Shown here piece after piece: positions 1-64,000 of a stretch of DNA of 64,000 nucleotides. The translations under genes and the position numbers were made by a program. The notes under the pieces were generated by a model, which did no database searches, was not told the DNA's origin, and saw only the letters and a list, made by a program, of their open reading frames with translations. The stretch spans positions 58,243-122,242 of the forward strand of contig JAHHHR010000012.1 of NCBI GenBank assembly GCA_019359245.1, in the 5' to 3' direction. How positions within the stretch are numbered: the first letter of the stretch is position 1; the number at the start of each line of letters is the position of its first letter. This DNA comes from Nostoc desertorum CM1-VF14 (lineage in GTDB: Bacteria; Cyanobacteriota; Cyanobacteriia; Cyanobacteriales; Nostocaceae).

Positions 1-424
1 TACCTGTTTGTTTAGCTTTTTGTACTATTGGTCTAATTCCACTTTTATCAGCAGCATTTAAAACAATGATGTCAGTATTGGCAGCAGTAAAATTTTCAAT
101 TTGATTGGCTTGTTGGTTGAGGTCATAGGCACTGGAAGCTATAATAACATTGACATCTTTTCCACCAATTTTCTTCGCTTCTGCCTCAACTGCTTGACCC
201 ATAACAACGAAGAAAGGGTTACTTAAATCGCCAACGGTGAAGGCAACCGATCGCAACTTTTTATCCCCAGTGGCGGTTTTACTTCCTGCACTAGTATTGA
301 TAGCAGTTGTAGTATCAGTGTTAGTAACAGTGTTGTCATCGGGAGAACTATTTGTACAGCCGATAAGGCTACCACTAATGATACTTAGTATGCTAGCTGC
401 GATTACAATTTTTCTCACATTCAT
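1..424 (-). CDS. Periplasmic sugar-binding lipoprotein of an ABC transporter (PBP type 1); N-terminal part only, the rest lies beyond the window start
   Basis: Hand translation of the minus strand from ATG (rc of 422-424) gives MNVRKIVIAASILSIISGSLIGCTNSSPDD...KKLRSVAFTVGDLSNPFFVVMGQAVEAEAKKIGG..., open to position 1. Lipobox LIGC. Clear paralog of the 596..1609 product (GDLxNPF, EAKKIGG, NQIENFTAANTD). It is absent from the ORF track because it has no stop in the window. Confidence 0.8.
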   Translation of the reverse strand, partial: MNVRKIVIAASILSIISGSLIGCTNSSPDDNTVTNTDTTTAINTSAGSKTATGDKKLRSVAFTVGDLSNPFFVVMGQAVEAEAKKIGGKDVNVIIASSAYDLNQQANQIENFTAANTDIIVLNAADKSGIRPIVQKAKQTG

Positions 425-540
425 ATATCTCCTAAAAGCCATTTTGATTTACACCGAATTCGGAACCGATGTATTTTTTAAACAGGGTCAAAGATTCTAA
501 CCCTCCCGTATCAAGCCTTTTTCTATGCGTTGTAATTACC

Positions 541-561
541 AATTACGAATTACAAATTACG
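541..561. repeat. Heptamer tandem repeat AATTACG/AATTACA x3 (STRR-like)
   Basis: Read directly: aattacg aattaca aattacg. The same unit recurs at 8510-8530. Confidence 0.6.
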
Positions 562-595
562 TAGCTTGCTTCTCGCCGGAGGCGAGTATTACAAA

Positions 596-1609
596 CTACC
601 AGCCTTTGTAGCTGCTAAGGTTTTCTCTGGTAACCAACTTGACTGGAATCAGAATGTTAGATGACTCAAGTTTTTTGCCCTGGATGATATCATTTCCCAA
701 CTGAACTGCTTTTTGGGCCATCCCGGCGGGATTTTGAGCAGCAGTTGCAGCAAACAGACCATCTTTGTCTTCCATTGCTTTGGTTGCATCTGGCGAACCG
801 TCAACCCCAACGATAAAAAATTCATTACGTCTTGCTTGTGTAGCGGCTAAATCTGCACCAACACCGCTTTGATCGTTAGTGGCAAAAACGGCATCAATTT
901 TCGGAAAGGTTGTGAGCAAATCGCTCATAACTCTGAGTCCGCCATCCCTAGTCCCTTCTGCATTTTGGTTTTTAGAGATGAGTTTGATATCAGGATATTT
1001 GGACAATGACTCTTCACAGCCACTCACTCGCTGATTTATTGAGTCCATCGGAGTCCCGTTGAGGATGACTACACTACCTTGAACTTTGAGGCGATCGGCA
1101 ATATATTGACAAGCAATCTCACCAGCCTGGGTATTGTTGGAGCTAATCATTGCATCCACATCTGCATCAACGGCTGAATCTACTGCAATCACAACCTTAC
1201 CTGCAAGCCTTGCTTGGTCAATTACCGGTTTAACTCCTTTTTTATCAACTGCACTGATGATAATTAAATCAGTATTTGCAGCAGTGAAATTTTCAATTTG
1301 ATTAGTCTGTTGATTCAGATCAAAAGCACTGGAAACCGCATTAACTCTAATATTACCCCCGATTTTCTTCGCTTCTGTCTCAGCCCCTTTTTGCACTGCA
1401 TTATAAAAAGGGTTGCCTAAGTCACCCAAAGCGACACCGATTGTTTGCAATTTTCTATTTGGAGCATTAGCCTGATTCTCTAAACTAGCGTTGGTAGCAG
1501 TGTTAGTACCAGTATTATTAGCAGTGTTGTCGTTTTGAGCGCCATTTGTGCAACCAACAACAGCGAAACCTAATATGCCAAGTATTAGCGAAAATCTATT
1601 CATATTCAT
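596..1609 (-). CDS. Sugar ABC transporter substrate-binding lipoprotein (RbsB/PBP1-like); candidate inositol or uronate binding protein
   Basis: 337-aa ORF with signal peptide plus lipobox (FAVVGCTNG) and an Asn/Thr-rich linker. The body is typical of ribose/inositol-type periplasmic binding proteins. It sits next to inositol/uronate catabolic genes. Confidence 0.85.
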   Translation of the reverse strand: MNMNRFSLILGILGFAVVGCTNGAQNDNTANNTGTNTATNASLENQANAPNRKLQTIGVALGDLGNPFYNAVQKGAETEAKKIGGNIRVNAVSSAFDLNQQTNQIENFTAANTDLIIISAVDKKGVKPVIDQARLAGKVVIAVDSAVDADVDAMISSNNTQAGEIACQYIADRLKVQGSVVILNGTPMDSINQRVSGCEESLSKYPDIKLISKNQNAEGTRDGGLRVMSDLLTTFPKIDAVFATNDQSGVGADLAATQARRNEFFIVGVDGSPDATKAMEDKDGLFAATAAQNPAGMAQKAVQLGNDIIQGKKLESSNILIPVKLVTRENLSSYKGW

Positions 1610-2695
1610 CTATTTTTAACAACGGATTTAAATTCAAAAAGGTCAAAAGAAGATAAGTTTGCCAAGTTATCGCAAGATGAGCTATGTCTAAAAATTTCAG
1701 ACAGAAGCTAGCACTACTAGTAGATTTAGCAATTTAAACTCCTTCCAAAAGTTTAATAATGTGACCTAACTTGAGCTAGTGCTATTAATTGCCCTAAATC
1801 GAATGGTTTGTTTTTTAAAGCAAAACTATGAGCGTTACACTACTTCAAAAAATCACTTTTTTTTTGTAAAAATACATTTGGAAGCGTGTGGGATAAAAAC
1901 AGATATTAACTAAAACGAAAATTAGTAGAGCCTAATGTTATGAGAATTGAAAATTTGTGTTTCCTTTTAGATTATTTCAGTTTAACCTGCATGATTGTAA
2001 ATATGATCCCCGTTTATTGAACTTTACAAAACCAAGAAAACTATTCCATTTCTATGTATTTTAATTTTTTCCCACTAGAGTATTTGCGAAAAATTAAGTA
2101 ATTTTCAGCTTAGTAGAGTTTAAAAAACTTAACACCTTTAACTCAAGTTGAGTTTGGGTAAGTTAATCTTCTCAAAGGAAAAATTTTGCTTTAAATCTAT
2201 CCTTTAGGGGTAGAAATACATAGCCCATTACCATACGCGAAAATCCTCGTGTTTTATTTTTGGAGTTTACTCAAATACACCTGCCAAGTGTGCTTATTAG
2301 CTATACTAATTGGTCAGAGCTAATCTTGTTATATCTCGATCAGAATAATTCTTTGGATATAGAGAGAAGAAATACCAAAAAAGTCATTATTACCCTATTG
2401 TCGCTGTTGTCAAGATGTGAAAGAACGGACGCGATAAGTAGTTCTTACCTGTTTAGTTTCTCTGGTAATTAAAGAAAATTTGAGCCAATAGCGATAAACT
2501 TTAGGACATCCGCATAGATATTTTATAAGTTTATAACTGGCAATGATTTTTTCTTGGAAAATATTTTACTGGTTTAGGCTTGCCGAAGAATTGTTATTCA
2601 TCATTAGCTAGAAATATTCGCAATCTCCACAAGTTCAATCAGTTAAAATTTGTAAGGAATGTTTGAAATTCTTTACCTTTATTACTAGGAAAAAT

Positions 2696-3592
2696 TTAGA
2701 ATCTCAAACTTCTGGGTAAATATTTAGCCGCTAAATCTTCATAGTAAGGCTTTAATTTTTGCCAGTCTGGAGGATTAGGGTTTTTTGAATACAAATCGTA
2801 GGGATTGAATAACTTCACCCATTTAAACATTTCTTTATCGTGTTTATCCATCAAATGTTCGTAAGCATTTTCACGATGTTGAGGATAAAATGAGTGATAG
2901 CGAAGGATATACAACGCAGATTCGGGCAAGTAGTTTTTCATCATGTAATATACATACTCATCATGCCCCCATGACATATGTACATTACTCAAACCACAAT
3001 TCGGCTCGTAAACACCATATACGGAGTTATATATAGGGTTACTATAATCAGGGTTTTGTTTGAAAAATTCTGAAAAAACAATCTTATCAGAAAATGCACA
3101 ACCTACAGGATAGGTATCGCCTACTGTAGCCCATTGGGGTTCACCAAATAAGCAAAGTACCTTCCCCATATCATGAAACAAGCCAGTAAGTACCATCCAG
3201 TCTGGGTAACCATCAGCGCGAATGGCTTCTGATGTTTGCAATAGGTGCTGTAATTGGTCTAAGTCTGTATCAGGATCTGAATCATCAACCAATTGATTCA
3301 AAAACTCTAATGCATCCCAGACAGACATTTCTTTCTTATCCAACTTCAGAAAGTCTTCTTTTTTATCTAACACAAAATCATATGTTTGATTGATATGATT
3401 TAACCGATAAAACTCTTTCACCGTCTCTCTAGTCGGCGTTTCGTAATTCCTGTACTCTTTGGTGGTTTTACCTTCTTTAATTATGCTGTCCGGATTGGGA
3501 TAGCGATTAAGTAAGTCTTCTTCCCATTCTTCTAGTGAATGTAAGGGATTGTTTTGAGTTTGTTCGATGGCATTATTTAGAGTTTGAGACAT
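2696..3592 (-). CDS. myo-Inositol oxygenase (MIOX, HD-domain di-iron oxygenase)
   Basis: 298-aa ORF with MIOX-like motifs FHDMGK, YPVGC, WGHDEYVYY, RYHSFYP and a C-terminal PYY..L..KYLP. Confidence 0.9.
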   Translation of the reverse strand: MSQTLNNAIEQTQNNPLHSLEEWEEDLLNRYPNPDSIIKEGKTTKEYRNYETPTRETVKEFYRLNHINQTYDFVLDKKEDFLKLDKKEMSVWDALEFLNQLVDDSDPDTDLDQLQHLLQTSEAIRADGYPDWMVLTGLFHDMGKVLCLFGEPQWATVGDTYPVGCAFSDKIVFSEFFKQNPDYSNPIYNSVYGVYEPNCGLSNVHMSWGHDEYVYYMMKNYLPESALYILRYHSFYPQHRENAYEHLMDKHDKEMFKWVKLFNPYDLYSKNPNPPDWQKLKPYYEDLAAKYLPRSLRF

Positions 3593-3647
3593 AGCTTGTT
3601 ACTTGTCGATATTGATTTGTTAAATAGTACTTTCGCACTCCACCTTA

Positions 3648-3661
3648 TGCACAGGTGTGCA
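3648..3661. promoter_or_regulatory. Candidate LacI-family operator (TGCACAGGTGTGCA, one mismatch from palindrome)
   Basis: 56 bp upstream of the MIOX start. It is related to the perfect palindromes at 3689-3706 and 5152-5165. Confidence 0.5.
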
Positions 3662-3688
3662 AAACCTGTATTGGACTTATTTTTTATT

Positions 3689-3706
3689 CTTGCACACGTG
3701 TGCAAG
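3689..3706. promoter_or_regulatory. Candidate LacI-family operator, perfect 18-bp palindrome CTTGCACACGTGTGCAAG
   Basis: Read directly. It lies 97 bp upstream of the MIOX start, with its centre about 43 bp from the 3648-3661 site. Confidence 0.6.
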
Positions 3707-4048
3707 AATGTGTGTTAAGTTTCTTTTCGTCGTATTTTGTTAAATTTGCTTGGAGCGAAAGAAATTAGCAATTAGGTAACACATTGACAAAAGACATCTC
3801 CAGAAATTGATTCTGCGTTACCTGAAACCCTTGTAAGACCTTGCATTGCAACGTCTATACAATCTTTTTCACTCCTATGTCGAAAATAAATAAAATCTGT
3901 TAGATGCTTTCTCGGCAACAACTAAATTATACCGCATTTATACTTAAACGGGCATAACTATACTAAAATATAAGCTCATCTTTTATTTTAAAGACGTAGG
4001 CAAAATAATATATATTAATCTTTTTTACCAACCTTATGCAGAGGGGTA

Positions 4049-4372
4049 TCAATTTGTCAATTGTATAGCAAGAGAATACTTAACAAGATTAGCCAACTCT
4101 TGTAATTGGCTTATCGCTTCTGCACCCTCCAACTTCATTAATTCGCGATCGTCCCATAATTCCATCCAGGTTATCCCGTAATCAGACACTAAAAACCGAA
4201 TCAGGTGTTTTTCTCCTAGGCTAACCATAAATGAAGCACTCTGCATTTGGTCACCGCATATATAACAAGACGCAGTATAGCCACGCCGCTCAAGTATAAT
4301 TGTCAAGGCTTGCAGGTTCATTACCAAGTCTTGGGCGAATTCCTGATGCTGTTGCGCTAATCTTAAAAACAC
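4049..4372 (-). CDS. Hypothetical small protein (about 90-107 aa); start uncertain (GTG at 4372 or internal ATG)
   Basis: ORF lying between gluconokinase and MIOX on the same strand. No family recognised. Confidence 0.45.
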   Translation of the reverse strand: MFLRLAQQHQEFAQDLVMNLQALTIILERRGYTASCYICGDQMQSASFMVSLGEKHLIRFLVSDYGITWMELWDDRELMKLEGAEAISQLQELANLVKYSLAIQLTN

Positions 4373-4509
4373 TTTTCTCTCCTACCACTCCACTTATGTG
4401 GTTAATTTTGAAATTTCTTTAGATTTACGTTCGACGTAATTTAATTACCAAAAGTTCCTGTTTTTGTAAAGACGTTATTAATCTTAATCTTGCGCTTGTA
4501 ACCAATAAG

Positions 4510-5010
4510 CTAAATTTCTAAAGCCGTTCTAATGTTTTGGACAATTATCTGGGGTGGTTGTGCAACATCCATAGATAAGATGTTTAATGGCTCTTCAAGA
4601 GTATTAAACTGACTGTTGAGGAGTTTTTCACTCATGTAATGATTGCTACGCTCTTGTAGCCGCTTTTGAATCAGCTCATAAGACCCTTTGAGGTAAACTA
4701 GCTTGATGCGTTCGCTATCCAATACCAGAAATTGCCGATAACTATCTTTTAAAGCCGAACACGCCAGCACCACATTTTTATTTTCTTGCAGCCAATGTTT
4801 TATAGCTGTTTGTAAATCTTGCAACCAAGGCATCCTGTCAGCTTCGCTTAGAGGGATACCGCACCGCATTTTCTCAACATTCTCTGGCGAGTGGAAAGCA
4901 TCAGCATCGCTAAACTCCCATTGTAACAAGTCTGCTAAGAGTTTTCCTATTGTGGTTTTGCCAGAGCCAGATACACCCATTACGATAATAATCATTGACT
5001 GCTTAATCAT
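4510..5010 (-). CDS. gntK: Gluconokinase (GntK/IdnK family)
   Basis: 166 aa with P-loop GVSGSGKTT. DADAFHSPENVEKMRCGIPLSEADRMPWL matches the GntK DxDxxHxxxNxxKMxxGxPLxDxDRxPWL pattern. Confidence 0.9.
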   Translation of the reverse strand: MIKQSMIIIVMGVSGSGKTTIGKLLADLLQWEFSDADAFHSPENVEKMRCGIPLSEADRMPWLQDLQTAIKHWLQENKNVVLACSALKDSYRQFLVLDSERIKLVYLKGSYELIQKRLQERSNHYMSEKLLNSQFNTLEEPLNILSMDVAQPPQIIVQNIRTALEI

Positions 5011-5151
5011 ATTTTACTTAAGAAAAGTTAAGTTATTAAAATCGAGGTAGAAGTCAGGACTACTGATAACAATTTACTCAAGCTACTTGTCTACCTAGTT
5101 AATTTTGTACAGTTTGACAAATAACGATTATTTTCTATAATAAAATATATA

Positions 5152-5165
5152 TGCACACGTGTGCA
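5152..5165. promoter_or_regulatory. Candidate LacI-family operator, perfect 14-bp palindrome TGCACACGTGTGCA
   Basis: Located in the gntK / lacI-like divergent region, 142 bp upstream of the gntK start. A MITE-like insertion separates it from the lacI-like start. Confidence 0.6.
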
Positions 5166-5177
5166 ATAGTTAAAACT

Positions 5178-5423
5178 TTAAGAGGATGTTTGAAAAGTCC
5201 TCTTGCCGATATCAAAAGTTCTAAATCCTCTAAATCCACGGTACTTGCTCCACTTTGGTAAACCCCTTCTCTACGGAAGGCGCTAGCCTCTCCCTTTGGG
5301 TGAAGACCACATTGGCTTCCCTAAAAAAGGTGGACTTTAATTCCGGTTCCCCGCTTTTTAAGGGGGTTAAGGAGGATCTAAAAGTGCCTAAAGTCACAGC
5401 GAAAAACTTTTCAAACAACCTCT
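5178..5423. mobile_element. MITE-like non-autonomous repeat with hairpin-forming ends (AAGAGGATGTTTGAAAAG ... CTTTTCAAACAACCTCT)
   Basis: It aligns by eye end-to-end with the reverse complement of 11518-11684, apart from an extra internal segment of about 85 bp. The terminal inverted repeats have one mismatch. The track ORF 5230..5418 lies wholly inside it. Confidence 0.65.
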
Positions 5424-5433
5424 AAGATAAAAA

Positions 5434-6468
5434 ATGAATAAACGAAGAATTTCTATTGAAGATATTGCTCGGAGAGCAGGCGTTTCTCATTCTACTGTTT
5501 CACGTGCTTTGCGAGATAACGCTCTTATTAGCCCTAAAGTGCGAGAAGAAATTAAGCAACTGGCGCAAGAAATGAACTATGTGCCGAATGCGATCGCTCA
5601 AAGCTTGCAAAATAAACGTACTAATACTATTGGAGTAGTAGTAACTTCAATAGCAGATCCCTTTTTTGCTGAGGTAGTAGATGGAATTGAACAGATAGCT
5701 AGACCCGCAGGCTTGAGTGTTTTGTTAAGTGCTTCACACCGAGATTTTGAGCAGGAAATAGCAGCTATAAATACTTTTCATCGCCGGAGAGTGGATGGAA
5801 TCTTAGTAGCCGACTCACGAATTAGTAAACAGCACACCAAGCAACTGACACAAATTGCAGTGCCAACAGTTCTAATTAACAGCCAGACCGAAGAGCAATC
5901 AGAGATATTTCACTCAGTGGCAATAGACGATCGCTTAGGTGCTAGATTAGCCACAGAGCATTTAATAAGTCTGGGACATACCGCTATTGGTTATCTAGGT
6001 GTAGGCGATCGCAGCAGGTCTAATCAGCAGCGCCTAGAAGGATATCGAATGGCTCTTGCTGAAGCTGGTTTACCACAAAATCCTGATTGGGTTGCAATTA
6101 GTGATCAAGAGAATACCAGAACCAGCGATGTTATGACTGGACAACAGATGCTATCTAAACTATTGGCTGCTGAGGTAACAGGCATCTTTTGTTACAACGA
6201 TATGGTGGCGATTGGCGCTTTATTAGCCTGCCAAGAACTAGGTATTTTAGTACCACGAAGTTTAAGCCTGGTTGGATTTGATGGTATTGCTTTGGGCTGT
6301 TACGTTACACCTGCACTTACGACAGTCAGCCAGCCAATGTTAGAAATTGGTGGCTATGCCATGCAAATGTTACTCGATTTATTAGAAGAAAAAACTGTAG
6401 AAAACCGCGTTTTATCTCCTTCTCTATTACAACGTGGCAGTAGTGCAGCATTAAGAAAGTCATCTTAA
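5434..6468 (+). CDS. LacI-family transcriptional regulator
   Basis: 344 aa with an N-terminal HTH (IEDIARRAGVSHSTVSRALRD) and a periplasmic-binding-protein-like effector domain. Confidence 0.9.
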   Translation: MNKRRISIEDIARRAGVSHSTVSRALRDNALISPKVREEIKQLAQEMNYVPNAIAQSLQNKRTNTIGVVVTSIADPFFAEVVDGIEQIARPAGLSVLLSASHRDFEQEIAAINTFHRRRVDGILVADSRISKQHTKQLTQIAVPTVLINSQTEEQSEIFHSVAIDDRLGARLATEHLISLGHTAIGYLGVGDRSRSNQQRLEGYRMALAEAGLPQNPDWVAISDQENTRTSDVMTGQQMLSKLLAAEVTGIFCYNDMVAIGALLACQELGILVPRSLSLVGFDGIALGCYVTPALTTVSQPMLEIGGYAMQMLLDLLEEKTVENRVLSPSLLQRGSSAALRKSS

Positions 6469-6881
6469 ACCATATCTACCGTCATTGAAGAAGGCAGGAG
6501 GCAGAGGGCAGAAGGCAGAAGGTTGAATTTAGAAGGGGATTCAACACCGTACTTAATTGGGACCACCAAATTTTCAATTTGGTGGGGGTCTTAAACCCTT
6601 ACTCCCTCCGGTCATAGCAGAGGAAAGGAAGACGCTCGAATACTCGCTCTAAGCGAAGCACCCGAAGGGTATACGCTGCGCTATCAGAATTCCCTTGTGC
6701 CTCCTGCCCTCTGCCTTTCTTGATAACTTCACCCTAAACTTTAATCCGTTGGCTCATTGGTTTTGAGGCTGGGGCTTGGGTAGTTAAACTGAATTGAAAA
6801 AATTGGAAATTTTTACTCTCTGCATGAGGCAAATTCATCTTTTCACTCAGCAATACTAAAAATTTTAAGCAAACAAAAATT

Positions 6882-8300
6882 ATGTTAACCAAAAAACCAA
6901 GTTTATCTCCCGATCGCTGCTTTTCTCCAGAACCAGTTCAAAGACGGCTAGCTCATCAATTTTTTGATAGCATATCTGCGCTACCCCTGGTTTGTCCACA
7001 CGGACACGTAGATCCAGCCTTGTTAGCTAATCTCGCAGCCCGTTTTGGTTCACCGACTGAATTATTTATTATCCCTGATCATTACCTTTTGCGAATGCTT
7101 TATAGTCGGGGCGTGCCTCTGCAAGCTTTGGGCATACCTACTAGTGATGCACCAACAGAAACAGACCATCGCAAAATCTGGCAATTGTTCGCCGAACATT
7201 TTTATCTATTTCGAGGTACTCCGTCTGGGTTGTGGCTCAAAGACGAACTAACTAATGTCTTTGGCGTAGATGAACCTTTAAACTCTCGCAATGCCGGACA
7301 TATCTATGATTACCTGGAACGTCTCTTAGCTTTGCCTGAGTTCTCCCCCCGTGCTTTATTTAAACGCTTTAACATCGAAGTGCTTTGTACTACCGATGCA
7401 GCTAGTGATAGCCTAGAGAATCAGCGATCGCTCCACGAAGAAGGTTTTACTCAAATCAGACCGACTTTTCGACCAGATGCAGTAGTTAACCTAGATGCTC
7501 CTAGTTGGCGCGAAAATATTACTAAATTGGAAAGCGCTGTAGGTAGAGAAATTAGCACCTACGCCACTTTTGTACAAGCTTTAGAAGAACGTCGGGCTTT
7601 CTTCAAAAAAATGGGCGCAACCGCTACCGATCAAAGTGCAGCTACACCTTATACCACACGCCTTTCTGACTACGAAGCAGAAGCTATCTTTTCTAGAGCA
7701 TTAATCGGCAAGCTGAATCCAGGAGATGTAGAGCATTTTACCGGTCATATGTTCATGGAAATGGCTCGGATGAGTGTAGAAGATGGCTTGGTGATGCAAA
7801 TGCATTGTGGTGTTATGCGTAACCACAACCCGGCTTTCTTTGAGAGATTCGGATCTGATAAAGGTGCTGATATTCCGTTGAAAATAGAATGGACTCAAAA
7901 TCTGCATCCGTTGTTGTCAGCTTACGGTAATGACAAACGCTTTAGTTTAATTCTTTTTGGCATGGATGAAAGCACTTACAGCCGAGAATTGGCTCCGCTA
8001 GCTGGTCATTATCCCACTGTATTGCTCGGGCCGCCTTGGTGGTTTCATGACAGTGTAAATGGCATGGAACGCTACTTCAATCAGGTAATGGAAACTGCTG
8101 GACTTTATAATACTGCCGGGTTTAATGATGATACCCGCGCTTTCGTTTCTATCCCGGCTCGTCATACAGTCTGGCGGCGAGTAGCTTGTAATTGGTTAGC
8201 TGGATTGGTAACGCGAGGATTAGTTGAGGAAGAGGAAGGGTATGATATGGCCCGCGCTTTAGCTTACGACCTCGCGAAGAGTGCTTACAAACTGGACTAA
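6882..8300 (+). CDS. uxaC: Glucuronate (uronate) isomerase
   Basis: 472 aa with typical UxaC length and N-terminus (PLVCPHGHVDP) and a C-terminal PWWF..S motif. Confidence 0.9.
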   Translation: MLTKKPSLSPDRCFSPEPVQRRLAHQFFDSISALPLVCPHGHVDPALLANLAARFGSPTELFIIPDHYLLRMLYSRGVPLQALGIPTSDAPTETDHRKIWQLFAEHFYLFRGTPSGLWLKDELTNVFGVDEPLNSRNAGHIYDYLERLLALPEFSPRALFKRFNIEVLCTTDAASDSLENQRSLHEEGFTQIRPTFRPDAVVNLDAPSWRENITKLESAVGREISTYATFVQALEERRAFFKKMGATATDQSAATPYTTRLSDYEAEAIFSRALIGKLNPGDVEHFTGHMFMEMARMSVEDGLVMQMHCGVMRNHNPAFFERFGSDKGADIPLKIEWTQNLHPLLSAYGNDKRFSLILFGMDESTYSRELAPLAGHYPTVLLGPPWWFHDSVNGMERYFNQVMETAGLYNTAGFNDDTRAFVSIPARHTVWRRVACNWLAGLVTRGLVEEEEGYDMARALAYDLAKSAYKLD

Positions 8301-8331
8301 TACCAATTTTCCCAAATCAGGCTATTAGAAT

Positions 8332-8489
8332 TAGCCCTTTCAAGGTGATTCAGAAAATCTCTTTTTTTCTCTTTGTGTTTTCTGTGCCTCTGCGGTTTAA
8401 AAGTAATTTATTTAACCACAGGGGACACAGAGTAAATAGCTCAAACAGGAATTTATTAATCAAACTTTTTACCCACCTTGAAAGGGCTA
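8332..8489. repeat. Small element bounded by perfect 16-bp inverted repeats (TAGCCCTTTCAAGGTG / CACCTTGAAAGGGCTA)
   Basis: Read directly. It sits in the uxaC-SDR intergenic region, with the AATTACG heptamer repeat immediately downstream (8510-8530). Confidence 0.55.
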
Positions 8490-8536
8490 GTCCTAATATT
8501 GATTTTTTTAATTACGAATTACGAATTGAAAATAAG

Positions 8537-9373
8537 ATGTCAGACTTAATTTTGAATAAACTTTTTAGCCTAAAAGAGCAGGTAGCAGTCGTCACAGGCG
8601 GCTCTGGTGTGCTTGGTGGGGCTATGGCACGGGGTTTAGCCCTTGCTGGAGCGCGAGTTGTGGTTTTGGGTCGCAATGAAGCAAGGGCGGGTGCAGTAGT
8701 AGCTGATATTACTGCTAACGGTGGAGAAAGCATAGCTGTGCTGGCAGATGTTAGCGATCGCTCCCAATTAGAAATAGCCAGGGATGTAATTATACAGCGT
8801 TGGGGTCAAATAGATATTTTGGTAAACATGGCCGGCGGTAATATTCCGGCTGCCACAATTACCCCTGATGCGACTATTTTTGATATGCCACACACGGCTT
8901 TTGAGGAAGTAGTTAGCTTAAACTTACTCGGTACTCTACTACCCAGCCAAGTTTTTGGTCAAGCAATGATAGAAAAAAATCAGCCCTATGGTTGTATTGT
9001 CAATATTTCTTCTATGTCTGCAATTCGGGTGATCAGCCGTGTGGTTGGCTATTCAGCTGCTAAAGCCGGGATAGATAACTTTACTCGCTGGTTAGCCGTC
9101 GAACTCGCCCAAAAGTATGGAGATGGAATGCGAGTAAATGCGATCGCGCCAGGTTTCTTTATTGGGGAACAAAATCGAGATTTACTCCTAAATACAGATG
9201 GCAGTTTGACCGTTCGCGGGCAAAAAATTATCGAGCATACCCCCGCCGGACGTTTTGGAAAACCGGATGAATTACTCAGCACTTTAATCTGGTTATGCAG
9301 TTCTGGTTCTAGTTTCGTCAACGGAGTAGTTGTACCTGTAGACGGTGGGTTTAGTATTTACAGTGGAGTTTAA
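8537..9373 (+). CDS. Short-chain dehydrogenase/reductase; candidate fructuronate (D-mannonate) oxidoreductase of the SDR type
   Basis: I trimmed the track ORF 8345..9373 to the ATG at 8537 (MSDLILNKLF..), because the upstream 64 codons translate repeat DNA. Motifs: TGGSGVLG, SS....YSAAK, PG.F. The 278-aa length matches SDR-type UxuB/YjmF (from memory). The function is inferred from context. Confidence 0.8.
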   Translation: MSDLILNKLFSLKEQVAVVTGGSGVLGGAMARGLALAGARVVVLGRNEARAGAVVADITANGGESIAVLADVSDRSQLEIARDVIIQRWGQIDILVNMAGGNIPAATITPDATIFDMPHTAFEEVVSLNLLGTLLPSQVFGQAMIEKNQPYGCIVNISSMSAIRVISRVVGYSAAKAGIDNFTRWLAVELAQKYGDGMRVNAIAPGFFIGEQNRDLLLNTDGSLTVRGQKIIEHTPAGRFGKPDELLSTLIWLCSSGSSFVNGVVVPVDGGFSIYSGV

Positions 9374-9375
9374 TC

Positions 9376-10632
9376 ATGTATTCACTGGCTGTAACTAACG
9401 GGACACTTTCAAATCAGCAAGTTTCCGAGCTAGTTCATCAAGCTTTGACAGATCCTAAGTTGGATGGACAGCGTATTTTAGTATTAATTCCAGATGGGAC
9501 TCGTACTGCTCCCATCCCTCAAATGTTTCGATTGCTTCATCAGGAGTTGGGTAAAAGGGTAGCGGCTCTAGATTTTTTGATCGCTCTGGGTACACATAAT
9601 CCCATGAGTCAAGAACAAATCAATCGCTTGGTGGGGGTGACACAGGAGGAGCGAGAGACAATCTTTAAAAAAGTTCAGATATTTAACCACCTTTGGAATG
9701 AACCGAATACCTTTATTTCTTGCGGAGTAATTTCGGCAGATGAAATAGCAGATATCAGCCGGGGAATGCTACATCAGGCAGTTGAAGTCCGTGTCAACAA
9801 ATTGGTAACAGAATACGATTTAATAATGATTTGCGGTCCGGTTTTTCCGCACGAAGTTGTCGGTTTCTCTGGTGGAAATAAATACTTTTTTCCCGGCATT
9901 GGTGGTCAGGAAGTAATTGATATATCACATTGGTTAGGTGCATTAATCACCTGCTACGAAATTATTGGTACACCGGGAATAACACCAGTTCGGCGCTTGA
10001 TTAACCGAGCCGCTAACCTGATTTCTACCCCGAAACTTTGCTTGGCGATGGTGGTTGCACCCAAAACAAATCAGCTAGCTGGACTTTACATAGATCAACC
10101 AGAGTCAGCCTGGGAAGCTGCTGCAAAATTATCAGCCAAACTGCATATTAAATATGTAGATCAGCCTTTTAAACAAGTGCTTTCAGTAATGCCCCAAATG
10201 TATGACGACATTTGGACAGCAGCTAAAGGAATGTACAAGCTAGAGCCAGTAGTGGCCGACGGAGGCGAAGTAATTATATACGCCCCTCACATTACCGAGT
10301 TTAGCTATACACATGGCGAAATCCTAGCCCAAATTGGTTATCATGTGCGGGATTACTTCCTCAAACAGTGGGATGAATTCCAAGAGTATCCCGGTGGAGT
10401 GCTGGCCCATAGTACTCATTTAAAAGGTATGGGTACATTTGATCCCATAGAAGGGGAACAAGCGCGGATTCGTGTGACTTTAGCTACTGGCATTTCTGCC
10501 GAACGGTGTGCTGCTCATAACTTGAACTATCGTGATCCGGCTACCATTAGACCCTCTGAATGGGCTAACCGCGAGGATGAAGGTATCTTGCTTGTGCCAA
10601 AGGCTGGTGAAATACTATACCGTACAATATAA
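9376..10632 (+). CDS. LarA-family (lactate racemase domain, nickel-pincer-nucleotide dependent) 2-hydroxyacid racemase/epimerase
   Basis: 418 aa with PDGTR, LGTH and PHEVVGFSGGNKYFFPG....ISH. The His-x9-Lys-x15-His spacing equals LarA His174/Lys184/His200 as I recall it. The start is 2 nt after the SDR stop. Confidence 0.8.
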   Translation: MYSLAVTNGTLSNQQVSELVHQALTDPKLDGQRILVLIPDGTRTAPIPQMFRLLHQELGKRVAALDFLIALGTHNPMSQEQINRLVGVTQEERETIFKKVQIFNHLWNEPNTFISCGVISADEIADISRGMLHQAVEVRVNKLVTEYDLIMICGPVFPHEVVGFSGGNKYFFPGIGGQEVIDISHWLGALITCYEIIGTPGITPVRRLINRAANLISTPKLCLAMVVAPKTNQLAGLYIDQPESAWEAAAKLSAKLHIKYVDQPFKQVLSVMPQMYDDIWTAAKGMYKLEPVVADGGEVIIYAPHITEFSYTHGEILAQIGYHVRDYFLKQWDEFQEYPGGVLAHSTHLKGMGTFDPIEGEQARIRVTLATGISAERCAAHNLNYRDPATIRPSEWANREDEGILLVPKAGEILYRTI

Positions 10633-10665
10633 ACGTAGTGATTGTGTAATACCAAAGTCATCTAG

Positions 10666-10686
10666 CGGCTGGTCAGCCGGATTTTG
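10666..10686. terminator. Possible weak bidirectional terminator hairpin (CGGCTG-GT-CAGCCG then GATTTTG)
   Basis: Lies between the convergent LarA-like and Uma2 genes. The stem is short. Confidence 0.3.
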
Positions 10687-10708
10687 TAATAATTAGTGAA
10701 GTTATTCA

Positions 10709-11434
10709 TTAGGACAAATTATTCGGGTCAATACCCTGAGATTGCAAATAAGCAATCAGCCGTTCTTTTTCCTGGCGTTCTTGTTCAATCTGTTCCACAG
10801 CCCACGGTAATAAATTACCAGCTTGATCCCACCAGCGCAACCAATAACCACTTCGCCCTTCTTTTGTTCCTTGCCAAGTTCCTAAAAATAAGCCCATTAC
10901 ATCAATCCAATGGCGGCCATTTTCATCGGGTTGCTTTAACTCATAGCGTTTATTTTCCAGTTGATAGAATTCTAATAAACCGCCATCTGGTTCAAAAATT
11001 ACGTAGATGGGAATTTGCAAAATTTGCTCGTAGAAAAACCATTTTCCTGGTGGATAGGTTCGCTTGACCGAATATTCTCCCCCCTCAGTATCGGATAAAA
11101 ATTCGATGGAGATCGCTGGGATATCCCCTTCTAAATTGGGTGTATAACTTTTGCGATTACCTACAACTTGATTAACCGACGGCACATAAACCCAGTCAGG
11201 TGCTTTGGCAATAAATTGGCCGTTGACTGTCGCACAAAGACCAAAGTTTGAAGCTATCAACATCTGGGGTTGGATGAATCCAGTGATTTCTAAGCTTTCA
11301 CGCAAAGCACCAGCCAAAAGTGGCTGACCTGTATTCTCCACTGGTTCATCCTCTAGTTTAAAATCTTTGGGTAAGGCTTCCCAAGAAATTACCAGTTCAG
11401 TTTGGAATTTGGCTTCACTGAGTTGGGTTGCCAT
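10709..11434 (-). CDS. Uma2-family (DUF820) putative endonuclease
   Basis: 241 aa. The central IEFLSD..... block and overall pattern are typical of the cyanobacterial Uma2 family. Confidence 0.8.
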   Translation of the reverse strand: MATQLSEAKFQTELVISWEALPKDFKLEDEPVENTGQPLLAGALRESLEITGFIQPQMLIASNFGLCATVNGQFIAKAPDWVYVPSVNQVVGNRKSYTPNLEGDIPAISIEFLSDTEGGEYSVKRTYPPGKWFFYEQILQIPIYVIFEPDGGLLEFYQLENKRYELKQPDENGRHWIDVMGLFLGTWQGTKEGRSGYWLRWWDQAGNLLPWAVEQIEQERQEKERLIAYLQSQGIDPNNLS

Positions 11435-11517
11435 AAATACAGCATGAATTTATTTTTAATCTTATCGCTTGCCATACCAGGATCAAAAAAAGGCGCAGAA
11501 AACCCGCCTCTCTATTT

Positions 11518-11684
11518 AAAGGTTGTTTGAAAAGTTTTTCGCTGTGACTTTAGGCACTTTTGATCCCCCCTAACCCCCCTTAAAAAAGGGGGAACCGAAA
11601 TCAAAGTCCCCCAATTTATCGGGGGATTTAGAGGGATCTAGAACTTTTGATACCGACAAGAGGAGTTTTCAAACATCCTCTTAA
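11518..11684. mobile_element. MITE-like repeat, second (shorter, inverted) copy of the 5178-5423 family
   Basis: Its reverse complement matches 5178-5423 at both ends (ggttgtttgaaaagtttttcgctgtgactttaggcactttt ... ttttcaaacatcctctt). Confidence 0.65.
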
Positions 11685-11723
11685 CTAGAAACTTCAAATT
11701 ATTTAAATTTTTTAATAAAAACA

Positions 11724-13940
11724 ATGCAATTGAATCGAAATAATTTTCTTAAATTTCTGATCCAGTCAGAGCCAGGAAAACCAGCAATATCCAACGGCTT
11801 GCGAGCAGCTTTAGGATTGGGGGTTCCCATGCTAATCGGTCAACTGATCAACCAGAGAGAAAGCGGATTATTTATCGGTTTAATGGCTTACTTTGTCAAC
11901 TTAGCGAATGTTGGTGGCCCTTACCAAATAAAAGCTAAGGCAATGACGGCGGCTACTTTGGGTATGGCTGTTTCAATGTTTGTGGCTACTCTAGTCGCTA
12001 AAGTTCCAGCGCTAACTGTGGTGCTGACATTTCTCTGGGGTCTTGCTTCAGGTTTTGCATCCATGTACGGTAATGCTGGCGCGAATGTCGGTCTGGTGGT
12101 AGGCATATCATTTATTTCCACGATCGCACAGCCAGGAAACTTGGAAGCCGCACTCATGCGATCGCTGCTATGTCTTATTGCAGGCGGATGGGCGATGCTA
12201 CTCTCGTTAGTAATGTGGCCTTTTAGACCTTATGACCCCCTACGGATAGCTTTGGCTGGCTGCTTCAGTGCAATCGCTAACTACATTCAGGCATTTCTCG
12301 GTAAAGTGGCAACACCTGAAAAGATTCTCGAAATTAGAAAGGCGTTAGAGACAGCACGCAGTACTTTAGCTACTGCACGAATTGGAAAGTCGGCTCGAAG
12401 TTGGATGGATGAGCAATTGTTGGTACTAATCCAGGATGGCGATCGCTTGCTTGGTTCAGTTATTGCCTTAACCGAGTTACTAGAAACTCACTTTCAACAT
12501 CAGGAATATCACGCAGTCCAGCAATTAGTAGACGATGCACTCGAACAAATATCAGTCATTCTTCGAGCCATAGCGAAAGCCATATCTGGCAAGCCTACCA
12601 GCATCGATCTGGGAAATCTCAACCGCATCTATGAGGCACTGAAAGAACAAGAAAATCTGCAAAGAAAAGCAATTGCTGGGAGTGAGACACACTACACAAC
12701 TCTCGTTGCTCTTACTAACCTGGTGCTGATGATAGAAAAGCTGATGAAGCAATTGCAATACATGGCTCAGACAGCTAAATCTTTAATAGATCACAGCAAA
12801 ATGAGTGGGCGAGATGTAGATACACTTCTTGTAGTTGAAGATAAACAGCGATCGCTCTTAGATTTATTCAAAGAAAACCTCACCTTAGACTCAGCAATCT
12901 TTCGCCACGCTCTCCGCATTGCTGTGACTCTAGCCATAGGTGTAATTCTGTATAGCATTACCAATTTACCAATGGGCTATTGGGTGACACTGACAAGCAT
13001 CTTAGTCCTCAAACCTAACTTTGGTGCAACTTTCTGGCGTTTCTTCCAGCGAGTTGGCGGGACTATCTTGGGAGCTGTGTTAGCAGCTGTCATAGTTGCA
13101 ACCATCACAAGTAAGCCTGTGTTAGACATAATCATTGTGCTGACAGTCTTTTGTGGCATTTCCCTGATCAGTTTCAACTATGCTTATTCAGTGATTTTCT
13201 TATCAATATTTGTCTTACTAATTATCGATATTGGTCATCCGATTGGTTGGGAATTTGCTGGCTTTCGCGTGTTGAATACATTAATTGGGGCGGGACTAGC
13301 TTATGCGAGTCATTATTTTGTATTGCCAAATCGGGAACGCGATCGCTTACCCACTCAACTCGCCACTGCTCTGCGAGAATCCCACAAATACTTTAGGGAT
13401 GTAATGGCTGTTTACCAGGGAACAAAGGAGCAAGACTCTACGATTATCAGCCAACGCCGGCAAACTGGACTGGCAATTGGTAATGCCCAAGCCTGTTTCC
13501 AAGGATTGCTGCGTGAACCCCAGATGCAGAAAAAAATGGTGGAACCAGTAATGACGCTGTTGGTATACATGGGACGTTTTACTAATGCCGTGACAGTTTT
13601 GGCTGTACATCTCGAATATTTTCGAGGAACTGTGCCACTCCCAGAATTAGAAACCTTTGTTCGCCAAGTTTCATTACTGTTACAGCAGTTAACTGATTCA
13701 GTACAGCATGAAGTTATACCACCGCCTTTACCTGACTTGGAAGAAACGCTGCAAAAAATTCAACCGCACCTGCAAGCCCTACGTACGGCGCGTATACAAG
13801 AGCTAGCTGTCAATCAAGGAGATACACCTATTCGTCAGGCAGTCATTGATTACAGCATATTAGATTTGGAGATTGATCAGATTGTCCGACGGTTGACTGC
13901 TATGCACTCAGCGATGGTACGGCTCGTATCAGCTAAATAA
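11724..13940 (+). CDS. FUSC-family (YccS/YhfK-like) integral membrane protein
   Basis: 738 aa with two multi-helix hydrophobic blocks separated and followed by long helical soluble regions, as in fusaric-acid-resistance family proteins. Confidence 0.75.
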   Translation: MQLNRNNFLKFLIQSEPGKPAISNGLRAALGLGVPMLIGQLINQRESGLFIGLMAYFVNLANVGGPYQIKAKAMTAATLGMAVSMFVATLVAKVPALTVVLTFLWGLASGFASMYGNAGANVGLVVGISFISTIAQPGNLEAALMRSLLCLIAGGWAMLLSLVMWPFRPYDPLRIALAGCFSAIANYIQAFLGKVATPEKILEIRKALETARSTLATARIGKSARSWMDEQLLVLIQDGDRLLGSVIALTELLETHFQHQEYHAVQQLVDDALEQISVILRAIAKAISGKPTSIDLGNLNRIYEALKEQENLQRKAIAGSETHYTTLVALTNLVLMIEKLMKQLQYMAQTAKSLIDHSKMSGRDVDTLLVVEDKQRSLLDLFKENLTLDSAIFRHALRIAVTLAIGVILYSITNLPMGYWVTLTSILVLKPNFGATFWRFFQRVGGTILGAVLAAVIVATITSKPVLDIIIVLTVFCGISLISFNYAYSVIFLSIFVLLIIDIGHPIGWEFAGFRVLNTLIGAGLAYASHYFVLPNRERDRLPTQLATALRESHKYFRDVMAVYQGTKEQDSTIISQRRQTGLAIGNAQACFQGLLREPQMQKKMVEPVMTLLVYMGRFTNAVTVLAVHLEYFRGTVPLPELETFVRQVSLLLQQLTDSVQHEVIPPPLPDLEETLQKIQPHLQALRTARIQELAVNQGDTPIRQAVIDYSILDLEIDQIVRRLTAMHSAMVRLVSAK

Positions 13941-13985
13941 AGCGATTGCCTCCAATGTATCGCCAAGATTGTTGGCAGCAATGAG

Positions 13986-14699
13986 CTAATTATTAATTTC
14001 CAATAATCCAGGCGGCGGGGTAATTTCAATGCGACGAGATTTCAAGTCTACGACTGGTGCGATCGCTTCCACAAATGGAATCAAAACAGTCTGTTGCTTT
14101 TTGTCAGTAGCAAATGATTCATGGAACTTTACTTCTAACAAATCATTTCCGGCGGGGATGATATCTACCACCGTACCAACGAGTTCGCCAGATGCTTGCA
14201 TGAATACTTCCAAGCCTATCAAATCGAGGACATGATATTCATCTTCATCTAATTGGGGGCGATCGCTTGCTGGTACCATTAACTTACAACCGCGCAACGC
14301 CTCGGCCTGATCGCAATGTTCCACGCCAGCTAATTTGATCACATACAAGTTTTTGTTACTGATATAACGTCCTGTCAATAATTCGATTGGTTGTGGTTCT
14401 GTATCACCTGAACGCAACAACCAACGTTTCCCTGGTACCTCAAATCTTTCAGGGAAGTCAGATACAGGATAAACGCGTAATTCCCCAGACAAACCTTGAG
14501 GGGCAACAATTTTACCAATTTCTAGCCAATCGTCGAGATTGGGGGCTGGGGATTGGGTATTAGGAACTACGGGCTGGGGATTAGGGACTGGAGATTGGAC
14601 ATTTTGAATTTTTGAATTTCCTTTTACTCTCTTGCCCCTCTGCCTCTCTACTCCTTTGCCTCCGATCTCTTTATTAGCTTCTTCGTGTTTCACTTCCAT
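13986..14699 (-). CDS. rimM: Ribosome maturation factor RimM with a repeat-derived N-terminal extension
   Basis: The core [21 protein letters not shown]...PRB/PRC-barrel pattern is present. I prefer the ATG at 14699 (AGGAAA upstream) over the GTG at 14735. There is no canonical start closer to the conserved domain. Confidence 0.8.
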
Positions 14700-14807
14700 T
14701 TTTCCTACTAGAACAACACGGCGGAAATAAACCACCTACGCTAAATCAATGAAATACTTACGCTGTATTCATTTTTAATTTTTAATTTTTAATTCCGCCT
14801 TGCGGTA

Positions 14808-16091
14808 CTAGGCAGTCACCGCCGCACCTTTATAAGCTTCTTCAGCTACTTTTGCTAAACGTTGCATAGCAGTGGCTATTTCTTCATCCGTACCCGTGAG
14901 GCTGATGCGGAAACATTGGTGCTTGTGCGCCCACTCTTCCTTTAAACCGGGGAAGAAGCTACTTCCAGGAACAATAATCACACCTACTTGCTTAAGTTGC
15001 TGATAAAATTCCCAGTCACTGATGGGTAGATCCTGTAACCACAACCAAGCAAAAATTGCTCCTTCACCGCGATGGAGGAACCAAGGTAAATCTTTGGGCA
15101 TCGCTTGTTCTAAGCTAGTTTCTAAAACGGTAAATTTATTTTGGTAAAAGGGACGGATGACACTGTGAGAAATTTCCACTAAAGCGCCAGAGTTGATTGC
15201 AAGAGCTGCGATCGCTTGGCCGTAACGTGAAGAATGGAGACTAATATTTGCCTGGAAACACTCCAGCACTTCAATCCACTTTTCATCCCCAATGGCAATA
15301 CCAACCCTTTCTCCTGGTAATCCCGCTTTTGATAAACTCATGCAGTGTAAGATGTTATCGCCAAACACTGGTGTCATTTCGGTAAAGTTCAATGCCGGGA
15401 AGGGAGGCGCATAAGCCGAGTCAATTAACACCGGCAGATTGTAAGGCGCAGCCAGAGCAGCAATTTTTTTCACCTCATCATCAGTGAGAACATTACCAGT
15501 AGGATTACAAGGGCGAGAGAAGAGAACACAACCCGTATTTTCTGTAATCGTAAGTTGGCTGAAGTCGGGACGATATTTAAATCGATGGGCGGCTGCATCG
15601 ATATCGAGAGTCGGTTTGTAGGCGATTAAGGCTTTTGGAACTAAGCAAACACCGCCGTAACCTGTGTAGTCAGGACTGAGGGGCAAAACGATTTGTTTTA
15701 ACTCGCCGCTAGGAGTGTAACCACCGAAAGTATTAGCAGCGTAGAAGTAGAGGGTTTGACTACCGGGGGTAATGAGGATATTGCGTTCGGTTAATTTTAA
15801 CCCGTAGCGTTTGTTAAAGTCGTTGGCGATCGCTTCAACTAATGGTGCATAACCCTGACTTGAGCCGTAGCGACAAACTACCTCACCATATTCAGGGCTA
15901 GCCAAAAGCTGTGCAGTACAATCCCGCCATAATTGCTCTACCTCTGGCAAAATCAACGGATTGCCAGCACTCAAATTAATAAACTGCTGCCCTGCACCCG
16001 CTCGTAATGTCTCGATAATATCCTTCATGATTGCTCTTACGCCAGTCAGGTTGGACATTTGAGCGCCAATTTGAGTTAGAGCAGGGTTCAT
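14808..16091 (-). CDS. PLP-dependent aminotransferase, valine-pyruvate (AvtA)-like
   Basis: 427 aa with class I/II aminotransferase features and SLSKAGLPGERVG around the PLP lysine. Confidence 0.75.
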   Translation of the reverse strand: MNPALTQIGAQMSNLTGVRAIMKDIIETLRAGAGQQFINLSAGNPLILPEVEQLWRDCTAQLLASPEYGEVVCRYGSSQGYAPLVEAIANDFNKRYGLKLTERNILITPGSQTLYFYAANTFGGYTPSGELKQIVLPLSPDYTGYGGVCLVPKALIAYKPTLDIDAAAHRFKYRPDFSQLTITENTGCVLFSRPCNPTGNVLTDDEVKKIAALAAPYNLPVLIDSAYAPPFPALNFTEMTPVFGDNILHCMSLSKAGLPGERVGIAIGDEKWIEVLECFQANISLHSSRYGQAIAALAINSGALVEISHSVIRPFYQNKFTVLETSLEQAMPKDLPWFLHRGEGAIFAWLWLQDLPISDWEFYQQLKQVGVIIVPGSSFFPGLKEEWAHKHQCFRISLTGTDEEIATAMQRLAKVAEEAYKGAAVTA

Positions 16092-16277
16092 AAGCTGTAA
16101 TAAAATGTATTAATTGAAGGGTGGACAAATTATTTGGGGGTTGCTGCTGACATCAAGTTTTAGATTGTTGGCAAAACAACTGTTGCCGCCTTTAACCAAT
16201 CTAGCTAGAGAATGATATTTTAACAAAGATAAGATTTATCGTTATCGCGGCGATCGTCCTTAATAAATACGATGAAG

Positions 16278-16295
16278 TGATACAAAAGTGTATCA
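16278..16295. promoter_or_regulatory. Palindrome TGATACA-AAAG-TGTATCA upstream of the alcohol dehydrogenase gene (possible operator)
   Basis: Read directly, about 80 bp upstream of the ATG at 16375. Function unknown. Confidence 0.25.
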
Positions 16296-16374
16296 TGCGC
16301 TCAATATGTTTAAGTGAAATAATCCCTGTATTGCAGCACTAGGGAAAAGTCAAATAACTATATTAGGAGGGCTG

Positions 16375-17487
16375 ATGTTGCAAGTTAAAGCAGCAGTAGC
16401 TTACAGCGCAGGTAAGCCGTTGACGATTGAAACCGTTCAACTATCGGGGCCAAAAGCTGGTGAAGTGTTAGTTGAGGTGAAAGCCAGCGGGGTTTGCCAT
16501 ACCGACGCTTTTACCCTATCTGGTGATGATCCCGAAGGTTTGTTTCCGGCAATTTTGGGACATGAAGGTGCTGGTGTGGTAGTGGAAGTAGGCGCTGGTG
16601 TCACCAGTCTCAAACCAGGGGATCATGTAATTCCTCTATACACTCCCGAATGTCGCCAATGTGAATATTGTCTAAGTTTCAAAACTAATCTTTGTCAAGC
16701 CATTCGCTTAACTCAAGGACGTGGAGTCATGCCCGATGGCACTAGTCGTTTTAGCATTGATGGACAGATGATTCATCATTATATGGGTACATCCACTTTT
16801 GCCAACTATACGGTGCTGCCAGAAATCGCTCTGGCAAAAATTCGGGAAGACGCTCCATTTGATAAGGTTTGTTACATTGGCTGTGGTGTGACTACTGGTG
16901 TTGGTGCAGTTATCAATACTGCCAAGGTGGAACCAGGAGCAAATGTTGTGGTTTTCGGCTTGGGTGGTATTGGCTTAAATGTTATCCAAGCGGCGCGGAT
17001 GGTAGGAGCCAATATGATTGTTGGGGTAGATATTAATCCCAGCAAACGCACCTTGGCAGAAAAGTTTGGTATGACGCACTTTGTCAATCCCCAAGAAGTA
17101 GAAGGTGATTTAGTCCCCTATCTAGTTGATTTAACAAAAGGCGGTGCTGATTACAGTTTTGAATGTATCGGTAATGTCAAAGTTATGCGTCAAGCATTAG
17201 AATGCTGCCACAAAGGTTGGGGCGTTAGTGTGATTATTGGTGTTGCTGGTGCTGGACAGGAAATCAGTACTCGTCCTTTTCAACTAGTAACTGGACGCGT
17301 TTGGAAAGGTTCGGCGTTTGGTGGCGCTAGAGGACGTACAGATGTGCCAAAAATTGTTGATTGGTATATGGAAGGTAAGATAAACATTGATGATTTGATT
17401 ACCCATGTAATGCCCATTGAGCAAATTAATGATGCTTTTGAATTGATGCACAAAGGCGAATCAATTCGCAGTGTAGTGACTTTTTAG
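16375..17487 (+). CDS. frmA: S-(hydroxymethyl)glutathione dehydrogenase / class III alcohol dehydrogenase
   Basis: 370 aa zinc-ADH with GVCHTD, GHEGAG, the CxxCxxC structural zinc loop and GLGGIGL. AGGAGG lies 8 nt upstream. Confidence 0.88.
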
Positions 17488-17515
17488 CTAATTCCAATTT
17501 TTTTCCTCTACCCTC

Positions 17516-17547
17516 TTGACACTCCAGTTCACTGGAGGATTCAAGAT
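17516..17547 (+). promoter_or_regulatory. MerR-type promoter: TTGACA, 20-bp spacer containing ACTCCAGT-TC-ACTGGAG, then CAAGAT
   Basis: Read directly, ending 42 nt upstream of the ATPase ATG. It has the same architecture as 20576-20607 and 21283-21314. Confidence 0.6.
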
Positions 17548-17588
17548 GAAATCAGTCTTGAACACGACTTGATAATTGGAGGCTTAAA

Positions 17589-19847
17589 ATGGAGAATGCC
17601 ACACTTAAGCTGCGCGGTATGAGTTGCGCTTCCTGTGCCAGAAGTATTGAAGATGCTATCAGTTCTGTCCCAGGTGTGAATGAATGTAGTGTGAATTTTG
17701 GGGCAGAACAGGCAACAGTTGATTATGACCCCAGAACAACAGATTTACAAGCCATCCAAGATGCGGTGGATGCAGCAGGTTATTCTGCCTATCCCCTCCA
17801 AGAACAAAACTTGATGACTGGGGAAGATGATGAAAAAAGATATCGCCAGAAAGAATCCCGTGATTTAGTGCGAAAGGTGACGGTAGGGGGCATCATTGGC
17901 ACTGTGCTGGTGATTGGCTCACTACCGATGATGACAGGGTTACAGCTGCCTTTGATTCCAATGTGGCTGCATAACCCTTGGCTGCAATTAGTCCTTACTA
18001 CTCCTGTACAGTTCTGGTGCGGTTACTCTTTTTACGTTAATACCTGGAAAGCTTTCAAACGCCATACTGCAACAATGGATACCTTAATAGCTTTGGGTAC
18101 AAGTGCCGCATATTTCTATTCACTATTTGCCACTTTATTTCCTGGCTTTTTCATGGCTCAGGGATTGATGCCAGATGTGTATTATGAAACTGCGGCGATT
18201 GTAATTACCTTGATTTTGTTAGGGCGGCTGTTTGAAAATCGCGCCAAAGGCCAAACTTCAGAAGCTATCCGCAAGCTGATTGGTTTGCAGGCGAAAACAG
18301 CACGGTTAATTCGCAACGGGCGAGAAGTAGATGTACCCATTGAACAAGTACAAATTGGCGATGTAGTGTTGGTTCGTCCTGGGGAGAAAATTCCGGTTGA
18401 TGGCGAAGTAGTTGACGGGACATCCACTGTTGATGAAGCAATGGTGACTGGCGAAAGTGTCGCAGTGAAAAAGCAACCAGGGGATGAAGTTATCGGAGCA
18501 ACCATCAACAAAACTGGAAGTTTTAAGTTTCGGGCGACAAGAGTTGGTAAAGACACTGTACTGGCGCAGATTGTCCAACTAGTGCAACAGGCTCAAGGCT
18601 CAAAAGCTCCCATTCAGAGACTAGCAGACCAAGTTACAGGGTGGTTTGTGCCGGCGGTAATTGCGATCGCTATCTTTACCTTTATCATTTGGTACAACAT
18701 GATGGGTAATGTCACCCTGGCGTTGATTACCACAGTCGGGGTGTTAATTATCGCTTGTCCTTGTGCGTTGGGTTTAGCCACACCAACTTCGGTGATGGTG
18801 GGTACTGGGAAAGGTGCAGAAAACGGCATTTTAATTAAAGGAGCCGAAAGCCTAGAAATAGCACATCAGATTCAAACAATTGTGTTAGACAAAACCGGCA
18901 CAATTACCCAAGGTAAACCGACAGTTACAGATTTTCTCACAGTTAACGGTACACTTAACGGCAACGAAATTAAGCTGATACAACTAGCAGCATCCTTAGA
19001 ACGTAATTCTGAACACCCATTAGCAGAAGCAGTTGTTCGATACGCCCAATCTCAGGAAGTAACCTTAGCAGATGTCAAAGATTTTGAAGCCGTTGCAGGT
19101 AGTGGTGTACAAGGTATCGTTACTAACCGTTTCGTACAAATTGGTACACAACGCTGGATGGAAGAGTTGAGTATTAACACTCAAGCCTTGCAACAAGATA
19201 AAGAACGCTTAGAATACCTCGGTAAAACAGCAGTTTGGTTAGCAGTTGACGGCGAAATCAAAGGATTGATGGGGATTGCTGATGCTATTAAACCCACTTC
19301 CACCCAGGCTGTGAGAGCGTTGCAAAAACTTGGTTTAGAAGTTGTCATGCTCACAGGTGATAACCGCCGCACCGCAGAAAGTATCGCCCGTGAAGTTGGT
19401 ATCAAGCGGGTTTTGGCAGAAGTCCGCCCCGATCAAAAAGCTGCTACAGTGCAAGCACTACAAGCAGAAGGCAAAATCGTCGCAATGGTTGGTGATGGTA
19501 TTAATGATGCACCAGCCCTAGCTCAAGCCGATGTCGGAATTTCAATTGGTACTGGTACAGATGTGGCGATCGCAGCTAGCGACATTACCTTAATCTCTGG
19601 TGATTTGCAAGGCATAGTTACAGCAATTCAACTCAGCCGCGCCACAATTCGCAATATTCGCCAAAACTTATTCTTCGCTTTCATTTACAACGTTGCTGGT
19701 ATTCCCATCGCCGCCGGAATTCTTTTTCCCATCTTTGGTTGGTTACTGAACCCAATCATCGCCGGTGCAGCAATGGCCTTTAGTTCGGTTTCTGTAGTTA
19801 CTAATGCATTACGTTTACGTAGCTTCCAACCTAAAACACTTGGGTAG
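17589..19847 (+). CDS. copA: Copper(I)-translocating P1B-type ATPase
   Basis: 752 aa with an N-terminal HMA domain (GMSCASCA), [20 protein letters not shown], and YN / MxxSS in the last helices (the Cu(I) subgroup signature as I recall it). Confidence 0.9.
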
Positions 19848-19858
19848 AGGAAATAACA

Positions 19859-19939
19859 ATGTTGAATCAAGTCATATTTTTCGGGACTTTAGCAGGATTT
19901 GGATTTCTGCTAGGAGCAATTTCAGGAACTTTAGTATAG
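19859..19939 (+). CDS. Candidate 26-aa single-helix membrane peptide (MLNQVIFFGTLAGFGFLLGAISGTLV)
   Basis: Found by hand; it is below the track length cutoff. GAGGA lies 7 nt upstream of the ATG. It starts 12 nt after the ATPase stop and ends 38 nt before the cupredoxin gene. Confidence 0.35.
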   Translation: MLNQVIFFGTLAGFGFLLGAISGTLV

Positions 19940-19976
19940 CTGGTAACTTACTCAGATTCACGTAGGAGGTTTTTCA

Positions 19977-20555
19977 ATGTTGAACAAAACAGCACTTATC
20001 GGGAGTATAGCCAGTTTAGGAGTTGTATTCTCAATTGCATCTGGTGAAGCAGCTGCACAAAACTCCCACCAGGCGCACTCATCTGCAACAGTCCAAACCA
20101 ATCAATTTCAACGCATTGAGCAGCCATTAGGGAACAAAGTAGCCGTCACCCTCGGCGGATTGGGACTAATTGGCTTAGAAATTTGGTGGTTCTTGCTGAG
20201 TAAACCCAAGTCTCAGAAAGCAGTTGCAACGAGTGGAAATATTCAGGAAGCAACCGTCACCGTTGATGGGGGATATGAGCCAAGTCGAATTGTAGTGCAA
20301 GCCGGGAAACCAGTACGACTAAAATTTGAACGCAAAGATCCCAGCAGTTGTTTAGAACAAGTTTTGATTCCAGACTTTCACATTGCCGCAGATTTACCGC
20401 TTAATCAAGCTACTACTGTGGAATTTACCCCTGAAACAACAGGTGAATATACTTTCACTTGCGGTATGAATATGTTTCGTGGTGCGCTCGCAGTCCAAGC
20501 CGCAAACACTACTGAAGAAAAGTTGTCCACTCAAATCAGTGTCTCATCAGCTTGA
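19977..20555 (+). CDS. Membrane-anchored cupredoxin-like domain protein
   Basis: 192 aa with a signal/TM segment and a C-terminal domain: VTVDGGYEPSRIVVQAGKPVRLKFERKD..SC....IPDF...FTP...GEYTFTCGMNM. This is typical of cupredoxin_1-type accessory proteins of copper ATPases. Confidence 0.75.
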   Translation: MLNKTALIGSIASLGVVFSIASGEAAAQNSHQAHSSATVQTNQFQRIEQPLGNKVAVTLGGLGLIGLEIWWFLLSKPKSQKAVATSGNIQEATVTVDGGYEPSRIVVQAGKPVRLKFERKDPSSCLEQVLIPDFHIAADLPLNQATTVEFTPETTGEYTFTCGMNMFRGALAVQAANTTEEKLSTQISVSSA

Positions 20556-20575
20556 TGGAATGATCCTTTTCATAC

Positions 20576-20607
20576 TTGACTCTCCAGTTGAATGGAGAGT
20601 CTAGGAT
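20576..20607 (+). promoter_or_regulatory. MerR-type promoter: TTGACT, 20-bp spacer containing CTCTCCAGTTGAATGGAGAG, then TAGGAT
   Basis: Read directly, ending 39 nt upstream of the MerR-family gene, which implies autoregulation. Confidence 0.6.
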
Positions 20608-20645
20608 AAGATCAGTAATCATATCTCACTGAGGGTTTAGTTAGT

Positions 20646-21059
20646 ATGTTAGCCCAAGCAGAAGCAAAACAAATTGGTGTAGTTGCCAAAGAAAGCGGCG
20701 TACCCATTAAAACTATTCGCTACTATGAAGAACTTGGTCTATTAAAATCATCAGGAAGAACAGAAGGTGGATTTAGATTATTTAACTCTGATATTTTGGA
20801 GCGACTACACTTTATTAAACGCGCTCAAAGCTTAGGATTAAGCTTATCAGAGATTAAAGATTTTTTAAATGTTCATGATGGAGGAGAATTACCTTGTGAG
20901 CATATCAAAATTAAACTAGAAGATAAGGTAAAAGCTATTGATGAGCAAATTCAGCAATTACTAATTTTGAGGCAAGAATTATCGGGGTTGCTCTCTGGTT
21001 GGGAAATTAAGCCTGATGATTCTTATTCAACTATTTGTCCAATTATTGAGCATAATTAG
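20646..21059 (+). CDS. MerR-family heavy-metal-responsive transcriptional regulator
   Basis: 137 aa with an N-terminal HTH (IKTIRYYEELGLL), a dimerisation helix, and Cys84, Cys131 and His136 as candidate ligands. Confidence 0.85.
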   Translation: MLAQAEAKQIGVVAKESGVPIKTIRYYEELGLLKSSGRTEGGFRLFNSDILERLHFIKRAQSLGLSLSEIKDFLNVHDGGELPCEHIKIKLEDKVKAIDEQIQQLLILRQELSGLLSGWEIKPDDSYSTICPIIEHN

Positions 21060-21282
21060 TGAGAGATATACACATCCTTAGCTTAAAAACAGTTAAGTTT
21101 AATAAAAATAAAATTTCTAGTAAAAGTCAAAACTTGAAATTTTAATGGTGGCTATAAGTTAGTTTTGGCTGTTTTTAATATCCTCATTATAGTCTTTATT
21201 TTGAAAAATTCTGTTCATCATAAGTTGGTGAATAGAATTTTTGCTGTGTTTACTTATAAGTTGATGTTTTTGATTTTTCCTC

Positions 21283-21314
21283 TTGACTCTCCCGTTAGCT
21301 GGAGAATATAAGCT
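21283..21314 (+). promoter_or_regulatory. MerR-type promoter: TTGACT, 20-bp spacer containing CTCCCGTTAGCTGGAG, then TAAGCT
   Basis: Read directly, upstream of the Atx1-like remnant and the 21478 gene. Confidence 0.55.
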
Positions 21315-21383
21315 AATTCTAGGTTGAGTAAATAAATTAAAAACCTACTCAAACAAATCACGATTTATCAGTTATTTTCAGAG

Positions 21384-21446
21384 ATGACCCTACAAATTAC
21401 TGTTCATAAATTAGCTTGTTCAGCTTGTGTGGATACTTTTGAATAA
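21384..21446 (+). pseudogene. Truncated Atx1/CopZ-like metallochaperone remnant (20 codons: MTLQITVHKLACSACVDTFE-stop)
   Basis: Hand translation. It closely resembles the first 20 residues of cyanobacterial Atx1 (MTIQLTVPTIACEACAEAV.., from memory), including the CxxC motif. A stop follows where the domain should continue. Confidence 0.5.
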
Positions 21447-21477
21447 TTTAATCTATTAAAAAAGTGGAGTTAAATCA

Positions 21478-22356
21478 ATGAATCAAGTTCTAAATACGAT
21501 TGCTATAGCTACTACTTTAGTGCTAGCTCAAAGTTGCTCGTTATTATCTAATCAAGAAAAAGCAATATCTGTTAGCACACATCAGCATGAAGAGCGTTCA
21601 ACCACTGAGAGTCATCATAGAGAACATTCAACAAGTGGCACGATTCATGGTGAGAAGAAAGCATTAACTCAGGCAAAACTCAAAGTTTCCAGTAACATTA
21701 CCCAGAATAAAAATATTCCGATATTGATTGAGATTCAAGATTTAAATGGGAAAGCGATCGCAAATTTTGACACTTTCCAAGAAAAGCTCATGCATTTAAT
21801 TGTTGTTAGTGATGATCTTCAATTTTTTAGTCATCTTCATCCAACATATAACGATAATGGGCAGTTTGAAGTTGAAGCTAGTTTTCCACAAGCTGGTGGT
21901 TACACATTTTTTAGTGATTACAAACCTGTTGGTCAAACAGAACAAGTTTCAGTATTGAAAATGCAAGTTCCTGGAAATAGTATTGCTGCTCCAGAAATTA
22001 ACTTAGACAGAACTAAAATTTTTAATGATACTAAAGTCAATCTCGTTCTCTCTGAATCCACTGTTAAAGCAGGTCAAGAAGTCACTTTAATCTTTAAATT
22101 ACAAGAAGCTTCTAACAATCAATCGCTTACAGACTTACAGCCTTACTTGGGAGAAAAAGGACATTTAGTTATCTTGCGAAAGTCAACCTCTTTAACAGCA
22201 GAAGATTATATCCATGCTCATGCATTAAAAAATACTCCTGCTGGACAGGTTCATTTTATGACTAAATTTCCTCAATCAGGAAAGTATAAACTTTGGGGTC
22301 AGTTCAATCGAAATGGCAAAATCATCACTGCTGATTTCTTGCTCAATGTTGTTTAA
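21478..22356 (+). CDS. His-rich secreted lipoprotein, putative periplasmic metal-binding protein
   Basis: 292 aa with lipobox LAQSC, a His/Glu-rich linker (HQHEERSTTESHHREH) and a beta-rich body carrying HLHP and HAHA motifs. It lies downstream of a MerR-type promoter. Confidence 0.7.
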   Translation: MNQVLNTIAIATTLVLAQSCSLLSNQEKAISVSTHQHEERSTTESHHREHSTSGTIHGEKKALTQAKLKVSSNITQNKNIPILIEIQDLNGKAIANFDTFQEKLMHLIVVSDDLQFFSHLHPTYNDNGQFEVEASFPQAGGYTFFSDYKPVGQTEQVSVLKMQVPGNSIAAPEINLDRTKIFNDTKVNLVLSESTVKAGQEVTLIFKLQEASNNQSLTDLQPYLGEKGHLVILRKSTSLTAEDYIHAHALKNTPAGQVHFMTKFPQSGKYKLWGQFNRNGKIITADFLLNVV

Positions 22357-22380
22357 TTTAGCTTGAGGAAATTCCGAGCG

Positions 22381-22434
22381 ATCGCTTTTATCCGGGTGAG
22401 CCTGCGACAGATAATTTAATGGGATAAAAGCGAT
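22381..22434. terminator. 13-bp perfect inverted repeat (ATCGCTTTTATCC ... GGATAAAAGCGAT) between convergent genes
   Basis: Read directly. The loop is 28 nt and there is no clear U-tract. Confidence 0.3.
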
Positions 22435-22498
22435 GTTTAGGATGGGCTACGCTTACGCAATGAGAAAGGGCTGGAACAAGGTTGTGAGCTGGAATTCC

Positions 22499-23371
22499 TC
22501 ACCGATCTGATTCGCCTAGTTTCCACGGCTGCTGTCTCCACCCTAATCTGCGTCTTGCTTCGGAAGTATCCACTCTTCGCAGATGAATCTCCACAAGCTC
22601 TACGGTTTCTCGAACCAATGCTTCAAGTTCATTGACAGCTACAGAGGCTTCATGACAAAACAAACCTTCGAGACGAGAGGCAAGATTTTCAGGGGCAATC
22701 TTCATTTTCTCAATAAATCTGCTCATTCGCTTGAATTGAAATGTTGAATAATACAAGTGGTTCAATCCAGACAATACACCGAGAAGATTTTGGGCTGATT
22801 CAACCAGAATTTGGTAGTACCAGAGCGTTGTATCCCGTTTGGCAAGCTTGGACTGCATTCCCCAAATTGGAACAAATTTGAGATAATGCTCGACCATTGT
22901 TTGCGCGAGTCCATCGGGATAATTTGCAATCTTGGCTTTCCACTGCTGAATCAGTGTTTCGCCATACAACGGAATTCCGGCCAGTGTTCCTGACATTGCT
23001 TTTATCATTGGAGAGTGAACATCAAACTCCTCCAAGATGGTCGAAATTTCCTTTTCCCATTGTGCGATCGTTGCATGAGCAAACTGACATTCAACCCCGT
23101 TTACAAGGAAACTCTCACCAAACGCACCCTCTTGGCGATCGCCCAAAATCCCGATCAACTCTGAACCCTTATTTTGCTGACGCGCAAGGTGTAACTCTTC
23201 TTCAGAAGGCAATTCATCATAATAAAGCATTACATCGCAATCTGAGTATTCATCGCCCAGCCCTTCTGCGACTGAGCCTGTAACCATTACAGCTTTCGTT
23301 TTCGGGTTGGTGATATACGCTTTGACATTGCGTTTTACTAATTTCAACAAGTATTGAGTTTTATCAGTCAT
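22499..23371 (-). CDS. Nucleotidyltransferase-domain protein (minimal NTase fold with a helical C-terminal domain)
   Basis: 290 aa. GSVAEGLGDEYSDCDVMLYY matches the GS...G..D..SD.D NTase signature. The substrate is unknown. Confidence 0.65.
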   Translation of the reverse strand: MTDKTQYLLKLVKRNVKAYITNPKTKAVMVTGSVAEGLGDEYSDCDVMLYYDELPSEEELHLARQQNKGSELIGILGDRQEGAFGESFLVNGVECQFAHATIAQWEKEISTILEEFDVHSPMIKAMSGTLAGIPLYGETLIQQWKAKIANYPDGLAQTMVEHYLKFVPIWGMQSKLAKRDTTLWYYQILVESAQNLLGVLSGLNHLYYSTFQFKRMSRFIEKMKIAPENLASRLEGLFCHEASVAVNELEALVRETVELVEIHLRRVDTSEARRRLGWRQQPWKLGESDR

Positions 23372-23547
23372 GAGTTGTTATGACTTGCGTAAAGGTATAC
23401 ATCGATGAAAAGCTACGTTTATCTGCTGTTTTTACGTGACAGCTAGTGCAGCAAACCACGATGTTCTGGTTGTGGCTTCAAAAGTGCTAAGTGACTCTTG
23501 AGAGAAACGGGGGGATTGAAGTACGGATGAAAAAGTAGCAAAATTCG

Positions 23548-25227
23548 TTAACTTGATAATACTCCATCAAAGTATCGATCAATTTCTGCCGTAAGCACTT
23601 CAAAGTCTACAGGCTTGGTTAAGTGGCATTTAAAACCAGACTTAAGCGCAAACTCCCTATCCTCTTGGCCACCGTAGCCAGTAAGCGCAATCAGAATTGA
23701 GCGAGTAAATTTGGAGTCTTTACTCAGTTCCCGTGCAACGGCGAATCCATCCATTTCGGGAAGTCCGATGTCACAAATAATCACATGAGGCTCAAGTTCC
23801 CTTGCAGTTTCTACCCCTGAAATTCCGTTATTGGCAATGAAAACTTCATGCCCGAAGTACTCAAGCACTGCTTTTAATGTTATGGCTGAATCCTCGTTAT
23901 CTTCGATGACTAAAATCTTCAACGATTTTTTAGCCGCTTCTATAATCTCTGAGCCGTTATCCCAAGCTGTAATCTCTTCGCATACAGGGAGAGTGACTTT
24001 GAATTCTGCTCCCAAATTGATCCCTCTACTTGAGGCTTCAACATTACCACCATGAAGTTCCACAAGACTTTTTACTACCGATAATCCCAAACCTAGCCCA
24101 CCCCTCGAACGGTCTAAACTGCGATCAGCCTGGGTAAACGGCTCGAATAGTTCTGGTAAAATTGTCGGGTCTATCCCTATGCCTGAGTCTTTTACAGATA
24201 AAGCTGCTACACTGCCTGAGCCATTTTCACCTGGAATAAATGAGATATCCACCCAGATCATCCCATCTGGCTTGGAAAACTTTAAGGCGTTATCAAGAAG
24301 GTTTCCAAAGACTTGGAAGAATCGCGTCGGGTCAACATAAGCCCACAGAGGCGTGTTTGGTAGGTCTTGTACTACATTAAGGTTCGATTTCTTTATTGCT
24401 TGTGCATGGTCATTGAGACTCTGGCGAACCAATTCCACCAGATTAACCTTCTCCAGGTTTAATGAAATCTTCCCATAGGTGATGGACGATACATCAAGTA
24501 ACTCATCAATCAATTTCGAGAGGTGTTTAATCTGGTGCTGCATCTTTAAAACTGTTTCTCCGACTACACCAGTCTCGCCTAGCTTCAACTTGAGAAGCTG
24601 AACCCCATTTGAGATGGGAGCAACGGGATTTCTCAACTCGTGAGCTAGCATCGCAATAAATTTGTCTTTCAGGGCGTTTTGGTTCGTAAGTTTCTGAAAA
24701 AGTTGAACGTTTGCGATCGCTACTGCCGTAGTGTCGGTCAAAGTCTCAAGCAATTCTATCTCTTCGGGTGTGGCTCGGTGTGGTGTACTCCAGTAGGCTC
24801 CGATCGCACCGAGTGGATCAGAAATCCGTATCGGAACCATCACTAAACTCTTGACAAAAGTTACTTTATAAGCATCAAGAGGAATTCGCGCATCCTGATA
24901 AATGTCTTCAATCACGGCTGCTTGTTTATTGAGCATTGCCCAACCGGAGATGCAAGACTTGAGCGGAAAACGCATACCTTTCCAAAGTGGCCCGATGGCG
25001 TTTTCATCGACATAGTGGCAACATTCACCATCCCGCAGTACAAAAGTTACTCCATCAGCATTAGTTAGATCGCGAGCAGCCAAACGCACAATCTCAATAA
25101 TTTCCTCAATAGTCCGTACACAAGCCAAATCCTTCACGACCAAAAGCAGCCTATTGTAAGACGGAATACTATAGCTCTGATGTGAATTTTGTGCTTCAGA
25201 GATGGAGCCTTGTAATATATTTTTCAT
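23548..25227 (-). CDS. Hybrid sensor histidine kinase (GAF - HisKA - HATPase_c - receiver)
   Basis: 559 aa with H-box AHELRNP, G-boxes DSGIGI / GGLGLGLS, and a C-terminal REC domain (VIEDNEDS ... DIGLPEMDG ... LTGY ... K). Confidence 0.9.
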   Translation of the reverse strand: MKNILQGSISEAQNSHQSYSIPSYNRLLLVVKDLACVRTIEEIIEIVRLAARDLTNADGVTFVLRDGECCHYVDENAIGPLWKGMRFPLKSCISGWAMLNKQAAVIEDIYQDARIPLDAYKVTFVKSLVMVPIRISDPLGAIGAYWSTPHRATPEEIELLETLTDTTAVAIANVQLFQKLTNQNALKDKFIAMLAHELRNPVAPISNGVQLLKLKLGETGVVGETVLKMQHQIKHLSKLIDELLDVSSITYGKISLNLEKVNLVELVRQSLNDHAQAIKKSNLNVVQDLPNTPLWAYVDPTRFFQVFGNLLDNALKFSKPDGMIWVDISFIPGENGSGSVAALSVKDSGIGIDPTILPELFEPFTQADRSLDRSRGGLGLGLSVVKSLVELHGGNVEASSRGINLGAEFKVTLPVCEEITAWDNGSEIIEAAKKSLKILVIEDNEDSAITLKAVLEYFGHEVFIANNGISGVETARELEPHVIICDIGLPEMDGFAVARELSKDSKFTRSILIALTGYGGQEDREFALKSGFKCHLTKPVDFEVLTAEIDRYFDGVLSS

Positions 25228-25411
25228 AATAAACTCCGAAAAAAGGGATATCTGTATAAAAACTCAGGTAAAGCGGTTAGGTTTTAGCCGACACCTACTC
25301 TTAATCGTAATTTTAACTTTGATATTATTAGTACGTCTTGTTATTGCATTTTTTGCTTCTATGTTTATGGGTATAAATACTTTTAATCCAGCTCAGTAAA
25401 TATTCTGAATT

Positions 25412-25508
25412 TTCTTATAGAGTTACCCCACAGGCTTTTTATTCCCCCAACCCACCTTAAAAAGCTACGGTGTACACACAATTCTTTTAGAGTTACCCCA
25501 CAGGCTTT
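25412..25508. repeat. Two direct copies of a 27-nt motif (TTCTTWTAGAGTTACCCCACAGGCTTT) with a 70-bp period
   Basis: Copies at 25412-25438 and 25482-25508, one mismatch, immediately upstream of the IS982-like remnant. Confidence 0.5.
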
Positions 25509-25995
25509 GATCCCCGCAATCCCCTTTTTAAGCAGGGCTGTTTCATTGATTGGAGAGCGTCGCAGCACTTCTCGGATGCATCTATCGGAGGTAATGACGA
25601 TTGCATTAGCGAAGCTTACCGAAGGTATCGCTTTTCATGGTTCAGGCTGCCGAACATTCAAAGAGTTTTATACCCTGCATGTACTCCCTAGTTGGCGTGG
25701 CGCCTTCCCGAATCTAGTCAGCTACAGCAGATTCATTGAATTGATGCCGTGGTACTTGATGCTTTTGCCTTGTTTTTTACATACACGCATAAGTTAAATT
25801 ACAGAAATTAGTTTTATTGATTCTACACCAATAGAAGTTTGTCATTGATGTCGGGCACACGCACACAAGGTATTTAAAGGATTAGTCAAATGGGGGAAAA
25901 ATTCGGTGGGTTAGCATTTTGGTTTTAAACTTCATTTAATTATTAACGACTCTGGGGAATTTCAACTTACTGCTGCAAATGTTGATGACCGTCAG
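25507..25995 (+). mobile_element. IS982-family transposase pseudogene (three in-frame stops, 3' truncated)
   Basis: Single-frame translation gives ..SEVMTIALA..FHGSGCRTFKEFY...FPNLVSYSRFIELMPW..*..ISFIDSTPIEVCH*..AHKVFKGL..GKNSVG*HFGFKLHLIINDSGE...ANVDDRQP. In-frame stops are at 25795, 25846 and 25911. The homology ends abruptly at the stop of the neighbouring gene. Confidence 0.75.
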
Positions 25996-25996
25996 C

Positions 25997-27934
25997 CTAT
26001 TTTTTTTTCAGAGTGTTATCTAAAATCGAACCAGCTTTCCATATAGGAGCACCTCGTTCGTATGCACCAATATCAGGTGCATTACCCACAAAATTTTCTG
26101 TAATTCCGGGAATCATCACCCCAGCATCCACGGCTGGAGAGTTTGACTGTAAGGTAAAGTCGGGAATAGATTGGGAGGCTTCTGTAGGAGGTTGAGAAAA
26201 CTTAGGATTTTTATTGATAAACAAGTTATTGGATTGTTTATTGGCAGCTATAGTTTTAGATACCGCAAAAATATTATTACGCGTTTCAATTGAACCTCCA
26301 CCCGTAACCACATCTCCCATAAAAGTATTATTAAATACTCGCTCGTATCCCCGAGGACTACCTACCACTAAGTTATGGTTGTCCTTTCCTCCATTTAAAT
26401 TCCAGACTACATTATGGTGAATGGTGCTGTTAAATGTTTCGATGTCTAAATAAATACCACGAGTTCCCCAGAATGGACTAAAAGCTTGGGCATCCCGAAT
26501 CCAGTTATGATGAATCGAACCACCTTCTAAATTAACGTGGCAGCAAATATAAATAGCACCCAAGTCAGTACTGAGCATACCAAACTGAGAAATGTCATTG
26601 TAGGCAATTTCAATGTTACGACCATCTGTACCTGCGGTATGCCAATCAATATTAATTGCGTCACGACCAGCACGATAGATTGTGTTATGAGTAATTTTAT
26701 GACCATTGCCATTGATGCGGACAGGAGCCGCATAGGACACCATGTAATTACTATTGATAATAATATTATTGGTTACTGTGTGATTGCTACCTTCTAGCAG
26801 AACACCATTACCAGAACTCCATTCGATTATTGAGTTTTTTAATGTATGACTGTTTCCACGTAATTGAATTCCAGTATCATGGGCATGAGAAGTTACAATC
26901 AAAGCATTATCAGAATTAGGGGCTTGTTCTGACTGGGGTAGGGGTGGCAGAGTCATGTGGTGGGACACATATTTAGCCCGAATACCATCAATCACTATAT
27001 TAATGCTGCGATCGCTCGTGGTAATTGTGTTAGCAAATAGGTTTAAATTACGTAAAGAGATATAAGAACGATCGCTTAAATCAAAAGCAAAGTTCCGCTG
27101 TTTTACTTCTACGTTACTTGGGAGCTTACTGTCAGGCGACCAGAGGTAAAGAATTCGACTTTTATAGTCGTAAAACCATTCTCCTGGACTATCAAGTAAT
27201 TCTAATTTGCCAAACAGATAAAACCAAAATCCACCCCTATCCCAAGGAGCACTCATTTGAGCAGTTAACTTTCCTGCTGTTCCACCAGTGATTGTACCTG
27301 TGCGGGTGGTGTACCATTCATTAGTCCAGACTTTCGCACCAGTCCATCCCTCAGACAAATTAGGGATTTCTTTGTTTTCAATACTAGCTAATAGTCCTGC
27401 CTGACTTTTGACACCTCCACCTATGAGACTCGGACGCAGAAAATCTCGTTGTTTTTCATCCATGTTGGGAAAACGGGCTTCCGGCATCATTTCCCGATTG
27501 ACAAATAACTGATTGGCAAAGAAATTTATATCGCTATAGCCATTAACAGGTAAATTCACCTGGCTACGATAAACTGAGTTGCGATCTATAGCCCATCCTT
27601 CAACTAGTTCAGTCCCAGAAATAGTGACATTTTCATTTTTATAAGCTGCAAAGGTTATGGGTGCTTCTGCTGTGCCTGAAACCCCAGGACGAACTTGTTC
27701 ACGATAAATACCTGCTCTTAGCCAACAAGTTTCCCCTGGCTGAACAACAGTGGCACATTTTTGAATGGTTTTAAATGGGCGATCGATTGTTCCAGGATTT
27801 TTATCTGAACCAGTTGGTGCGATAATATAATAATTATTAGGTATTGCAATACTTTTACTGAAAAAAATTAAAATGCCAGGAGAAGTAGCAAAACAAAGAG
27901 AAAAGATTGAGTATTTCAATAGTTTCTTATTCAT
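25997..27934 (-). CDS. Secreted right-handed parallel beta-helix repeat protein (pectate-lyase/NosD-like fold); candidate polysaccharide lyase, hydrolase or epimerase
   Basis: 645 aa with a signal peptide and repeated N..I....G... rungs (HTVTNNIIINSN, HKITHNTIYRAGRDAINI, IHHNWI, IHHNVVWN). Confidence 0.8.
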   Translation of the reverse strand: MNKKLLKYSIFSLCFATSPGILIFFSKSIAIPNNYYIIAPTGSDKNPGTIDRPFKTIQKCATVVQPGETCWLRAGIYREQVRPGVSGTAEAPITFAAYKNENVTISGTELVEGWAIDRNSVYRSQVNLPVNGYSDINFFANQLFVNREMMPEARFPNMDEKQRDFLRPSLIGGGVKSQAGLLASIENKEIPNLSEGWTGAKVWTNEWYTTRTGTITGGTAGKLTAQMSAPWDRGGFWFYLFGKLELLDSPGEWFYDYKSRILYLWSPDSKLPSNVEVKQRNFAFDLSDRSYISLRNLNLFANTITTSDRSINIVIDGIRAKYVSHHMTLPPLPQSEQAPNSDNALIVTSHAHDTGIQLRGNSHTLKNSIIEWSSGNGVLLEGSNHTVTNNIIINSNYMVSYAAPVRINGNGHKITHNTIYRAGRDAINIDWHTAGTDGRNIEIAYNDISQFGMLSTDLGAIYICCHVNLEGGSIHHNWIRDAQAFSPFWGTRGIYLDIETFNSTIHHNVVWNLNGGKDNHNLVVGSPRGYERVFNNTFMGDVVTGGGSIETRNNIFAVSKTIAANKQSNNLFINKNPKFSQPPTEASQSIPDFTLQSNSPAVDAGVMIPGITENFVGNAPDIGAYERGAPIWKAGSILDNTLKKK

Positions 27935-29301
27935 GTGTCTAGATTGGGTATAAGGATTGATTTATTTTGAGTTTCCTTGCGTGCTCCTAAGTGCATTTGG
28001 TGTTCATGCCATGACAAGCCCAAAATAAAAGCAATAAAAATCATATATCCAGGTTCTTCCATTTGTGTAAAAATGCAACCCATGACAAATACACTTAAAA
28101 TAGTCACCTTTGCAATATCATTCCAGGCAAAAAATCGCCAAGTTAAAAATGCAAGATAAAAGTATGCACCTAATCCAAATAAACCTAGATCACCCCAAAT
28201 ACCAGACCAGCCAAAGACGGGGCTAAATAGACTAGACCCACTGGTTAGCCAAAAACCAGCGATAAAGTCCATAGAGTCTTGACCAATACCTGTTGTAGTG
28301 GCTCCTAAAGGACCTAAAAGTGCTGCATAATCTCTTAAAAACCATGCTCCAAGACGGCTGACTGTGTGTCCAGGACCTAGACCTACTAACCAGTTGAAAG
28401 GAGATTGGAAGTGAGCGAGAATCGTGCGAATGGAGTAGAACTTGGCATACCAAGCAAGACCATCTGAGCCATAGAGTTCGGGTCTAGCCCAAGCTGTATA
28501 GGCTTTAAATGCTTCTACATTTGTTACACACCAAACACCTATAATTACAATTAGTACTAGACCAAGAACAAGTTTTAAGGTTTTAACAATATTCTTTGAA
28601 TTGATTATAATTAACAGCCCCCATGCAACTCCATAAGCAAGTGCTAACTGTTTGGAGTCAGAAAATAAAAGTTGCCAGATAGCTGCCATTGCTACAGCAA
28701 TTTTGAGCGATAGGGGTTTATCTTTGCCAGATGTCCAAAAGTAAAGAGCAAACACAATTGAGACAGTAGCTGAAATATAGTTTCCAGCTCCTGATACAAA
28801 AAATACTCCCCCGCATCCGTCAGTTCCATCTAATCCAGTAGCATAGAGCTTGCCACTATCAATCAGGGGCTTTTGAGCGGCAGCTAACAAAAAATTAATC
28901 AGTACAGACCAGTACAATAATTTTTTCATTTTCCCGACAATTTGCTCGGTAATAGGGATGCATGTCATGGCAAGCAGAAACATATAAGGTTCTCCTAGCA
29001 TCATGAAACTGACGATCGCATTAATTAAACCCGCATTATTCCAAAGTGCGCTGGCGAGGGTGACTCCAAACAACACGATCAAAGCCAATATAAATGAAAA
29101 ACAAAGCGAAATTTGTTTAGGATCTTTAATTCGAGTTGTAGTTAAAGCAATTACACACACTGCTGGCACTAAGGCAAAATGGAATAGATTTAGCAGTGAA
29201 AAACGAATTGTTGTCGCTATAATACGCGAATAAAAAATACTACAAAATGTCAAAATAATCAAAAGTGAATTTTGGATATATCCTTTGTTTTTCATAGACA
29301 T
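27931..29301 (-). CDS. O-antigen ligase/polymerase-family polytopic membrane protein (Wzy-like)
   Basis: 456 aa with about 10-12 predicted helices and a large loop near GLGPGHTVSRLG. Its stop overlaps the downstream start by 4 nt. Confidence 0.65.
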   Translation of the reverse strand: MSMKNKGYIQNSLLIILTFCSIFYSRIIATTIRFSLLNLFHFALVPAVCVIALTTTRIKDPKQISLCFSFILALIVLFGVTLASALWNNAGLINAIVSFMMLGEPYMFLLAMTCIPITEQIVGKMKKLLYWSVLINFLLAAAQKPLIDSGKLYATGLDGTDGCGGVFFVSGAGNYISATVSIVFALYFWTSGKDKPLSLKIAVAMAAIWQLLFSDSKQLALAYGVAWGLLIIINSKNIVKTLKLVLGLVLIVIIGVWCVTNVEAFKAYTAWARPELYGSDGLAWYAKFYSIRTILAHFQSPFNWLVGLGPGHTVSRLGAWFLRDYAALLGPLGATTTGIGQDSMDFIAGFWLTSGSSLFSPVFGWSGIWGDLGLFGLGAYFYLAFLTWRFFAWNDIAKVTILSVFVMGCIFTQMEEPGYMIFIAFILGLSWHEHQMHLGARKETQNKSILIPNLDT

Positions 29302-29530
29302 CTAGCAGTGTTATCTTATGAAGTATAAGTTTATATCCTAGTGTAGTGCAGCCGAGAAAGTACTGACAATCAAAAAATAGCTACAAAAAATAGAACTTCA
29401 ATCTAGTTTAATCCAAATAAAAATTTATATGTTGGGTTACGAGTTTTTACCTTGAAAAAATTAGGTGGCTAGCTATTTTTGACGATTTTTTTATTAGATA
29501 TTGGCTTTGAATATCGGTGTAATGCAGAAA

Positions 29531-30790
29531 TTAAAACGTCCATGATGATTGATGATTTAAAGATTTTCCAGCAACAATTTCTTCATAAATTTGGGCTAGT
29601 TGTTTGCCCTTGACTTCCCAGCTATAGCATTCCCTCACGCGCTGTTGTCCTGATTGCCCCATTTGTAATCGCAGGTTATGATCGCTGGCAAGACGAACCA
29701 TTGCTTCAGATAGTCCACTAACTGATTGTTCTGGGTTATCTGCTAGCATTTTAAAACCAGTTTCTGAGGTAACTTGCGCTGCTGGTCCTCCCAAGTCTAG
29801 GCAGATAACAGGTCTTCCAGCAGCCATAGCTTCTAAACAGACTCCCGCTCCTGAATCGTGCAGACTGGGATGAACTAAAACAGAGCACTGGCCTAATTTG
29901 GCAAGTACCTCTTCGCGAGGTAATAAACCCCAGAACTTAACTTGACTAGCAATACCTAGATTGAGGGCAAGGTCTTGCAGTCGATCTATTTCAGCCCCAT
30001 CCCCTAAAATCCAGTATTCGGCATCAGAAAGCTTGGCCTTGGCAAAAGCACGCAAGCCTAAATGTAGACCTTTCCAATGCAGTAGACGGGCAATGCTGAT
30101 AAACCTCACAGAAGAATTGTCAGGGTGTGGGTACTGAGCAAGCTGTTCAATTTCTTCTGCGAACATACCGATCGCTGCATCGACCTGAACGCAGGAAGCG
30201 CCCATCTTTCGTACCCGCTTTGCTGTGTCTTCTGTTGTTGCATAGGCGATCGCACTGCGCCGCGCAGTTAACCGCGTAAAAGGATCAAGTTCTCCAAGCG
30301 ATCGCCATGCTAACCGAGCCACTTCGTAGAGCTTATTTTTCCAGTTAAAGTCTGTCCAAAATGGCAAAGGAGCTGATTCGCCACCACCTACCGGTCCCCA
30401 CACGAAAGGTACAGGTAGAAAGGACAAAAAACTAGGGCAAGCATAGCGAACAAATGTAACATGATGAATCACATCAAATCCAATGTTCTCATGTAGTTTC
30501 TTGCCAACTAAATATGCCTGAATTTGCCAAAGGTAGTAGTGCAATTGCATTGCCCCAGATTGCCCCCATCGTAGGCTATCTTTCCAAAAGGGAAGTGTGA
30601 GGTAAACAAAATGTAAATTGGGAATCGGATTGAGTGAGAGTTCTGCTTCAATCGCTTCTTTACTTTCGTCGGGTCGAGTTAGTACCCAAACCTCGTGATA
30701 TTTGGCGACTTCGCGAGCAACATTCCAACCGACACCTCGTTCTGAACCTTTACCAGGTTCACAGGAATAGGCAGAGATTAGAACCTTCAT
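29531..30790 (-). CDS. Glycosyltransferase family 4 (GT-B)
   Basis: I prefer the ATG at 30790 (MKVLISAYSCEPGKGSE); the track start at 30805 is GTG. The C-terminal half has the GT4 pattern (VHPSLHDSGAGVCLEAMAAGRPVI). Confidence 0.85.
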   Translation of the reverse strand: MKVLISAYSCEPGKGSERGVGWNVAREVAKYHEVWVLTRPDESKEAIEAELSLNPIPNLHFVYLTLPFWKDSLRWGQSGAMQLHYYLWQIQAYLVGKKLHENIGFDVIHHVTFVRYACPSFLSFLPVPFVWGPVGGGESAPLPFWTDFNWKNKLYEVARLAWRSLGELDPFTRLTARRSAIAYATTEDTAKRVRKMGASCVQVDAAIGMFAEEIEQLAQYPHPDNSSVRFISIARLLHWKGLHLGLRAFAKAKLSDAEYWILGDGAEIDRLQDLALNLGIASQVKFWGLLPREEVLAKLGQCSVLVHPSLHDSGAGVCLEAMAAGRPVICLDLGGPAAQVTSETGFKMLADNPEQSVSGLSEAMVRLASDHNLRLQMGQSGQQRVRECYSWEVKGKQLAQIYEEIVAGKSLNHQSSWTF

Positions 30791-30982
30791 AATATTAACA
30801 TCCACAGAGAATATACACTTTTAGTCTTACAATCAAACTTATGTTGGTAGTGTCATGAAGGGAAGGGTTTTTCCGCAGTGGAACGCTTTTTTGGAGGCAG
30901 ACCTCACCTACCGTTCAGCATACTACCCTGATCTTCATATCCAAATTGCAAAAATATTGACAATCTAGATAACTCCAAATTT

Positions 30983-32113
30983 TTAGATGCCAAACAGATA
31001 CTTTGCTGTCAGCTTATTTCTAGTGAGATAAGCAACGAGTACCCAAGATATCAAAAAGCAAGGTATAGAAAGAGCTAGCATGGAAGGAATTGAGATGGAA
31101 TTTGTAAGATCAGGTAATACTTTATATACTAAATATTTCACAATATTCATCACAAATGGATGAATTAAGTAAATACCAAAGGAACATGTTCCCACACTAG
31201 TTACTAAGCTGTCTACAGTATTTTCCCCAAAATATCTGGATAGGGAAATACTGAATAGGAGCATGGCATATGCTATGAGGACTGATTGTAAGGCTCCAGG
31301 CAAGAAAAAACTTCCGAACATATTACTGCATAGGAATAAAATAACCAATAAAAAAGTAGCAAATTTAGTATGTAATAATTTTACTTTCTGAATGAGCCGA
31401 TTTAATGTTAACGCGGCAAAAAAAAAGGGTAGACACCTAATTATCCAGGCAATCTCAACCAGAACTAGACGGAGTAGAGGATGCTGTTCTGCATTAATTC
31501 GTAAAGAACTTAATAAACTTTGAAAAGCAACATTTGTGCCTAGTTGAAATGAATTGCCAGAAGCTTCAAGAAAGTGATATGAGACCATACCTAAAACTGA
31601 TAGTAACAGTAACCCATAATTGCTAATTTTCAGCCTTTCCAGAAATGGAATTAACAATACTAGAGATGTTCCAGCAAACAGAAGAGTTAAGAAATAAAGA
31701 TGGTAGGAAGCACCGCCAAAGAAAAAAATTGATAGAGGATCTTGTAAAAGTTGTTGCATTCGATCAGACTTATTGGTAAGAGTGAAAATGATTACTCTGG
31801 ATACCAAGAAGATAACACTCCAAATTGCATAGGGAATTAAAATCCGTTCAACTTTCGCTCGCCAGAACTTTGATGAGTAGGCAATCCCTGGTTTAGCAGT
31901 CATGAAATAAAAAGCTGCTGCAAGAAAGAATGGAACAGCAAAATAGAAATGTAACCGAAATTCTATAGCACTGGGATTAGTAGGAAGCCCCCAAGTTTCA
32001 TCTCCTGAATGAACCAGAATAACTGCATAGGTCGATAGTCCTCGGCAAAACTCAATACCCAATAATTTCTTTTTATTCATCGTGATAAACGTATTATCCT
32101 GGTTTTGATACAT
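30983..32113 (-). CDS. Acyltransferase family 3 (OafA/NolL-like) membrane O-acyltransferase
   Basis: 376 aa, polytopic, with R..S...V...H near the N-terminus as in the AT3 family. The start could be the second ATG at 32080. Confidence 0.75.
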   Translation of the reverse strand: MYQNQDNTFITMNKKKLLGIEFCRGLSTYAVILVHSGDETWGLPTNPSAIEFRLHFYFAVPFFLAAAFYFMTAKPGIAYSSKFWRAKVERILIPYAIWSVIFLVSRVIIFTLTNKSDRMQQLLQDPLSIFFFGGASYHLYFLTLLFAGTSLVLLIPFLERLKISNYGLLLLSVLGMVSYHFLEASGNSFQLGTNVAFQSLLSSLRINAEQHPLLRLVLVEIAWIIRCLPFFFAALTLNRLIQKVKLLHTKFATFLLVILFLCSNMFGSFFLPGALQSVLIAYAMLLFSISLSRYFGENTVDSLVTSVGTCSFGIYLIHPFVMNIVKYLVYKVLPDLTNSISIPSMLALSIPCFLISWVLVAYLTRNKLTAKYLFGI

Positions 32114-32343
32114 GTATACTACTAATAATCTGCTTATAGCTACGGCTGAAAATGCTAGCTGCGATAGTTTTGGGGTTCATGATGTTTCAGATTTTAAGAG
32201 GATATTTGAAAAGTTACAAGTTGGGTAAAAAGCTCTCAGTTTATAAATAATTATCTAAGTTTAAACTAATACTAATGTATGGATTATTGTTGACAATTTG
32301 GCGAGATTTCTGGTTAATCTTTTTCAGAAATAATTTAGGATCT

Positions 32344-33465
32344 CTATAGGTGCAAAATTTTTTCGTAAACCGTTGCCACCTGTTCTGCTGTATTCTGCCA
32401 GGAAAACAACTTAGCTCTCGCAAGTCCTTTCTCAATTGAGCTCTTATAAAGAGTGGCGTTTTTATAAAGCTCAATAACTGCATCTGCGATCGCTTGCGGA
32501 CAATTGGGATCGATCATTATCCCCGCATCTCCTACGACTTCTGGCAAAGATGAAACATTAGAAGTAATCACAGGAGTGCCACAGGCCATTGCTTCCAGAA
32601 CTGTCAATCCAAATCCTTCATATAAAGAGGGAGCTAAAAGTACATCGGCAGCATTGTAAATTTGTACCAGCTTGGCTTTGTCTGGATTACCAAAATCGCA
32701 AATATCTAACTCTAGATGATGCTCTCGAATAAAAGCTTTTTGCTCTTGAGTAAAGTTACCTCCTGTTCGCCATAGGCATATTGGGAATCCCTGTTCTTTT
32801 AAATTTTTTAATACTCGTAGGACTGTCAAAATGTTTTTGCGTTGATGGGTGCTACCAACATTCAGTAAGCAAAAAGTGTCAGGCGATCGCTGGCACTGCT
32901 CACGAATCTTGGCAACCTCTGCATCAGGTAGTACACGAAATTCTGGATTTATCCCATTTGGGGCAACAGTAATTTGCTCTGGCTTGATATTTAGAATCCG
33001 ATTTACATCTTTAGCTGTATTTCTAGAAACCGTAATTACATGATCAGCTTTTTCCATTCCACCCACGGAATATTTCCACATAGCCATACTCAATGCAGGT
33101 AGACGTGACTGATCTCGCAAAATTTCTGGGTAGATAAACTGTACCAAGTCATGACAGGTGACAACTACGGGCTTGTTAGCTCGATGCAGTCCATAGGCGA
33201 TATGAGCATCACTCTGATCAATTACATGAAAAATATCTGCCTCTAATCGAGATACAGCGAGAGGATGCCGCCAAAAAGTTTCATAGTATTTTTTAATACC
33301 CAAGCCTGATAGATAGAGTTTATCAGGGCTATTCCAGGGAATGGGAGCAATTTCGGCAATTTCCCAATTTGGTCGCACCTTCCTTAATTCTGCTATTAGG
33401 TTGTCAGCATAGACCTCTAGACTAAACGTAGATCCTGGTACTCGTCGCACAATCATTACTCGCAT
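32344..33465 (-). CDS. Glycosyltransferase family 4
   Basis: 373 aa with [39 protein letters not shown] (EX7E region). Confidence 0.85.
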
Positions 33466-33528
33466 CTCATATCTCCCAATAAATTGATTTGATATCCCTA
33501 CGACTACTTAAATCATGCTTATTTCTGT

Positions 33529-34554
33529 TTAAGAATTAGCTTGAATAGCCTGATCTAAAATAGAGGCAGTTTTGGCAAGAGAACGCTCTATGTAATGACT
33601 TTCAAATGCAGAATTATCAGAGTGAATATTTAATGCTAAAGCTTGCTGTAAAGCTATTTCTAAATCCGTCTCATCTTGATAAACTACTCCGACTTGTGCT
33701 GGATAGTTAACTTGGCTACTCATAAAAGGAAAATCGGGACATACTACATAAGTTTGTACACCAATTGCATCTGCCGCAACACCACTACACCTGTAAAAAT
33801 ACTTTGATTTTTCATAATTCAATACAACAACGTCACAGGCTGATAAAGCAGCCATATAGGCATCATTAGTAGATGTATCAATCAATTTTATTCCCTGCAA
33901 ATCCATATCCTCAAAACATGAAAAATTATCAGTGCCAATAATTAGTAAAATATCTAGTTTTTTAGCAATTTTTGAAATTAAATCAAGGGTATTAGAGAAA
34001 TTTTTCCCTCGTCGTGATTCTCCAATAATACCAACTTTTTTCTTTCCGATTTCCTCAGTATCAAACCAATCTGATTTATTAGCAATCTTTACACTGCTGA
34101 CAACAGAGTGCGGTAATGAAATATGTCTTTTTAAATCTTGTTCTTCATAACCTAAATCCATTAGGACAGCAGAGGTCTCAAGTATAATAAATTTGTATCC
34201 TAGATAGTGATATATTTTAAGCATCAAATTCATGAATGGGTTTTCATAAGCTTGTTGGATATTATGATTATTTACTAAATAAACATTTTTAGTCCAAAAA
34301 GAAACTAAAAAGGAAAAAAATAGAAATTCTGTTGAGAAAGAATATACTATGGCTGCATCTTTATCTTTGGCTTTATTTATTTTTCTCCCCAAATCAATAT
34401 GATTGATGATTAATGTAATGACTTTAAAAAGATTTCGCAGCAAAACATTATTAATCTTTGGAAAGAGGTTAGGTGCATTTCCTGTAATAATGCAGATATT
34501 ATTTTTTGAAAGTTTGGCAGATTCAATTAACATTAACTCTAAATTATTACGCAT
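33529..34554 (-). CDS. Hypothetical protein in a visibly AT-rich stretch; possibly a divergent glycosyltransferase
   Basis: 341-aa ORF inside the island with no motif I can assign. It alternates beta-alpha-like segments. Confidence 0.5.
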   Translation of the reverse strand: MRNNLELMLIESAKLSKNNICIITGNAPNLFPKINNVLLRNLFKVITLIINHIDLGRKINKAKDKDAAIVYSFSTEFLFFSFLVSFWTKNVYLVNNHNIQQAYENPFMNLMLKIYHYLGYKFIILETSAVLMDLGYEEQDLKRHISLPHSVVSSVKIANKSDWFDTEEIGKKKVGIIGESRRGKNFSNTLDLISKIAKKLDILLIIGTDNFSCFEDMDLQGIKLIDTSTNDAYMAALSACDVVVLNYEKSKYFYRCSGVAADAIGVQTYVVCPDFPFMSSQVNYPAQVGVVYQDETDLEIALQQALALNIHSDNSAFESHYIERSLAKTASILDQAIQANS

Positions 34555-34770
34555 ATATAACTACTCCCTTAAAAGAATTATTTTTTATCATATTTGCACG
34601 TCGTATTGAGGAAATATTTATGTAATGATCAACAGAAATATCAGAAATAGTGATTAATTTATTTGGCAATAATAAGTATGAAGTGTCATCAAAGTATTAC
34701 GGGATAAGTATTCTACATATTTTCAATATGTCTCTCCAAGCCTTGCTAGACAAGGTTTTCATTATTTTGC

Positions 34771-36447
34771 TCATACCTTCTCTTTTATCTCCTTCAAATG
34801 GTCTGCTAGCCTTAAAGCAAACGACACAATCATAAATGTGGAATTAGCTTGCCCGGAAGTTACAAAAATAGAACTACTGGCAACAAACAAATTATCCAAA
34901 CTATGAACGTTGCAGTTAGTTCCTACAACACCATCCTTAGGGTATTCTGACATTCGAGTTGTCCCAACTTGATGAAATCCATCTCCAGCTTGCTCCCAGA
35001 CGCTAGATTCAGGATCATTTGTCACATACTTTAAATAACCACAGTTATGCTCTCTGAGGTACTGATCCCAATATTTATGAGCTTGAACCACACCATCTAT
35101 GTCTTGCTGTGTGAACTGAAGATTGATATTTAGCCTTCGCATTCCTAGTGCATCCCTTTCATCGGATAGGGTTACGACACTATTGGGATTGGGTATCTGC
35201 TCACTGTGATAGTGAAAAGGATATTCATTAGCAGCACTATAGACAAATAATGCTGGAATTTTTCTTTTGGCAATATATCGCCCATACCCAAAACGAGGAA
35301 CAAAAGTCAGTGCTTGGCCAAAGTCCTTCAAGACATTTATGATATGCGCCCGATAAATCCCCTGCTCCTCTTTTCCAATGGCGGCTTTTCGCATCGCCGT
35401 TGAGGTCAAGTAATTTCTCAGTACAGGCATACTCAATGCTAGGTAGGCAGAAGACAAGATGCTATTTTGATGAGATGGATCGCCAAACTTGGGAGAGCCT
35501 AACCAAGCCACAATGTTTGGAAGTTGCTTCTCATGTAAAAACTCACGGGTAAAGGAGAAGCGGCGGCGCAAATAGATTTTATCTGAATCTCGATCAAACC
35601 CAAAAACAGTATCCTTGGGAGGTGTCGTGAAATGTATAAGGGCGATGTCTCCTGAAAGATGCCCCATGTAGAATTTTCCTAACAGACCACTATGGTTGCC
35701 GATGCCACCTGGATGCTTGCGATCAGAGGCAAGTAGTAGACGAGTAGTATTTAATGCACCACCTGCTAGCACATATTTTTGACATTTCACATAAATAGTC
35801 TTTCCTCCTAAGGTCTTTCCATGCAGTAACTCAACTTGATTACCTTGCTCATTAGTTTCAATTTCAGTGCAAGTTAAGCCATAAAGTAGTTTGATTTTTT
35901 TAGATTGCTGCAAATCATGAAAATATTCTTTACCAAAGTTGGTAGGCAGAGACCATCTTTCTAGGGTTGAAGTAAAAGCTTCTGCATCAGATAACCCTGG
36001 AACAATCGATTTTTGATGAATGTTGGAGATATTTTTGATATTAAATTCTGACTTGCCGCAAAAGAAATAGTCACATGCTCTTTGAAAGTAACCTGCGATC
36101 GCCTCATAGGTAACGGGCCAATCAGAATTCTGAATATATGGTCGCTTATCAAAATCTACAGGATCGTAAGGCAAACAACGCCCACCCCAAATGATCGATG
36201 TCCCACCCAATTGTCTACGAGTACATTCCGACATGGGTGCATGAAATTTGGGATCGAAATGGCTGGCTTCACCGAGATTTTGAATCTCCTCAGAGAAATG
36301 TAAACGTCCACTCTCGATCAAAGCAACATCATATCCTGCCTTGGCTAACTCTAAAGCTAAAACAATACCAGCCGGACCTGAGCCAACTATTGCAATATCC
36401 GACCTGAAACTAGTTTCGTTTTCAAGACTTTCTGCATCAATAAACAT
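34771..36447 (-). CDS. GMC-family FAD-dependent oxidoreductase
   Basis: 558 aa with N-terminal IVGSGPAGIVLALELAKAG....ESG and C-terminal H..GT.RM / SS.F.T.G..N.T motifs. Confidence 0.85.
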   Translation of the reverse strand: MFIDAESLENETSFRSDIAIVGSGPAGIVLALELAKAGYDVALIESGRLHFSEEIQNLGEASHFDPKFHAPMSECTRRQLGGTSIIWGGRCLPYDPVDFDKRPYIQNSDWPVTYEAIAGYFQRACDYFFCGKSEFNIKNISNIHQKSIVPGLSDAEAFTSTLERWSLPTNFGKEYFHDLQQSKKIKLLYGLTCTEIETNEQGNQVELLHGKTLGGKTIYVKCQKYVLAGGALNTTRLLLASDRKHPGGIGNHSGLLGKFYMGHLSGDIALIHFTTPPKDTVFGFDRDSDKIYLRRRFSFTREFLHEKQLPNIVAWLGSPKFGDPSHQNSILSSAYLALSMPVLRNYLTSTAMRKAAIGKEEQGIYRAHIINVLKDFGQALTFVPRFGYGRYIAKRKIPALFVYSAANEYPFHYHSEQIPNPNSVVTLSDERDALGMRRLNINLQFTQQDIDGVVQAHKYWDQYLREHNCGYLKYVTNDPESSVWEQAGDGFHQVGTTRMSEYPKDGVVGTNCNVHSLDNLFVASSSIFVTSGQANSTFMIVSFALRLADHLKEIKEKV

Positions 36448-36531
36448 TTGTATGATTATACCTTTGGTTTAATATCCAGTTGTAAAATGTGCGGTACTAA
36501 GCACTCCACATCCTAACTCTAAAATCCTAAT

Positions 36532-37617
36532 TTAAATAGCTATTGACCAATTTCGTCGATATAAAAAGTAAGCAACTAGCCACCAGAACAAGAGAGTGAC
36601 TAAGGCAAAGAGAAATCCGGCAGTTGTGGGATCAACCCAACTTAAGAAAATATTTTTCTCCAACCAGTTATAGGTGGATAGTGCATCAGTACCTACACCT
36701 ACGTGGGTTTTCTCCAAAAGTTTAATTACCAACTCCGAACTGATATAGATAAAAATAGAGTTTAATCCTAAAACCTGTGCTGCATGACTCCAACGGTTCT
36801 GCTTCCGCACTTCAATCAACTCATAACAGGCTGCCAATAAAAGTAATGCAAGTCCAACAGTGAAGAGTGCATAGGAGCTAGTCCATAGTTTTTTGTTGAT
36901 TGGTAGCCAGAGGCTCCAAAGTTGTCCCAATACAATGCTGCTAAGACCAAACAGGACTAGTGTCATGCTTTGACTAGATGTACGAATTGCTTTAGTGACT
37001 ACTTCGGCCTTGAGCCAAGCTCCCGTAAAATAGCCCATCAAAACAATGGCGATCGTACTCATCATCCCGAACCAACTCATTAAACCAAACGTACCAATTT
37101 CTTTGTGAGTCAGTATATCTGCTATTTTAGGCTCAGGAACAGGAAAAGCGGCATATGTTGCCCAGTATCCAATTAACAGTAGTGCTGCTATTCCCCACTG
37201 AGCTTTGCGAGGAAATTTGAGGACAATAAGAGCAGTAGCTAGATAGGATAAACTAATCCGTTGCAGCACTCCTGATATCTCAAGCTCACTCCACTTGTAA
37301 GTCCAAAAGCCATTGATCATAAGTCCTAGGGCAAACAAGAAAACACTACGTCTTAGCAATCGCCAATATAATGCTCTTGTAGGTTTATTATCTTGGCTAT
37401 ATTTAGATAGAGAGAAAGCCATAGCCACACCGACGATGAACAAAAAGAAGGGAAACACCCAATCAGCTAAGGTGCAACCATTCCAATGTGAATGCTCTAG
37501 CCAGGGGTGTATTGATGGGGCAAGGCTAGCTATATTAACGAGGAGCATACCTGCAATTGTTATGCCACGAAAAGTATCTAGCGAATGCAAACGAATCGAT
37601 TGTTTTGGAGGGGGCAT
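36532..37617 (-). CDS. HGSNAT-like (DUF1624/DUF5009) transmembrane acyltransferase
   Basis: 361 aa. RLHSLDTFRGITIAGMLLVN......HS.W.G.TLADWVFPFFLFIVG resembles heparan-alpha-glucosaminide N-acetyltransferase family proteins. Confidence 0.75.
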   Translation of the reverse strand: MPPPKQSIRLHSLDTFRGITIAGMLLVNIASLAPSIHPWLEHSHWNGCTLADWVFPFFLFIVGVAMAFSLSKYSQDNKPTRALYWRLLRRSVFLFALGLMINGFWTYKWSELEISGVLQRISLSYLATALIVLKFPRKAQWGIAALLLIGYWATYAAFPVPEPKIADILTHKEIGTFGLMSWFGMMSTIAIVLMGYFTGAWLKAEVVTKAIRTSSQSMTLVLFGLSSIVLGQLWSLWLPINKKLWTSSYALFTVGLALLLLAACYELIEVRKQNRWSHAAQVLGLNSIFIYISSELVIKLLEKTHVGVGTDALSTYNWLEKNIFLSWVDPTTAGFLFALVTLLFWWLVAYFLYRRNWSIAI

Positions 37618-37685
37618 AAATTAAAAGTTCCTAAGATACAATTTGAAAAGCCCATCTTGATATTTTCTGAGCAAATAAATTTATA

Positions 37686-38996
37686 TTATTTTGAGGCTTC
37701 ATAAACTAATTCCTTAGTAATTTCATTAGTAGAGGCTACTTTGGAATTAAAGTACTTACGGATGACCTCAATATTTTTCTCAACTTCGTGTTGAGAATAG
37801 CGAGGGTAAGTTGGTAAGTACAACAACTCTTTTTCAACTTTTTTGGAGTTGGGGCAATCGCGATAAAACTCCTCAAAACGAGGTGAATCAGCAGTACTAG
37901 TAAAATGTCCAGCAGCTATATCTCTTCCCTGCTCGAACATAAACCTGAGAAGATCCTCTCTCTGAGAATAGAGAACTGGGAACCAAAGGTAGGTGTGAGA
38001 GCCATCGGTACGCAGGGGTGGTAATATCAAACCATCAATATCTTTTAGCCCCTCGTAATAAATATGGGCATACTCGATTCTTGTCTTAATATCACGATCA
38101 ACTTTCTTAATCTGTGATAAGCCAAGGCTAGCCTGCAATGGGGTAAACTGAGATTTATAAATATCAGGAAGTTCTTTTGCAGGCTTGCTTTCCTGCGGTT
38201 GTCTACGAACTCTACTGTTAATAAATTCAACATTATTCAGGTAACTGAATCGCAGAATTGGGTAGATTAAAAGTTGAAAGACAATAGGCAAACTAGCAAT
38301 GTCATGTATCAAACCTTTCTTAACTTTTTGGGTGATACCAGGAAGGGGAGGATGGGAAAAGTCCTTTAACTCAGCATGAATCTTTTCCACCACATCTTGC
38401 CGATTAGAGACTACAACTCCTCCAAGCCATGTAGGTACATTTTTGTGCATTTCAAAACTAAATACACCAACATCGCCAATTGTTCCAACTGGTTTTCCTT
38501 GTTCTTTTACGCCAAATGACTGAGCGGCATCTTCGATTAACGGAATTTTAGAGCGATCGCAAATTTCTTTAATGTGGTGTGCTTCCGCAGCAAGCCCATG
38601 TAAATGAGTAATCAAGACTGCCCCAGTATTGGGATTAATTAGACGCTCTACTTCAACCGCAGAGATATTACAAGTCTGTTGATCAACATCGGCAAATATG
38701 GGACGACCCCCAGCAAAAATCACCATGTTGATAACATCAACAATGGTATAAGGCGACAAAATTACTTCTTGTCCGGGCTTTATTAGTGCTTTGACAGCGA
38801 GGTATATACCAAGGCGACATTGATAAACACAAACTGCGTAATCAGTGCCGAATCTCTCGCAAAGTGCCTTCTCGAACAAGTCAATTTTTTTTCTGTCTGG
38901 CCATAATCTTCCAACTAGGATGTAATTCAAAAATGTGAGGTAGCTGTTCAGATTTGTATAAAGGCGATTTTTAGGATTAGGTCTAAAATTCAACAT
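37686..38996 (-). CDS. DegT/DnrJ/EryC1/StrS-family sugar aminotransferase
   Basis: 436 aa with the pattern ...SPYT....I...GG.P.F.D......N......IEDAAQS.G......G..G....FSF...K. Confidence 0.85.
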   Translation of the reverse strand: MLNFRPNPKNRLYTNLNSYLTFLNYILVGRLWPDRKKIDLFEKALCERFGTDYAVCVYQCRLGIYLAVKALIKPGQEVILSPYTIVDVINMVIFAGGRPIFADVDQQTCNISAVEVERLINPNTGAVLITHLHGLAAEAHHIKEICDRSKIPLIEDAAQSFGVKEQGKPVGTIGDVGVFSFEMHKNVPTWLGGVVVSNRQDVVEKIHAELKDFSHPPLPGITQKVKKGLIHDIASLPIVFQLLIYPILRFSYLNNVEFINSRVRRQPQESKPAKELPDIYKSQFTPLQASLGLSQIKKVDRDIKTRIEYAHIYYEGLKDIDGLILPPLRTDGSHTYLWFPVLYSQREDLLRFMFEQGRDIAAGHFTSTADSPRFEEFYRDCPNSKKVEKELLYLPTYPRYSQHEVEKNIEVIRKYFNSKVASTNEITKELVYEASK

Positions 38997-39075
38997 ATGT
39001 CTATTTATTTACCTCTCAATATTGCTTTCATAGTTAATTCCTGCGTTCATAGTTTATAGCCCCAATAAATTGTTG

Positions 39076-40287
39076 CTAGATCGCTAGATTTGAGCCATTT
39101 TGACCATCGAGTACACTTTGCCAAAGATTGACTAACCGTTTGGCAATTTTTTGATGGGAATACTGTTGATGTACTCTACTGATGCCATATTGGGCAACTT
39201 CTTTACGCCAAGTTGGTTCGCAAACTAGACGCTCTAAAATTGCTACCAATCCTGAAACATCATCTTCTTGAAATATCAGATCGGATCGCCCAATTACATT
39301 AGGAATTTCGCCGGAAGAGGAACCAACCACAGGAATTCCCATAGACATCGCTTCAATCAGAACATGACCAAATTGTTCTTTCCAAGTTGCGGTTGACCGA
39401 GAAGGTAATACTAATACATCAAACTGACTGAGTTCATCGGGAGCTTTGTTGTGGGGAACAGCACCTCGCCAGAGGATGCGATCGCCAATTTGGAGATTTT
39501 CTGCTAGTTTTCTCAGTGCGGCTTCTTCAGATCCAGAACCACAAAGAATAATTTGACTGTTGATACCGCGATCGCGTAGTTGAGCAACAGCACTAAAAAT
39601 TAGATCAATTCCTTTGCTTTGAGCCAATCGACCGAGAAAGCCAACCCGAAAAGTCGGTACATCCGAGGTAGGCGATTTTGTGACTGGAGTAAAAAATTCT
39701 GGATCAACACCCATTTGGGGCATCACTTCTAATAAACCATGATAGTCCCACTTTCGCATGATATCGGCTCCGTCTTGGTTGCCTGGAATAATCGCACTGG
39801 CAGTATTAAGCACATACTGACAAATTTTCCACCGAGCTAGGGGCAATTGTCGTAATTGATTTTCCCATCCAAATATGACAATTGGTTTTCCTATGATCCG
39901 AGCTAAGATAGCCACTTCAAAAGCACAGATCGAAAATACTTCTTCTTCAACTTGGATAATATCGGGTTTAAAGTCTTTCAAGACTTTCCAGAGTACCCAT
40001 GGTGCATAAAAATGTGCTCCAACTTTCCCCGGAAATAGGACGGGAGCAGAGTAGAGGTGTAGATTAGAATAGGGACACTCTAATGGTAATTTCCGATTCC
40101 ATTCTAATGCTGTCCAATTACTAGGAGCAAGTAGTCCAACTTCTACACCTTCAACTTGAGCGATCGCATCTAGTTTGCCTTGATTAACCCCCACCACATA
40201 AGCATGGCTGATAAAAAGTACCCTCAGCGAATCGCTAGAAGATTTTGGAGTAATTACGGGTAAGGGATGATTGGGAGTTTCTTTCAT
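39076..40287 (-). CDS. Glycosyltransferase family 4
   Basis: 403 aa with VLPSRSTATWKEQFGHVLIEAMSMGIPVVGSSSGEIPNVIG. Confidence 0.85.
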   Translation of the reverse strand: MKETPNHPLPVITPKSSSDSLRVLFISHAYVVGVNQGKLDAIAQVEGVEVGLLAPSNWTALEWNRKLPLECPYSNLHLYSAPVLFPGKVGAHFYAPWVLWKVLKDFKPDIIQVEEEVFSICAFEVAILARIIGKPIVIFGWENQLRQLPLARWKICQYVLNTASAIIPGNQDGADIMRKWDYHGLLEVMPQMGVDPEFFTPVTKSPTSDVPTFRVGFLGRLAQSKGIDLIFSAVAQLRDRGINSQIILCGSGSEEAALRKLAENLQIGDRILWRGAVPHNKAPDELSQFDVLVLPSRSTATWKEQFGHVLIEAMSMGIPVVGSSSGEIPNVIGRSDLIFQEDDVSGLVAILERLVCEPTWRKEVAQYGISRVHQQYSHQKIAKRLVNLWQSVLDGQNGSNLAI

Positions 40288-40312
40288 GTCCTAAACGCTC
40301 GATTTAATAGGT

Positions 40313-41368
40313 TTATTTGGTCAGCGCCCGAATTTTGTTAACACTCCAATCGATAAATTTTGGTCGATATTGGGGAGCATACAACCAAGCGATCGCGGGA
40401 GTAGCTAAAGGTAGTGGTAGTAAGCCTACCCAGATAAACCATATGCTGTAAAATAGCCGCTTTTGCCAGTTAAAGTCTGAGTATCTCCAGAGTGAGCGAA
40501 TGCCGTAGTAAATTAAATTTAATCCGCGATCATCAGCGATCGGATGCTCCTGAGGATCGAGGCGCAACGAGATAATACGAGACCATAAACGTCCAATCGA
40601 GCGCTGATCTAAGTCAGATGGACAATCATAACCAAATTCTTCCGCTTTTTGAATTATTAAGCCAAAATTCTGTAGATCGTGGCGAACAAAACGCTGGAAG
40701 CGTTTCGCTGTAACGGTTGACAAAGCCCACTGATTTGAATTATGAATTCTATAGGCTCCCAAAGGCTCTTCGATCGCTGCTACATTGCCATAAAAAGGAA
40801 CTTGAAATGATAAGTAATCATCGGCTGTAAGCTTGTAGGCATCGGGTATGGGGAACAGCTTTTCTAAAACATGGCGATTTAAAGCATTACCACTCGTTGG
40901 GGTGCTTACATAACCACCTTTATCGAGAATGCTTTTCCAGACCTCACCTTGGGAAAGTGGTAATGTCCCTTGAGGCGATGAATAACCTAGGGATTGCCCA
41001 ACCATATCTACTACTTGCAAACGATAGTGAACCTTGGCAAGTTCTGGACTCCAAATCGAGACAATCCGCTCGACAGTGTCGGGAAATAAATAATCATCTG
41101 AATCTAAAAATATGATTATATCTCCTTTACTTTTGGCAAAGCCACTATTGAAAGCTGCGGACTGTTTCCCATTTGGTTGCAAGATCGAGAGGATGTGATC
41201 GCCATAGCCTGCAATAATTTTACGAGAGTCATCTGTAGAGCCGTCATCAACAACAATGACTTCAATCTGAGGATAGGTCTGATTTAAGACACTATCGATT
41301 GCCTCTGCAAGAAAGCGATCGTAGTTATAGTTATTAATGATGATACTTACGATCAATTTTCGATCCAT
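40313..41368 (-). CDS. Glycosyltransferase family 2 (GT-A)
   Basis: 351 aa with VSIIINNYNYDRFLAEAIDSVLNQTY..IEVIVVDDGSTD and an FLDSDD DxD motif. Confidence 0.85.
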   Translation of the reverse strand: MDRKLIVSIIINNYNYDRFLAEAIDSVLNQTYPQIEVIVVDDGSTDDSRKIIAGYGDHILSILQPNGKQSAAFNSGFAKSKGDIIIFLDSDDYLFPDTVERIVSIWSPELAKVHYRLQVVDMVGQSLGYSSPQGTLPLSQGEVWKSILDKGGYVSTPTSGNALNRHVLEKLFPIPDAYKLTADDYLSFQVPFYGNVAAIEEPLGAYRIHNSNQWALSTVTAKRFQRFVRHDLQNFGLIIQKAEEFGYDCPSDLDQRSIGRLWSRIISLRLDPQEHPIADDRGLNLIYYGIRSLWRYSDFNWQKRLFYSIWFIWVGLLPLPLATPAIAWLYAPQYRPKFIDWSVNKIRALTK

Positions 41369-41463
41369 ACTGTAATGGCTCTCAATATTTCAGTAAACAC
41401 AATACACTGAAGACCACAGATTTCGCATACTAAGTAATGAATAGCGGTTTATTCTTACTTAAT

Positions 41464-42621
41464 TTATAGTATTGTCTCTAGTAAATGTTTAACTTCTAGT
41501 CCCGCAACTCTCCAATTCAGCCGCGACTCATATTCATGAAACGCAGATAAAGCTAAGTTTTTATAATCCTCATAATTTGTAAATAAGTTAGTAATGTAAT
41601 CGCAGTAATCTGAAATATTGCCGACTGGTGAAAATAGTTGTCCATTAATGCCATTACGAATCATGGTTGGTACTCCACCTACAGTAGTAGACAAACAGGG
41701 TATTCCCAAAGAGTTTGCCTCAGCAAAAACTATTGGTGTACAATCAGCAATCGTCGGTAAAATGAGAAAATGAGACTCCATAAGGAGTTGCTTGATTCGA
41801 TCCTGACCTTCTTGGGTGGCTTTGTTAATAAAGCCTAAAGGCTTAAGAAAGTCAGGTATTGGTGAATCAACCATCGGCGGACAACCAACGATAGTTAATT
41901 CAGTTTTCAACCCAGATTCATTTAACTTTTCCGTAACTTCATAAGCTATATTGCCTCCTTTTCTAATCCAATCTACTCCTAGAAACAACAGCTTACACCA
42001 ATCGGTTTTTCGGGATGAAATTACATCTTTAATCGTTTCTGAGTTAAAGGGACTATCTGTATTAGAACCAAAGGGAACAACTTTGACCCGATTAGGGTCT
42101 GCACCATAATCATTAATAGCAGATTGAGCAGCCCAGTCAGAGGAATAGATTGCTAGCTTACTTTTTTGTAAAGCCAGTTTTTCCATTTGATGCCAGTCTT
42201 GAATCACTTCTTCAGGCAAATTGCTATATTGAGGATAAAAGTTGTGGATATTAGCGAAAGTCCCATCTGCCCAAAACGCCATCGGGCGATCGCATTCTAA
42301 ATAGGCAATAGGATTAACAGTGGCGCTAAAAATTATATCTGATTTAGTGCTATTTAATTTTTTAGCAACCTGATTGGCATAATGCTTCAAAGTTAAAGTA
42401 TCAGCATCTTTCTGATAATTCTTCTGCTTAAATAAATCATAGTAATGACGCTTAAACTTGTGAATAGTTCTCGAAGTAACAGCATCTTGCAACGGACCGA
42501 TATATTCTATGTAAATTGATTGATTTTTCAACGACTGAGCAATATAGTAACCCGTTCCAGACCATTCATTACACCCTTTTAAACTCCCTGCATCGTAAGT
42601 AGTTACATAAGCTAACTTCAT
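41464..42621 (-). CDS. Glycosyltransferase family 4-like (GT-B)
   Basis: 385 aa with C-terminal ILPTIADCTPIVFAEANSLGIPCLSTTVGGVPTMI. Confidence 0.8.
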   Translation of the reverse strand: MKLAYVTTYDAGSLKGCNEWSGTGYYIAQSLKNQSIYIEYIGPLQDAVTSRTIHKFKRHYYDLFKQKNYQKDADTLTLKHYANQVAKKLNSTKSDIIFSATVNPIAYLECDRPMAFWADGTFANIHNFYPQYSNLPEEVIQDWHQMEKLALQKSKLAIYSSDWAAQSAINDYGADPNRVKVVPFGSNTDSPFNSETIKDVISSRKTDWCKLLFLGVDWIRKGGNIAYEVTEKLNESGLKTELTIVGCPPMVDSPIPDFLKPLGFINKATQEGQDRIKQLLMESHFLILPTIADCTPIVFAEANSLGIPCLSTTVGGVPTMIRNGINGQLFSPVGNISDYCDYITNLFTNYEDYKNLALSAFHEYESRLNWRVAGLEVKHLLETIL

Positions 42622-42785
42622 GAGTTTTTTGTTTTAAATCTGTTAAGAATAGCTTTATTTAAATAGCCAAAGAGGTTAAGTTTATGCTTTTTAGGTAGTG
42701 CAATAAACTTAGTAGTTAAAAATTACTCGTAAATTTATCGGCACTGTAAACTAACCAGAAAAATGAGTAAAATAAACCCCTCAGT

Positions 42786-44591
42786 CTAACTACAATTTTC
42801 TAATTTACCTAGAACAACTTCCTGATAACTGCCTGATTTAATAATTCGGCCTTGATCGATTTCGTAAATGCGATCGCAATGCTCAATAGTCGAAAGGCGA
42901 TGAGCAATGATAATAATAGTATTGCTACCACTCAAAGCTTTTGTTGCCTCTGTGACAAGATGTTCTGTTTCATTGTCCAGTGCCGCCGTCGCTTCATCAA
43001 ACACCAAAATTTCTCTTTCGTGGTAAAGTACACGGGCAATACCAACCCTTTGCCGTTGACCTCCAGACAAGAGTACTCCTCGTTCTCCCACAATTGTCTG
43101 AGTCCCATTGGGCAGTTGCTCAACAACCTCGTTTAATTGAGCCATCTTAATTGCGTTTTTTAATCTATTATGATCGATTAAATGATCCGGAACACCGAAT
43201 GCAATATTGCGCTCTAAGGTGTCATCGATCAAAAAGATAGACTGGGGTACATAACCGAGTATATTTTGCCAAGCTCTCAGATCTCTATATACCGAAACCC
43301 CATCAACTTTAATATCTCCAGATTGCACTTGGAAAAGCCCCAAAATCACATCTACCAGAGTTGTTTTACCAGAACCAGATTTACCAATTATTCCGATCGA
43401 TTGACCTTTGTGAATCGTTAACGATATCTCATCTAATGCTTGACGTATAGTATTTGGATATTGAAAAGTGAGCTTTTCTAGAGATATTTCTTTCTCAAAC
43501 AATATATGCTTACTATTTTTGCTTGACAATGCACTGTCAGATTTGCCCCTAAGGTCAATTTCGGAGCTTAGATTTTCCTTTTCTAAGTTTTTTAAGTCAA
43601 AAAACAACTGATCAACTGCAAAGGCATTAGACCTTACCATATTCAAGTTAGAAACCAAATTCCCAGATGCTGGAAGCAGGCGGATAGAGGCAAGCCCAAA
43701 AATCCCCAGAACAGCGCTAAGATTCTGTTCTTCCTGATTTAGCTTAATAAATAAAAGTGTAAAGCCAACCAGAAATGTGATCATAAACGCCTCGATTACA
43801 TAGCGTGGAAGATTTCCGTAGCCTTGAGCTAGAGTTAAATTTATGGCAAATTTTGTTGCCTCTTGCTCCATTTGCTGCTCGAAATAGGATTCACAACCAA
43901 TCACACGAGTCTCTTTTAAGCCACCTAAACCATGGTTTAGAATGCGAATCATTTTACCAGAAGCTAGCCATCCATTTTTGCTCCATCGGCTTAAGCGCTG
44001 TTTCATTGATTTTATAAGCCAAAGCATAATAGTTAAAAGCATCACAATAAGAATGAGCGCCATGGGGTTGGTCTTAACTAAAAGAGCCATTAATGCTAAT
44101 ACAACTAGTACATTCGATATAGATGTCAGTATACCCATGATGACACCTATACTGACACTATCTGTTGTGGCAGTAATATTCTGAATTAGGGTTGCGGAAT
44201 TAATATTTAAGTGAAAACTATAGGGAGCTTTTATATAAGCTTTCATGAGCTTGCAAGACAGCTCACTCTTGATCATATATCCAAATTGAAAAACTGCTTT
44301 TTGAGCATGAAAGCTCAAAAATGCTTTCACATAGAATGCAATAATGACTAATAAGCCTAAGACTATTAAGAATTGGTGTTGTGAGTTAAAATTCAACTTT
44401 GTATAAATTAGATATAACCAGCTATTACTCTTAACCAAATCTGGGTTAGTTGCGATCGCAATAAAAGGGCCGATGATTCCAGTTCCAAAAACTTCTAGTC
44501 CAGAAATAAAGAGGAAAATAAAAATCATTGCAAATAGCCACTTATGATGGCCTTTTGTAAGGTATAGGAGTTTAGATAGAAATTGAATCAT
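42786..44591 (-). CDS. ABC exporter, fused permease plus ATPase (MsbA/PglK/HepA-type)
   Basis: 601 aa with a six-helix N-terminal domain, Walker A GKSGSGKTT, signature LSGGQRQRVGIAR and Walker B ILVFDEATAALD. Confidence 0.9.
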   Translation of the reverse strand: MIQFLSKLLYLTKGHHKWLFAMIFIFLFISGLEVFGTGIIGPFIAIATNPDLVKSNSWLYLIYTKLNFNSQHQFLIVLGLLVIIAFYVKAFLSFHAQKAVFQFGYMIKSELSCKLMKAYIKAPYSFHLNINSATLIQNITATTDSVSIGVIMGILTSISNVLVVLALMALLVKTNPMALILIVMLLTIMLWLIKSMKQRLSRWSKNGWLASGKMIRILNHGLGGLKETRVIGCESYFEQQMEQEATKFAINLTLAQGYGNLPRYVIEAFMITFLVGFTLLFIKLNQEEQNLSAVLGIFGLASIRLLPASGNLVSNLNMVRSNAFAVDQLFFDLKNLEKENLSSEIDLRGKSDSALSSKNSKHILFEKEISLEKLTFQYPNTIRQALDEISLTIHKGQSIGIIGKSGSGKTTLVDVILGLFQVQSGDIKVDGVSVYRDLRAWQNILGYVPQSIFLIDDTLERNIAFGVPDHLIDHNRLKNAIKMAQLNEVVEQLPNGTQTIVGERGVLLSGGQRQRVGIARVLYHEREILVFDEATAALDNETEHLVTEATKALSGSNTIIIIAHRLSTIEHCDRIYEIDQGRIIKSGSYQEVVLGKLENCS

Positions 44592-44658
44592 TAGTTCTTA
44601 ATGTTATACAAACTAAATTTTTAGAATGGTTATCTAGAGCGATTTTGCAGTAGAGGTG

Positions 44659-44871
44659 TTACACCTGCAATGGAGAGCCTGTATATTTTAAAATTTCACA
44701 TCTTTTACTCAAAAAATGATCGATCATTTCAATATTTATTTTTACCTCACAAGTGTTTACTATATTTTCTAACAAATTCTTCAGAGCGTTTAAATTAACC
44801 TCCATGTCCAGCAAATTAAAGTTGCTTTTTGGAAATCCAGAAAATTTAATAATCAGTTCTCTTTGAAACAT
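44659..44871 (-). CDS. Doubtful small ORF (70 aa from ATG at 44871)
   Basis: An ORF only. It is AT-rich, matches no recognisable family, and the track start is TTG. Confidence 0.2.
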   Translation of the reverse strand: MFQRELIIKFSGFPKSNFNLLDMEVNLNALKNLLENIVNTCEVKINIEMIDHFLSKRCEILKYTGSPLQV

Positions 44872-44936
44872 ATTTTTTGGCAACCGAGGATATAAATATA
44901 AATAAACAGTAGAGAAATAAACAATAGCCGTTTTGT

Positions 44937-46028
44937 CTAAGTTATACTACTCGAGTGCTGTTTTAAACGATAGTAAGTTGGACGCAAGGCAATGAACGAT
45001 CGACGTGCCTTCAAGAAAAGCTTCTGTTGCCAACTTTTCATTGTACACCAGTCTTTATACGCTGGTATCGCGATGTTTGTCAAAAAATCTTGCCATCTTT
45101 TAACCATAGCGTCTGGCTGAGTTTCTTTGGAACGTGTCCAACCATTCTCAACCATTTCATGGCGAAATTGTTTATTATCTTTCAGACGTGACAGCGCAAA
45201 AATGACCTCCTCCACTGAAGTTGCTTCTAAGTAATCTAAATCGCTTTTACGTTCAGATCGAAATGCTGATTCATATCCTAAAATTGCTGGTACGCCCGAG
45301 TGCCAAGCACTGTACAATTTAGAAGCAGGCTTTCCTCTCCAATCGTTTGCGACTCCCATACTCCGAATCGCCAGAATCACATCTGTACTGCTGTAATCAT
45401 GCCATTCATAATGATTGAGTTTTTTATGAAAATTTAATCCTAAATCCTGAAGCTGATCGTACCAATTTTGCTCCCGAAACTCCGGTACTAAGTTCACTTC
45501 ATTACCTAAAAACATTACATTTTTAAAGGTTTCACCTCTTTCTAGATTGCGGGGGATAATTGCTGGCTGCGGCCAATGAGGAATAAAGTGACTTTCCCAC
45601 AGTTCCATTGATCGTTTTGCGATAACTTGATGGGGATTTTGAACGACATGAAGTTGTGCATAGGGATGCCTATCTACATCTGCTCGCAAACACACTAGCA
45701 ATAATTTAGCCCCAGGCTGAAACGAATTTGCTAGGAAATCACGATGAGTCACAACAATACCTTCGTCCGGCATTTCCGCTACTAACTTGCAAGGAAAGCC
45801 GTAATCATTGAGATAAAGATAGGTTTGCAATGTCCAAAAACAACCACCGCTCTGCATTGGAGAGATGGAATGCTGATCGCATTGCCACTCCCAATAATAT
45901 CTGGCATTCTGCGGTAAGCTACTAACGGATAGTTTAGTGTCAGGAAAATAAAAATAAATTTCTGGTAATTCTTGAAACATAAGATGAACTATTAAAAATA
46001 TAATTAAGTTGTAATTTTTATCAAACAA
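44937..46028 (-). CDS. Hypothetical protein in the polysaccharide island (possible uncharacterised glycosyltransferase)
   Basis: 363-aa ORF, tightly packed with an 8-nt overlap with the upstream GT2 gene. No motif assigned. Confidence 0.55.
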   Translation of the reverse strand: MFDKNYNLIIFLIVHLMFQELPEIYFYFPDTKLSVSSLPQNARYYWEWQCDQHSISPMQSGGCFWTLQTYLYLNDYGFPCKLVAEMPDEGIVVTHRDFLANSFQPGAKLLLVCLRADVDRHPYAQLHVVQNPHQVIAKRSMELWESHFIPHWPQPAIIPRNLERGETFKNVMFLGNEVNLVPEFREQNWYDQLQDLGLNFHKKLNHYEWHDYSSTDVILAIRSMGVANDWRGKPASKLYSAWHSGVPAILGYESAFRSERKSDLDYLEATSVEEVIFALSRLKDNKQFRHEMVENGWTRSKETQPDAMVKRWQDFLTNIAIPAYKDWCTMKSWQQKLFLKARRSFIALRPTYYRLKQHSSSIT

Positions 46029-46932
46029 TATTTTTTATTTCTTGAACCGCTAAATTCAGCCCTCGAAAATGTGCATATTTAAATCGGCGTTCTCGGGGGT
46101 GTAAAAACCAACTTCGAAAATAGTTTAGAAGTCTTGATTTCCCAGAATAGTTGGGTGGAGTTTTACCTCGAAAGGATTCTAGAATTGTGACAGAATAGGT
46201 TAGTCCTTCTATCAACCTTAAAAGATACTCTTCTTGTAAACGATTTGACGGGATAAGATGAGTCAACTTTAAAGCTGAAAATATTCCAGTGCCTAAACCA
46301 TTATCACAAGCTGTATATGCTAGATCGATATCTTCACATGCTGAAAGTGATTTACCTTTACGCCCTAACTTGGAACGTTTAGGGTCTTTGCGAATTAATT
46401 CAGCATACTTTTCAGCAACAATTCTACGAACGCACAAACCCGCACCATAAGGGGTAGTTTCATCCTGATGGATTAAATTTGACCATTTGTCTTGATTGAA
46501 CTCCCGGATTGCCAATTTACCCCAAAAAGGCTTCGTCCAGTCTGGCGGTTGTTCCTCAAATTCTGCTACAGCTTGTCCACCCCAGGCTCCAAGTATCGGC
46601 CACTGGTTACCAATTTGCAAGGCAATCGCTAAATAGTCCGCATCTAAAACGTTATCGTCATCTACAAATATGATAATATCGGCTTGAGCCGCTTGAATTC
46701 CACGCAGACGAGATGGAGTCAGACCTAGTCGCTCCTCACGCAGATGACGAGCATTAAGATGCCAATTCAGATCGACTTTTTGACAAACTGGCTGAACACT
46801 TGCATTATCAATTAGTACTAATTCCCACTTTTCCATAGGCAATGTTTGCGCTTTCAAAGCCTTAAGTACGCGATCAAAATATTCAATTCTGGGGTTGTGA
46901 GTACAGATGATAATACTGAGGGCAGGTTTCAT
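46021..46932 (-). CDS. Glycosyltransferase family 2
   Basis: 303 aa with LSIIICTHNPRIEYFDRVLKAL..QT and IIIFVDDDN (DxD). Confidence 0.85.
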   Translation of the reverse strand: MKPALSIIICTHNPRIEYFDRVLKALKAQTLPMEKWELVLIDNASVQPVCQKVDLNWHLNARHLREERLGLTPSRLRGIQAAQADIIIFVDDDNVLDADYLAIALQIGNQWPILGAWGGQAVAEFEEQPPDWTKPFWGKLAIREFNQDKWSNLIHQDETTPYGAGLCVRRIVAEKYAELIRKDPKRSKLGRKGKSLSACEDIDLAYTACDNGLGTGIFSALKLTHLIPSNRLQEEYLLRLIEGLTYSVTILESFRGKTPPNYSGKSRLLNYFRSWFLHPRERRFKYAHFRGLNLAVQEIKNIV

Positions 46933-47042
46933 TTTAGTTGGCTTCTTGTAGGTATTGAATAGCTATGAACGAATGCAAAACTATGCAAATAATTATGGAA
47001 TATTCGATCTCCGAAAATCGAGATAATCTCGATCATTGCACA

Positions 47043-47993
47043 TCAAACATTTTGAATCATCTTTGAACTTGCAGACAATTCTGTAGTTGTTTCAGTCGCC
47101 AACCCTTTGAAAAAATTGAGTAACTCAGGATGGCGATCATACTGATGGATAATTGCCGGATACTGATCTCCAATTTTAACTCGTCCCTGAGCAAAATCGT
47201 CAGTAATTTCACTAGAATCTTCAAGACTGATCGTAGCGATAAGTCCTTGATGGTTAGTAGTCAGTTCGAGTTTAATGTGGTTCTCAAAAATCAAGTAAAT
47301 ATGGGCAGCTTGATCGTATCCAAAATCTTGAAAGATCATTTGCGGGAGATGTCTCCACATCTCATCACATAGCTCGGTTAAATAATTCTCGATTTTCTCG
47401 GCTGAACCTAGTGTTACACCGGCACAGGCAACTAGCTTATCTGAAAATCTATTCAAAACATCCCGACCATAAGCAGCCTCAATCCAAGTAGATGTATAAC
47501 GTTCATTTCTAATAATTTTCGGCTCAAGTCCAGAAACTAATTTTCCATCCAGATGACTAAACGGATCTCTTTGAATCACCACATCACGACAATCTGTGAG
47601 TAGAACGTTTGAAAAAACATTGTGGTGAGACTTCAAAATTTGGAGTGCAATAAAAAACCGCTCGTGGATAATCCGAACTGCCAGTTGACCGATCAACCTG
47701 AGTGGATCAATCGTAGCTGAGTATTTTCTTTTGCTTAACTGACGAGCCAACCAAGTAAAAGAAGGACGGGTTCGGTAATTAGCCAGTCTGGCAAACTGTT
47801 TGCGGATGGATGCACCAATATAGACAGGTCTTACAAATGGATACTTTTCTCGCAGCTTTTCTATAGATTTGCGATCTTGGTGATAGACGATTAGAAAAAC
47901 CGTTGTATTTTTGCAATTTATTGCTACTGACCAGAGGAAAATTTGAATATCAGCTTCGGTGTAACCTGTAGCGGCTGTAATAATTGCATTCAT
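47043..47993 (-). CDS. Hypothetical protein in the polysaccharide island
   Basis: 316-aa ORF. The N-terminus MNAIITAATGY...IFL.S resembles Rossmann/GT-A-like starts, but nothing can be assigned. Confidence 0.55.
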   Translation of the reverse strand: MNAIITAATGYTEADIQIFLWSVAINCKNTTVFLIVYHQDRKSIEKLREKYPFVRPVYIGASIRKQFARLANYRTRPSFTWLARQLSKRKYSATIDPLRLIGQLAVRIIHERFFIALQILKSHHNVFSNVLLTDCRDVVIQRDPFSHLDGKLVSGLEPKIIRNERYTSTWIEAAYGRDVLNRFSDKLVACAGVTLGSAEKIENYLTELCDEMWRHLPQMIFQDFGYDQAAHIYLIFENHIKLELTTNHQGLIATISLEDSSEITDDFAQGRVKIGDQYPAIIHQYDRHPELLNFFKGLATETTTELSASSKMIQNV

Positions 47994-48222
47994 GCCTTGT
48001 TTCCTTTAATACGAACCTTCATTATGCTTTTCATCAAGCATCAAGACTCTACACTTAGAGCCTGTCAAGAAACAACTTTTACAATTTATTCTCTAGAAAG
48101 CTTACTGAGAAAGCATTTCTAGCTCAAAAGAAGCAAGATTGTTATATGACAAGCTCTTAGGATATTGATGCCCCTTTTAGATAGATTATGCAACTGGTTA
48201 ACGGAACTTACGCTAGCTAAAG

Positions 48223-51200
48223 TTAGGCAGCTTTCCACCGGCCAATTTCACCGCCGTAGAGGCTGGCATAGTAAAGATTTCCGTCAAGTCCCGTCTCCAT
48301 GTCAATGATATAGGGTAAGTTGTCAAACACTTGAGTAGACTTTACAGTTCCATTTGGATTAAAGAATGTTGTATATATAGTTCCCAATCCAACATCGTTG
48401 TAGAACAATGCACCATTATAAATTGCGGGATAGGAGTTCCCAGTATAAAAGTCACCCATGATTAGGGCAGTAGTTGGCAGCCCATCAGAGTTCTGGCTGG
48501 CATCATGGTTGCGAGTTAGCAATGGAGAAACTACTGTCTGTCCGCTGTTATAGAACGCTTGCGCCTGAGGTAGAGTGCTATACCCTGCATTTTGTGGGGA
48601 ACCTTCAAAGTAAGGCCACCCAAAATTACTGCCCCTCGTTGCTACGTTAATTTCCTCCCATGTGTTCCAACCTACTTCACCGAGATAGGGAGTTCCTGTT
48701 GTTGGGTTGATAGTAAAGCGGAAGGAATTTCGCAATCCGAGGCTCCACACCTTGGAGCGGTTGCTGTCCAGATTACCGTTGGAGAATGGATTGTCGGCAT
48801 ATCCTTGTCCGGTGAGAGGATTAATCCGCAGCAGTTTGCCAGATAAATTATCGACATCTTGGACGCGAGTTGATCGCCAGTCAACTGAGTTGTAGGAAGT
48901 TCCATCCCCAACGGTGACATACAACGATCCATCGAGCCCAAATTGAACTTGTCCGATACTATGGCTGTCACTGTCACCTGCCAAGTAGTCTCTGATATTG
49001 TTGTTGTGATCAAAGTTGGTATCTGTTGCCGAATAGTCTCTCCCAATATTACTAGTGTCCGCATCTTCAATTAGTGCTGGCGGTGCTGTAATAGTTGAAC
49101 CATTGACAATTCCAGAGGGAAGGGTGGTGAAGCTAACCGTACTATCCACATCGGGACGGCTGGTGTATTGCCAGAGACTATTCTTGCCGAGCAATACCAC
49201 TTCACTGTTAGGCAATGCAGTGGTGTAGTTTGTGGCGGGGTTAGCCGTCACTCTGATCAGACGGGCGGGACGATTCCCAAGTCCATCTGGACCTGCTAAC
49301 CCTGTGTTATTTTGGGTTTCTGGGGGGTCATAGGTAAATAGTAGGTAGACATAGTCCCGACCTTGATTTTGACCAAAGGACGGATCGACAGCCAGCCCTA
49401 GTAAGCCGCGATCAGCCACATTATTGACCTGCGCTGAAATATCTATAAAGGGTGTAGGCCGAAGCCCTAAGGACACTGGTAATGGAGCAGTGCTCGTGTT
49501 GATCAGCACCCCAACGTCGCTGGTGTGCCAGTTGGCAGTAGCAATATCGGCTTTACCGTCATTATTAAAGTCAGCTACATTCAGACTAAAGGGAGTCCGG
49601 CCCGTAATGTAAGTGCTGGGAGCGGCAAAGGTGCCATTGCCGTTTCCAAGCAACACACTAATCGTATTACCTCCAGGATTATCGTTGTTGGGATAGTTGC
49701 CCGCTGTATTGGCCGTAAGCAAATCGAGTATGCCATCACCATTGATGTCACCGATCGCCACACCCTTGGGCACGCTACCCGTTGCATAGCTCGCGACTGG
49801 TGCAAAGCCACCGATGCCGTTACCTAGCAACACCCCTACCGTGTCAGCGTATTCGTTCGCGGCAACGAGATCGATCCGACCATCGCCATTTAGATCGGCT
49901 GCGCGGAGTGAGTGGGGACCATCGCCAATAATATAATTCGATGTACTACCAAAGATCCCAGCACCAGAATTAAGTATGACACTTATTGCATCAGTACCCT
50001 GGTTGGCAACTGCTATATCGGCTCTGCCATCGCCGTTGAAATCGGCAAGCTGAAGAGAGTGTGGTGCACTACCAACAACGTAGTCAGCGAAGTTCCCGAA
50101 CGTGCCGTTACCATTATTTCGCATGATGCGGACGATCGTGCTCCCCCATCCAGTCACGGCGATGTCGATGTCACCATCCCCATCCACATCTGCGGCTACT
50201 GCTTCATGGGCCCCAGTTGATCCCGCATAGCTGACACTAGGCGCAAAGGTTCCATTACCGTTACCGAGTAGTACATTGACATTGTTGGAGGTCTGGCTGG
50301 CAGTAAATAAGTCAAGCCTGCCGTCACCATTGAAGTCTGCCGCAAACACTGATTTCGGCTCAACTCCAACTCCAAAGTTGACAGCAGGGGCAAAGGTGCC
50401 ATTACCGTTGCCGAGTAGGACACTGACGTTGTTACTGCCAGCATTGGCGGTCGCTAAGTCAAGCCTGCCGTCCCCGTTAAAATCGGCTGAAACGATTCCA
50501 TGGGTGTGAGTACCAGTGGCATACTGCTGAACGGGAGCGAATCTCACGGTATTATTTGGCTGTACGAAAGTTCTGACTACCCCACCTTTTTCGGCGATGA
50601 ACATTAATTGACCATCTGGTGACCAATCGAATGTAGTAGGCTGGTTCAAACCGCCAACTATCTGCTCCCGTGGTAAGGTCAATAGTCGAGGTGGTGGTGG
50701 GGTGTATGTACCTATGACCAATTGGGCATCTGCCCAGTCGGCATGATCCGAACCAAAACCATTGCCCCCATCGTTTACCACTAGCGTTAGGGTTTGTTTG
50801 CCTGTGACATCGACATTCGCTAACTGCGTATCACTGAGTCCTGTCATGACTCCACTGTCAAAGAGGACTACTCCATCTGCCAAAATCCGGAAGACTACGG
50901 AGCCATTTCTACCGACTTCGTCATCTACTCCAACATAGGCGAAGAAACTATTGTAAGCTCCTGCAAGATTGTAGGTGATCTGAGAGCCAGCATGGACTCC
51001 CAGTCCTTTAGCATAGGTCACACCATTGAGTGTCAATGTGTTACCATCAGCTGCTTCTTGTTCACCATTTGAGCGATCTCTTTCGACTGGTCCATAGCCG
51101 TTGGTTGATGAGGCAAAAGGGAGATCGCTCAGGTACGTTAGAGTTGGCGCAGATCCGTCGCGAATTGAGATCGAAGAAGTGCGAGATGGTCCGAGATCGG

Positions 51201-53718
51201 CACCTGTAGGATTTTGAATCAACAAACTGACTGTTGTATTTGTATTGGCAGCACCATCATTGAGCGTTTGAACGGTGACCATTTTCTGGGTTTCGCCTGG
51301 TGCAAAGGTCAGGGTGCTAATCGGAATCGGGACGTAGTTGACATTCGGAATCGCCGTTGAGTTACCGCCAGTAAAGTAATCGATTGTCGCGACTCCCGTA
51401 GTATCTCCTAGTCTTTGAATTGGGATTGTGACAATGCTGCCTTCTGCTACCTGAGAGCTATTGGATCCAACCACCAAGATGGATTCCACCGTGTTCTGAA
51501 AGGTGCCTAATAGGGTGTCAGCAGATGTAGTGTTACCAAAGGAATCTCGCACTTCTCCAGCTAATAAGGTCGCAGTGTAGGTACCGCGATCGTTCCAATT
51601 CCAGATGCTATCGGGTGCTGTAATCTGATACGTGGCGGTTACCGATGGACTGTTTGTGTTGGGTGTCACACTCACCAATTGAGCTAGTTGAGAGAACCCG
51701 TTCGGTCCAGTGACCCGAACATCACTGCTGTTAATTGTACTGACGTTCACCGCAGTAGCATCTGCATATGTAACACTAAATGCGTAAGGTGCAGAAATAC
51801 TAGTACTGATTGCTGCTGCTGTTAGAGTAGGAGTTGGGGTGCTGGTATCGGGACCCGACGGAACTGAAGTCAACCGAGCACCCGCCCAATCGGCATGGTC
51901 ATACCCAAACCCATTCCCGCCATCAGTTACCACCAGTCGCAGGTTCTGTCTCCCCGTCACATCGACATCCACAGTACGCGTGGCAGTGATGCCCGTCATT
52001 ATGCCACTATCATAAATCTGTACCCCATCAGCCCACACTTGGAAGACGACGGAGCCATTGCTGCCCACCGTATCATCTACGCCAATATCTGAAATAAAGC
52101 GAGTATAGCTCCTGCCTAGGGCGTAAGTCGTATCCGAGCCAGCATGGACTCCCAGTCCTTTAGCATAGGTCACACCGTTGAGTGTCAATATGCCACCATC
52201 AGTCGCTCCTTGTTCGCCGTTGGATCGGTCTCGCTCGATAAGTCCCCAGCCATTCGTCGCCGATGTCGCTGTCAAATCGCTTAGATAAACAGTCGTTCCC
52301 ACTACAACCTGGAAAGTTCCTAGGGTTGCCGCCGCGATCTCATTGCTGCTGGTATCGCTGACTTGAGTACTTTCCAGCGCGACAATATAGGTTCCCGCTT
52401 CGTTTGTATCCCAACTACCACCCGGAGCCCCAATCTGATAGGTTGCTATAATTTGCAAACTGTTAGCAGCAGGAGTTGCGCTGATAAAAGTAGCTGCTTG
52501 ACTGTAGCCATTGAGACCTGTCACCAACAGGTCATTGGAGTCTAGAGTACTAAAATTGACAGCAACATTATCCCTGTATGTCACTGTGAAGGTATAGGGA
52601 GTAGTGCTGCTGGGCACTGTTGTCAGTGTGCTAGCGTTGAGCGTTGCAGATGGAGGGGTAGTATCAGGTGTAGGAGTGCTTGCAATGAGTTGAGCATTTG
52701 CCCAATTGGCATGGTCATAAGCAATGCCGTCGCTTCCACCAGTAACCACCAACCGCAGGTTCTGTCTCCCAGTCACATCTACATCCACGGTTTTTGTGAT
52801 ACTGCTACCAGTCATTATTCCACTGTCGTAAATCTGTACCCCATCTCCCCAGACTTGGAAAACGACGGAGCCGTTGTTACCAACCTCATCGTCTACACCA
52901 ATGTCTGAAATAAAGCGGGTATAGTTCCTCCCCAAGGCGTAGGTAATGTCCGAGCTAGCATGGACTCCTAGTCCTTTGAGATAGGTCACACCATTAAGTG
53001 TCAGTGTGCCTCCATCTTCTGCTCCTTGTTCACCGTTGGACCTATCTCGTTCGGCTGGCCCCCAGGCATTTGTCGCCGATGTCGGTGTCAAATCACTCAG
53101 ATAAAAACTCGGTAAGATTCCTTGGTAGGAGTCCATCAAGGAAGTTGTGAAAGGTATAGCCGTTTCAATCTTGCCAGTAGCATACTCCAGATTCCAATCG
53201 CCACCTTGCAGGGAATTGCCTGTAGGATTTGTAGAGGCTGCAACATCCGCTCCAGTCAAAGCACTTATCTCGTTGACGAATGTTTGCCCGAATTCTCCGG
53301 CCGCAATATTACATCCGTAAAAAAGAATATCCGCTCCTGGAACAAGAGATGATTTCCATTGTTTTATCTCATTTGCATATTCTTGAAGGGAGTTCGCACT
53401 GAGAAAACTGTTTCCTAATTGCAGAGCCGCAACATTTCCATGGGAAATGATATTAATGCCTGACAAACCCTCATAGTGCTTGAGAGTTTCGGTTATTTGG
53501 GTAATCCCGTTTCGAGTAGGATCTAGGAGAATTTTGACATCTGATTGCAGGTTTACTAAGACTGTTAGAGGATTGGAAATATTTTGATCGACAAAAGTAA
53601 TCGTTTGTGGACTTATTAAGTTGTTTCCAGGAAATGCTGGTAGTTGTAGAGGATTTGTGAATTGCTGTGGAACTAATGGCGATTCAAATGTCTGGATAGC
53701 AAAATAATTGTCTAACAT
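48223..53718 (-). CDS. Giant multidomain protein: DUF4347 - 3x NPCBM (with Ig-like spacers) - Calx-beta - PQQ-type glucose/sorbosone-dehydrogenase-like propeller interrupted by a seven-repeat FG-GAP/VCBS block
   Basis: 1831-aa uninterrupted ORF. Approximate nt spans on the minus strand:
- DUF4347: 53110-53718 (ILFYGCNIAAG..LTGADVAAS..GGDWNLE).
- NPCBM: 52688-53103, 51871-52287 and 50719-51135 (YLSDL..WGP.ERDRSNGE..LNGVTY.KGLGVHA...DHA.WA.A.L).
- Calx-beta: 51190-51480.
- FG-GAP x7: 49495-50520 (DFNGDGRLDL...).
- Dehydrogenase-like segments: 50570-50690 and 48223-49480. Confidence 0.88.
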   Translation of the reverse strand: MLDNYFAIQTFESPLVPQQFTNPLQLPAFPGNNLISPQTITFVDQNISNPLTVLVNLQSDVKILLDPTRNGITQITETLKHYEGLSGINIISHGNVAALQLGNSFLSANSLQEYANEIKQWKSSLVPGADILFYGCNIAAGEFGQTFVNEISALTGADVAASTNPTGNSLQGGDWNLEYATGKIETAIPFTTSLMDSYQGILPSFYLSDLTPTSATNAWGPAERDRSNGEQGAEDGGTLTLNGVTYLKGLGVHASSDITYALGRNYTRFISDIGVDDEVGNNGSVVFQVWGDGVQIYDSGIMTGSSITKTVDVDVTGRQNLRLVVTGGSDGIAYDHANWANAQLIASTPTPDTTPPSATLNASTLTTVPSSTTPYTFTVTYRDNVAVNFSTLDSNDLLVTGLNGYSQAATFISATPAANSLQIIATYQIGAPGGSWDTNEAGTYIVALESTQVSDTSSNEIAAATLGTFQVVVGTTVYLSDLTATSATNGWGLIERDRSNGEQGATDGGILTLNGVTYAKGLGVHAGSDTTYALGRSYTRFISDIGVDDTVGSNGSVVFQVWADGVQIYDSGIMTGITATRTVDVDVTGRQNLRLVVTDGGNGFGYDHADWAGARLTSVPSGPDTSTPTPTLTAAAISTSISAPYAFSVTYADATAVNVSTINSSDVRVTGPNGFSQLAQLVSVTPNTNSPSVTATYQITAPDSIWNWNDRGTYTATLLAGEVRDSFGNTTSADTLLGTFQNTVESILVVGSNSSQVAEGSIVTIPIQRLGDTTGVATIDYFTGGNSTAIPNVNYVPIPISTLTFAPGETQKMVTVQTLNDGAANTNTTVSLLIQNPTGADLGPSRTSSISIRDGSAPTLTYLSDLPFASSTNGYGPVERDRSNGEQEAADGNTLTLNGVTYAKGLGVHAGSQITYNLAGAYNSFFAYVGVDDEVGRNGSVVFRILADGVVLFDSGVMTGLSDTQLANVDVTGKQTLTLVVNDGGNGFGSDHADWADAQLVIGTYTPPPPRLLTLPREQIVGGLNQPTTFDWSPDGQLMFIAEKGGVVRTFVQPNNTVRFAPVQQYATGTHTHGIVSADFNGDGRLDLATANAGSNNVSVLLGNGNGTFAPAVNFGVGVEPKSVFAADFNGDGRLDLFTASQTSNNVNVLLGNGNGTFAPSVSYAGSTGAHEAVAADVDGDGDIDIAVTGWGSTIVRIMRNNGNGTFGNFADYVVGSAPHSLQLADFNGDGRADIAVANQGTDAISVILNSGAGIFGSTSNYIIGDGPHSLRAADLNGDGRIDLVAANEYADTVGVLLGNGIGGFAPVASYATGSVPKGVAIGDINGDGILDLLTANTAGNYPNNDNPGGNTISVLLGNGNGTFAAPSTYITGRTPFSLNVADFNNDGKADIATANWHTSDVGVLINTSTAPLPVSLGLRPTPFIDISAQVNNVADRGLLGLAVDPSFGQNQGRDYVYLLFTYDPPETQNNTGLAGPDGLGNRPARLIRVTANPATNYTTALPNSEVVLLGKNSLWQYTSRPDVDSTVSFTTLPSGIVNGSTITAPPALIEDADTSNIGRDYSATDTNFDHNNNIRDYLAGDSDSHSIGQVQFGLDGSLYVTVGDGTSYNSVDWRSTRVQDVDNLSGKLLRINPLTGQGYADNPFSNGNLDSNRSKVWSLGLRNSFRFTINPTTGTPYLGEVGWNTWEEINVATRGSNFGWPYFEGSPQNAGYSTLPQAQAFYNSGQTVVSPLLTRNHDASQNSDGLPTTALIMGDFYTGNSYPAIYNGALFYNDVGLGTIYTTFFNPNGTVKSTQVFDNLPYIIDMETGLDGNLYYASLYGGEIGRWKAA

Positions 53719-53933
53719 AGTAATACTCTTCGCTGTTTTTTGTGATGAGATAGTGATTTAACAAGCGTTAATAAAGTTGTTAGAACAACTAGATTATTTA
53801 GTAATAAATCTCAAGACTTTTGTTCTAAAATTGCTTTAGCGATTTCAAATAAAGAAATTGCTGGTGGGGACAGCACATGGCAAACATGGATTTAATTTTG
53901 TGTTTTGATAATTTTTTAATCATCAATTAAGTA

Positions 53934-54201
53934 CAGGGTAAGCGCATCTAATTTTGTAGCTCTTGATACAGATAAAAACCTTAAAACTGTATCTGAATAT
54001 CAATTTTTCATTCAAAATAGGATGAATTGTCGTAAATGATTGAAAAAATATGGGTCAAACAACTTTTTATGTTTTTTCACCACATAAATACGAAAATGTC
54101 AATCCCACCGCTTGGCTCAGTGTAGTAATTTTGAACTTTTTTGTACTTTGGTTGAACCCCAAAACCACCGTGTCAATATGGTTTGAGATGCGCTTACCCT
54201 G
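53934..54201. repeat. Element bounded by perfect 16-bp inverted repeats (CAGGGTAAGCGCATCT / AGATGCGCTTACCCTG)
   Basis: Read directly. The arms are at 53934-53949 and 54186-54201 with 236 bp between them. It lies in the intergenic region upstream of the giant gene. Confidence 0.45.
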
Positions 54202-54234
54202 GTCGAAGTAAGATTGAGCAGCTAAAATTTTTAT

Positions 54235-55494
54235 TTATACTTTTTGTTGACCAAAAGTAAAATACAGTTGTTGTTGCTCAACTTGAGACGTGGTTTTATC
54301 TGAGGTATTTTCAATTAAAAATAGCCCCTTGCGTCTTAGGGATTGTTCAATAAGAACCTCCTTTAAAATATCTTCAGAAAACTGTTCTTGCTGGACAAGA
54401 AGCTCTCCTAACTTATGGTTAGTAGCACTTTGTAACGCTAGAATTTTATCCAGAAACTGCTTTCTTACAAGCTTTTTTTCTAATACAAGGCTACCAAATT
54501 GAATATTTTGGTTCTTCAGATAAAACTTTAACTGTTTTAAAGATATTAATTGCTTTGACACTAAAATTTCACCAATTTTTAAATTTGGGTTTAAACTTTG
54601 CTCTAGTAAAGCTTGTCTGATATCTTCTCTAGTTACAATATTTTGTCGAACAAAAATTTCACCAATTTTTTCAGGCGTAAAATCTAAATTTTCTATATCT
54701 GTTCCTAATAAAAGATTCTTTGTTTGATTAGAATTATGCTTATGGGTGATTGCCAACTCCTTAATAGCTAAATAGATAAAATATGGAATTGTTGAAGCGT
54801 AACGCTTCCAAAGACGAAGTGGCTCTTGTGTTAACCGATACAACCATTCCAAACATAATTGTTGAACCCAATGGGGAGCGCGTGGAGTAATCCCTGCGTA
54901 CATAGAGAATACTGCACCTACACCAACCATTACTGCTTGAATCTTTCCGTGATAGTGGGACATCCAAATTTCCTGTTTAGGACATCCCAAACAAACAAAA
55001 ATAATTCCCGCACCACTTTGATTAATTTCTTCAATTAATTCTGTATTATGACTTTTGTCAATCTCATCAATAGGAACAAAGGGAATGGATTTCATTCCTG
55101 CAACTTTTAAAATCGGATATTCTTCGTCTAGTTTTCGCTTAATTTTGTCTAAAATCTCTTGTGTAGAGCCAAGAAAATAAACTGGCTTTCCAGTGATTTC
55201 AGCTAAAGCACACAAATTAAGGAAAACATCCATTCCTGATACTTGATTTTGGTGATAAATCCCCAATTGGCGTAACATCAACACTAAAGGCTTGCCATCA
55301 GGGGTAACCAAATCTGCTTTATTTAAAATTTTTCTAAATGAAAAGTTCCAATGGGCTTCCATAAGCATATGAACATTGGCTAAATAGACAACCTTACTAG
55401 CCCTCATATTTGCCCAGCGCAAAATTAACATAATCTGCTCATCCAAAGGCAAACACGTAATAGGAACATTAAACAAACCTTTCTTGGGTATCAT
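54235..55494 (-). CDS. WecB/TagA/CpsF-family (GT26) glycosyltransferase fused to four C-terminal MshEN/T2SSE_N-like 24-residue repeats
   Basis: 419 aa. The N-terminal 250 aa or so carry the GT26 pattern (V..ANVH......PDG.P.V......FLG.....GCPKQE.W...........GVGA.F). The C-terminal repeats (nt about 54343-54670) are KIGEIFVRQNIVTREDIRQALLEQ, KIGEILVSKQLISLKQLKFYLKNQ, QFGSLVLEKKLVRKQFLDKILALQ and KLGELLVQQEQFSEDILKEVLIEQ. Confidence 0.85.
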   Translation of the reverse strand: MIPKKGLFNVPITCLPLDEQIMLILRWANMRASKVVYLANVHMLMEAHWNFSFRKILNKADLVTPDGKPLVLMLRQLGIYHQNQVSGMDVFLNLCALAEITGKPVYFLGSTQEILDKIKRKLDEEYPILKVAGMKSIPFVPIDEIDKSHNTELIEEINQSGAGIIFVCLGCPKQEIWMSHYHGKIQAVMVGVGAVFSMYAGITPRAPHWVQQLCLEWLYRLTQEPLRLWKRYASTIPYFIYLAIKELAITHKHNSNQTKNLLLGTDIENLDFTPEKIGEIFVRQNIVTREDIRQALLEQSLNPNLKIGEILVSKQLISLKQLKFYLKNQNIQFGSLVLEKKLVRKQFLDKILALQSATNHKLGELLVQQEQFSEDILKEVLIEQSLRRKGLFLIENTSDKTTSQVEQQQLYFTFGQQKV

Positions 55495-56255
55495 TGCTTT
55501 TATCAGTAGTATTTAGATATTCGTAAAGTTTTATAGTGCTTATGCAACTATCACAAGGAAACGTAAATTTCAGCTTATAACTGCTCTCGCCGTTTGTGCA
55601 TTCCAATCAAAATGAGCCGCTATTCTCATTACATATCAATTATCTGCGTTTAATCTGATTACTTCTGCTCGATCTTTTATTTTCTGCGGTACATCTGCCA
55701 TTCTCAGGTTAAACAGAGTTTTCAATACCCTTTAACGGCGATTCATGTAGCTAGCTATTAGCTTGGTAGATACATCCGGGGGGGCCGCATCTAAATTACT
55801 CTTGAGCAAAACCAAAGTTGATCATCAACGAAAAAATCAGCATTTTCATCTTGATTTACTTTCCGAGCTTCAATGAGATCGCTTAATTCTTTCGCAATAA
55901 GCGAGGTTAAAAGACGAAAATCTAGGCTCTATTGAGAATTCAATAGTCTTATTAACATGATGCGTCCGCCCTGTAGATACATCATAGGTATTTACTTATC
56001 TTTACCTAGATAACTTATTTATTTCATTTTTTTATACTTGTTGTTACTTATCTTCCTCGTATGCTAAGTATTATGACCAGCTTAAGTCAATAGATATTAG
56101 TGCAATTGAACCAAAGTTGTTTCAATTATTACATATTAGATATGTTTAATAAAATCTAAGTAAAATTTAGGCATTGAACATTGACATCATAGTGGATAAT
56201 AGCAACAGTGGTTTTGTATAAGAAACTAAAAGCATTCTGAAGTATAAATCTAAAA

Positions 56256-56736
56256 TCAGGTTAGCTATTTTGCTAACACTATTACAACAAGCGATCGCAG
56301 CACTGGGATAGTGATTGATGGTATTCAGGCTAAGTATGTTTCCCACCACATGGCTCTGCCACCCCTACCGAAGTCAGAAAAAGCTTATGAATCTGATAAT
56401 GCTTTATTTTTGGCTTCTCATACTCACGATACTGGCATTCAGTTACGTGGTACTAGTCATACATTCAAAAACTCTACTATCGAATGGAGTTCTGGTAATG
56501 GCGTACTGTTAGAAGATAAAAACCATACAATAACCAACAATATTATTGCCAGCAGCAATTACATGGCGTCCTATGCGGCTCCTGTCCGTATCAATGGCAA
56601 TGGTCATAAAATTACTCATAACACTATCTTTCGCGCTGGTCGTGACGCAATTAATATTGATTGGCATACCGCTAGTACAGACGGTCGTAATATCGAAATC
56701 GCTTACAATGATACTGCTTTACTAACTTCTGTATAA
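56256..56736 (+). pseudogene. Internal fragment of a beta-helix gene paralogous to 25997..27934, in inverted orientation
   Basis: The translation ..FANTITTSDRSTGIVIDGIQAKYVSHHMALPPLP...HKITHNTIFRAGRDAINIDWHTA.TDGRNIEIAYND aligns with residues about 300-450 of the 645-aa protein. Stops lie immediately upstream and homology is lost after AYND. Nucleotide identity is roughly 80-85% by eye. Confidence 0.8.
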
Positions 56737-57015
56737 AAATCCTTGAGCAAACTTTGCTCTTGAATAGTCATAGTCTATCCAAAGAACTTCAAGATAACTC
56801 TTTCAATCGCTTCGTAAAGGCAATTGCCTCTAAAGGTTCCAATGCGAATCTGCAAAGATATAACACTTAGAATGCTCATGCATAGCCGATTCATCTATAG
56901 CTATTAAACTAGGCTCGATTTAGCCTACAGGCTACTCCTAGATAGATTAGATGTTATTTATTAAATTCTATTGACGAATCAAAGCTTAGAGTACACCCTA
57001 AAAAAATAATTGAAT

Positions 57016-59193
57016 ATGCATATTTTAATAGCAGCTTTACATAGACCTATTCAACCAACTGGTATTTGCAGACATGCTGCTAATCTAGCCCACTGCTTAG
57101 CAGAAAATAAAGAAGTTACCAGAATCAGTTTAGTTATCGGATCTTGGCAACAGCATTATTTTAAAGCTGCTTTTTCTCTTGATTCTGAAAAAATTAAACT
57201 AATCATTGTCAACATCAAAAACAGTTCCGTTGTCAGGAATAGTTGGTTTCTCAGTGGCTTACCTCAATTAGCAAATAATCTCGGTTCAGATATTGTTCAT
57301 CTTTCCTTTCCTTTTCCTTTTTTTAGAGCTAGTTTTAACGCTTATGTAGTTACTACAATTCATGATTTATACCCCTACGAATGTCCTGAAAACTTTGGTT
57401 TTCCTCAAGCTTGGTTTAATCGTTTATTTTTTAAGCAATGCATTAGCAATAGCGATGGACTTGCTTGTGTATCTCAAGTTACATTAGAAAAACTAAAAGT
57501 TTATTTTCCTCATCTTGATCCACATAAAGAAATCGATGTGATTTATAATTATGTTGATTTTGAAAAGTTAGAACCTAAAATACCTCAACAACTACCGAAA
57601 AACAGTTCATTTTTATTGTCTGTTGCCCAGCATCGTCAAAATAAAAATTTAGATTTATTGATTAAAGCTTATTCTTGGTTATTAGATAACAAAAAATTAA
57701 ATCCAGATGCTAAGTTAGTGATTGTCGGTACTTCTGGGCCTGAAACTCAAAATATTAAGAATTTAATTAGCGATTTATCTTTAGAGACTAAAGTAGTTTT
57801 GCTAGCAGCCATCGATGATTCAGAATTATGCTGGCTATATCAAAATTGCCAAGCTTTTGTAATCCCATCCTCTACAGAAGGTTTTTGCTTGCCCCTAGCT
57901 GAAGCGTTGTATTGGAGTAATATAATTGTATGCTCTGACATACCAATTTTTAGAGAAATCGGTAGTTATAAATGTACTTATTTTTCTTTAGAAAATGATG
58001 CTGTTAATAATCTCGGTCAAGCCATTATTCAATCTATCAGTAGGTCTAGTTTATCAAGCTATACTAATGTATCTCGTTTTGAGAAGTCAAATATAGCCAA
58101 GCAGTATTTAAATTTATATTCTAGATTAAATCTAGAAGAAGAAACCCGATTTTTGAAAAATATACAAGAGACTGAAAAACTCACTAAGGTAAAATTTACT
58201 ATTACTACCTTAGATGAAAGAATTATCATACAAATTCCTGAGAAATTGAGCGTATTTGAAGCACTAAATTTAAAGCAGATTTGCCAAGAAATAACCCAAA
58301 GAGAGGCTATTTTCAAAGAAATAATTATTGACTTCTACCAAACAATTTTTATGGACAGTAGCGGTTTAGGAGCTTTGGTTAGTATTTGGAAAACTGCTCA
58401 AGCAAAGGGAATTATCGTGCTTTTCAAGAATGTTACACCCCAGGTTTGGTCAGTGTTAAGCCTGACAGGGCTAGATACAGTTTTTTCTATTAAATCTAGT
58501 TTTGAAACACATTTTATAGCAACAGATTATGCCTTGGATAAGGAGAGGGCTTTTCGCATGAACAAAGACCAGCTCCCAGCAACTCATCTTTCTGTAAAAT
58601 CTTGGATTAAAAGATTTATAGATGTTATTGGTGCTTTAGTTGGTTTAGTTATAATAGGAATTGTGTTTGTTCCGGTTGTAATTGCTATTCAAATCGATGA
58701 TCCTGGGCCTATTTTCTTTAGCCAAGTTCGTTGTGGTTGGATGGGTAAGAAGTTCAGAATTTGGAAGTTTCGCTCTATGTGTATAGATGCAGAAGCGAAA
58801 AAATCCCAAGTTAAAAATCAAGTACAGGGTGCTTTTTTTAAGAATGAACAAGACCCCAGGGTTACGAGAGTCGGTAAATTTATTCGGCGAACCAGTATTG
58901 ATGAACTGCCACAATTTTGGAATGTGTTGAAAGGAGATATGAGTTTAGTTGGGACGAGACCACCCACACCTGATGAAGTAGAACATTATGAAGTACCACA
59001 ATGGCAGCGTTTAGACATCAAACCAGGAATGACGGGAGAATGGCAAGTAAATGGTCGATCTAGAGTCCGTAGTTTTGAAGATGTAATTCGCATGGATTTG
59101 TTCTATCAACAGAACTGGAGTCTGATGTACGATTTGAAGTTGATTGTTAAAACTTTCGCCGTTCTGTTTACTAAAAATAGTGGCGCTTACTAA
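57016..59193 (+). CDS. Triple fusion: GT4 glycosyltransferase - STAS (SpoIIAA-like) domain - polyprenyl-phosphate sugar phosphotransferase (WbaP/EpsL-type bacterial sugar transferase)
   Basis: One continuous ORF; I prefer the ATG at 57016 to the TTG at 57010.
- GT4: VIPSSTEGFCLPLAEAL.
- STAS, nt about 58186-58500, with FMDSSGLGAL.
- TM helix plus sugar-transferase core, nt about 58602-59190: DDPGPIFFSQVRCG..GK.F.IWKFRSM, RVT.VG.F.R..S.DELPQ..NVL.G.MSLVG.RP, ending ..GAY. Confidence 0.85.
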   Translation: MHILIAALHRPIQPTGICRHAANLAHCLAENKEVTRISLVIGSWQQHYFKAAFSLDSEKIKLIIVNIKNSSVVRNSWFLSGLPQLANNLGSDIVHLSFPFPFFRASFNAYVVTTIHDLYPYECPENFGFPQAWFNRLFFKQCISNSDGLACVSQVTLEKLKVYFPHLDPHKEIDVIYNYVDFEKLEPKIPQQLPKNSSFLLSVAQHRQNKNLDLLIKAYSWLLDNKKLNPDAKLVIVGTSGPETQNIKNLISDLSLETKVVLLAAIDDSELCWLYQNCQAFVIPSSTEGFCLPLAEALYWSNIIVCSDIPIFREIGSYKCTYFSLENDAVNNLGQAIIQSISRSSLSSYTNVSRFEKSNIAKQYLNLYSRLNLEEETRFLKNIQETEKLTKVKFTITTLDERIIIQIPEKLSVFEALNLKQICQEITQREAIFKEIIIDFYQTIFMDSSGLGALVSIWKTAQAKGIIVLFKNVTPQVWSVLSLTGLDTVFSIKSSFETHFIATDYALDKERAFRMNKDQLPATHLSVKSWIKRFIDVIGALVGLVIIGIVFVPVVIAIQIDDPGPIFFSQVRCGWMGKKFRIWKFRSMCIDAEAKKSQVKNQVQGAFFKNEQDPRVTRVGKFIRRTSIDELPQFWNVLKGDMSLVGTRPPTPDEVEHYEVPQWQRLDIKPGMTGEWQVNGRSRVRSFEDVIRMDLFYQQNWSLMYDLKLIVKTFAVLFTKNSGAY

Positions 59194-59229
59194 GGCATTC
59201 TTCTGGCACTGTTGGGTGGAACGATTGTA

Positions 59230-59746
59230 CATACGCACTCGAAATTAGCTGCCACAGCCGATGAACATGGCGGTTTGATTTGGGCAATTGATGCCTTACA
59301 GCTAGAAGGTCACGGGAATTTGTTATATGTGTTATATAAAGTATTAAAAACTACAACTTTTATGTGATAAATACGGGACTAACTTATTGCACTGTTATGA
59401 TATTCCTGGCTTACTACTAGATAACCTGAAGATGGAAGCTATGTTTAAACATTTGCGTCGTCACCAGCGGCGAATTAGGGGATGCAAATCTACTGCCGAA
59501 TTACGTGATTTTGGGCAATATCAAGTCCTCTTTCTTGCTGAAAGCGAAAAACAGCTACTTGAGCAAATTCAGCAAGTACCTGTAGCTCAGTATAAAGTTC
59601 AACGTCGTAGATTAGCTTTGTCCGAACTCCTCGCCAACGCAAACATCGCCTTCACCATCAGCCAATTACCACAATACAAGCTTTGGTTAACTAACATACG
59701 GAACTTCTCTCTGTGCTTGATTCTCAAGCTCTCACATACCAATTAG
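59230..59746 (+). mobile_element. Degenerate transposase remnant (family uncertain, possibly ISKra4-like)
   Basis: The fragments ..HGGLIWAIDALQLEGHGNLLYVLYKVL.. and ..YDIPGLLLDNLKMEAMFKHLRRHQRRIRGCKSTAELRDFGQYQVLFLAESEKQLLEQI.. lie in different frames with stops. The pattern recalls cyanobacterial transposases; the family call is from memory only. Confidence 0.4.
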
Positions 59747-59750
59747 ATAG

Positions 59751-60491
59751 CTAGGGTTCGGAGTGCTTCGATCTAAAGTCAGCGATCGCGCTACTCCTCC
59801 CAATATTAACCAACTCCCCATCAACAACCGCAATCCCCCATTGCGGAAACTTCGCCAGCAATTTCTTGATCGCAATCTGCAACGCCGGATCATCCCAACA
59901 CTCCTGTTGAGGTCGCATATCTGACCTCGCTACAATCGCTTCATGCGACCATTTCTCAGCACTGGGGACAGGCGCGGCGGAACTTTTACCCTCATGATCT
60001 GCTTTGACTTCTACACCTGAAGCTGAATTTTCAGTCTTTAACGAAGTGGGGAGGGTTGCTTGTGCTTGGGCAAGTTCAAGCAAATCAGTTAAATTTTGAG
60101 CGACGGACGCGGCGGAATCAGTACCTTCATGACAGTCCCTCGAGTCAATACCACAATCTTGGTTTTCAGCCAACAAAGAAGCGGGATTACTTTGTGCAGC
60201 ATCCACAAGCATTAACGTCATGCAGTCCATTGCCACAGGCAAGTCAACTTCATTCTCTGACACGCTTACAACAATCTGAGGCGACGCGACCCCCAAGGGA
60301 GCGTGAGCCGTCTCTTCCTCACGCGAATTTCCTGTAAGCGTATCAGAGATACATCTCACAAACTCATCAAATGAGTTTGTGAGATGTTCCTGAGCAGTTC
60401 GTAAGGTTTCCTGAAACCCCTGCTCTGACTTATTTTGGACTAAAATAGATGCTTCATATAAAGCACGCATTCCTTCAGAGCCAGCATTCAT
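59751..60491 (-). CDS. Hypothetical acidic, low-complexity protein
   Basis: 246-aa ORF that looks more GC-rich than the flanking island genes. No family recognised. Confidence 0.45.
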   Translation of the reverse strand: MNAGSEGMRALYEASILVQNKSEQGFQETLRTAQEHLTNSFDEFVRCISDTLTGNSREEETAHAPLGVASPQIVVSVSENEVDLPVAMDCMTLMLVDAAQSNPASLLAENQDCGIDSRDCHEGTDSAASVAQNLTDLLELAQAQATLPTSLKTENSASGVEVKADHEGKSSAAPVPSAEKWSHEAIVARSDMRPQQECWDDPALQIAIKKLLAKFPQWGIAVVDGELVNIGRSSAIADFRSKHSEP

Positions 60492-61392
60492 CTCTCAATC
60501 TCCGGCATTTGGTTCTTGTTTTTCAGAATTGTTTTTCTCCCAAAATTCTTTCATTAGGTACCATGTAAATTCTTCACCATCCAGCTAGCTGTTTCTCGTC
60601 CATCCTCTATGGACGACCGATTGATGAATAGCTGAGGCACTGGCGCAACCAGAGAAGGCAAGGGGTACACAGCCGGGAAATGGATTTGCACTTAATAAGA
60701 AATTACCAGCAGGACGACGGACGGCAGTTGAAGCGTTTGAAGTCATACACGTTGCCTGATACGGTGTATCTTATGTTTCGGTAATACTCAAGTGCCACTG
60801 GCTTTGAGCCACAAATATATGGCTACGCCAAACCTTTTTGGGAGCGTTGTGCTAAACCACAACGTTGTTTGCACATATAACAAAGGCGATCGCCCTCGTC
60901 TGGTAAACAAAGCGATCGCCTTTTCCCCGATTAACCAACTTTCGATGCTTGGAGCGTCTTTTAGTCATACCCAGACCCCCTGAAAAATCAATGTCGTTTT
61001 GTCTGGTATTGCCTACTTTCACTCATAAGTTGGTATTTGAGTCCTGACTGTATTAATTAGTAACCATGTACTATGTTGGGTCTGCTTGTAGCCTTCTTCT
61101 GTTTGGTTAAAGCAGAATAGTAAAAACCTGAAACCTATAATTGGTAAGGGTTTTCAGCTTCTATTTCCGTTTTTGCAGCTAAAAAATAGATAAAGTTGTG
61201 CTAAAAAAGAATTTCCCAATGTAGGTAAAGTGAGCTTTTGATGACTAAAGAGACAGGATCAGGCATTTGGATATGTTAGTCTCAGCAACCTCAACTAGGG
61301 TCTGTCATCAATTAGCTAAGATTACTCAAGCATCTTTTATGACTTTTTAGAATCAAATAGCCCTCCGTTGAATCTTTAATTAAAGCAGACAT

Positions 61393-63528
61393 ATGAAAAC
61401 AAGTAAATCTCATCAAATAGAGTCAATTAATCAAAGTTACCAAAATTATGAAGCTGCGGAAGGCGGATTAAATTTAATTGATTTAAAAGACAACATTATC
61501 CGGCAGATTCATATCGTATTAGGAATAACTATTTGTATGTCTTCTTTAGCTTTTTTTAGCGCACTCAGGCGTACTCCTACTTATCAAGCTAGTTTTGAAA
61601 TACTGTCTGAGCGAGTAAGTATTGAAACAAAAGTTACTTCTTCTGTTTCACAATCCAAAGAAACCACAGAAGACATTGGGGCTGTCACTTTAGACGAAGT
61701 ACAAATAAAAAACTTAAAAAGTCCTGATATCATTACGCCTGTCGTTACAAAACTAAAATATAAGTATCCAGGAATTAATAATGACTCAATTACTAGCACA
61801 CTAACCTTAAAAGCTGATGAGAAAAAAGGCATTTTAGAAGTAGCTTACCAAAACAGCGATCGCCAACAAGTTAAAGATGTTTTAGAAGCGTTAACAAAAG
61901 CATATTTGAACTATAGTTTAAAAAGAAGACAGTCCGGAGTAAATCGAGGACTAGATTTTTTAAACCAGCAAATTCCCAGAATACAGACTAAGGTTAATAT
62001 ACTTAATTATAAAATCCAACAATTAAGAAAAAAATATAATATTATCAACCCACAAATTCAGGGTTCTCAAATATCTCAAAGGATAGATAGTTATATTATT
62101 AAGCAAGTTGAATATAAATCACAACTAGAAAAAACTCAAAAGCTAGCTGGTCTTGCTAAAAAAGAACTCAATGAGCGGTCTACTACATCAACTACAGCTA
62201 TGCTAATTGGTACTTCCCGATACAATGCATTATTGGAAGATATACAAAAAATAGATAGTGAAATTGCCAAAAAATCCGTCATTTTTTCAGATCAAAGCAT
62301 CCAAATTCAAAATTTACAAGAACAAAGACGATCCATAGTTTCTCTAATAAATCTAGAAATTGCCACTATCCAACAGAAAATTGACAATCAGATTAGGTTA
62401 GAAAAAGAACAGGTACAAGCTATTAATGAAGAAATAGCAAATATCCAACAAAATTTCCAAGAATGGTTAGAGGCTACAGGACAATACGAAAATATCGAAC
62501 GAGAAATGACAATCACAGTAAAACAGCTGAATGAACTTTTAATTCAAAGAGAAGCCCTACGACTGGAATCTGCTCAAAAAGAAGCTCCTTGGAAGTTACT
62601 TACTCTCGTAGGAGAACCCAACACAAATGCTGCTAGTATTGCTAATTATATAGTATTGGGTACCCTCTTAGGGTTGTTGATTGGTGTAGGAGCAGCATTG
62701 CTCTTAGAGAGCTACCAAAATCTAGTTTACAATCCTAATCAAATTCAAGAAATTACTAATCAACCAATTTTAGGAATTATTCCCTTTAACCGCTATTACA
62801 AAAAATTGTATTTTCTGAAAAAATTCAATTCAATTATTCCACCATATTCAAAAACAGAGAAGTCAAAGAATAAAGATTATCATAAAAACTTTACTTTCAA
62901 TAATATGCTCTTCCCACCTGTGGAAGCTTATGCTTTTTTAGGATCTAACTTGGGTTTGTTTGAAAAGGATAAAAATATTCATTCTTTGATTATTACTTCC
63001 ACGGTATCTGGTGAAGGAAAATCTACTGTAGCGCTTAATTTAGCTAAAGTAATAGCTGCGACAGGAATCAGAGTCTTAGTTGTTGATGTTGATGTGCGTA
63101 ATCCAGATAATTTAACTAGCGCTATGGCATTAAATTCAATCAAAGGTCTAAGTGATATTTTATCGTCTGATAGTTTAAGTACTGAGATAAATGTCAAGAA
63201 CGTTATTCAAAAATCTTTTTTAGGTGAGAATTTATTTATTTTGTCATCGAGAAATGCAAGTAGTGATGTTAATACTAGTTGCTTACTAGCTTCTTCTAAA
63301 ATGCGAGACTTGATGAAAGAATTACAACAGATATTTGAGTTAGTAATCTACGATGTTGCTTCTATTGTTGATTATGCCGATGTAAATTTGTTAGCTAATC
63401 ATGCTGATGGAGTAGTTTTGGTAACTGGTTTAGGTAAATTACCAGGTTTAAAGCTCAAAGAAGCTGTTTCTCAATTAAATATATCTAAAACACCTGTTTT
63501 GGGTGTAGTAATTAATAATTTGGTCTAA
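61393..63528 (+). CDS. Polysaccharide co-polymerase (Wzz/GumC/Wzc-like, PCP-2a architecture) with a C-terminal P-loop kinase-like domain
   Basis: 711 aa: TM1 (IVLGITICMSSLAFF), a long coiled-coil periplasmic region, TM2 (IVLGTLLGLLIGVGAALLL), then STVSGEGKST (Walker A), VLVVDVDVRNP (Walker A') and ELVIYDVAS. There is no C-terminal Tyr cluster. Confidence 0.85.
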   Translation: MKTSKSHQIESINQSYQNYEAAEGGLNLIDLKDNIIRQIHIVLGITICMSSLAFFSALRRTPTYQASFEILSERVSIETKVTSSVSQSKETTEDIGAVTLDEVQIKNLKSPDIITPVVTKLKYKYPGINNDSITSTLTLKADEKKGILEVAYQNSDRQQVKDVLEALTKAYLNYSLKRRQSGVNRGLDFLNQQIPRIQTKVNILNYKIQQLRKKYNIINPQIQGSQISQRIDSYIIKQVEYKSQLEKTQKLAGLAKKELNERSTTSTTAMLIGTSRYNALLEDIQKIDSEIAKKSVIFSDQSIQIQNLQEQRRSIVSLINLEIATIQQKIDNQIRLEKEQVQAINEEIANIQQNFQEWLEATGQYENIEREMTITVKQLNELLIQREALRLESAQKEAPWKLLTLVGEPNTNAASIANYIVLGTLLGLLIGVGAALLLESYQNLVYNPNQIQEITNQPILGIIPFNRYYKKLYFLKKFNSIIPPYSKTEKSKNKDYHKNFTFNNMLFPPVEAYAFLGSNLGLFEKDKNIHSLIITSTVSGEGKSTVALNLAKVIAATGIRVLVVDVDVRNPDNLTSAMALNSIKGLSDILSSDSLSTEINVKNVIQKSFLGENLFILSSRNASSDVNTSCLLASSKMRDLMKELQQIFELVIYDVASIVDYADVNLLANHADGVVLVTGLGKLPGLKLKEAVSQLNISKTPVLGVVINNLV

Positions 63529-64000
63529 TCTTCTTCCACCACTTTGGGGAGAGAAAAATAAATGTTTTATATTTTCATCTTGCGAGAGTGATTAAAGAAG
63601 GATAAGAGGTTATTTGAAAAGTCTAAATTCATAAACGTTAGATGTTGATACAAAACTTAATATTGATACTGATACTAAGCCTAAAAAGGTGAAATTAGTC
63701 AACAGAACATAATCTCCTCAAACCAGTTAACATAACTAATTTTCTGACACATACAAGACTGTAAATAACGTGAGTTCGACGGTTAGAAAACGGCAAAAAG
63801 CTTGCTAGATATGAAATATAAGAAACTGGGCAGGTGTTGGGTGCGATGGCTACGTCCGCCGCAGGCATCGCTGTTTTCACCAAAGAGAGCCATGTCTACT
63901 TTAAGGGGTTGCCATTGTTGGAAAGTTCAATGGAGCAGGCGATTGGCTGCGGCATTACTCCAAAGGCGATCGCTCTCTCTTGCCAGGGAAGTGGGTTCGC

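Follow-up and report, generated by a model that had tools for sequence, protein, structure and literature searches.

A cyanobacterial GT26 glycosyltransferase fused to tandem MshEN_N bundles, a candidate c-di-GMP receptor in exopolysaccharide assembly

Background

In V. cholerae MshE (PDB 5HTL) and in the GSPII-B domain of T. thermophilus PilF (PDB 8PDK), one c-di-GMP is bound by a four-helix bundle built from two 24-residue motifs. These domains stand at the N-termini of type IV pilus and type II secretion ATPases and are accompanied by an MshEN_C subdomain, whereas the bundles of the Nostoc protein described here are C-terminal and duplicated, come without MshEN_C, and carry N, Q, K or E in place of Gly at motif position 10. 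A Lys at position 1 is common to PilF GSPII-B (K167) and the Nostoc tail; the spacer between the two motifs is 5 residues in MshE and 6 in the first Nostoc module.

The closest described arrangement is Escherichia coli NfrB, a glycosyltransferase with a C-terminal MshEN-type motif, whose function requires c-di-GMP binding (Junkermeier & Hengge 2021, PMC8669469). Like the Nostoc units, motif I of NfrB has no Gly at position 10 (it has Q), and both proteins are encoded within dedicated exopolysaccharide (EPS) gene clusters. NfrB belongs to the processive, membrane-integral GT2 synthases (DxD/QxxRW), works in the synthase-dependent NfrBA-YbcH secretion system and has one full MshEN domain with N and C subdomains; the Nostoc protein, in contrast, has two MshEN_N bundles, no MshEN_C, and a TagA-like GT26 domain (GT-E fold) from a non-processive family that acts on lipid-linked acceptors. 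The MshEN_N-only architecture, without the T2SSE_N1 subdomain, has been noted in Cyanothece cce_1044, a stand-alone cyanobacterial tandem (MshEN_N)2 protein, and in Methylobacillus EpsG, where MshEN_N is joined to a Wzc-type EPS tyrosine kinase; both are in Supplementary Table 4 of Wang et al. (2016). Unlike the Nostoc fusion, neither has a glycosyltransferase partner, and both are absent from the constructs assayed for binding (Wang et al. 2016, Supplementary Table 6). On the enzyme side, the fold is shared with TagA/TarA (PDB 5WB4, 7MPK; PMC6493773), the founding members of GT26. TagA stops after its C-terminal appendage at about 245 aa, while the Nostoc protein adds a linker and a 120-residue receptor.

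To our knowledge, most EPS enzymes characterised as direct c-di-GMP targets belong to processive synthases or are co-polymerases of such synthases. Cyanobacteria have many c-di-GMP cyclases and phosphodiesterases and very few identified receptors, namely the PilZ domain of cellulose synthase and CdgR/ComFB, with the MshEN domains of PilB as candidates (PMC10124867, PMC12448109). Here, we describe a GT26-(MshEN_N)2 fusion found in a 64,000-nucleotide stretch of Nostoc DNA (the window), for which we found no report in the literature searched.

A TagA-like GT26 domain with a C-terminal extension

The gene encodes a protein of 419 aa whose N-terminus, MIPKK, agrees with the family consensus. Its parts upstream of the repeats are as follows.

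54235..55494, minus strand: whole gene of the GT26-(MshEN_N)2 fusion, 419 aa plus stop (from the open reading frame list)
54736..55479, minus strand: GT26 (WecB/TagA/CpsF, GT-E fold) catalytic domain with TagA-type C-terminal appendage helices, residues 6-253
54799-55317, minus strand: Pfam GT26 core, residues 60-232
54670..54735, minus strand: poorly conserved, predicted-disordered linker, residues 254-275

The sequence-only reading had assigned the enzyme to GT26, and profile searches bear this out: Pfam Glyco_tran_WecG (PF03808) matched residues 60-232 with an E-value of 2e-57 (194 bits, cutoff 27.4) and TIGR00696 also exceeded its threshold (176 bits, cutoff 69). No Pfam GT2 domain matched the 419-aa protein. 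TagA (7mpk) was matched by phmmer at 7e-30, and Foldseek comparison of the GT26 model with TagA/TarA gave TM(target) values of 0.86-0.89. D66 aligns to the TagA catalytic base D65, Q174/E175 to the Q167/E168 pair, and R220/R227/R231 to the appendage residues R214/R221/R224; all of these are invariant in the family. The Thr37 and Arg83 that position ManNAc in TagA are Leu38 and Gln84 here, and the match to the TarA equivalog model stayed below threshold (110 bits, cutoff 350). By sequence, then, the protein is a TagA-like member of GT26 yet not a TagA orthologue. Since TagA Thr37, Arg83 and Arg205 are replaced by Leu38, Gln84 and Gln211, the donor is probably other than UDP-ManNAc, and the product would be other than the teichoic-acid linkage unit.

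We found no convincing transmembrane helix in the protein: its most hydrophobic 19-residue window averages 1.59, near the usual cutoff, and falls within the conserved GT core. The linker and its flank (residues 249-275) had pLDDT below 50 in the full-length AF2 model, and the mean frequency of the top residue is 0.58 in the linker compared with 0.82 in the GT core.

Two MshEN_N bundles in the C-terminal tail

The tail holds four units of 24 residues each, grouped as two pairs with spacers of 6 and 5 residues, exactly at the places given in the sequence-only reading.

U1, residues 276-299: KIGEIFVRQNIVTREDIRQALLEQ
U1-U2 spacer, 6 residues: SLNPNL
U2, residues 306-329: KIGEILVSKQLISLKQLKFYLKNQ
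U2-U3 link, 2 residues: NI
U3, residues 332-355: QFGSLVLEKKLVRKQFLDKILALQ
U3-U4 spacer, 5 residues: SATNH
U4, residues 361-384: KLGELLVQQEQFSEDILKEVLIEQ
54508..54669, minus strand: module A (U1 + U2), residues 276-329, best candidate c-di-GMP site
54343..54501, minus strand: module B (U3 + U4), residues 332-384, diverged duplicate of module A
54316..54342, minus strand: nearly invariant tail SLRRKGLFL (YLRRKGLFL in the family), residues 385-393

The NCBIfam model NF053729.1 ('c-di-GMP_motif, MshE-related') matched at 3.4e-16 (58.8 bits, cutoff 38). Module A alone scored 42.8 bits, above the cutoff, and module B alone 33.6 bits (E 2.5e-8), below it; HMMs of the two modules matched each other at 2e-4 and 2e-5. 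All 74 family members scanned matched NF053729 at E<=1e-6, the best at 2.4e-25. An HMM scan for T2SSE_N/MshEN had been suggested as a check. The Pfam model of that name, PF05157, found no match in the 419-aa protein, while NF053729 exceeded its cutoff. According to Wang et al., the 2016 version of PF05157 left out the binding site and its helices, and we therefore did not hold this miss against the finding. The alpha/beta subdomain MshEN_C/T2SSE_N1 is absent, and the protein ends about 35 residues beyond unit 4. The MshEN module is present as MshEN_N bundles only.

A word-indexed single-sequence search with the 131-aa tail returned 5 proteins; as this search was too insensitive, we used a profile search instead, which covered 1.84 billion representatives and yielded 4632 representative clusters at E<=1e-3. 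Against the PDB, the family profile of the tail matched PilF (1e-12), Geobacter PilB (1e-9) and MshE 5htl (2e-5), and at E<=1e-3 it matched MshEN/GSPII domains only. The alignment covers MshE residues 9-61, which is exactly the 53-residue binding motif of MshE. The tail also matches the MshEN regions of the NfrB and EpsG models; the NfrB model, in turn, matches the Nostoc protein over the MshEN part only (20 bits, cutoff 1170).

The AF2 model of the tail (pLDDT 86) contains eight helices forming two four-helix bundles. Foldseek superposed a 55-56-residue bundle on c-di-GMP-bound PilF-GSPIIB (8pdk) with probability 1.0 and an rmsd of 1.0 Å over 55 columns, and on MshE 5htl with an rmsd of 0.9 Å. 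AF2 was trained on MshE, so this fold match is not independent evidence. The full-length model (pTM 0.56) has no confident contact between receptor and GT domains, which leaves the coupling mechanism without structural support.

We considered whether the tail is instead a PATAN/DUF4388 (PF14332) alpha-clip and rejected this: DUF4388 scored 15 bits, under its cutoff of 25 and far from the 58.8 bits of NF053729, and its match spans profile positions 36-76 only, a helical insertion. The two kinds of helical module are evidently related.

Conservation of the motif positions

The GT26-(MshEN_N)2 fusion is a conserved cyanobacterial family. We found at least 120 clusters of full-length homologues, each about 416 aa long, in Nostocales, Pleurocapsales and related groups; in NCBI these proteins are named as glycosyltransferases only. 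Among the culturable strains with the fusion are Calothrix sp. NIES-4101, Nostoc sp. FACHB-152 and Hydrococcus rivularis NIES-593. Wang et al. (2016) define the MshEN_N domain by tandem 24-residue motifs with a short spacer, the arrangement seen here. At position 1, where the consensus is R/K/L, the Nostoc units have K276, K306, Q332 and K361, as the sequence-only reading had listed. The Gln of U3 is atypical, with K/R in 105 of 121 family members (87%), and in module A 98% of the 121 sequences have K/R at position 1. Positions 2-3, (L/I)-G in the consensus, read IG, IG, FG and LG in U1-U4; G278 and G308 are invariant, and G334 and G363 are kept in 119/121 and 115/121. The LxxxLxxQ element (positions 17, 21 and 24) is represented by I292/L296/Q299, L322/L326/Q329, L348/L352/Q355 and L377/L381/Q384. 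In the family, L292, L296, L322 and L326 are conserved in at least 97% of the 121 sequences, Gln24 of both module A units (Q299, Q329) in 121/121, and Gln24 of U3 and U4 in 67% and 64%.

Position 10 departs from the consensus Gly, with N285, Q315, K341 and E370, again as listed earlier; the family has N there in 96/121 (U1) and 99/121 (U2). Because of this missing Gly the family fails the relaxed search motif of Wang et al., which only 9/121 members pass in U1 and 5/121 in U2. The most conserved segment of all is the RRKGLFL tail, with a top-residue frequency of 0.90 and an invariant G390. It occurs also in FHA-(MshEN_N)2 relatives, whose matches reach profile position 124.

Wang et al. considered the Gly at position 10 necessary for the helix-helix turn. 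Position 10 is Q in motif I of NfrB and N in motif II of Bd2402 (alignment in the PMC5013675 supplement), and both proteins bind c-di-GMP, NfrB with a Kd of 1 uM (PMC8669469). The position 1 consensus has been widened by experiment to R/K/L, and the Lys of PilF GSPII-B (K167), a domain with a Kd of 6 nM, is beneficial there (PMC11731258). Judged by these precedents in PilF GSPII-B, NfrB and Bd2402, the deviations at positions 1 and 10 are not disqualifying. The c-di-GMP binder PilF GSPII-C has a spacer one residue longer than that of the Nostoc tail (counted as 7), so the motif spacer is not fixed at 5 residues. On its own, without MshEN_C, MshEN_N has a Kd of 0.35 uM for c-di-GMP; the construct spans residues 1-65 according to Supplementary Table 6 and 1-62 according to the main text.

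Taken with the ligand-contact residues, the NF053729 score, the PDB profile matches and the confident model agree with the proposal that the repeats follow the MshEN pattern. The same proposal had seen in the two pairs the spacing of a functional MshEN module. From its sequence, the first pair (276-329) is the only strong candidate c-di-GMP site; the second is degenerate in the family and in this protein starts with Q.

Gene neighbourhood

The fusion gene heads an EPS cluster of about 30 kb.

25997..53718, minus strand: co-oriented downstream EPS gene cluster (Pfam and NCBIfam scans)
57010..59193, plus strand: GT4-STAS-polyprenyl-phosphate sugar-phosphotransferase fusion, divergent (Bac_transf E 8e-66, Glycos_transf_1, STAS)
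61393..63528, plus strand: Wzz/Wzc-type polysaccharide co-polymerase tyrosine autokinase (Wzz and AAA_31/CbiA domains)

The downstream cluster encodes a giant NPCBM/FG-GAP/GSDH protein, GT2 and GT4 transferases, a PglK/MsbA/HepA-like ABC exporter, a DegT aminotransferase, acyltransferases, a GMC oxidoreductase and a beta-helix protein. We rejected membership of these genes in the Hps/Hep equivalogs, as all scored under the equivalog cutoffs; the cluster is therefore uncharacterised. The order GT26 fusion, giant protein, ABC, GT4, GT2 is repeated in Pleurocapsales and Nostocales loci, and synteny around the fusion is conserved in part across orders.

The product of 57010..59193 scored 282 bits with TIGR03025 (EPS_sugtrans), slightly below the cutoff of 295.55, and is likely the priming enzyme, supplying the GT26 with its lipid-linked acceptor. 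The product of 61393..63528 matched TIGR01007 at 2e-30 (105.7 bits, slightly below the cutoff of 108.05). In 38 of 80 related loci a homologue is found close to the GT26 gene, as a rule directly upstream of it and in divergent orientation. The Wzc-like protein of the window has no MshEN module of the kind found in Methylobacillus EpsG, and no separate MshEN gene adjoins the fusion-less GT26 orthologues of about 265 aa, an adjacency that would have been of the 'Rosetta stone' type.

Pfam scans of all large open reading frames in the window found no diguanylate cyclase or phosphodiesterase, and a single GGDEF domain was found among the 80 related loci. Support from local signalling is absent. 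The window contains no c-di-GMP riboswitch or other Rfam family. Between 53.6 and 57.1 kb, promoter-like sites showed no excess over shuffled sequence. In the same interval we counted seven terminator-like sites, compared with 1.6 ± 1.3 expected, several of them within coding sequence.

A proposed model for c-di-GMP control of an early assembly step

We consider it fairly probable, from sequence, model and analogy with characterised receptors, that module A binds c-di-GMP and gates an early step of lipid-linked EPS assembly, which is the best explanation of the fusion. Domain identities, conservation of the motif, the fold and the gene context are observed; c-di-GMP binding and stoichiometry are inferred, as are the direction of regulation and the way receptor and enzyme are coupled. 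The gene product would be a peripheral-membrane GT26 glycosyltransferase whose probable reaction is transfer of the second sugar onto a polyprenyl-diphosphate-linked primer, and this would be the first committed step of a Wzy/ABC-flippase-type EPS pathway. The bundle 276-329 most likely takes one c-di-GMP in the MshE mode: backbone amides following Gly278 and Gly308 would contact the guanine Hoogsteen edges, Leu/Ile of motif positions 2, 17 and 21 would act as hydrophobic clamps, Lys276 and Lys306 would stack on the bases, and Gln299 and Gln329 would contact the ribose-phosphate. The degenerate bundle 332-384 may bind weakly or serve as a scaffold.

TagA becomes catalytically active only once the C-terminal appendage has folded over its active site at the membrane (PMC6493773), and in the fusion the receptor is tethered directly behind this TagA-type appendage. 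As the appendage must fold in this way, we propose that ligand binding switches the enzyme between two states, one inactive (soluble or oligomeric) and one active and bound to the membrane; for TagA, a switch from dimer to membrane-bound monomer is known. On the example of NfrB, BcsA and further EPS enzymes, high c-di-GMP would turn polysaccharide synthesis on; in characterised systems, EPS enzymes under direct control by c-di-GMP are mostly activated (NfrB, BcsA; PMC8669469).

That c-di-GMP directly gates a non-processive GT26 enzyme acting on a lipid-linked acceptor is a claim we make tentatively. If true, it would be the first case of post-translational control by a second messenger over the step that commits a Wzy/ABC-flippase-type pathway to building its repeat unit, and direct c-di-GMP control would reach beyond synthase-type enzymes to early lipid-linked assembly. 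Fusion of a c-di-GMP receptor to a polysaccharide glycosyltransferase is, as a general idea, known from NfrB; what is new is that the partner is a GT26 enzyme and that the receptor is a tandem (MshEN_N)2. The family would also be a widespread class of cyanobacterial c-di-GMP effectors, missed by motif-based censuses on account of Asn instead of Gly at position 10. Such Asn-10 variants are under-detected by the relaxed MshEN motif and at least by the 2016 Pfam model, and receptor censuses may accordingly be undercounts. The family offers a concrete and testable connection from c-di-GMP to the production of sheath, biofilm or EPS.

Alternative explanations

The bundles may instead derive from MshEN_N and have lost nucleotide binding, serving as a protein-protein docking or oligomerisation module that assembles the biosynthetic complex; we regard this as unlikely. 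Such a module might dock with the Wzc-like co-polymerase, with the STAS-bearing priming transferase or with the ABC exporter. The motif alone does not predict binding, as the non-binders XpsE, PilF GSPII-A and D. geothermalis PilB_3 illustrate: PilF GSPII-A with a restored perfect motif still did not bind, owing to helix capping and inter-subdomain packing (PMC12002112). Here the two bundles might likewise pack together and occlude the site. The loss of the position 10 Gly from most of the family, the degenerate module B and the concentration of conservation in the RRKGLFL tail, outside the c-di-GMP motif, also fit a docking role, as does the match of the same helices to DUF4388/PATAN, stronger in relatives and sub-threshold here. 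Against it, the c-di-GMP motif HMM is above its cutoff while DUF4388 is not, and the residues invariant in module A are precisely those that contact the ligand, namely Gly3 and Gln24 in each unit together with Leu17/Leu21, which known non-binders have lost; the non-binder XpsE lacks exactly such contact residues (PMC5013675). Conservation of solvent-facing Gln residues at 100% and Lys residues at 98% is hard to explain by the fold alone.

A second, still less probable alternative is that the receptor binds another cyclic dinucleotide, such as 3'3'-cGAMP or c-di-AMP, or that c-di-GMP inhibits the transferase. Cyanobacteria use c-di-AMP too, and a non-canonical position 10 together with Lys at position 1 could tune specificity. 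MshEN is also able to bind cGAMP (PMC5013675). The physiological ligand of every characterised MshEN/GSPII domain is nevertheless c-di-GMP (PMC5013675, PMC11731258, PMC8669469), and Gly3, on which the guanine-specific backbone contacts depend, is present. The sequence is neutral as to whether c-di-GMP would activate or inhibit; the mostly activating precedents of NfrB and BcsA argue against inhibition.

Finally, a chance or low-complexity heptad-like helical pattern with no relation to MshEN, a reading to which the L-, I-, K-, E- and Q-rich tail and weak spurious Pfam matches (Toxofilin-like, E 0.0096 with the isolated tail; AvrPtoB_bdg; FumaraseC_C in relatives) might lend themselves, is refuted by the E-value of the NF053729 match, the exclusively MshEN/GSPII hits in the PDB and the thousands of matching clusters, the confident four-helix-bundle model with its 1 Å superposition on solved domains, and the conservation of specific motif positions across cyanobacterial orders.

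The C-terminal tail belongs to the MshEN_N family

The minus-strand ORF 54235-55494 encodes a protein of 419 aa with a repetitive tail. The sequence-only reading had described four 24-residue units with spacers of 6 and 5 residues, K or Q at position 1 and N, Q, K or E at position 10, all of which proved correct. Units 1 and 2 form module A (residues 276-329), units 3 and 4 module B (residues 332-384):

Unit 1, residues 276-299, K at position 1, N at position 10
Unit 2, residues 306-329, K at position 1, Q at position 10
Unit 3, residues 332-355, Q at position 1, K at position 10
Unit 4, residues 361-384, K at position 1, E at position 10

The spacers are 6 residues in the first pair and 5 in the second, with a link of 2 residues between the pairs. 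The proposed likeness of the repeats to the MshEN c-di-GMP receptor was borne out. NF053729.1, a curated NCBIfam domain model of 53 positions ('cyclic di-GMP-binding domain-containing protein, MshE-related'), matched the protein at E 3.4e-16 with 58.8 bits against a cutoff of 38 (first pair alone 42.8 bits, second alone 33.6 bits), and partial matches were found to the MshEN regions of NfrB, PRK15489 and EpsG. A tail profile built from 20 relatives and searched against the PDB at E<=1e-3 retrieved only MshEN/GSPII domains (PilF 1e-12, Geobacter PilB 1e-9, MshE 2e-5), aligning MshE residues 9-61, exactly its 53-residue motif. Judged from sequence, the repeat pattern is beyond chance. The Pfam scan suggested as a check came out negative, PF05157 having no match in the protein; the version of PF05157 available to Wang et al. 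(2016) covered neither the first three helices nor the binding site (PMC5013675).

In the full-length AF2 model (pLDDT 72) the GT domain is well predicted, the linker 249-275 disordered and the tail helical. Modelled alone, the tail forms eight helices (pLDDT 86, pTM 0.72), and one four-helix bundle of 55-56 residues superposes on c-di-GMP-bound PilF-GSPIIB (8pdk, 8pfa) with an rmsd of ~1.0 Å and on MshE (5htl) with 0.9 Å. The Foldseek probability was 1.0, and its weak E-values simply reflect the short alignment. As MshE was in the AF2 training data, this superposition speaks for consistency rather than independent proof. HMMs of modules A and B match each other at 2e-4 and 2e-5, a mutual recognition indicating that the two arose by internal duplication.

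Module A retains the ligand contacts of known receptors

Full-length homologues form at least 120 clusters at the 90% identity level (~416 aa, 57-98% identical), and all 74 scanned family members matched NF053729 at E<=1e-6. Among 121 sequences, both units of module A keep Gly3 and Gln24 without exception, position 1 is K or R in 98%, and Leu at positions 17 and 21 is kept in at least 97%. These invariant residues contact the ligand in the MshE and PilF structures and are missing from the non-binder XpsE (PMC5013675). In module B, Gln24 is retained in 67% and 64% of the sequences, and just 17 of the 121 have a unit 4 that fits the extended consensus; by these alignments conservation is looser in module B than in module A.

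Mean top-residue frequency by region
GT core: 0.82
Linker: 0.58
Module A: 0.77
Module B: 0.60
Tail (Y)LRRKGLFL: 0.90

The deviations from the motif have precedents among binders. At position 1, PilF GSPII-B naturally carries K167 and L196 and binds with a Kd of 6 nM; K167R binds 25-fold more weakly than native, and its authors widened the consensus to (R/K/L) (PMC11731258). Wang et al. held the position-10 Gly necessary for the helix turn, and their alignment has Q there in NfrB motif I and N in Bd2402 motif II (PMC5013675). NfrB binds c-di-GMP with a Kd of 1 uM (PMC8669469), and Bd2402 is a tight binder (0.04 uM in Supplementary Table 6, 0.4 uM in its footnote; PMC5013675). Motif I of Geobacter PilB likewise has N at position 10 in our tail-profile PDB alignment. 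The 6-residue spacer is of no concern, since that of the c-di-GMP binder PilF GSPII-C is one residue longer, counted as 7 (PMC11731258). MshEN_N in isolation, without its partner subdomain MshEN_C, binds with a Kd of 0.35 uM (PMC5013675).

The relaxed 2016 search motif ([GAS] at position 10) matches 9 of 121 unit-1 and 5 of 121 unit-2 sequences. Owing to position 10, motif-based censuses would overlook this family, and surveys of cyanobacterial c-di-GMP receptors are likely to miss Asn-10 variants.

PilF GSPII-A does not bind even with its motifs restored to consensus, its site being blocked by the helix 1 N-cap and inter-subdomain packing (PMC12002112). Bundles A and B could pack against each other and block the site in the same way. 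Given this precedent, c-di-GMP binding by the Nostoc tail is probable rather than established, and we consider module A a likely binder.

A TagA-like enzyme with a putative receptor behind its appendage

The predicted GT26 identity was confirmed by Pfam Glyco_tran_WecG (residues 60-232, E 2e-57) and TIGR00696 (whole protein, 176 bits, cutoff 69). In the alignment to T. italicus TagA (E 7e-30), D66 corresponds to the catalytic Asp65, Q174/E175 to Q167/E168, and R220/R227/R231 to R214/R221/R224 of the C-terminal appendage; these Nostoc residues are invariant throughout the family. Leu38, Gln84 and Gln211 stand in place of TagA Thr37, Arg83 and Arg205, which makes a donor sugar other than UDP-ManNAc probable. 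The GT domain of the AF2 model resembles TagA/TarA with TM(target) 0.86-0.89. No convincing transmembrane segment was found in the protein, the top 19-residue hydrophobic window (mean 1.59) lying inside the conserved GT core.

Only the membrane-bound monomer of TagA has the appendage closed over its active site; as a soluble dimer the enzyme is inactive (PMC6493773). Because folding of this appendage is membrane-dependent and the Nostoc receptor module is tethered ~22 residues behind it, c-di-GMP could be coupled to the transferase through the appendage. That the putative binding regulates the transferase seems somewhat more probable than not; activation as its direction and the appendage mechanism are both plausible proposals.

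The fusion heads a polysaccharide cluster

The gene is the first of a co-oriented ~30-kb cluster (from 55494 to ~25997), which encodes an NPCBM/FG-GAP/GSDH giant protein, GT2 and GT4 transferases, a PglK/MsbA/HepA-like ABC exporter, a DegT aminotransferase, acyltransferases, a GMC oxidoreductase and a beta-helix protein. On its upstream side, a GT4-STAS-phosphoglycosyltransferase fusion and a Wzc-like tyrosine autokinase are encoded divergently. Details of genes in this region:

48223-53718, minus strand, giant protein of 1831 aa with DUF4347, three NPCBM, Calx-beta, FG-GAP/VCBS repeats and a glucose/sorbosone-dehydrogenase propeller
57010-59193, plus strand, triple fusion of 727 aa: GT4, STAS (anti-sigma-antagonist-like) and polyprenyl-phosphate sugar-phosphotransferase (Bac_transf)
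56311-56736, plus strand, right-handed beta-helix ORF of 141 aa in the 1.5-kb divergent intergenic region
23548-25227, minus strand, hybrid GAF-HisKA-HATPase-receiver histidine kinase at the distal end of the cluster

The gene order Wzc <-> GT26-MshEN - giant protein - ABC - GT4 - GT2 is seen repeatedly in Pleurocapsales and Nostocales. The giant protein gene adjoins the GT26-MshEN gene downstream, as a conserved neighbour in these orders (19 of 80 loci), and has a G+C of 0.47-0.50 (surroundings 0.34-0.40). With STAS, the likely priming enzyme of the same pathway also bears a regulatory-type domain; counterparts of this fusion in many related loci are separate, shorter genes. The histidine kinase is a possible transcriptional-level regulator of the pathway. 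No cluster gene reached the Hps/Hep equivalog cutoffs. The window contains no GGDEF or EAL protein and no riboswitch was found in it; one GGDEF protein occurs in the 80 related loci. The 141-aa ORF seems to be what truncation has left of a gene paralogous to that for the 645-aa beta-helix protein (25997-27934), and Nostoc sp. XA013 has a 481-aa gene at this place.

Distribution and novelty of the fusion

The fusion is a real, conserved feature, carried by 54 of 80 kept loci (GTDB contigs, one genome per species). All carriers are cyanobacteria (Nostoc, Calothrix, Mastigocoleus, Brunnivagina, Goleter, many Pleurocapsales, Hydrococcus and one Pseudanabaena MAG among them) except two MAGs labelled Gracilibacteria and Rhizobium, which we take to be mis-binned. 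Three further loci (two Limnoraphis and one MAG) have a weak match to module A only. The nearest relatives of the window are Nostoc sp. XA013 (99-100% aa) and Nostoc sp. UHCC 0251 (97%). In many further cyanobacteria the orthologue is tail-less and ~265 aa long, with no separate MshEN gene nearby in those loci.

Several genomes carry two copies. Paralogue pairs in Pleurocapsales (loci L009/L028, L011/L016, L020/L031, L022/L025 and L008/L030) lie in different polysaccharide clusters with different neighbours, for example with or without the NPCBM giant protein, or with DegT-type genes adjoining. More than one pathway per genome may thus be gated alike.

The tail profile matched 4632 representative clusters at E<=1e-3, of which 448 reach E<=1e-10. 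In relatives the same cassette sits on T2SS/T4P ATPases, Hpt proteins, FHA domains and GT2 (NfrB-like) enzymes, and on GT26 in only 2 of 91 scanned. With such varied partners the cassette is mobile, and its fusion to GT26 is a single narrow, mostly cyanobacterial lineage.

Wang et al. (2016) list Glyco_trans_2_3-MshEN (NfrB), MshEN-Glyco_trans_2_3 and cyanobacterial stand-alone (MshEN_N)2, and no GT26-MshEN fusion is among their architectures (PMC5013675). Full-text searches combining MshEN with cyanobacteria, and GT26/TagA/CpsF with c-di-GMP, found no description of it, and NCBI names the family proteins only 'WecB/TagA/CpsF family glycosyltransferase'. Reviews describe cyanobacterial c-di-GMP receptors as scarce and their MshEN domains as untested (PMC10124867, PMC12448109). 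GT-MshEN fusions are thus known as a kind, but GT26 sets this one apart from the GT2 of NfrB; the general principle is established, and the hypothesis lends itself to direct tests in a phylum short of receptors.

FHA proteins from the representative search (P0174, P0180, P0204, P0213 and P0244) carry the entire (MshEN_N)2 cassette with an RRKGLF-type tail C-terminal to FHA. In the large Hpt-containing P0129 and P0133 the tandem bundles are present and the match ends before this tail. Positions ~36-77 of Pfam DUF4388 (PATAN) match the cassette helices in 81 of 91 relatives, a hint that PATAN domains have an MshEN_N-like bundle as their helical insertion.

Elsewhere in the window, 596-10632 holds a sugar-acid/inositol catabolism cluster with a periplasmic sugar-binding protein, myo-inositol oxygenase (MIOX), a LacI-type regulator, glucuronate isomerase UxaC, a short-chain dehydrogenase and a LarA_N-like protein. 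For a cyanobacterial genome, the presence of MIOX seemed unusual.

Follow-up and report, generated by a model that had tools for sequence, protein, structure and literature searches.

A GT4-STAS-phosphoglycosyltransferase fusion gene in Nostoc is a rare, lineage-restricted form of a described enzyme design

The 64-kb window analysed here (the whole 64,000-nt stretch from Nostoc desertorum CM1-VF14; coordinates are window positions on the + strand unless stated otherwise) carries one stop-free ORF at 57016..59193, encoding 725 aa plus a stop codon, that joins three intact domains: a family 4 glycosyltransferase (GT4), a SpoIIAA-like STAS domain and a small monotopic phosphoglycosyltransferase (PGT). 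The fusion is a lineage-restricted, rare form of a design that has already been described and whose regulatory principle is known. Its unusual part is only the N-terminal GT4, joined to a pre-existing STAS-PGT.

The original prediction of a single 725-aa ORF with three parts and a PGT core ending in GAY was borne out by translation, which gives the C-terminus ...NSGAY*, and by Pfam, which recognizes GT4, STAS and Bac_transf. A survey of other genomes, one of the checks proposed with that prediction, recovered GT4-STAS-PGT from Nostoc sp. UHCC 0251 (L007), Nostoc sp. XA013 (L087) and two metagenome assemblies (L001 and L002) that share one identical allele. With the window, this makes four distinct alleles in five assemblies, all with the identical 2178-nt frame and with no indels and no stops. 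Across the four alleles, dN/dS for the whole fusion is 0.16-0.28. Since the same ORF is intact in four different alleles, an assembly artefact, including the frameshift or sequencing error that the prediction had flagged, is excluded, and the fusion is a real gene that, taken as a whole, is under purifying selection. An alternative start for the 725-aa ORF, TTG, lies two codons upstream at 57010.

The GT4 module, of the GT-B, retaining type, occupies aa 1-375 (57016..58140). Pfam places the domain at aa 16-342, with Glyco_transf_4 at 16-183 (1.7e-12) and Glycos_transf_1 at 191-342 (6.2e-26), giving the two-domain GT-B arrangement, and the EX7E motif that marks GT4 enzymes is present as EGFCLPLAE (E288...E296; 57877..57903). 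The module retains all 43 columns with a conservation of 95% or more among 115 stand-alone homologues, which NCBI names glycosyltransferase family 4. Third codon positions account for 50 of its 76 variable sites among the fusion alleles, and its dN/dS is 0.05-0.26. The nearest stand-alone GT4, P0002, is 84% identical and is followed at its own locus by a P-II gene. The most likely role of this predicted enzyme is to extend the lipid-linked product by one of the sugars that follow.

The STAS domain spans aa 393-497 (58192..58506), as judged by Pfam, sequence matches to the PDB and AF2 modelling. Pfam detects it at aa 399-497 (1e-11), scoring 44.9 bits where the gathering threshold is 22.6, so that the domain scan suggested by the original prediction came out positive, while the NCBIfam ant_ant_sig model scores 48.1 bits, slightly below its cutoff of 53.45. 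Matching PDB sequences are TM1442 (1.3e-9) and SpoIIAA (2e-5). The motif FMDSSGLG falls at aa 445-452, with the codons for Ser448 and Ser449 exactly at the predicted 58357-58362. Ser448 (58357..58359), the first serine of DSSG, is the predicted phospho-acceptor; it aligns with Ser58, the phospho-serine of SpoIIAA, and the SpoIIAA structure 1TH8 carries an identical FMDSSGLG. D-S-S-G (aa 447-450) is invariant among 68 STAS-PGT family members, and FMDSSGLG is unchanged in all four fusion alleles. For the linker plus STAS, dN/dS is 0.24-0.96, above GT4 in most allele pairs and calculated from very few substitutions. Highly conserved STAS positions show few changes, all of them conservative (R410K, F419L, L426I and L470F). 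In an AF2 model of the STAS-PGT part built from 68 sequences, STAS was the sole confident region (pLDDT 77-89), and with a mean pLDDT of 52 the inter-domain arrangement is unusable. As STAS is flanked by domains on both sides, docking of a kinase could be hindered.

A poorly conserved linker (aa 498-530; 58507..58605), 39-62% identical to paralogues versus 83-86% for the PGT core, leads from STAS to a single hydrophobic segment at aa ~531-565 (58606..58710). This segment, the only peak in the Kyte-Doolittle profile of the 725-aa protein, contains the proline of ..FVPVV.. and aligns with the N-terminus of PglC (8E37, 8G1N), of which residues 7-186 are covered; by analogy with PglC it is predicted to form a re-entrant membrane helix. 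With only one hydrophobic segment, GT4, STAS and PGT should therefore all be cytoplasmic. The catalytic core (aa 531-725; 58606..59190) matches Pfam Bac_transf at aa 532-718 (8.4e-66) as well as the PDB sequences of WbaP (7e-39) and PglC (1e-30), and the matches to the NCBIfam EPS_sugtrans, WbaP and WcaJ models are limited to their C-terminal catalytic half. Asp629-Glu630 (SIDELPQ; 58900..58905), invariant in the family, form the catalytic dyad, a role established from PglC. The helix with its proline and the dyad together place the core in the PglC-like monotopic PGT superfamily (PF02397).

The STAS-PGT part belongs to a large family. All 120 of the best matches listed for aa 378-725 are two-domain proteins of STAS plus Bac_transf (PF01740 plus PF02397) from Nostocales, 331-387 aa long and 64-74% identical, and GTDB species genomes hold at least 413 related loci. 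Across Nostocales, STAS-PGT proteins 331-355 aa long are common, and the pair of domains is a routinely annotated cyanobacterial architecture, known since Wang et al. 2007, as that work is cited in PMC8256260. In a neighbour-joining tree without bootstrap support, the STAS-PGT part of the fusion lies apart from the majority Nostocales copy and, from the tree and gene context together, joins a paralogue found in exopolysaccharide (EPS) clusters (P0121, P0129 and P0140). Given this grouping, its regulators could be different ones.

The original prediction, which knew of no characterised example, is outdated on this point. In a 2026 study of Anabaena PCC 7120, the kinase Alr3423 was found to phosphorylate the STAS-Bac_transf enzyme All4160 on Ser74 and thereby turn it off, while All4160 activity requires HenR, a SpoIIE-type phosphatase that switches the enzyme back on (PMC13555669). 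Loss of henR is bypassed by All4160 S74A and is also suppressed by loss of alr3423, and the kinase and phosphatase genes are unlinked to all4160 (PMC13555669). The same study lists All2285 and XssP as further STAS-PGT members (PMC13555669). XssP is described as a priming glycosyltransferase that synechan production cannot do without (PMC8205485). Given this precedent, the proposal that phosphorylation gates initiation was right in kind; the part that did not stand is the placement of a STAS domain inside the initiating enzyme as a new event.

The fusion resembles All4160 in having STAS directly N-terminal to a small monotopic PGT, a phosphorylatable STAS serine, and a place in a Nostocales polysaccharide pathway. 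From shared architecture and motif, Ser448 would be equivalent to All4160 Ser74. In contrast to the fusion, All4160 has no GT4, its STAS has a free N-terminus rather than being internal, and it serves the heterocyst envelope polysaccharide layer, whereas the gene in the window sits in an EPS cluster. XssP, encoded on plasmid pSYSM of Synechocystis sp. PCC 6803, also consists of Pfam STAS plus Bac_transf and primes a Wzx/Wzy-type EPS cluster; the STAS-PGT part of the fusion is 48% identical to it (WP_011153594.1) over 322 aa covering both domains. XssP again lacks GT4, and its site reads DSAA instead of DSSG; our literature search found no phosphorylation study of this protein. In All4160, All2285 and XssP alike, STAS is followed directly by Bac_transf, as in the fusion, but there it opens a protein of ~320-355 aa, whereas here a 375-aa GT4 module precedes it.

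Other regulatory systems are more distant. SpoIIAA and RsbV share the STAS fold, and SpoIIAA the identical phospho-site motif, but they are single-domain proteins, whereas in the fusion the regulated object is the very enzyme that bears STAS. In canonical partner switching, as in SpoIIAA/SpoIIAB/SpoIIE and RsbV/RsbW/RsbU, the genes for the kinase/anti-sigma factor and the phosphatase accompany that of a single-domain STAS antagonist, and the output is a sigma factor. The fusion does not conform to this scheme: its STAS is part of an enzyme, and the 64-kb window contains no kinase, phosphatase or sigma-factor gene. It may function like such a system, yet is not a member. Post-translational, phosphorylation-dependent control of an initiating PGT is also seen with EpsW-EpsZ of Myxococcus xanthus and CapB1-CapM of Staphylococcus aureus. 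Neither involves STAS, however: EpsW, which has a receiver domain, regulates a large dimeric PGT in trans, and CapB1 is a tyrosine kinase that directly phosphorylates the PGT CapM.

The reading we favour, with a little more confidence than doubt, is that of a bifunctional initiating and extending enzyme gated at STAS Ser448 by an unlinked kinase and phosphatase. A single membrane-anchored polypeptide facing the cytoplasm would combine a PglC-type PGT that starts exopolysaccharide synthesis with the N-terminal STAS regulator usual in its family and a GT4. If it behaves like its homologue All4160, Ser448 would be phosphorylated by an RsbW-type serine kinase whose gene lies elsewhere in the genome, turning initiation off, and a SpoIIE/PP2C phosphatase would restore it. 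Because the GT4 shares the chain, one switch and one promoter would govern two consecutive steps at a 1:1 ratio.

The gene annotations raise the alternative that the GT4 is a decaying gene that has merely lost its stop codon, the true product being a STAS-PGT of ~345 aa made from an internal start. The NCBI gene model for the genome of the window is 346 aa (P0278), starting at TTG codon 380, and those for UHCC 0251 and XA013 are 343 aa (P0279 and P0281), starting at ATA codon 383, whereas JGI and Logan gene calls for the fusion loci give 725 aa. The gene directly 5´ of the fusion is also visibly decaying in the window: 56311..56736 is a remnant of a Pel9A-like beta-helix gene that in XA013 is an ORF of 481 aa, the window having a 1.09-kb deletion at 56268/56269 relative to XA013. 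Against this, no part of the gene is under stronger purifying selection than the GT4, which also keeps every highly conserved residue of its stand-alone homologues, and the frame is undisturbed over 2178 nt in all four alleles. The junction and linker (aa 376-392, NLEEETRFLKNIQETEK; 58141..58191) begin with residues that resemble the C-terminal tail of P0002 (MLERASQVLKK...), and homology to STAS-PGT proteins sets in at about aa 385-393. Codons 340 to 445 include neither ATG nor GTG, no start codon at the junction is conserved across alleles (TTG codon 380 is TGG or TTA elsewhere), and ATA is a non-canonical start. With no conserved junction start, the STAS-PGT part would therefore be made reliably only within the fusion, and we regard a decaying GT4 as very unlikely. 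The NCBI pipeline instead cuts fusion genes to the familiar STAS-PGT length by way of non-canonical or non-conserved starts, so that the GT4 half is hidden.

Somewhat easier to entertain, though still unlikely, is that the protein is a true bifunctional GT4 and PGT in which STAS no longer acts as a phospho-switch but as a spacer, a scaffold, or a ligand- or partner-binding module. Within the 64 kb of the window, no gene codes for an RsbW/SpoIIAB-type kinase, a PP2C/SpoIIE phosphatase or a further STAS protein. Kinase and phosphatase genes were likewise not found in the flanks inspected at the UHCC 0251 and XA013 loci, nor linked to any STAS-PGT context type inspected. As the regulators of All4160 are likewise unlinked, their absence from the window is expected and uninformative. 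Some branches of the family do without the phospho-site, since the distant STAS-PGT proteins P0307 and P0358 lack DSSG and XssP has DSAA, and STAS domains elsewhere, such as those of SulP transporters, function without phosphorylation (PMC8256260). The higher dN/dS of linker plus STAS relative to GT4 also speaks for this reading, but FMDSSGLG is identical in the four alleles, DSSG is invariant in the 68 close family members, and the few changes at conserved STAS positions are conservative. A reversed flow of signal, in which the enzyme-borne STAS titrates an RsbW-like kinase/anti-sigma factor and so feeds back from the EPS-initiating enzyme to transcription, strikes us as scarcely probable. 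In its favour, SpoIIAA, a genuine antagonist, has the identical motif, a non-phosphorylatable All4160 STAS binds the kinases more strongly in two-hybrid assays, and what the Hmp and Hcy partner-switching systems of Nostoc act on is still unexplained. Nothing indicates a sigma-factor output, however, and the All4160 genetics, with both S74A and alr3423 loss suppressing henR loss, can be accounted for if the enzyme itself is what is controlled.

The GT4 addition is restricted to a narrow Nostoc clade and came about by rearrangement. Its origin would be recent and in one Nostoc lineage, where a STAS-PGT gene was probably joined in frame onto the 3´ end of a GT4 gene at a WecG / Pel9A-like / GT4 locus. 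At none of 79 other genome loci is a GT4 homologue found within 10 kb of the STAS-PGT gene, and we prefer rearrangement because no pre-fusion pair of neighbours exists among them. Simple loss of a stop codon between old neighbours was rejected on the same count (0 of 79 loci) and on the position of P0002 next to the P-II gene. Common ancestry of the loci by way of the divergent WecG was likewise rejected, the WecG of the window being just 28-31% identical to the WecG found at "EPS-type" STAS-PGT loci.

Fusions of glycosyltransferases to PGTs are already recognised under the class name Bi-PGT (PMC11626204; PMC10942596). Like the members of this class as treated by O'Toole, Imperiali and Allen, which carry a second catalytic domain, for example a glycosyltransferase, on a monoPGT core, the fusion has an extra predicted catalytic domain (GT4, with EX7E) joined to such a core; in its case a signalling domain separates the two. 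Other cyanobacteria encode WecG-STAS-PGT (P0288 and P0431) and Alg13-like-Alg14-STAS-PGT proteins (P0302, P0318 and P0435 of Pseudanabaena sp. BC1403), all with DSSG kept. The order, glycosyltransferase then STAS then PGT, is the same, but the glycosyltransferases come from other families (GT26-type WecG and the split Alg13/14 type). Because the families differ, these are independent events, and GT-STAS-PGT proteins have arisen at least three times, with the unrelated glycosyltransferases GT4, WecG and Alg13/Alg14.

This recurrence with unrelated families led us to suspect that STAS normally contacts the next glycosyltransferase and forms a phospho-controlled hinge for hand-off of the lipid-linked sugar, rather than just an on/off control of the PGT. 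We hold this to be a long shot; if true, two enzymes would form a regulated channel at the step that commits the sugar, unfused systems included. The All4160 work supplies the genetics of the switch, and the natural fusions provide a compact system in which to probe its mechanism: whether it changes catalysis, membrane association or the coupling to the following enzyme, and whether one control point is common to two steps.

The EPS cluster that holds the fusion gene also encodes several glycosyltransferases, an ABC exporter and a Wzc-type polysaccharide co-polymerase/ATPase (61393..63528; Pfam Wzz, CbiA and AAA_31). Around the fusion gene, a scan for promoters and terminators found sites no more numerous than in shuffled sequence. 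The downstream ORFs at 59387-59746 and 59751-60491 have no Pfam match, and 59194-61392 shows no similarity to the IS66 transposase found 3´ of the fusion in XA013. On the other side, a divergently oriented gene (54235..55494, - strand; Pfam 2.2e-57), 97-98% identical in the other fusion-bearing strains, encodes a WecG/TagA/CpsF-family glycosyltransferase with an MshEN-like C-terminal extension. This extension matches the N-terminal domains of PilF and PilB.

The window contains a single 725-codon ORF at 57016-59193 (forward strand) whose product ends in NSGAY. Pfam detects Glyco_transf_4 (aa 16-183), Glycos_transf_1 (aa 191-342, 6e-26), STAS (aa 399-497, 1e-11; 44.9 bits versus a gathering score of 22.6) and Bac_transf (aa 532-718, 8e-66), confirming the GT4-STAS-phosphoglycosyl transferase (PGT) arrangement of the original prediction. 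The Ser codons of the FMDSSGLG motif (aa 445-452; Ser448/Ser449) likewise lie where they had been placed, at 58357-58362. The motif is identical to that of SpoIIAA, and Ser448 aligns in sequence with SpoIIAA Ser58, the residue that is phosphorylated there. In the GT4 part, EX7E (E288/E296) and 43/43 columns that are ≥95% conserved in 115 stand-alone homologues are retained, as is the Asp629-Glu630 dyad of the PGT part; the catalytic residues of both parts thus appear intact from the sequence. The NCBIfam EPS/WbaP/WcaJ phosphoglycosyl transferase models matched only the C-terminal catalytic half, indicating a small PglC-type monotopic PGT that, as judged by these matches, is without the four-helix bundle of large PGTs. 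The sole hydrophobic segment (aa ~531-565) includes a helix-breaking proline, as is usual for the re-entrant helix of PglC. With one such helix all three domains would face the cytoplasm, making the fusion topologically sensible. Structure prediction gave a mean pLDDT of 52, with STAS alone confident.

The 2178-nt ORF is without indel or stop in four different alleles, namely those of the window, Nostoc sp. UHCC 0251 (locus L007, 8825-11002) and Nostoc sp. XA013 (locus L087), and one common to two independent metagenome assemblies (L001 and L002). Pairwise dN/dS among the alleles was 0.16-0.28 for the whole ORF and 0.05-0.26 in GT4, with variable sites at codon positions 1/2/3 numbering 33/33/86. 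This disposes of the frameshift or sequencing artefact against which the original prediction had cautioned. JGI and Logan gene calls are 725 aa long. The NCBI pipeline model for the window's genome comprises only the C-terminal 346 aa, starting at TTG codon 380 (58153), and the NCBI models in UHCC 0251 and XA013 are 343 aa, starting at ATA codon 383. These models leave the conserved GT4 half without a protein record; the ATA start is non-canonical and the TTG start non-conserved, being TGG or TTA in other alleles. That GT4 is a pseudogene and an internal start yields STAS-PGT alone is very improbable, given this variation at the TTG and the lack of any ATG or GTG at codons 340-445. As GT4 is clearly under selection and the frame has no stop, translation must continue into STAS-PGT and the product is the fused protein. 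For this gene, the NCBI truncation to a 343-346-aa STAS-PGT is a systematic annotation artefact.

A search with aa 378-725 returned two-domain STAS+Bac_transf proteins of Nostocales for 120/120 top matches (331-387 aa, 64-74% identity), which NCBI lists as "anti-sigma factor antagonist" or "sugar transferase". At least 413 related loci emerged when one genome per species was scanned, and D-S-S-G is invariant across 68 aligned members. One protein with these domains, All4160 of Anabaena PCC 7120, is the subject of a recent study (Harada, Matsuoka and Ehira, Mol Microbiol 2026; PMC13555669). All4160 is required for the heterocyst polysaccharide layer, and the kinases Alr3423 and All2284 phosphorylate its STAS Ser74 in vitro. 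Loss of the SpoIIE-type phosphatase HenR is bypassed by All4160 S74A, and the henR defect is suppressed by alr3423 deletion, implying that phosphorylated All4160 is inactive (PMC13555669). STAS+Bac_transf is widely conserved in cyanobacteria, All2285 and XssP being among the examples (PMC13555669), and PMC8256260 credits Wang et al. 2007 with having pointed out the domain combination of All4160 earlier. XssP (WP_011153594.1, pSYSM), the priming glycosyltransferase of synechan (Maeda et al., PMC8205485), has both domains and 48% identity over 322 aa with the window protein, but its STAS site is DSAA rather than DSSG. The idea of a phospho-gated initiating enzyme was therefore right in kind, while the accompanying claim that no characterised example was known has been overtaken by All4160. 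The STAS-PGT architecture is already known and recently characterised; what is new is the lineage-restricted addition of GT4.

Full-length three-domain proteins form one other cluster in 5.8 billion (P0001, 95% identity, same Nostoc clade), and all other relatives of the GT4 half are stand-alone enzymes of ~400 aa. Among them P0002 is the nearest (84% identity); its syntenic locus also encodes a large protein rich in carbohydrate-binding modules, a WecG of 424 aa and a Pel9A-like beta-helix protein, and the gene that comes after this GT4 encodes P-II rather than a PGT. A GT4 homologue lay within 10 kb of STAS-PGT in 0/79 other genome loci. STAS-PGT genes occur mostly in housekeeping surroundings (type I, 75 loci), directly downstream of Alg14 and Alg13-like genes (type II, 4 loci), or at the head of a Wzy/GT/Wzc/WecG cluster (EPS context; P0121, P0129, P0140). 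In an NJ tree without bootstrap support, the fusion's STAS-PGT is on a long branch adjoining the EPS type. At the junction, GT4-derived sequence extends through the P0002 tail (YLNLYSRL-LE----LK) and STAS-PGT homology begins a few residues on, so both parents are nearly complete. Synteny of the three fusion-bearing strains breaks 6 nt past the stop codon (window 59194-61392, L087 11171-13283, L007 11490-13524). Past this point, XA013 has an IS66-family transposase directly downstream, UHCC 0251 a single-domain response regulator and a REC-PAS histidine kinase, and the window two ORFs without a family match (59387-59746 and 59751-60491). Upstream of the fusion, a 1.09-kb deletion at 56268/56269 relative to XA013 (L087 7019-8109) has cut the Pel9A-like gene to a 141-aa remnant (ORF 56311-56736). 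We conclude that the fusion arose by a rearrangement, at a site prone to mobile elements, that placed a STAS-PGT gene in frame with a GT4 gene, and that this event is older than the divergence of the fusion-bearing strains (dS about 0.10).

The original prediction had proposed a survey of other genomes for the fusion. In addition to P0001, related fusions exist elsewhere. In an exhaustive HMMER search with the full protein over 1.84 billion representatives, the best 150 matches listed held no other GT4-STAS-PGT. Pfam scans of ten longer matches accompanied this search, and the fusions found were WecG-STAS-PGT (P0288, P0431; 600-607 aa; six contigs) and Alg13-like-Alg14-STAS-PGT (P0302/P0432, P0318, P0433, P0435; 673-738 aa; >15 contigs), the latter represented in RefSeq by WP_103670627.1 of Pseudanabaena sp. 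BC1403. All keep DSSG. Enzymes of the WecG/TagA/GumM and Alg13/14 types are typically the transferases whose direct substrate is what the initiating enzyme makes, and the type II loci have their Alg14 and Alg13-like genes immediately upstream of an unfused STAS-PGT. Glycosyltransferases of unrelated families have thus been fused ahead of STAS-PGT at least three times. GT-PGT fusions have a class name of their own, Bi-PGTs (PMC11626204, PMC10942596), and regulatory domains on small PGTs have been described before; we found no description of the three-part GT-STAS-PGT order. This recurrent order is the sole point that a specialist might follow up. The type II loci (L074, L078, L083, L085; e.g. 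L078 3597-10999) also have, upstream at a distance of a few kb, genes for undecaprenyl-diphosphate synthase and a DAC-domain (diadenylate cyclase-type) protein, and downstream a gene for a Clp-type AAA+ ATPase. Other Bac_transf cores are fused to N-terminal CHAT and TRADD-like domains (P0346), TRADD-like only (P0351) or a long TPR array (P0359).

We lean slightly towards the model with the best support, in which the PGT core would begin the repeat unit on polyprenyl phosphate, GT4 on the same chain would add one of the sugars that follow, and an RsbW-type kinase and a SpoIIE-type phosphatase, both encoded elsewhere, would act on Ser448, the phosphorylated form being inactive as in All4160. No such kinase or phosphatase, nor a second STAS, is encoded in the 64-kb window or in the inspected flanks of the UHCC 0251 and XA013 loci, so we infer the regulatory half of the model; the regulators of All4160 are also unlinked, as would hold for the fusion. 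The main alternative is that STAS would be only a spacer or scaffold, as might be read from a dN/dS higher in the linker and STAS than in GT4, on few substitutions, and from loss of the DSSG site in some distant STAS-PGT members. However, close relatives show no variation in the motif and substitutions at conserved STAS positions are conservative, and we regard this role as unlikely.

A divergently oriented WecG/TagA/CpsF glycosyltransferase (54235-55494, reverse strand) has a C-terminal ~160-aa extension (54235-54720, reverse strand) with four copies of a 24-aa repeat, [KQ]xG[ES]xx[VL]...L..Q. At other STAS-PGT loci WecG is 342 aa long and has no such extension. Pfam gave no significant match to the extension; against PDB it matched the N-terminal domains of PilF (E 6.6e-7), PilB (4e-4) and, weakly, MshE (0.21), some of the PilF entries being deposited as c-di-GMP-binding domains. 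The repeat spacing is consistent with the MshEN c-di-GMP-binding motif. These similarities suggest that the pathway may receive, through the extension, a second post-translational input, of c-di-GMP type. A GAF-HisKA-HATPase-REC hybrid histidine kinase (23548-25227, reverse strand), located where the glycosyltransferase-rich region begins on the left, might regulate transcription of the cluster. A separate Pel9A-like gene lies at 25997-27934; its Pfam match is weak and falls slightly short of the gathering score. The cluster also encodes an 1831-aa protein (48223-53718, reverse strand) with DUF4347, three NPCBM domains, Calx-beta, FG-GAP repeats and a GSDH beta-propeller; it is about 96% conserved in XA013 and is probably secreted, with a role in binding or modifying polysaccharide.
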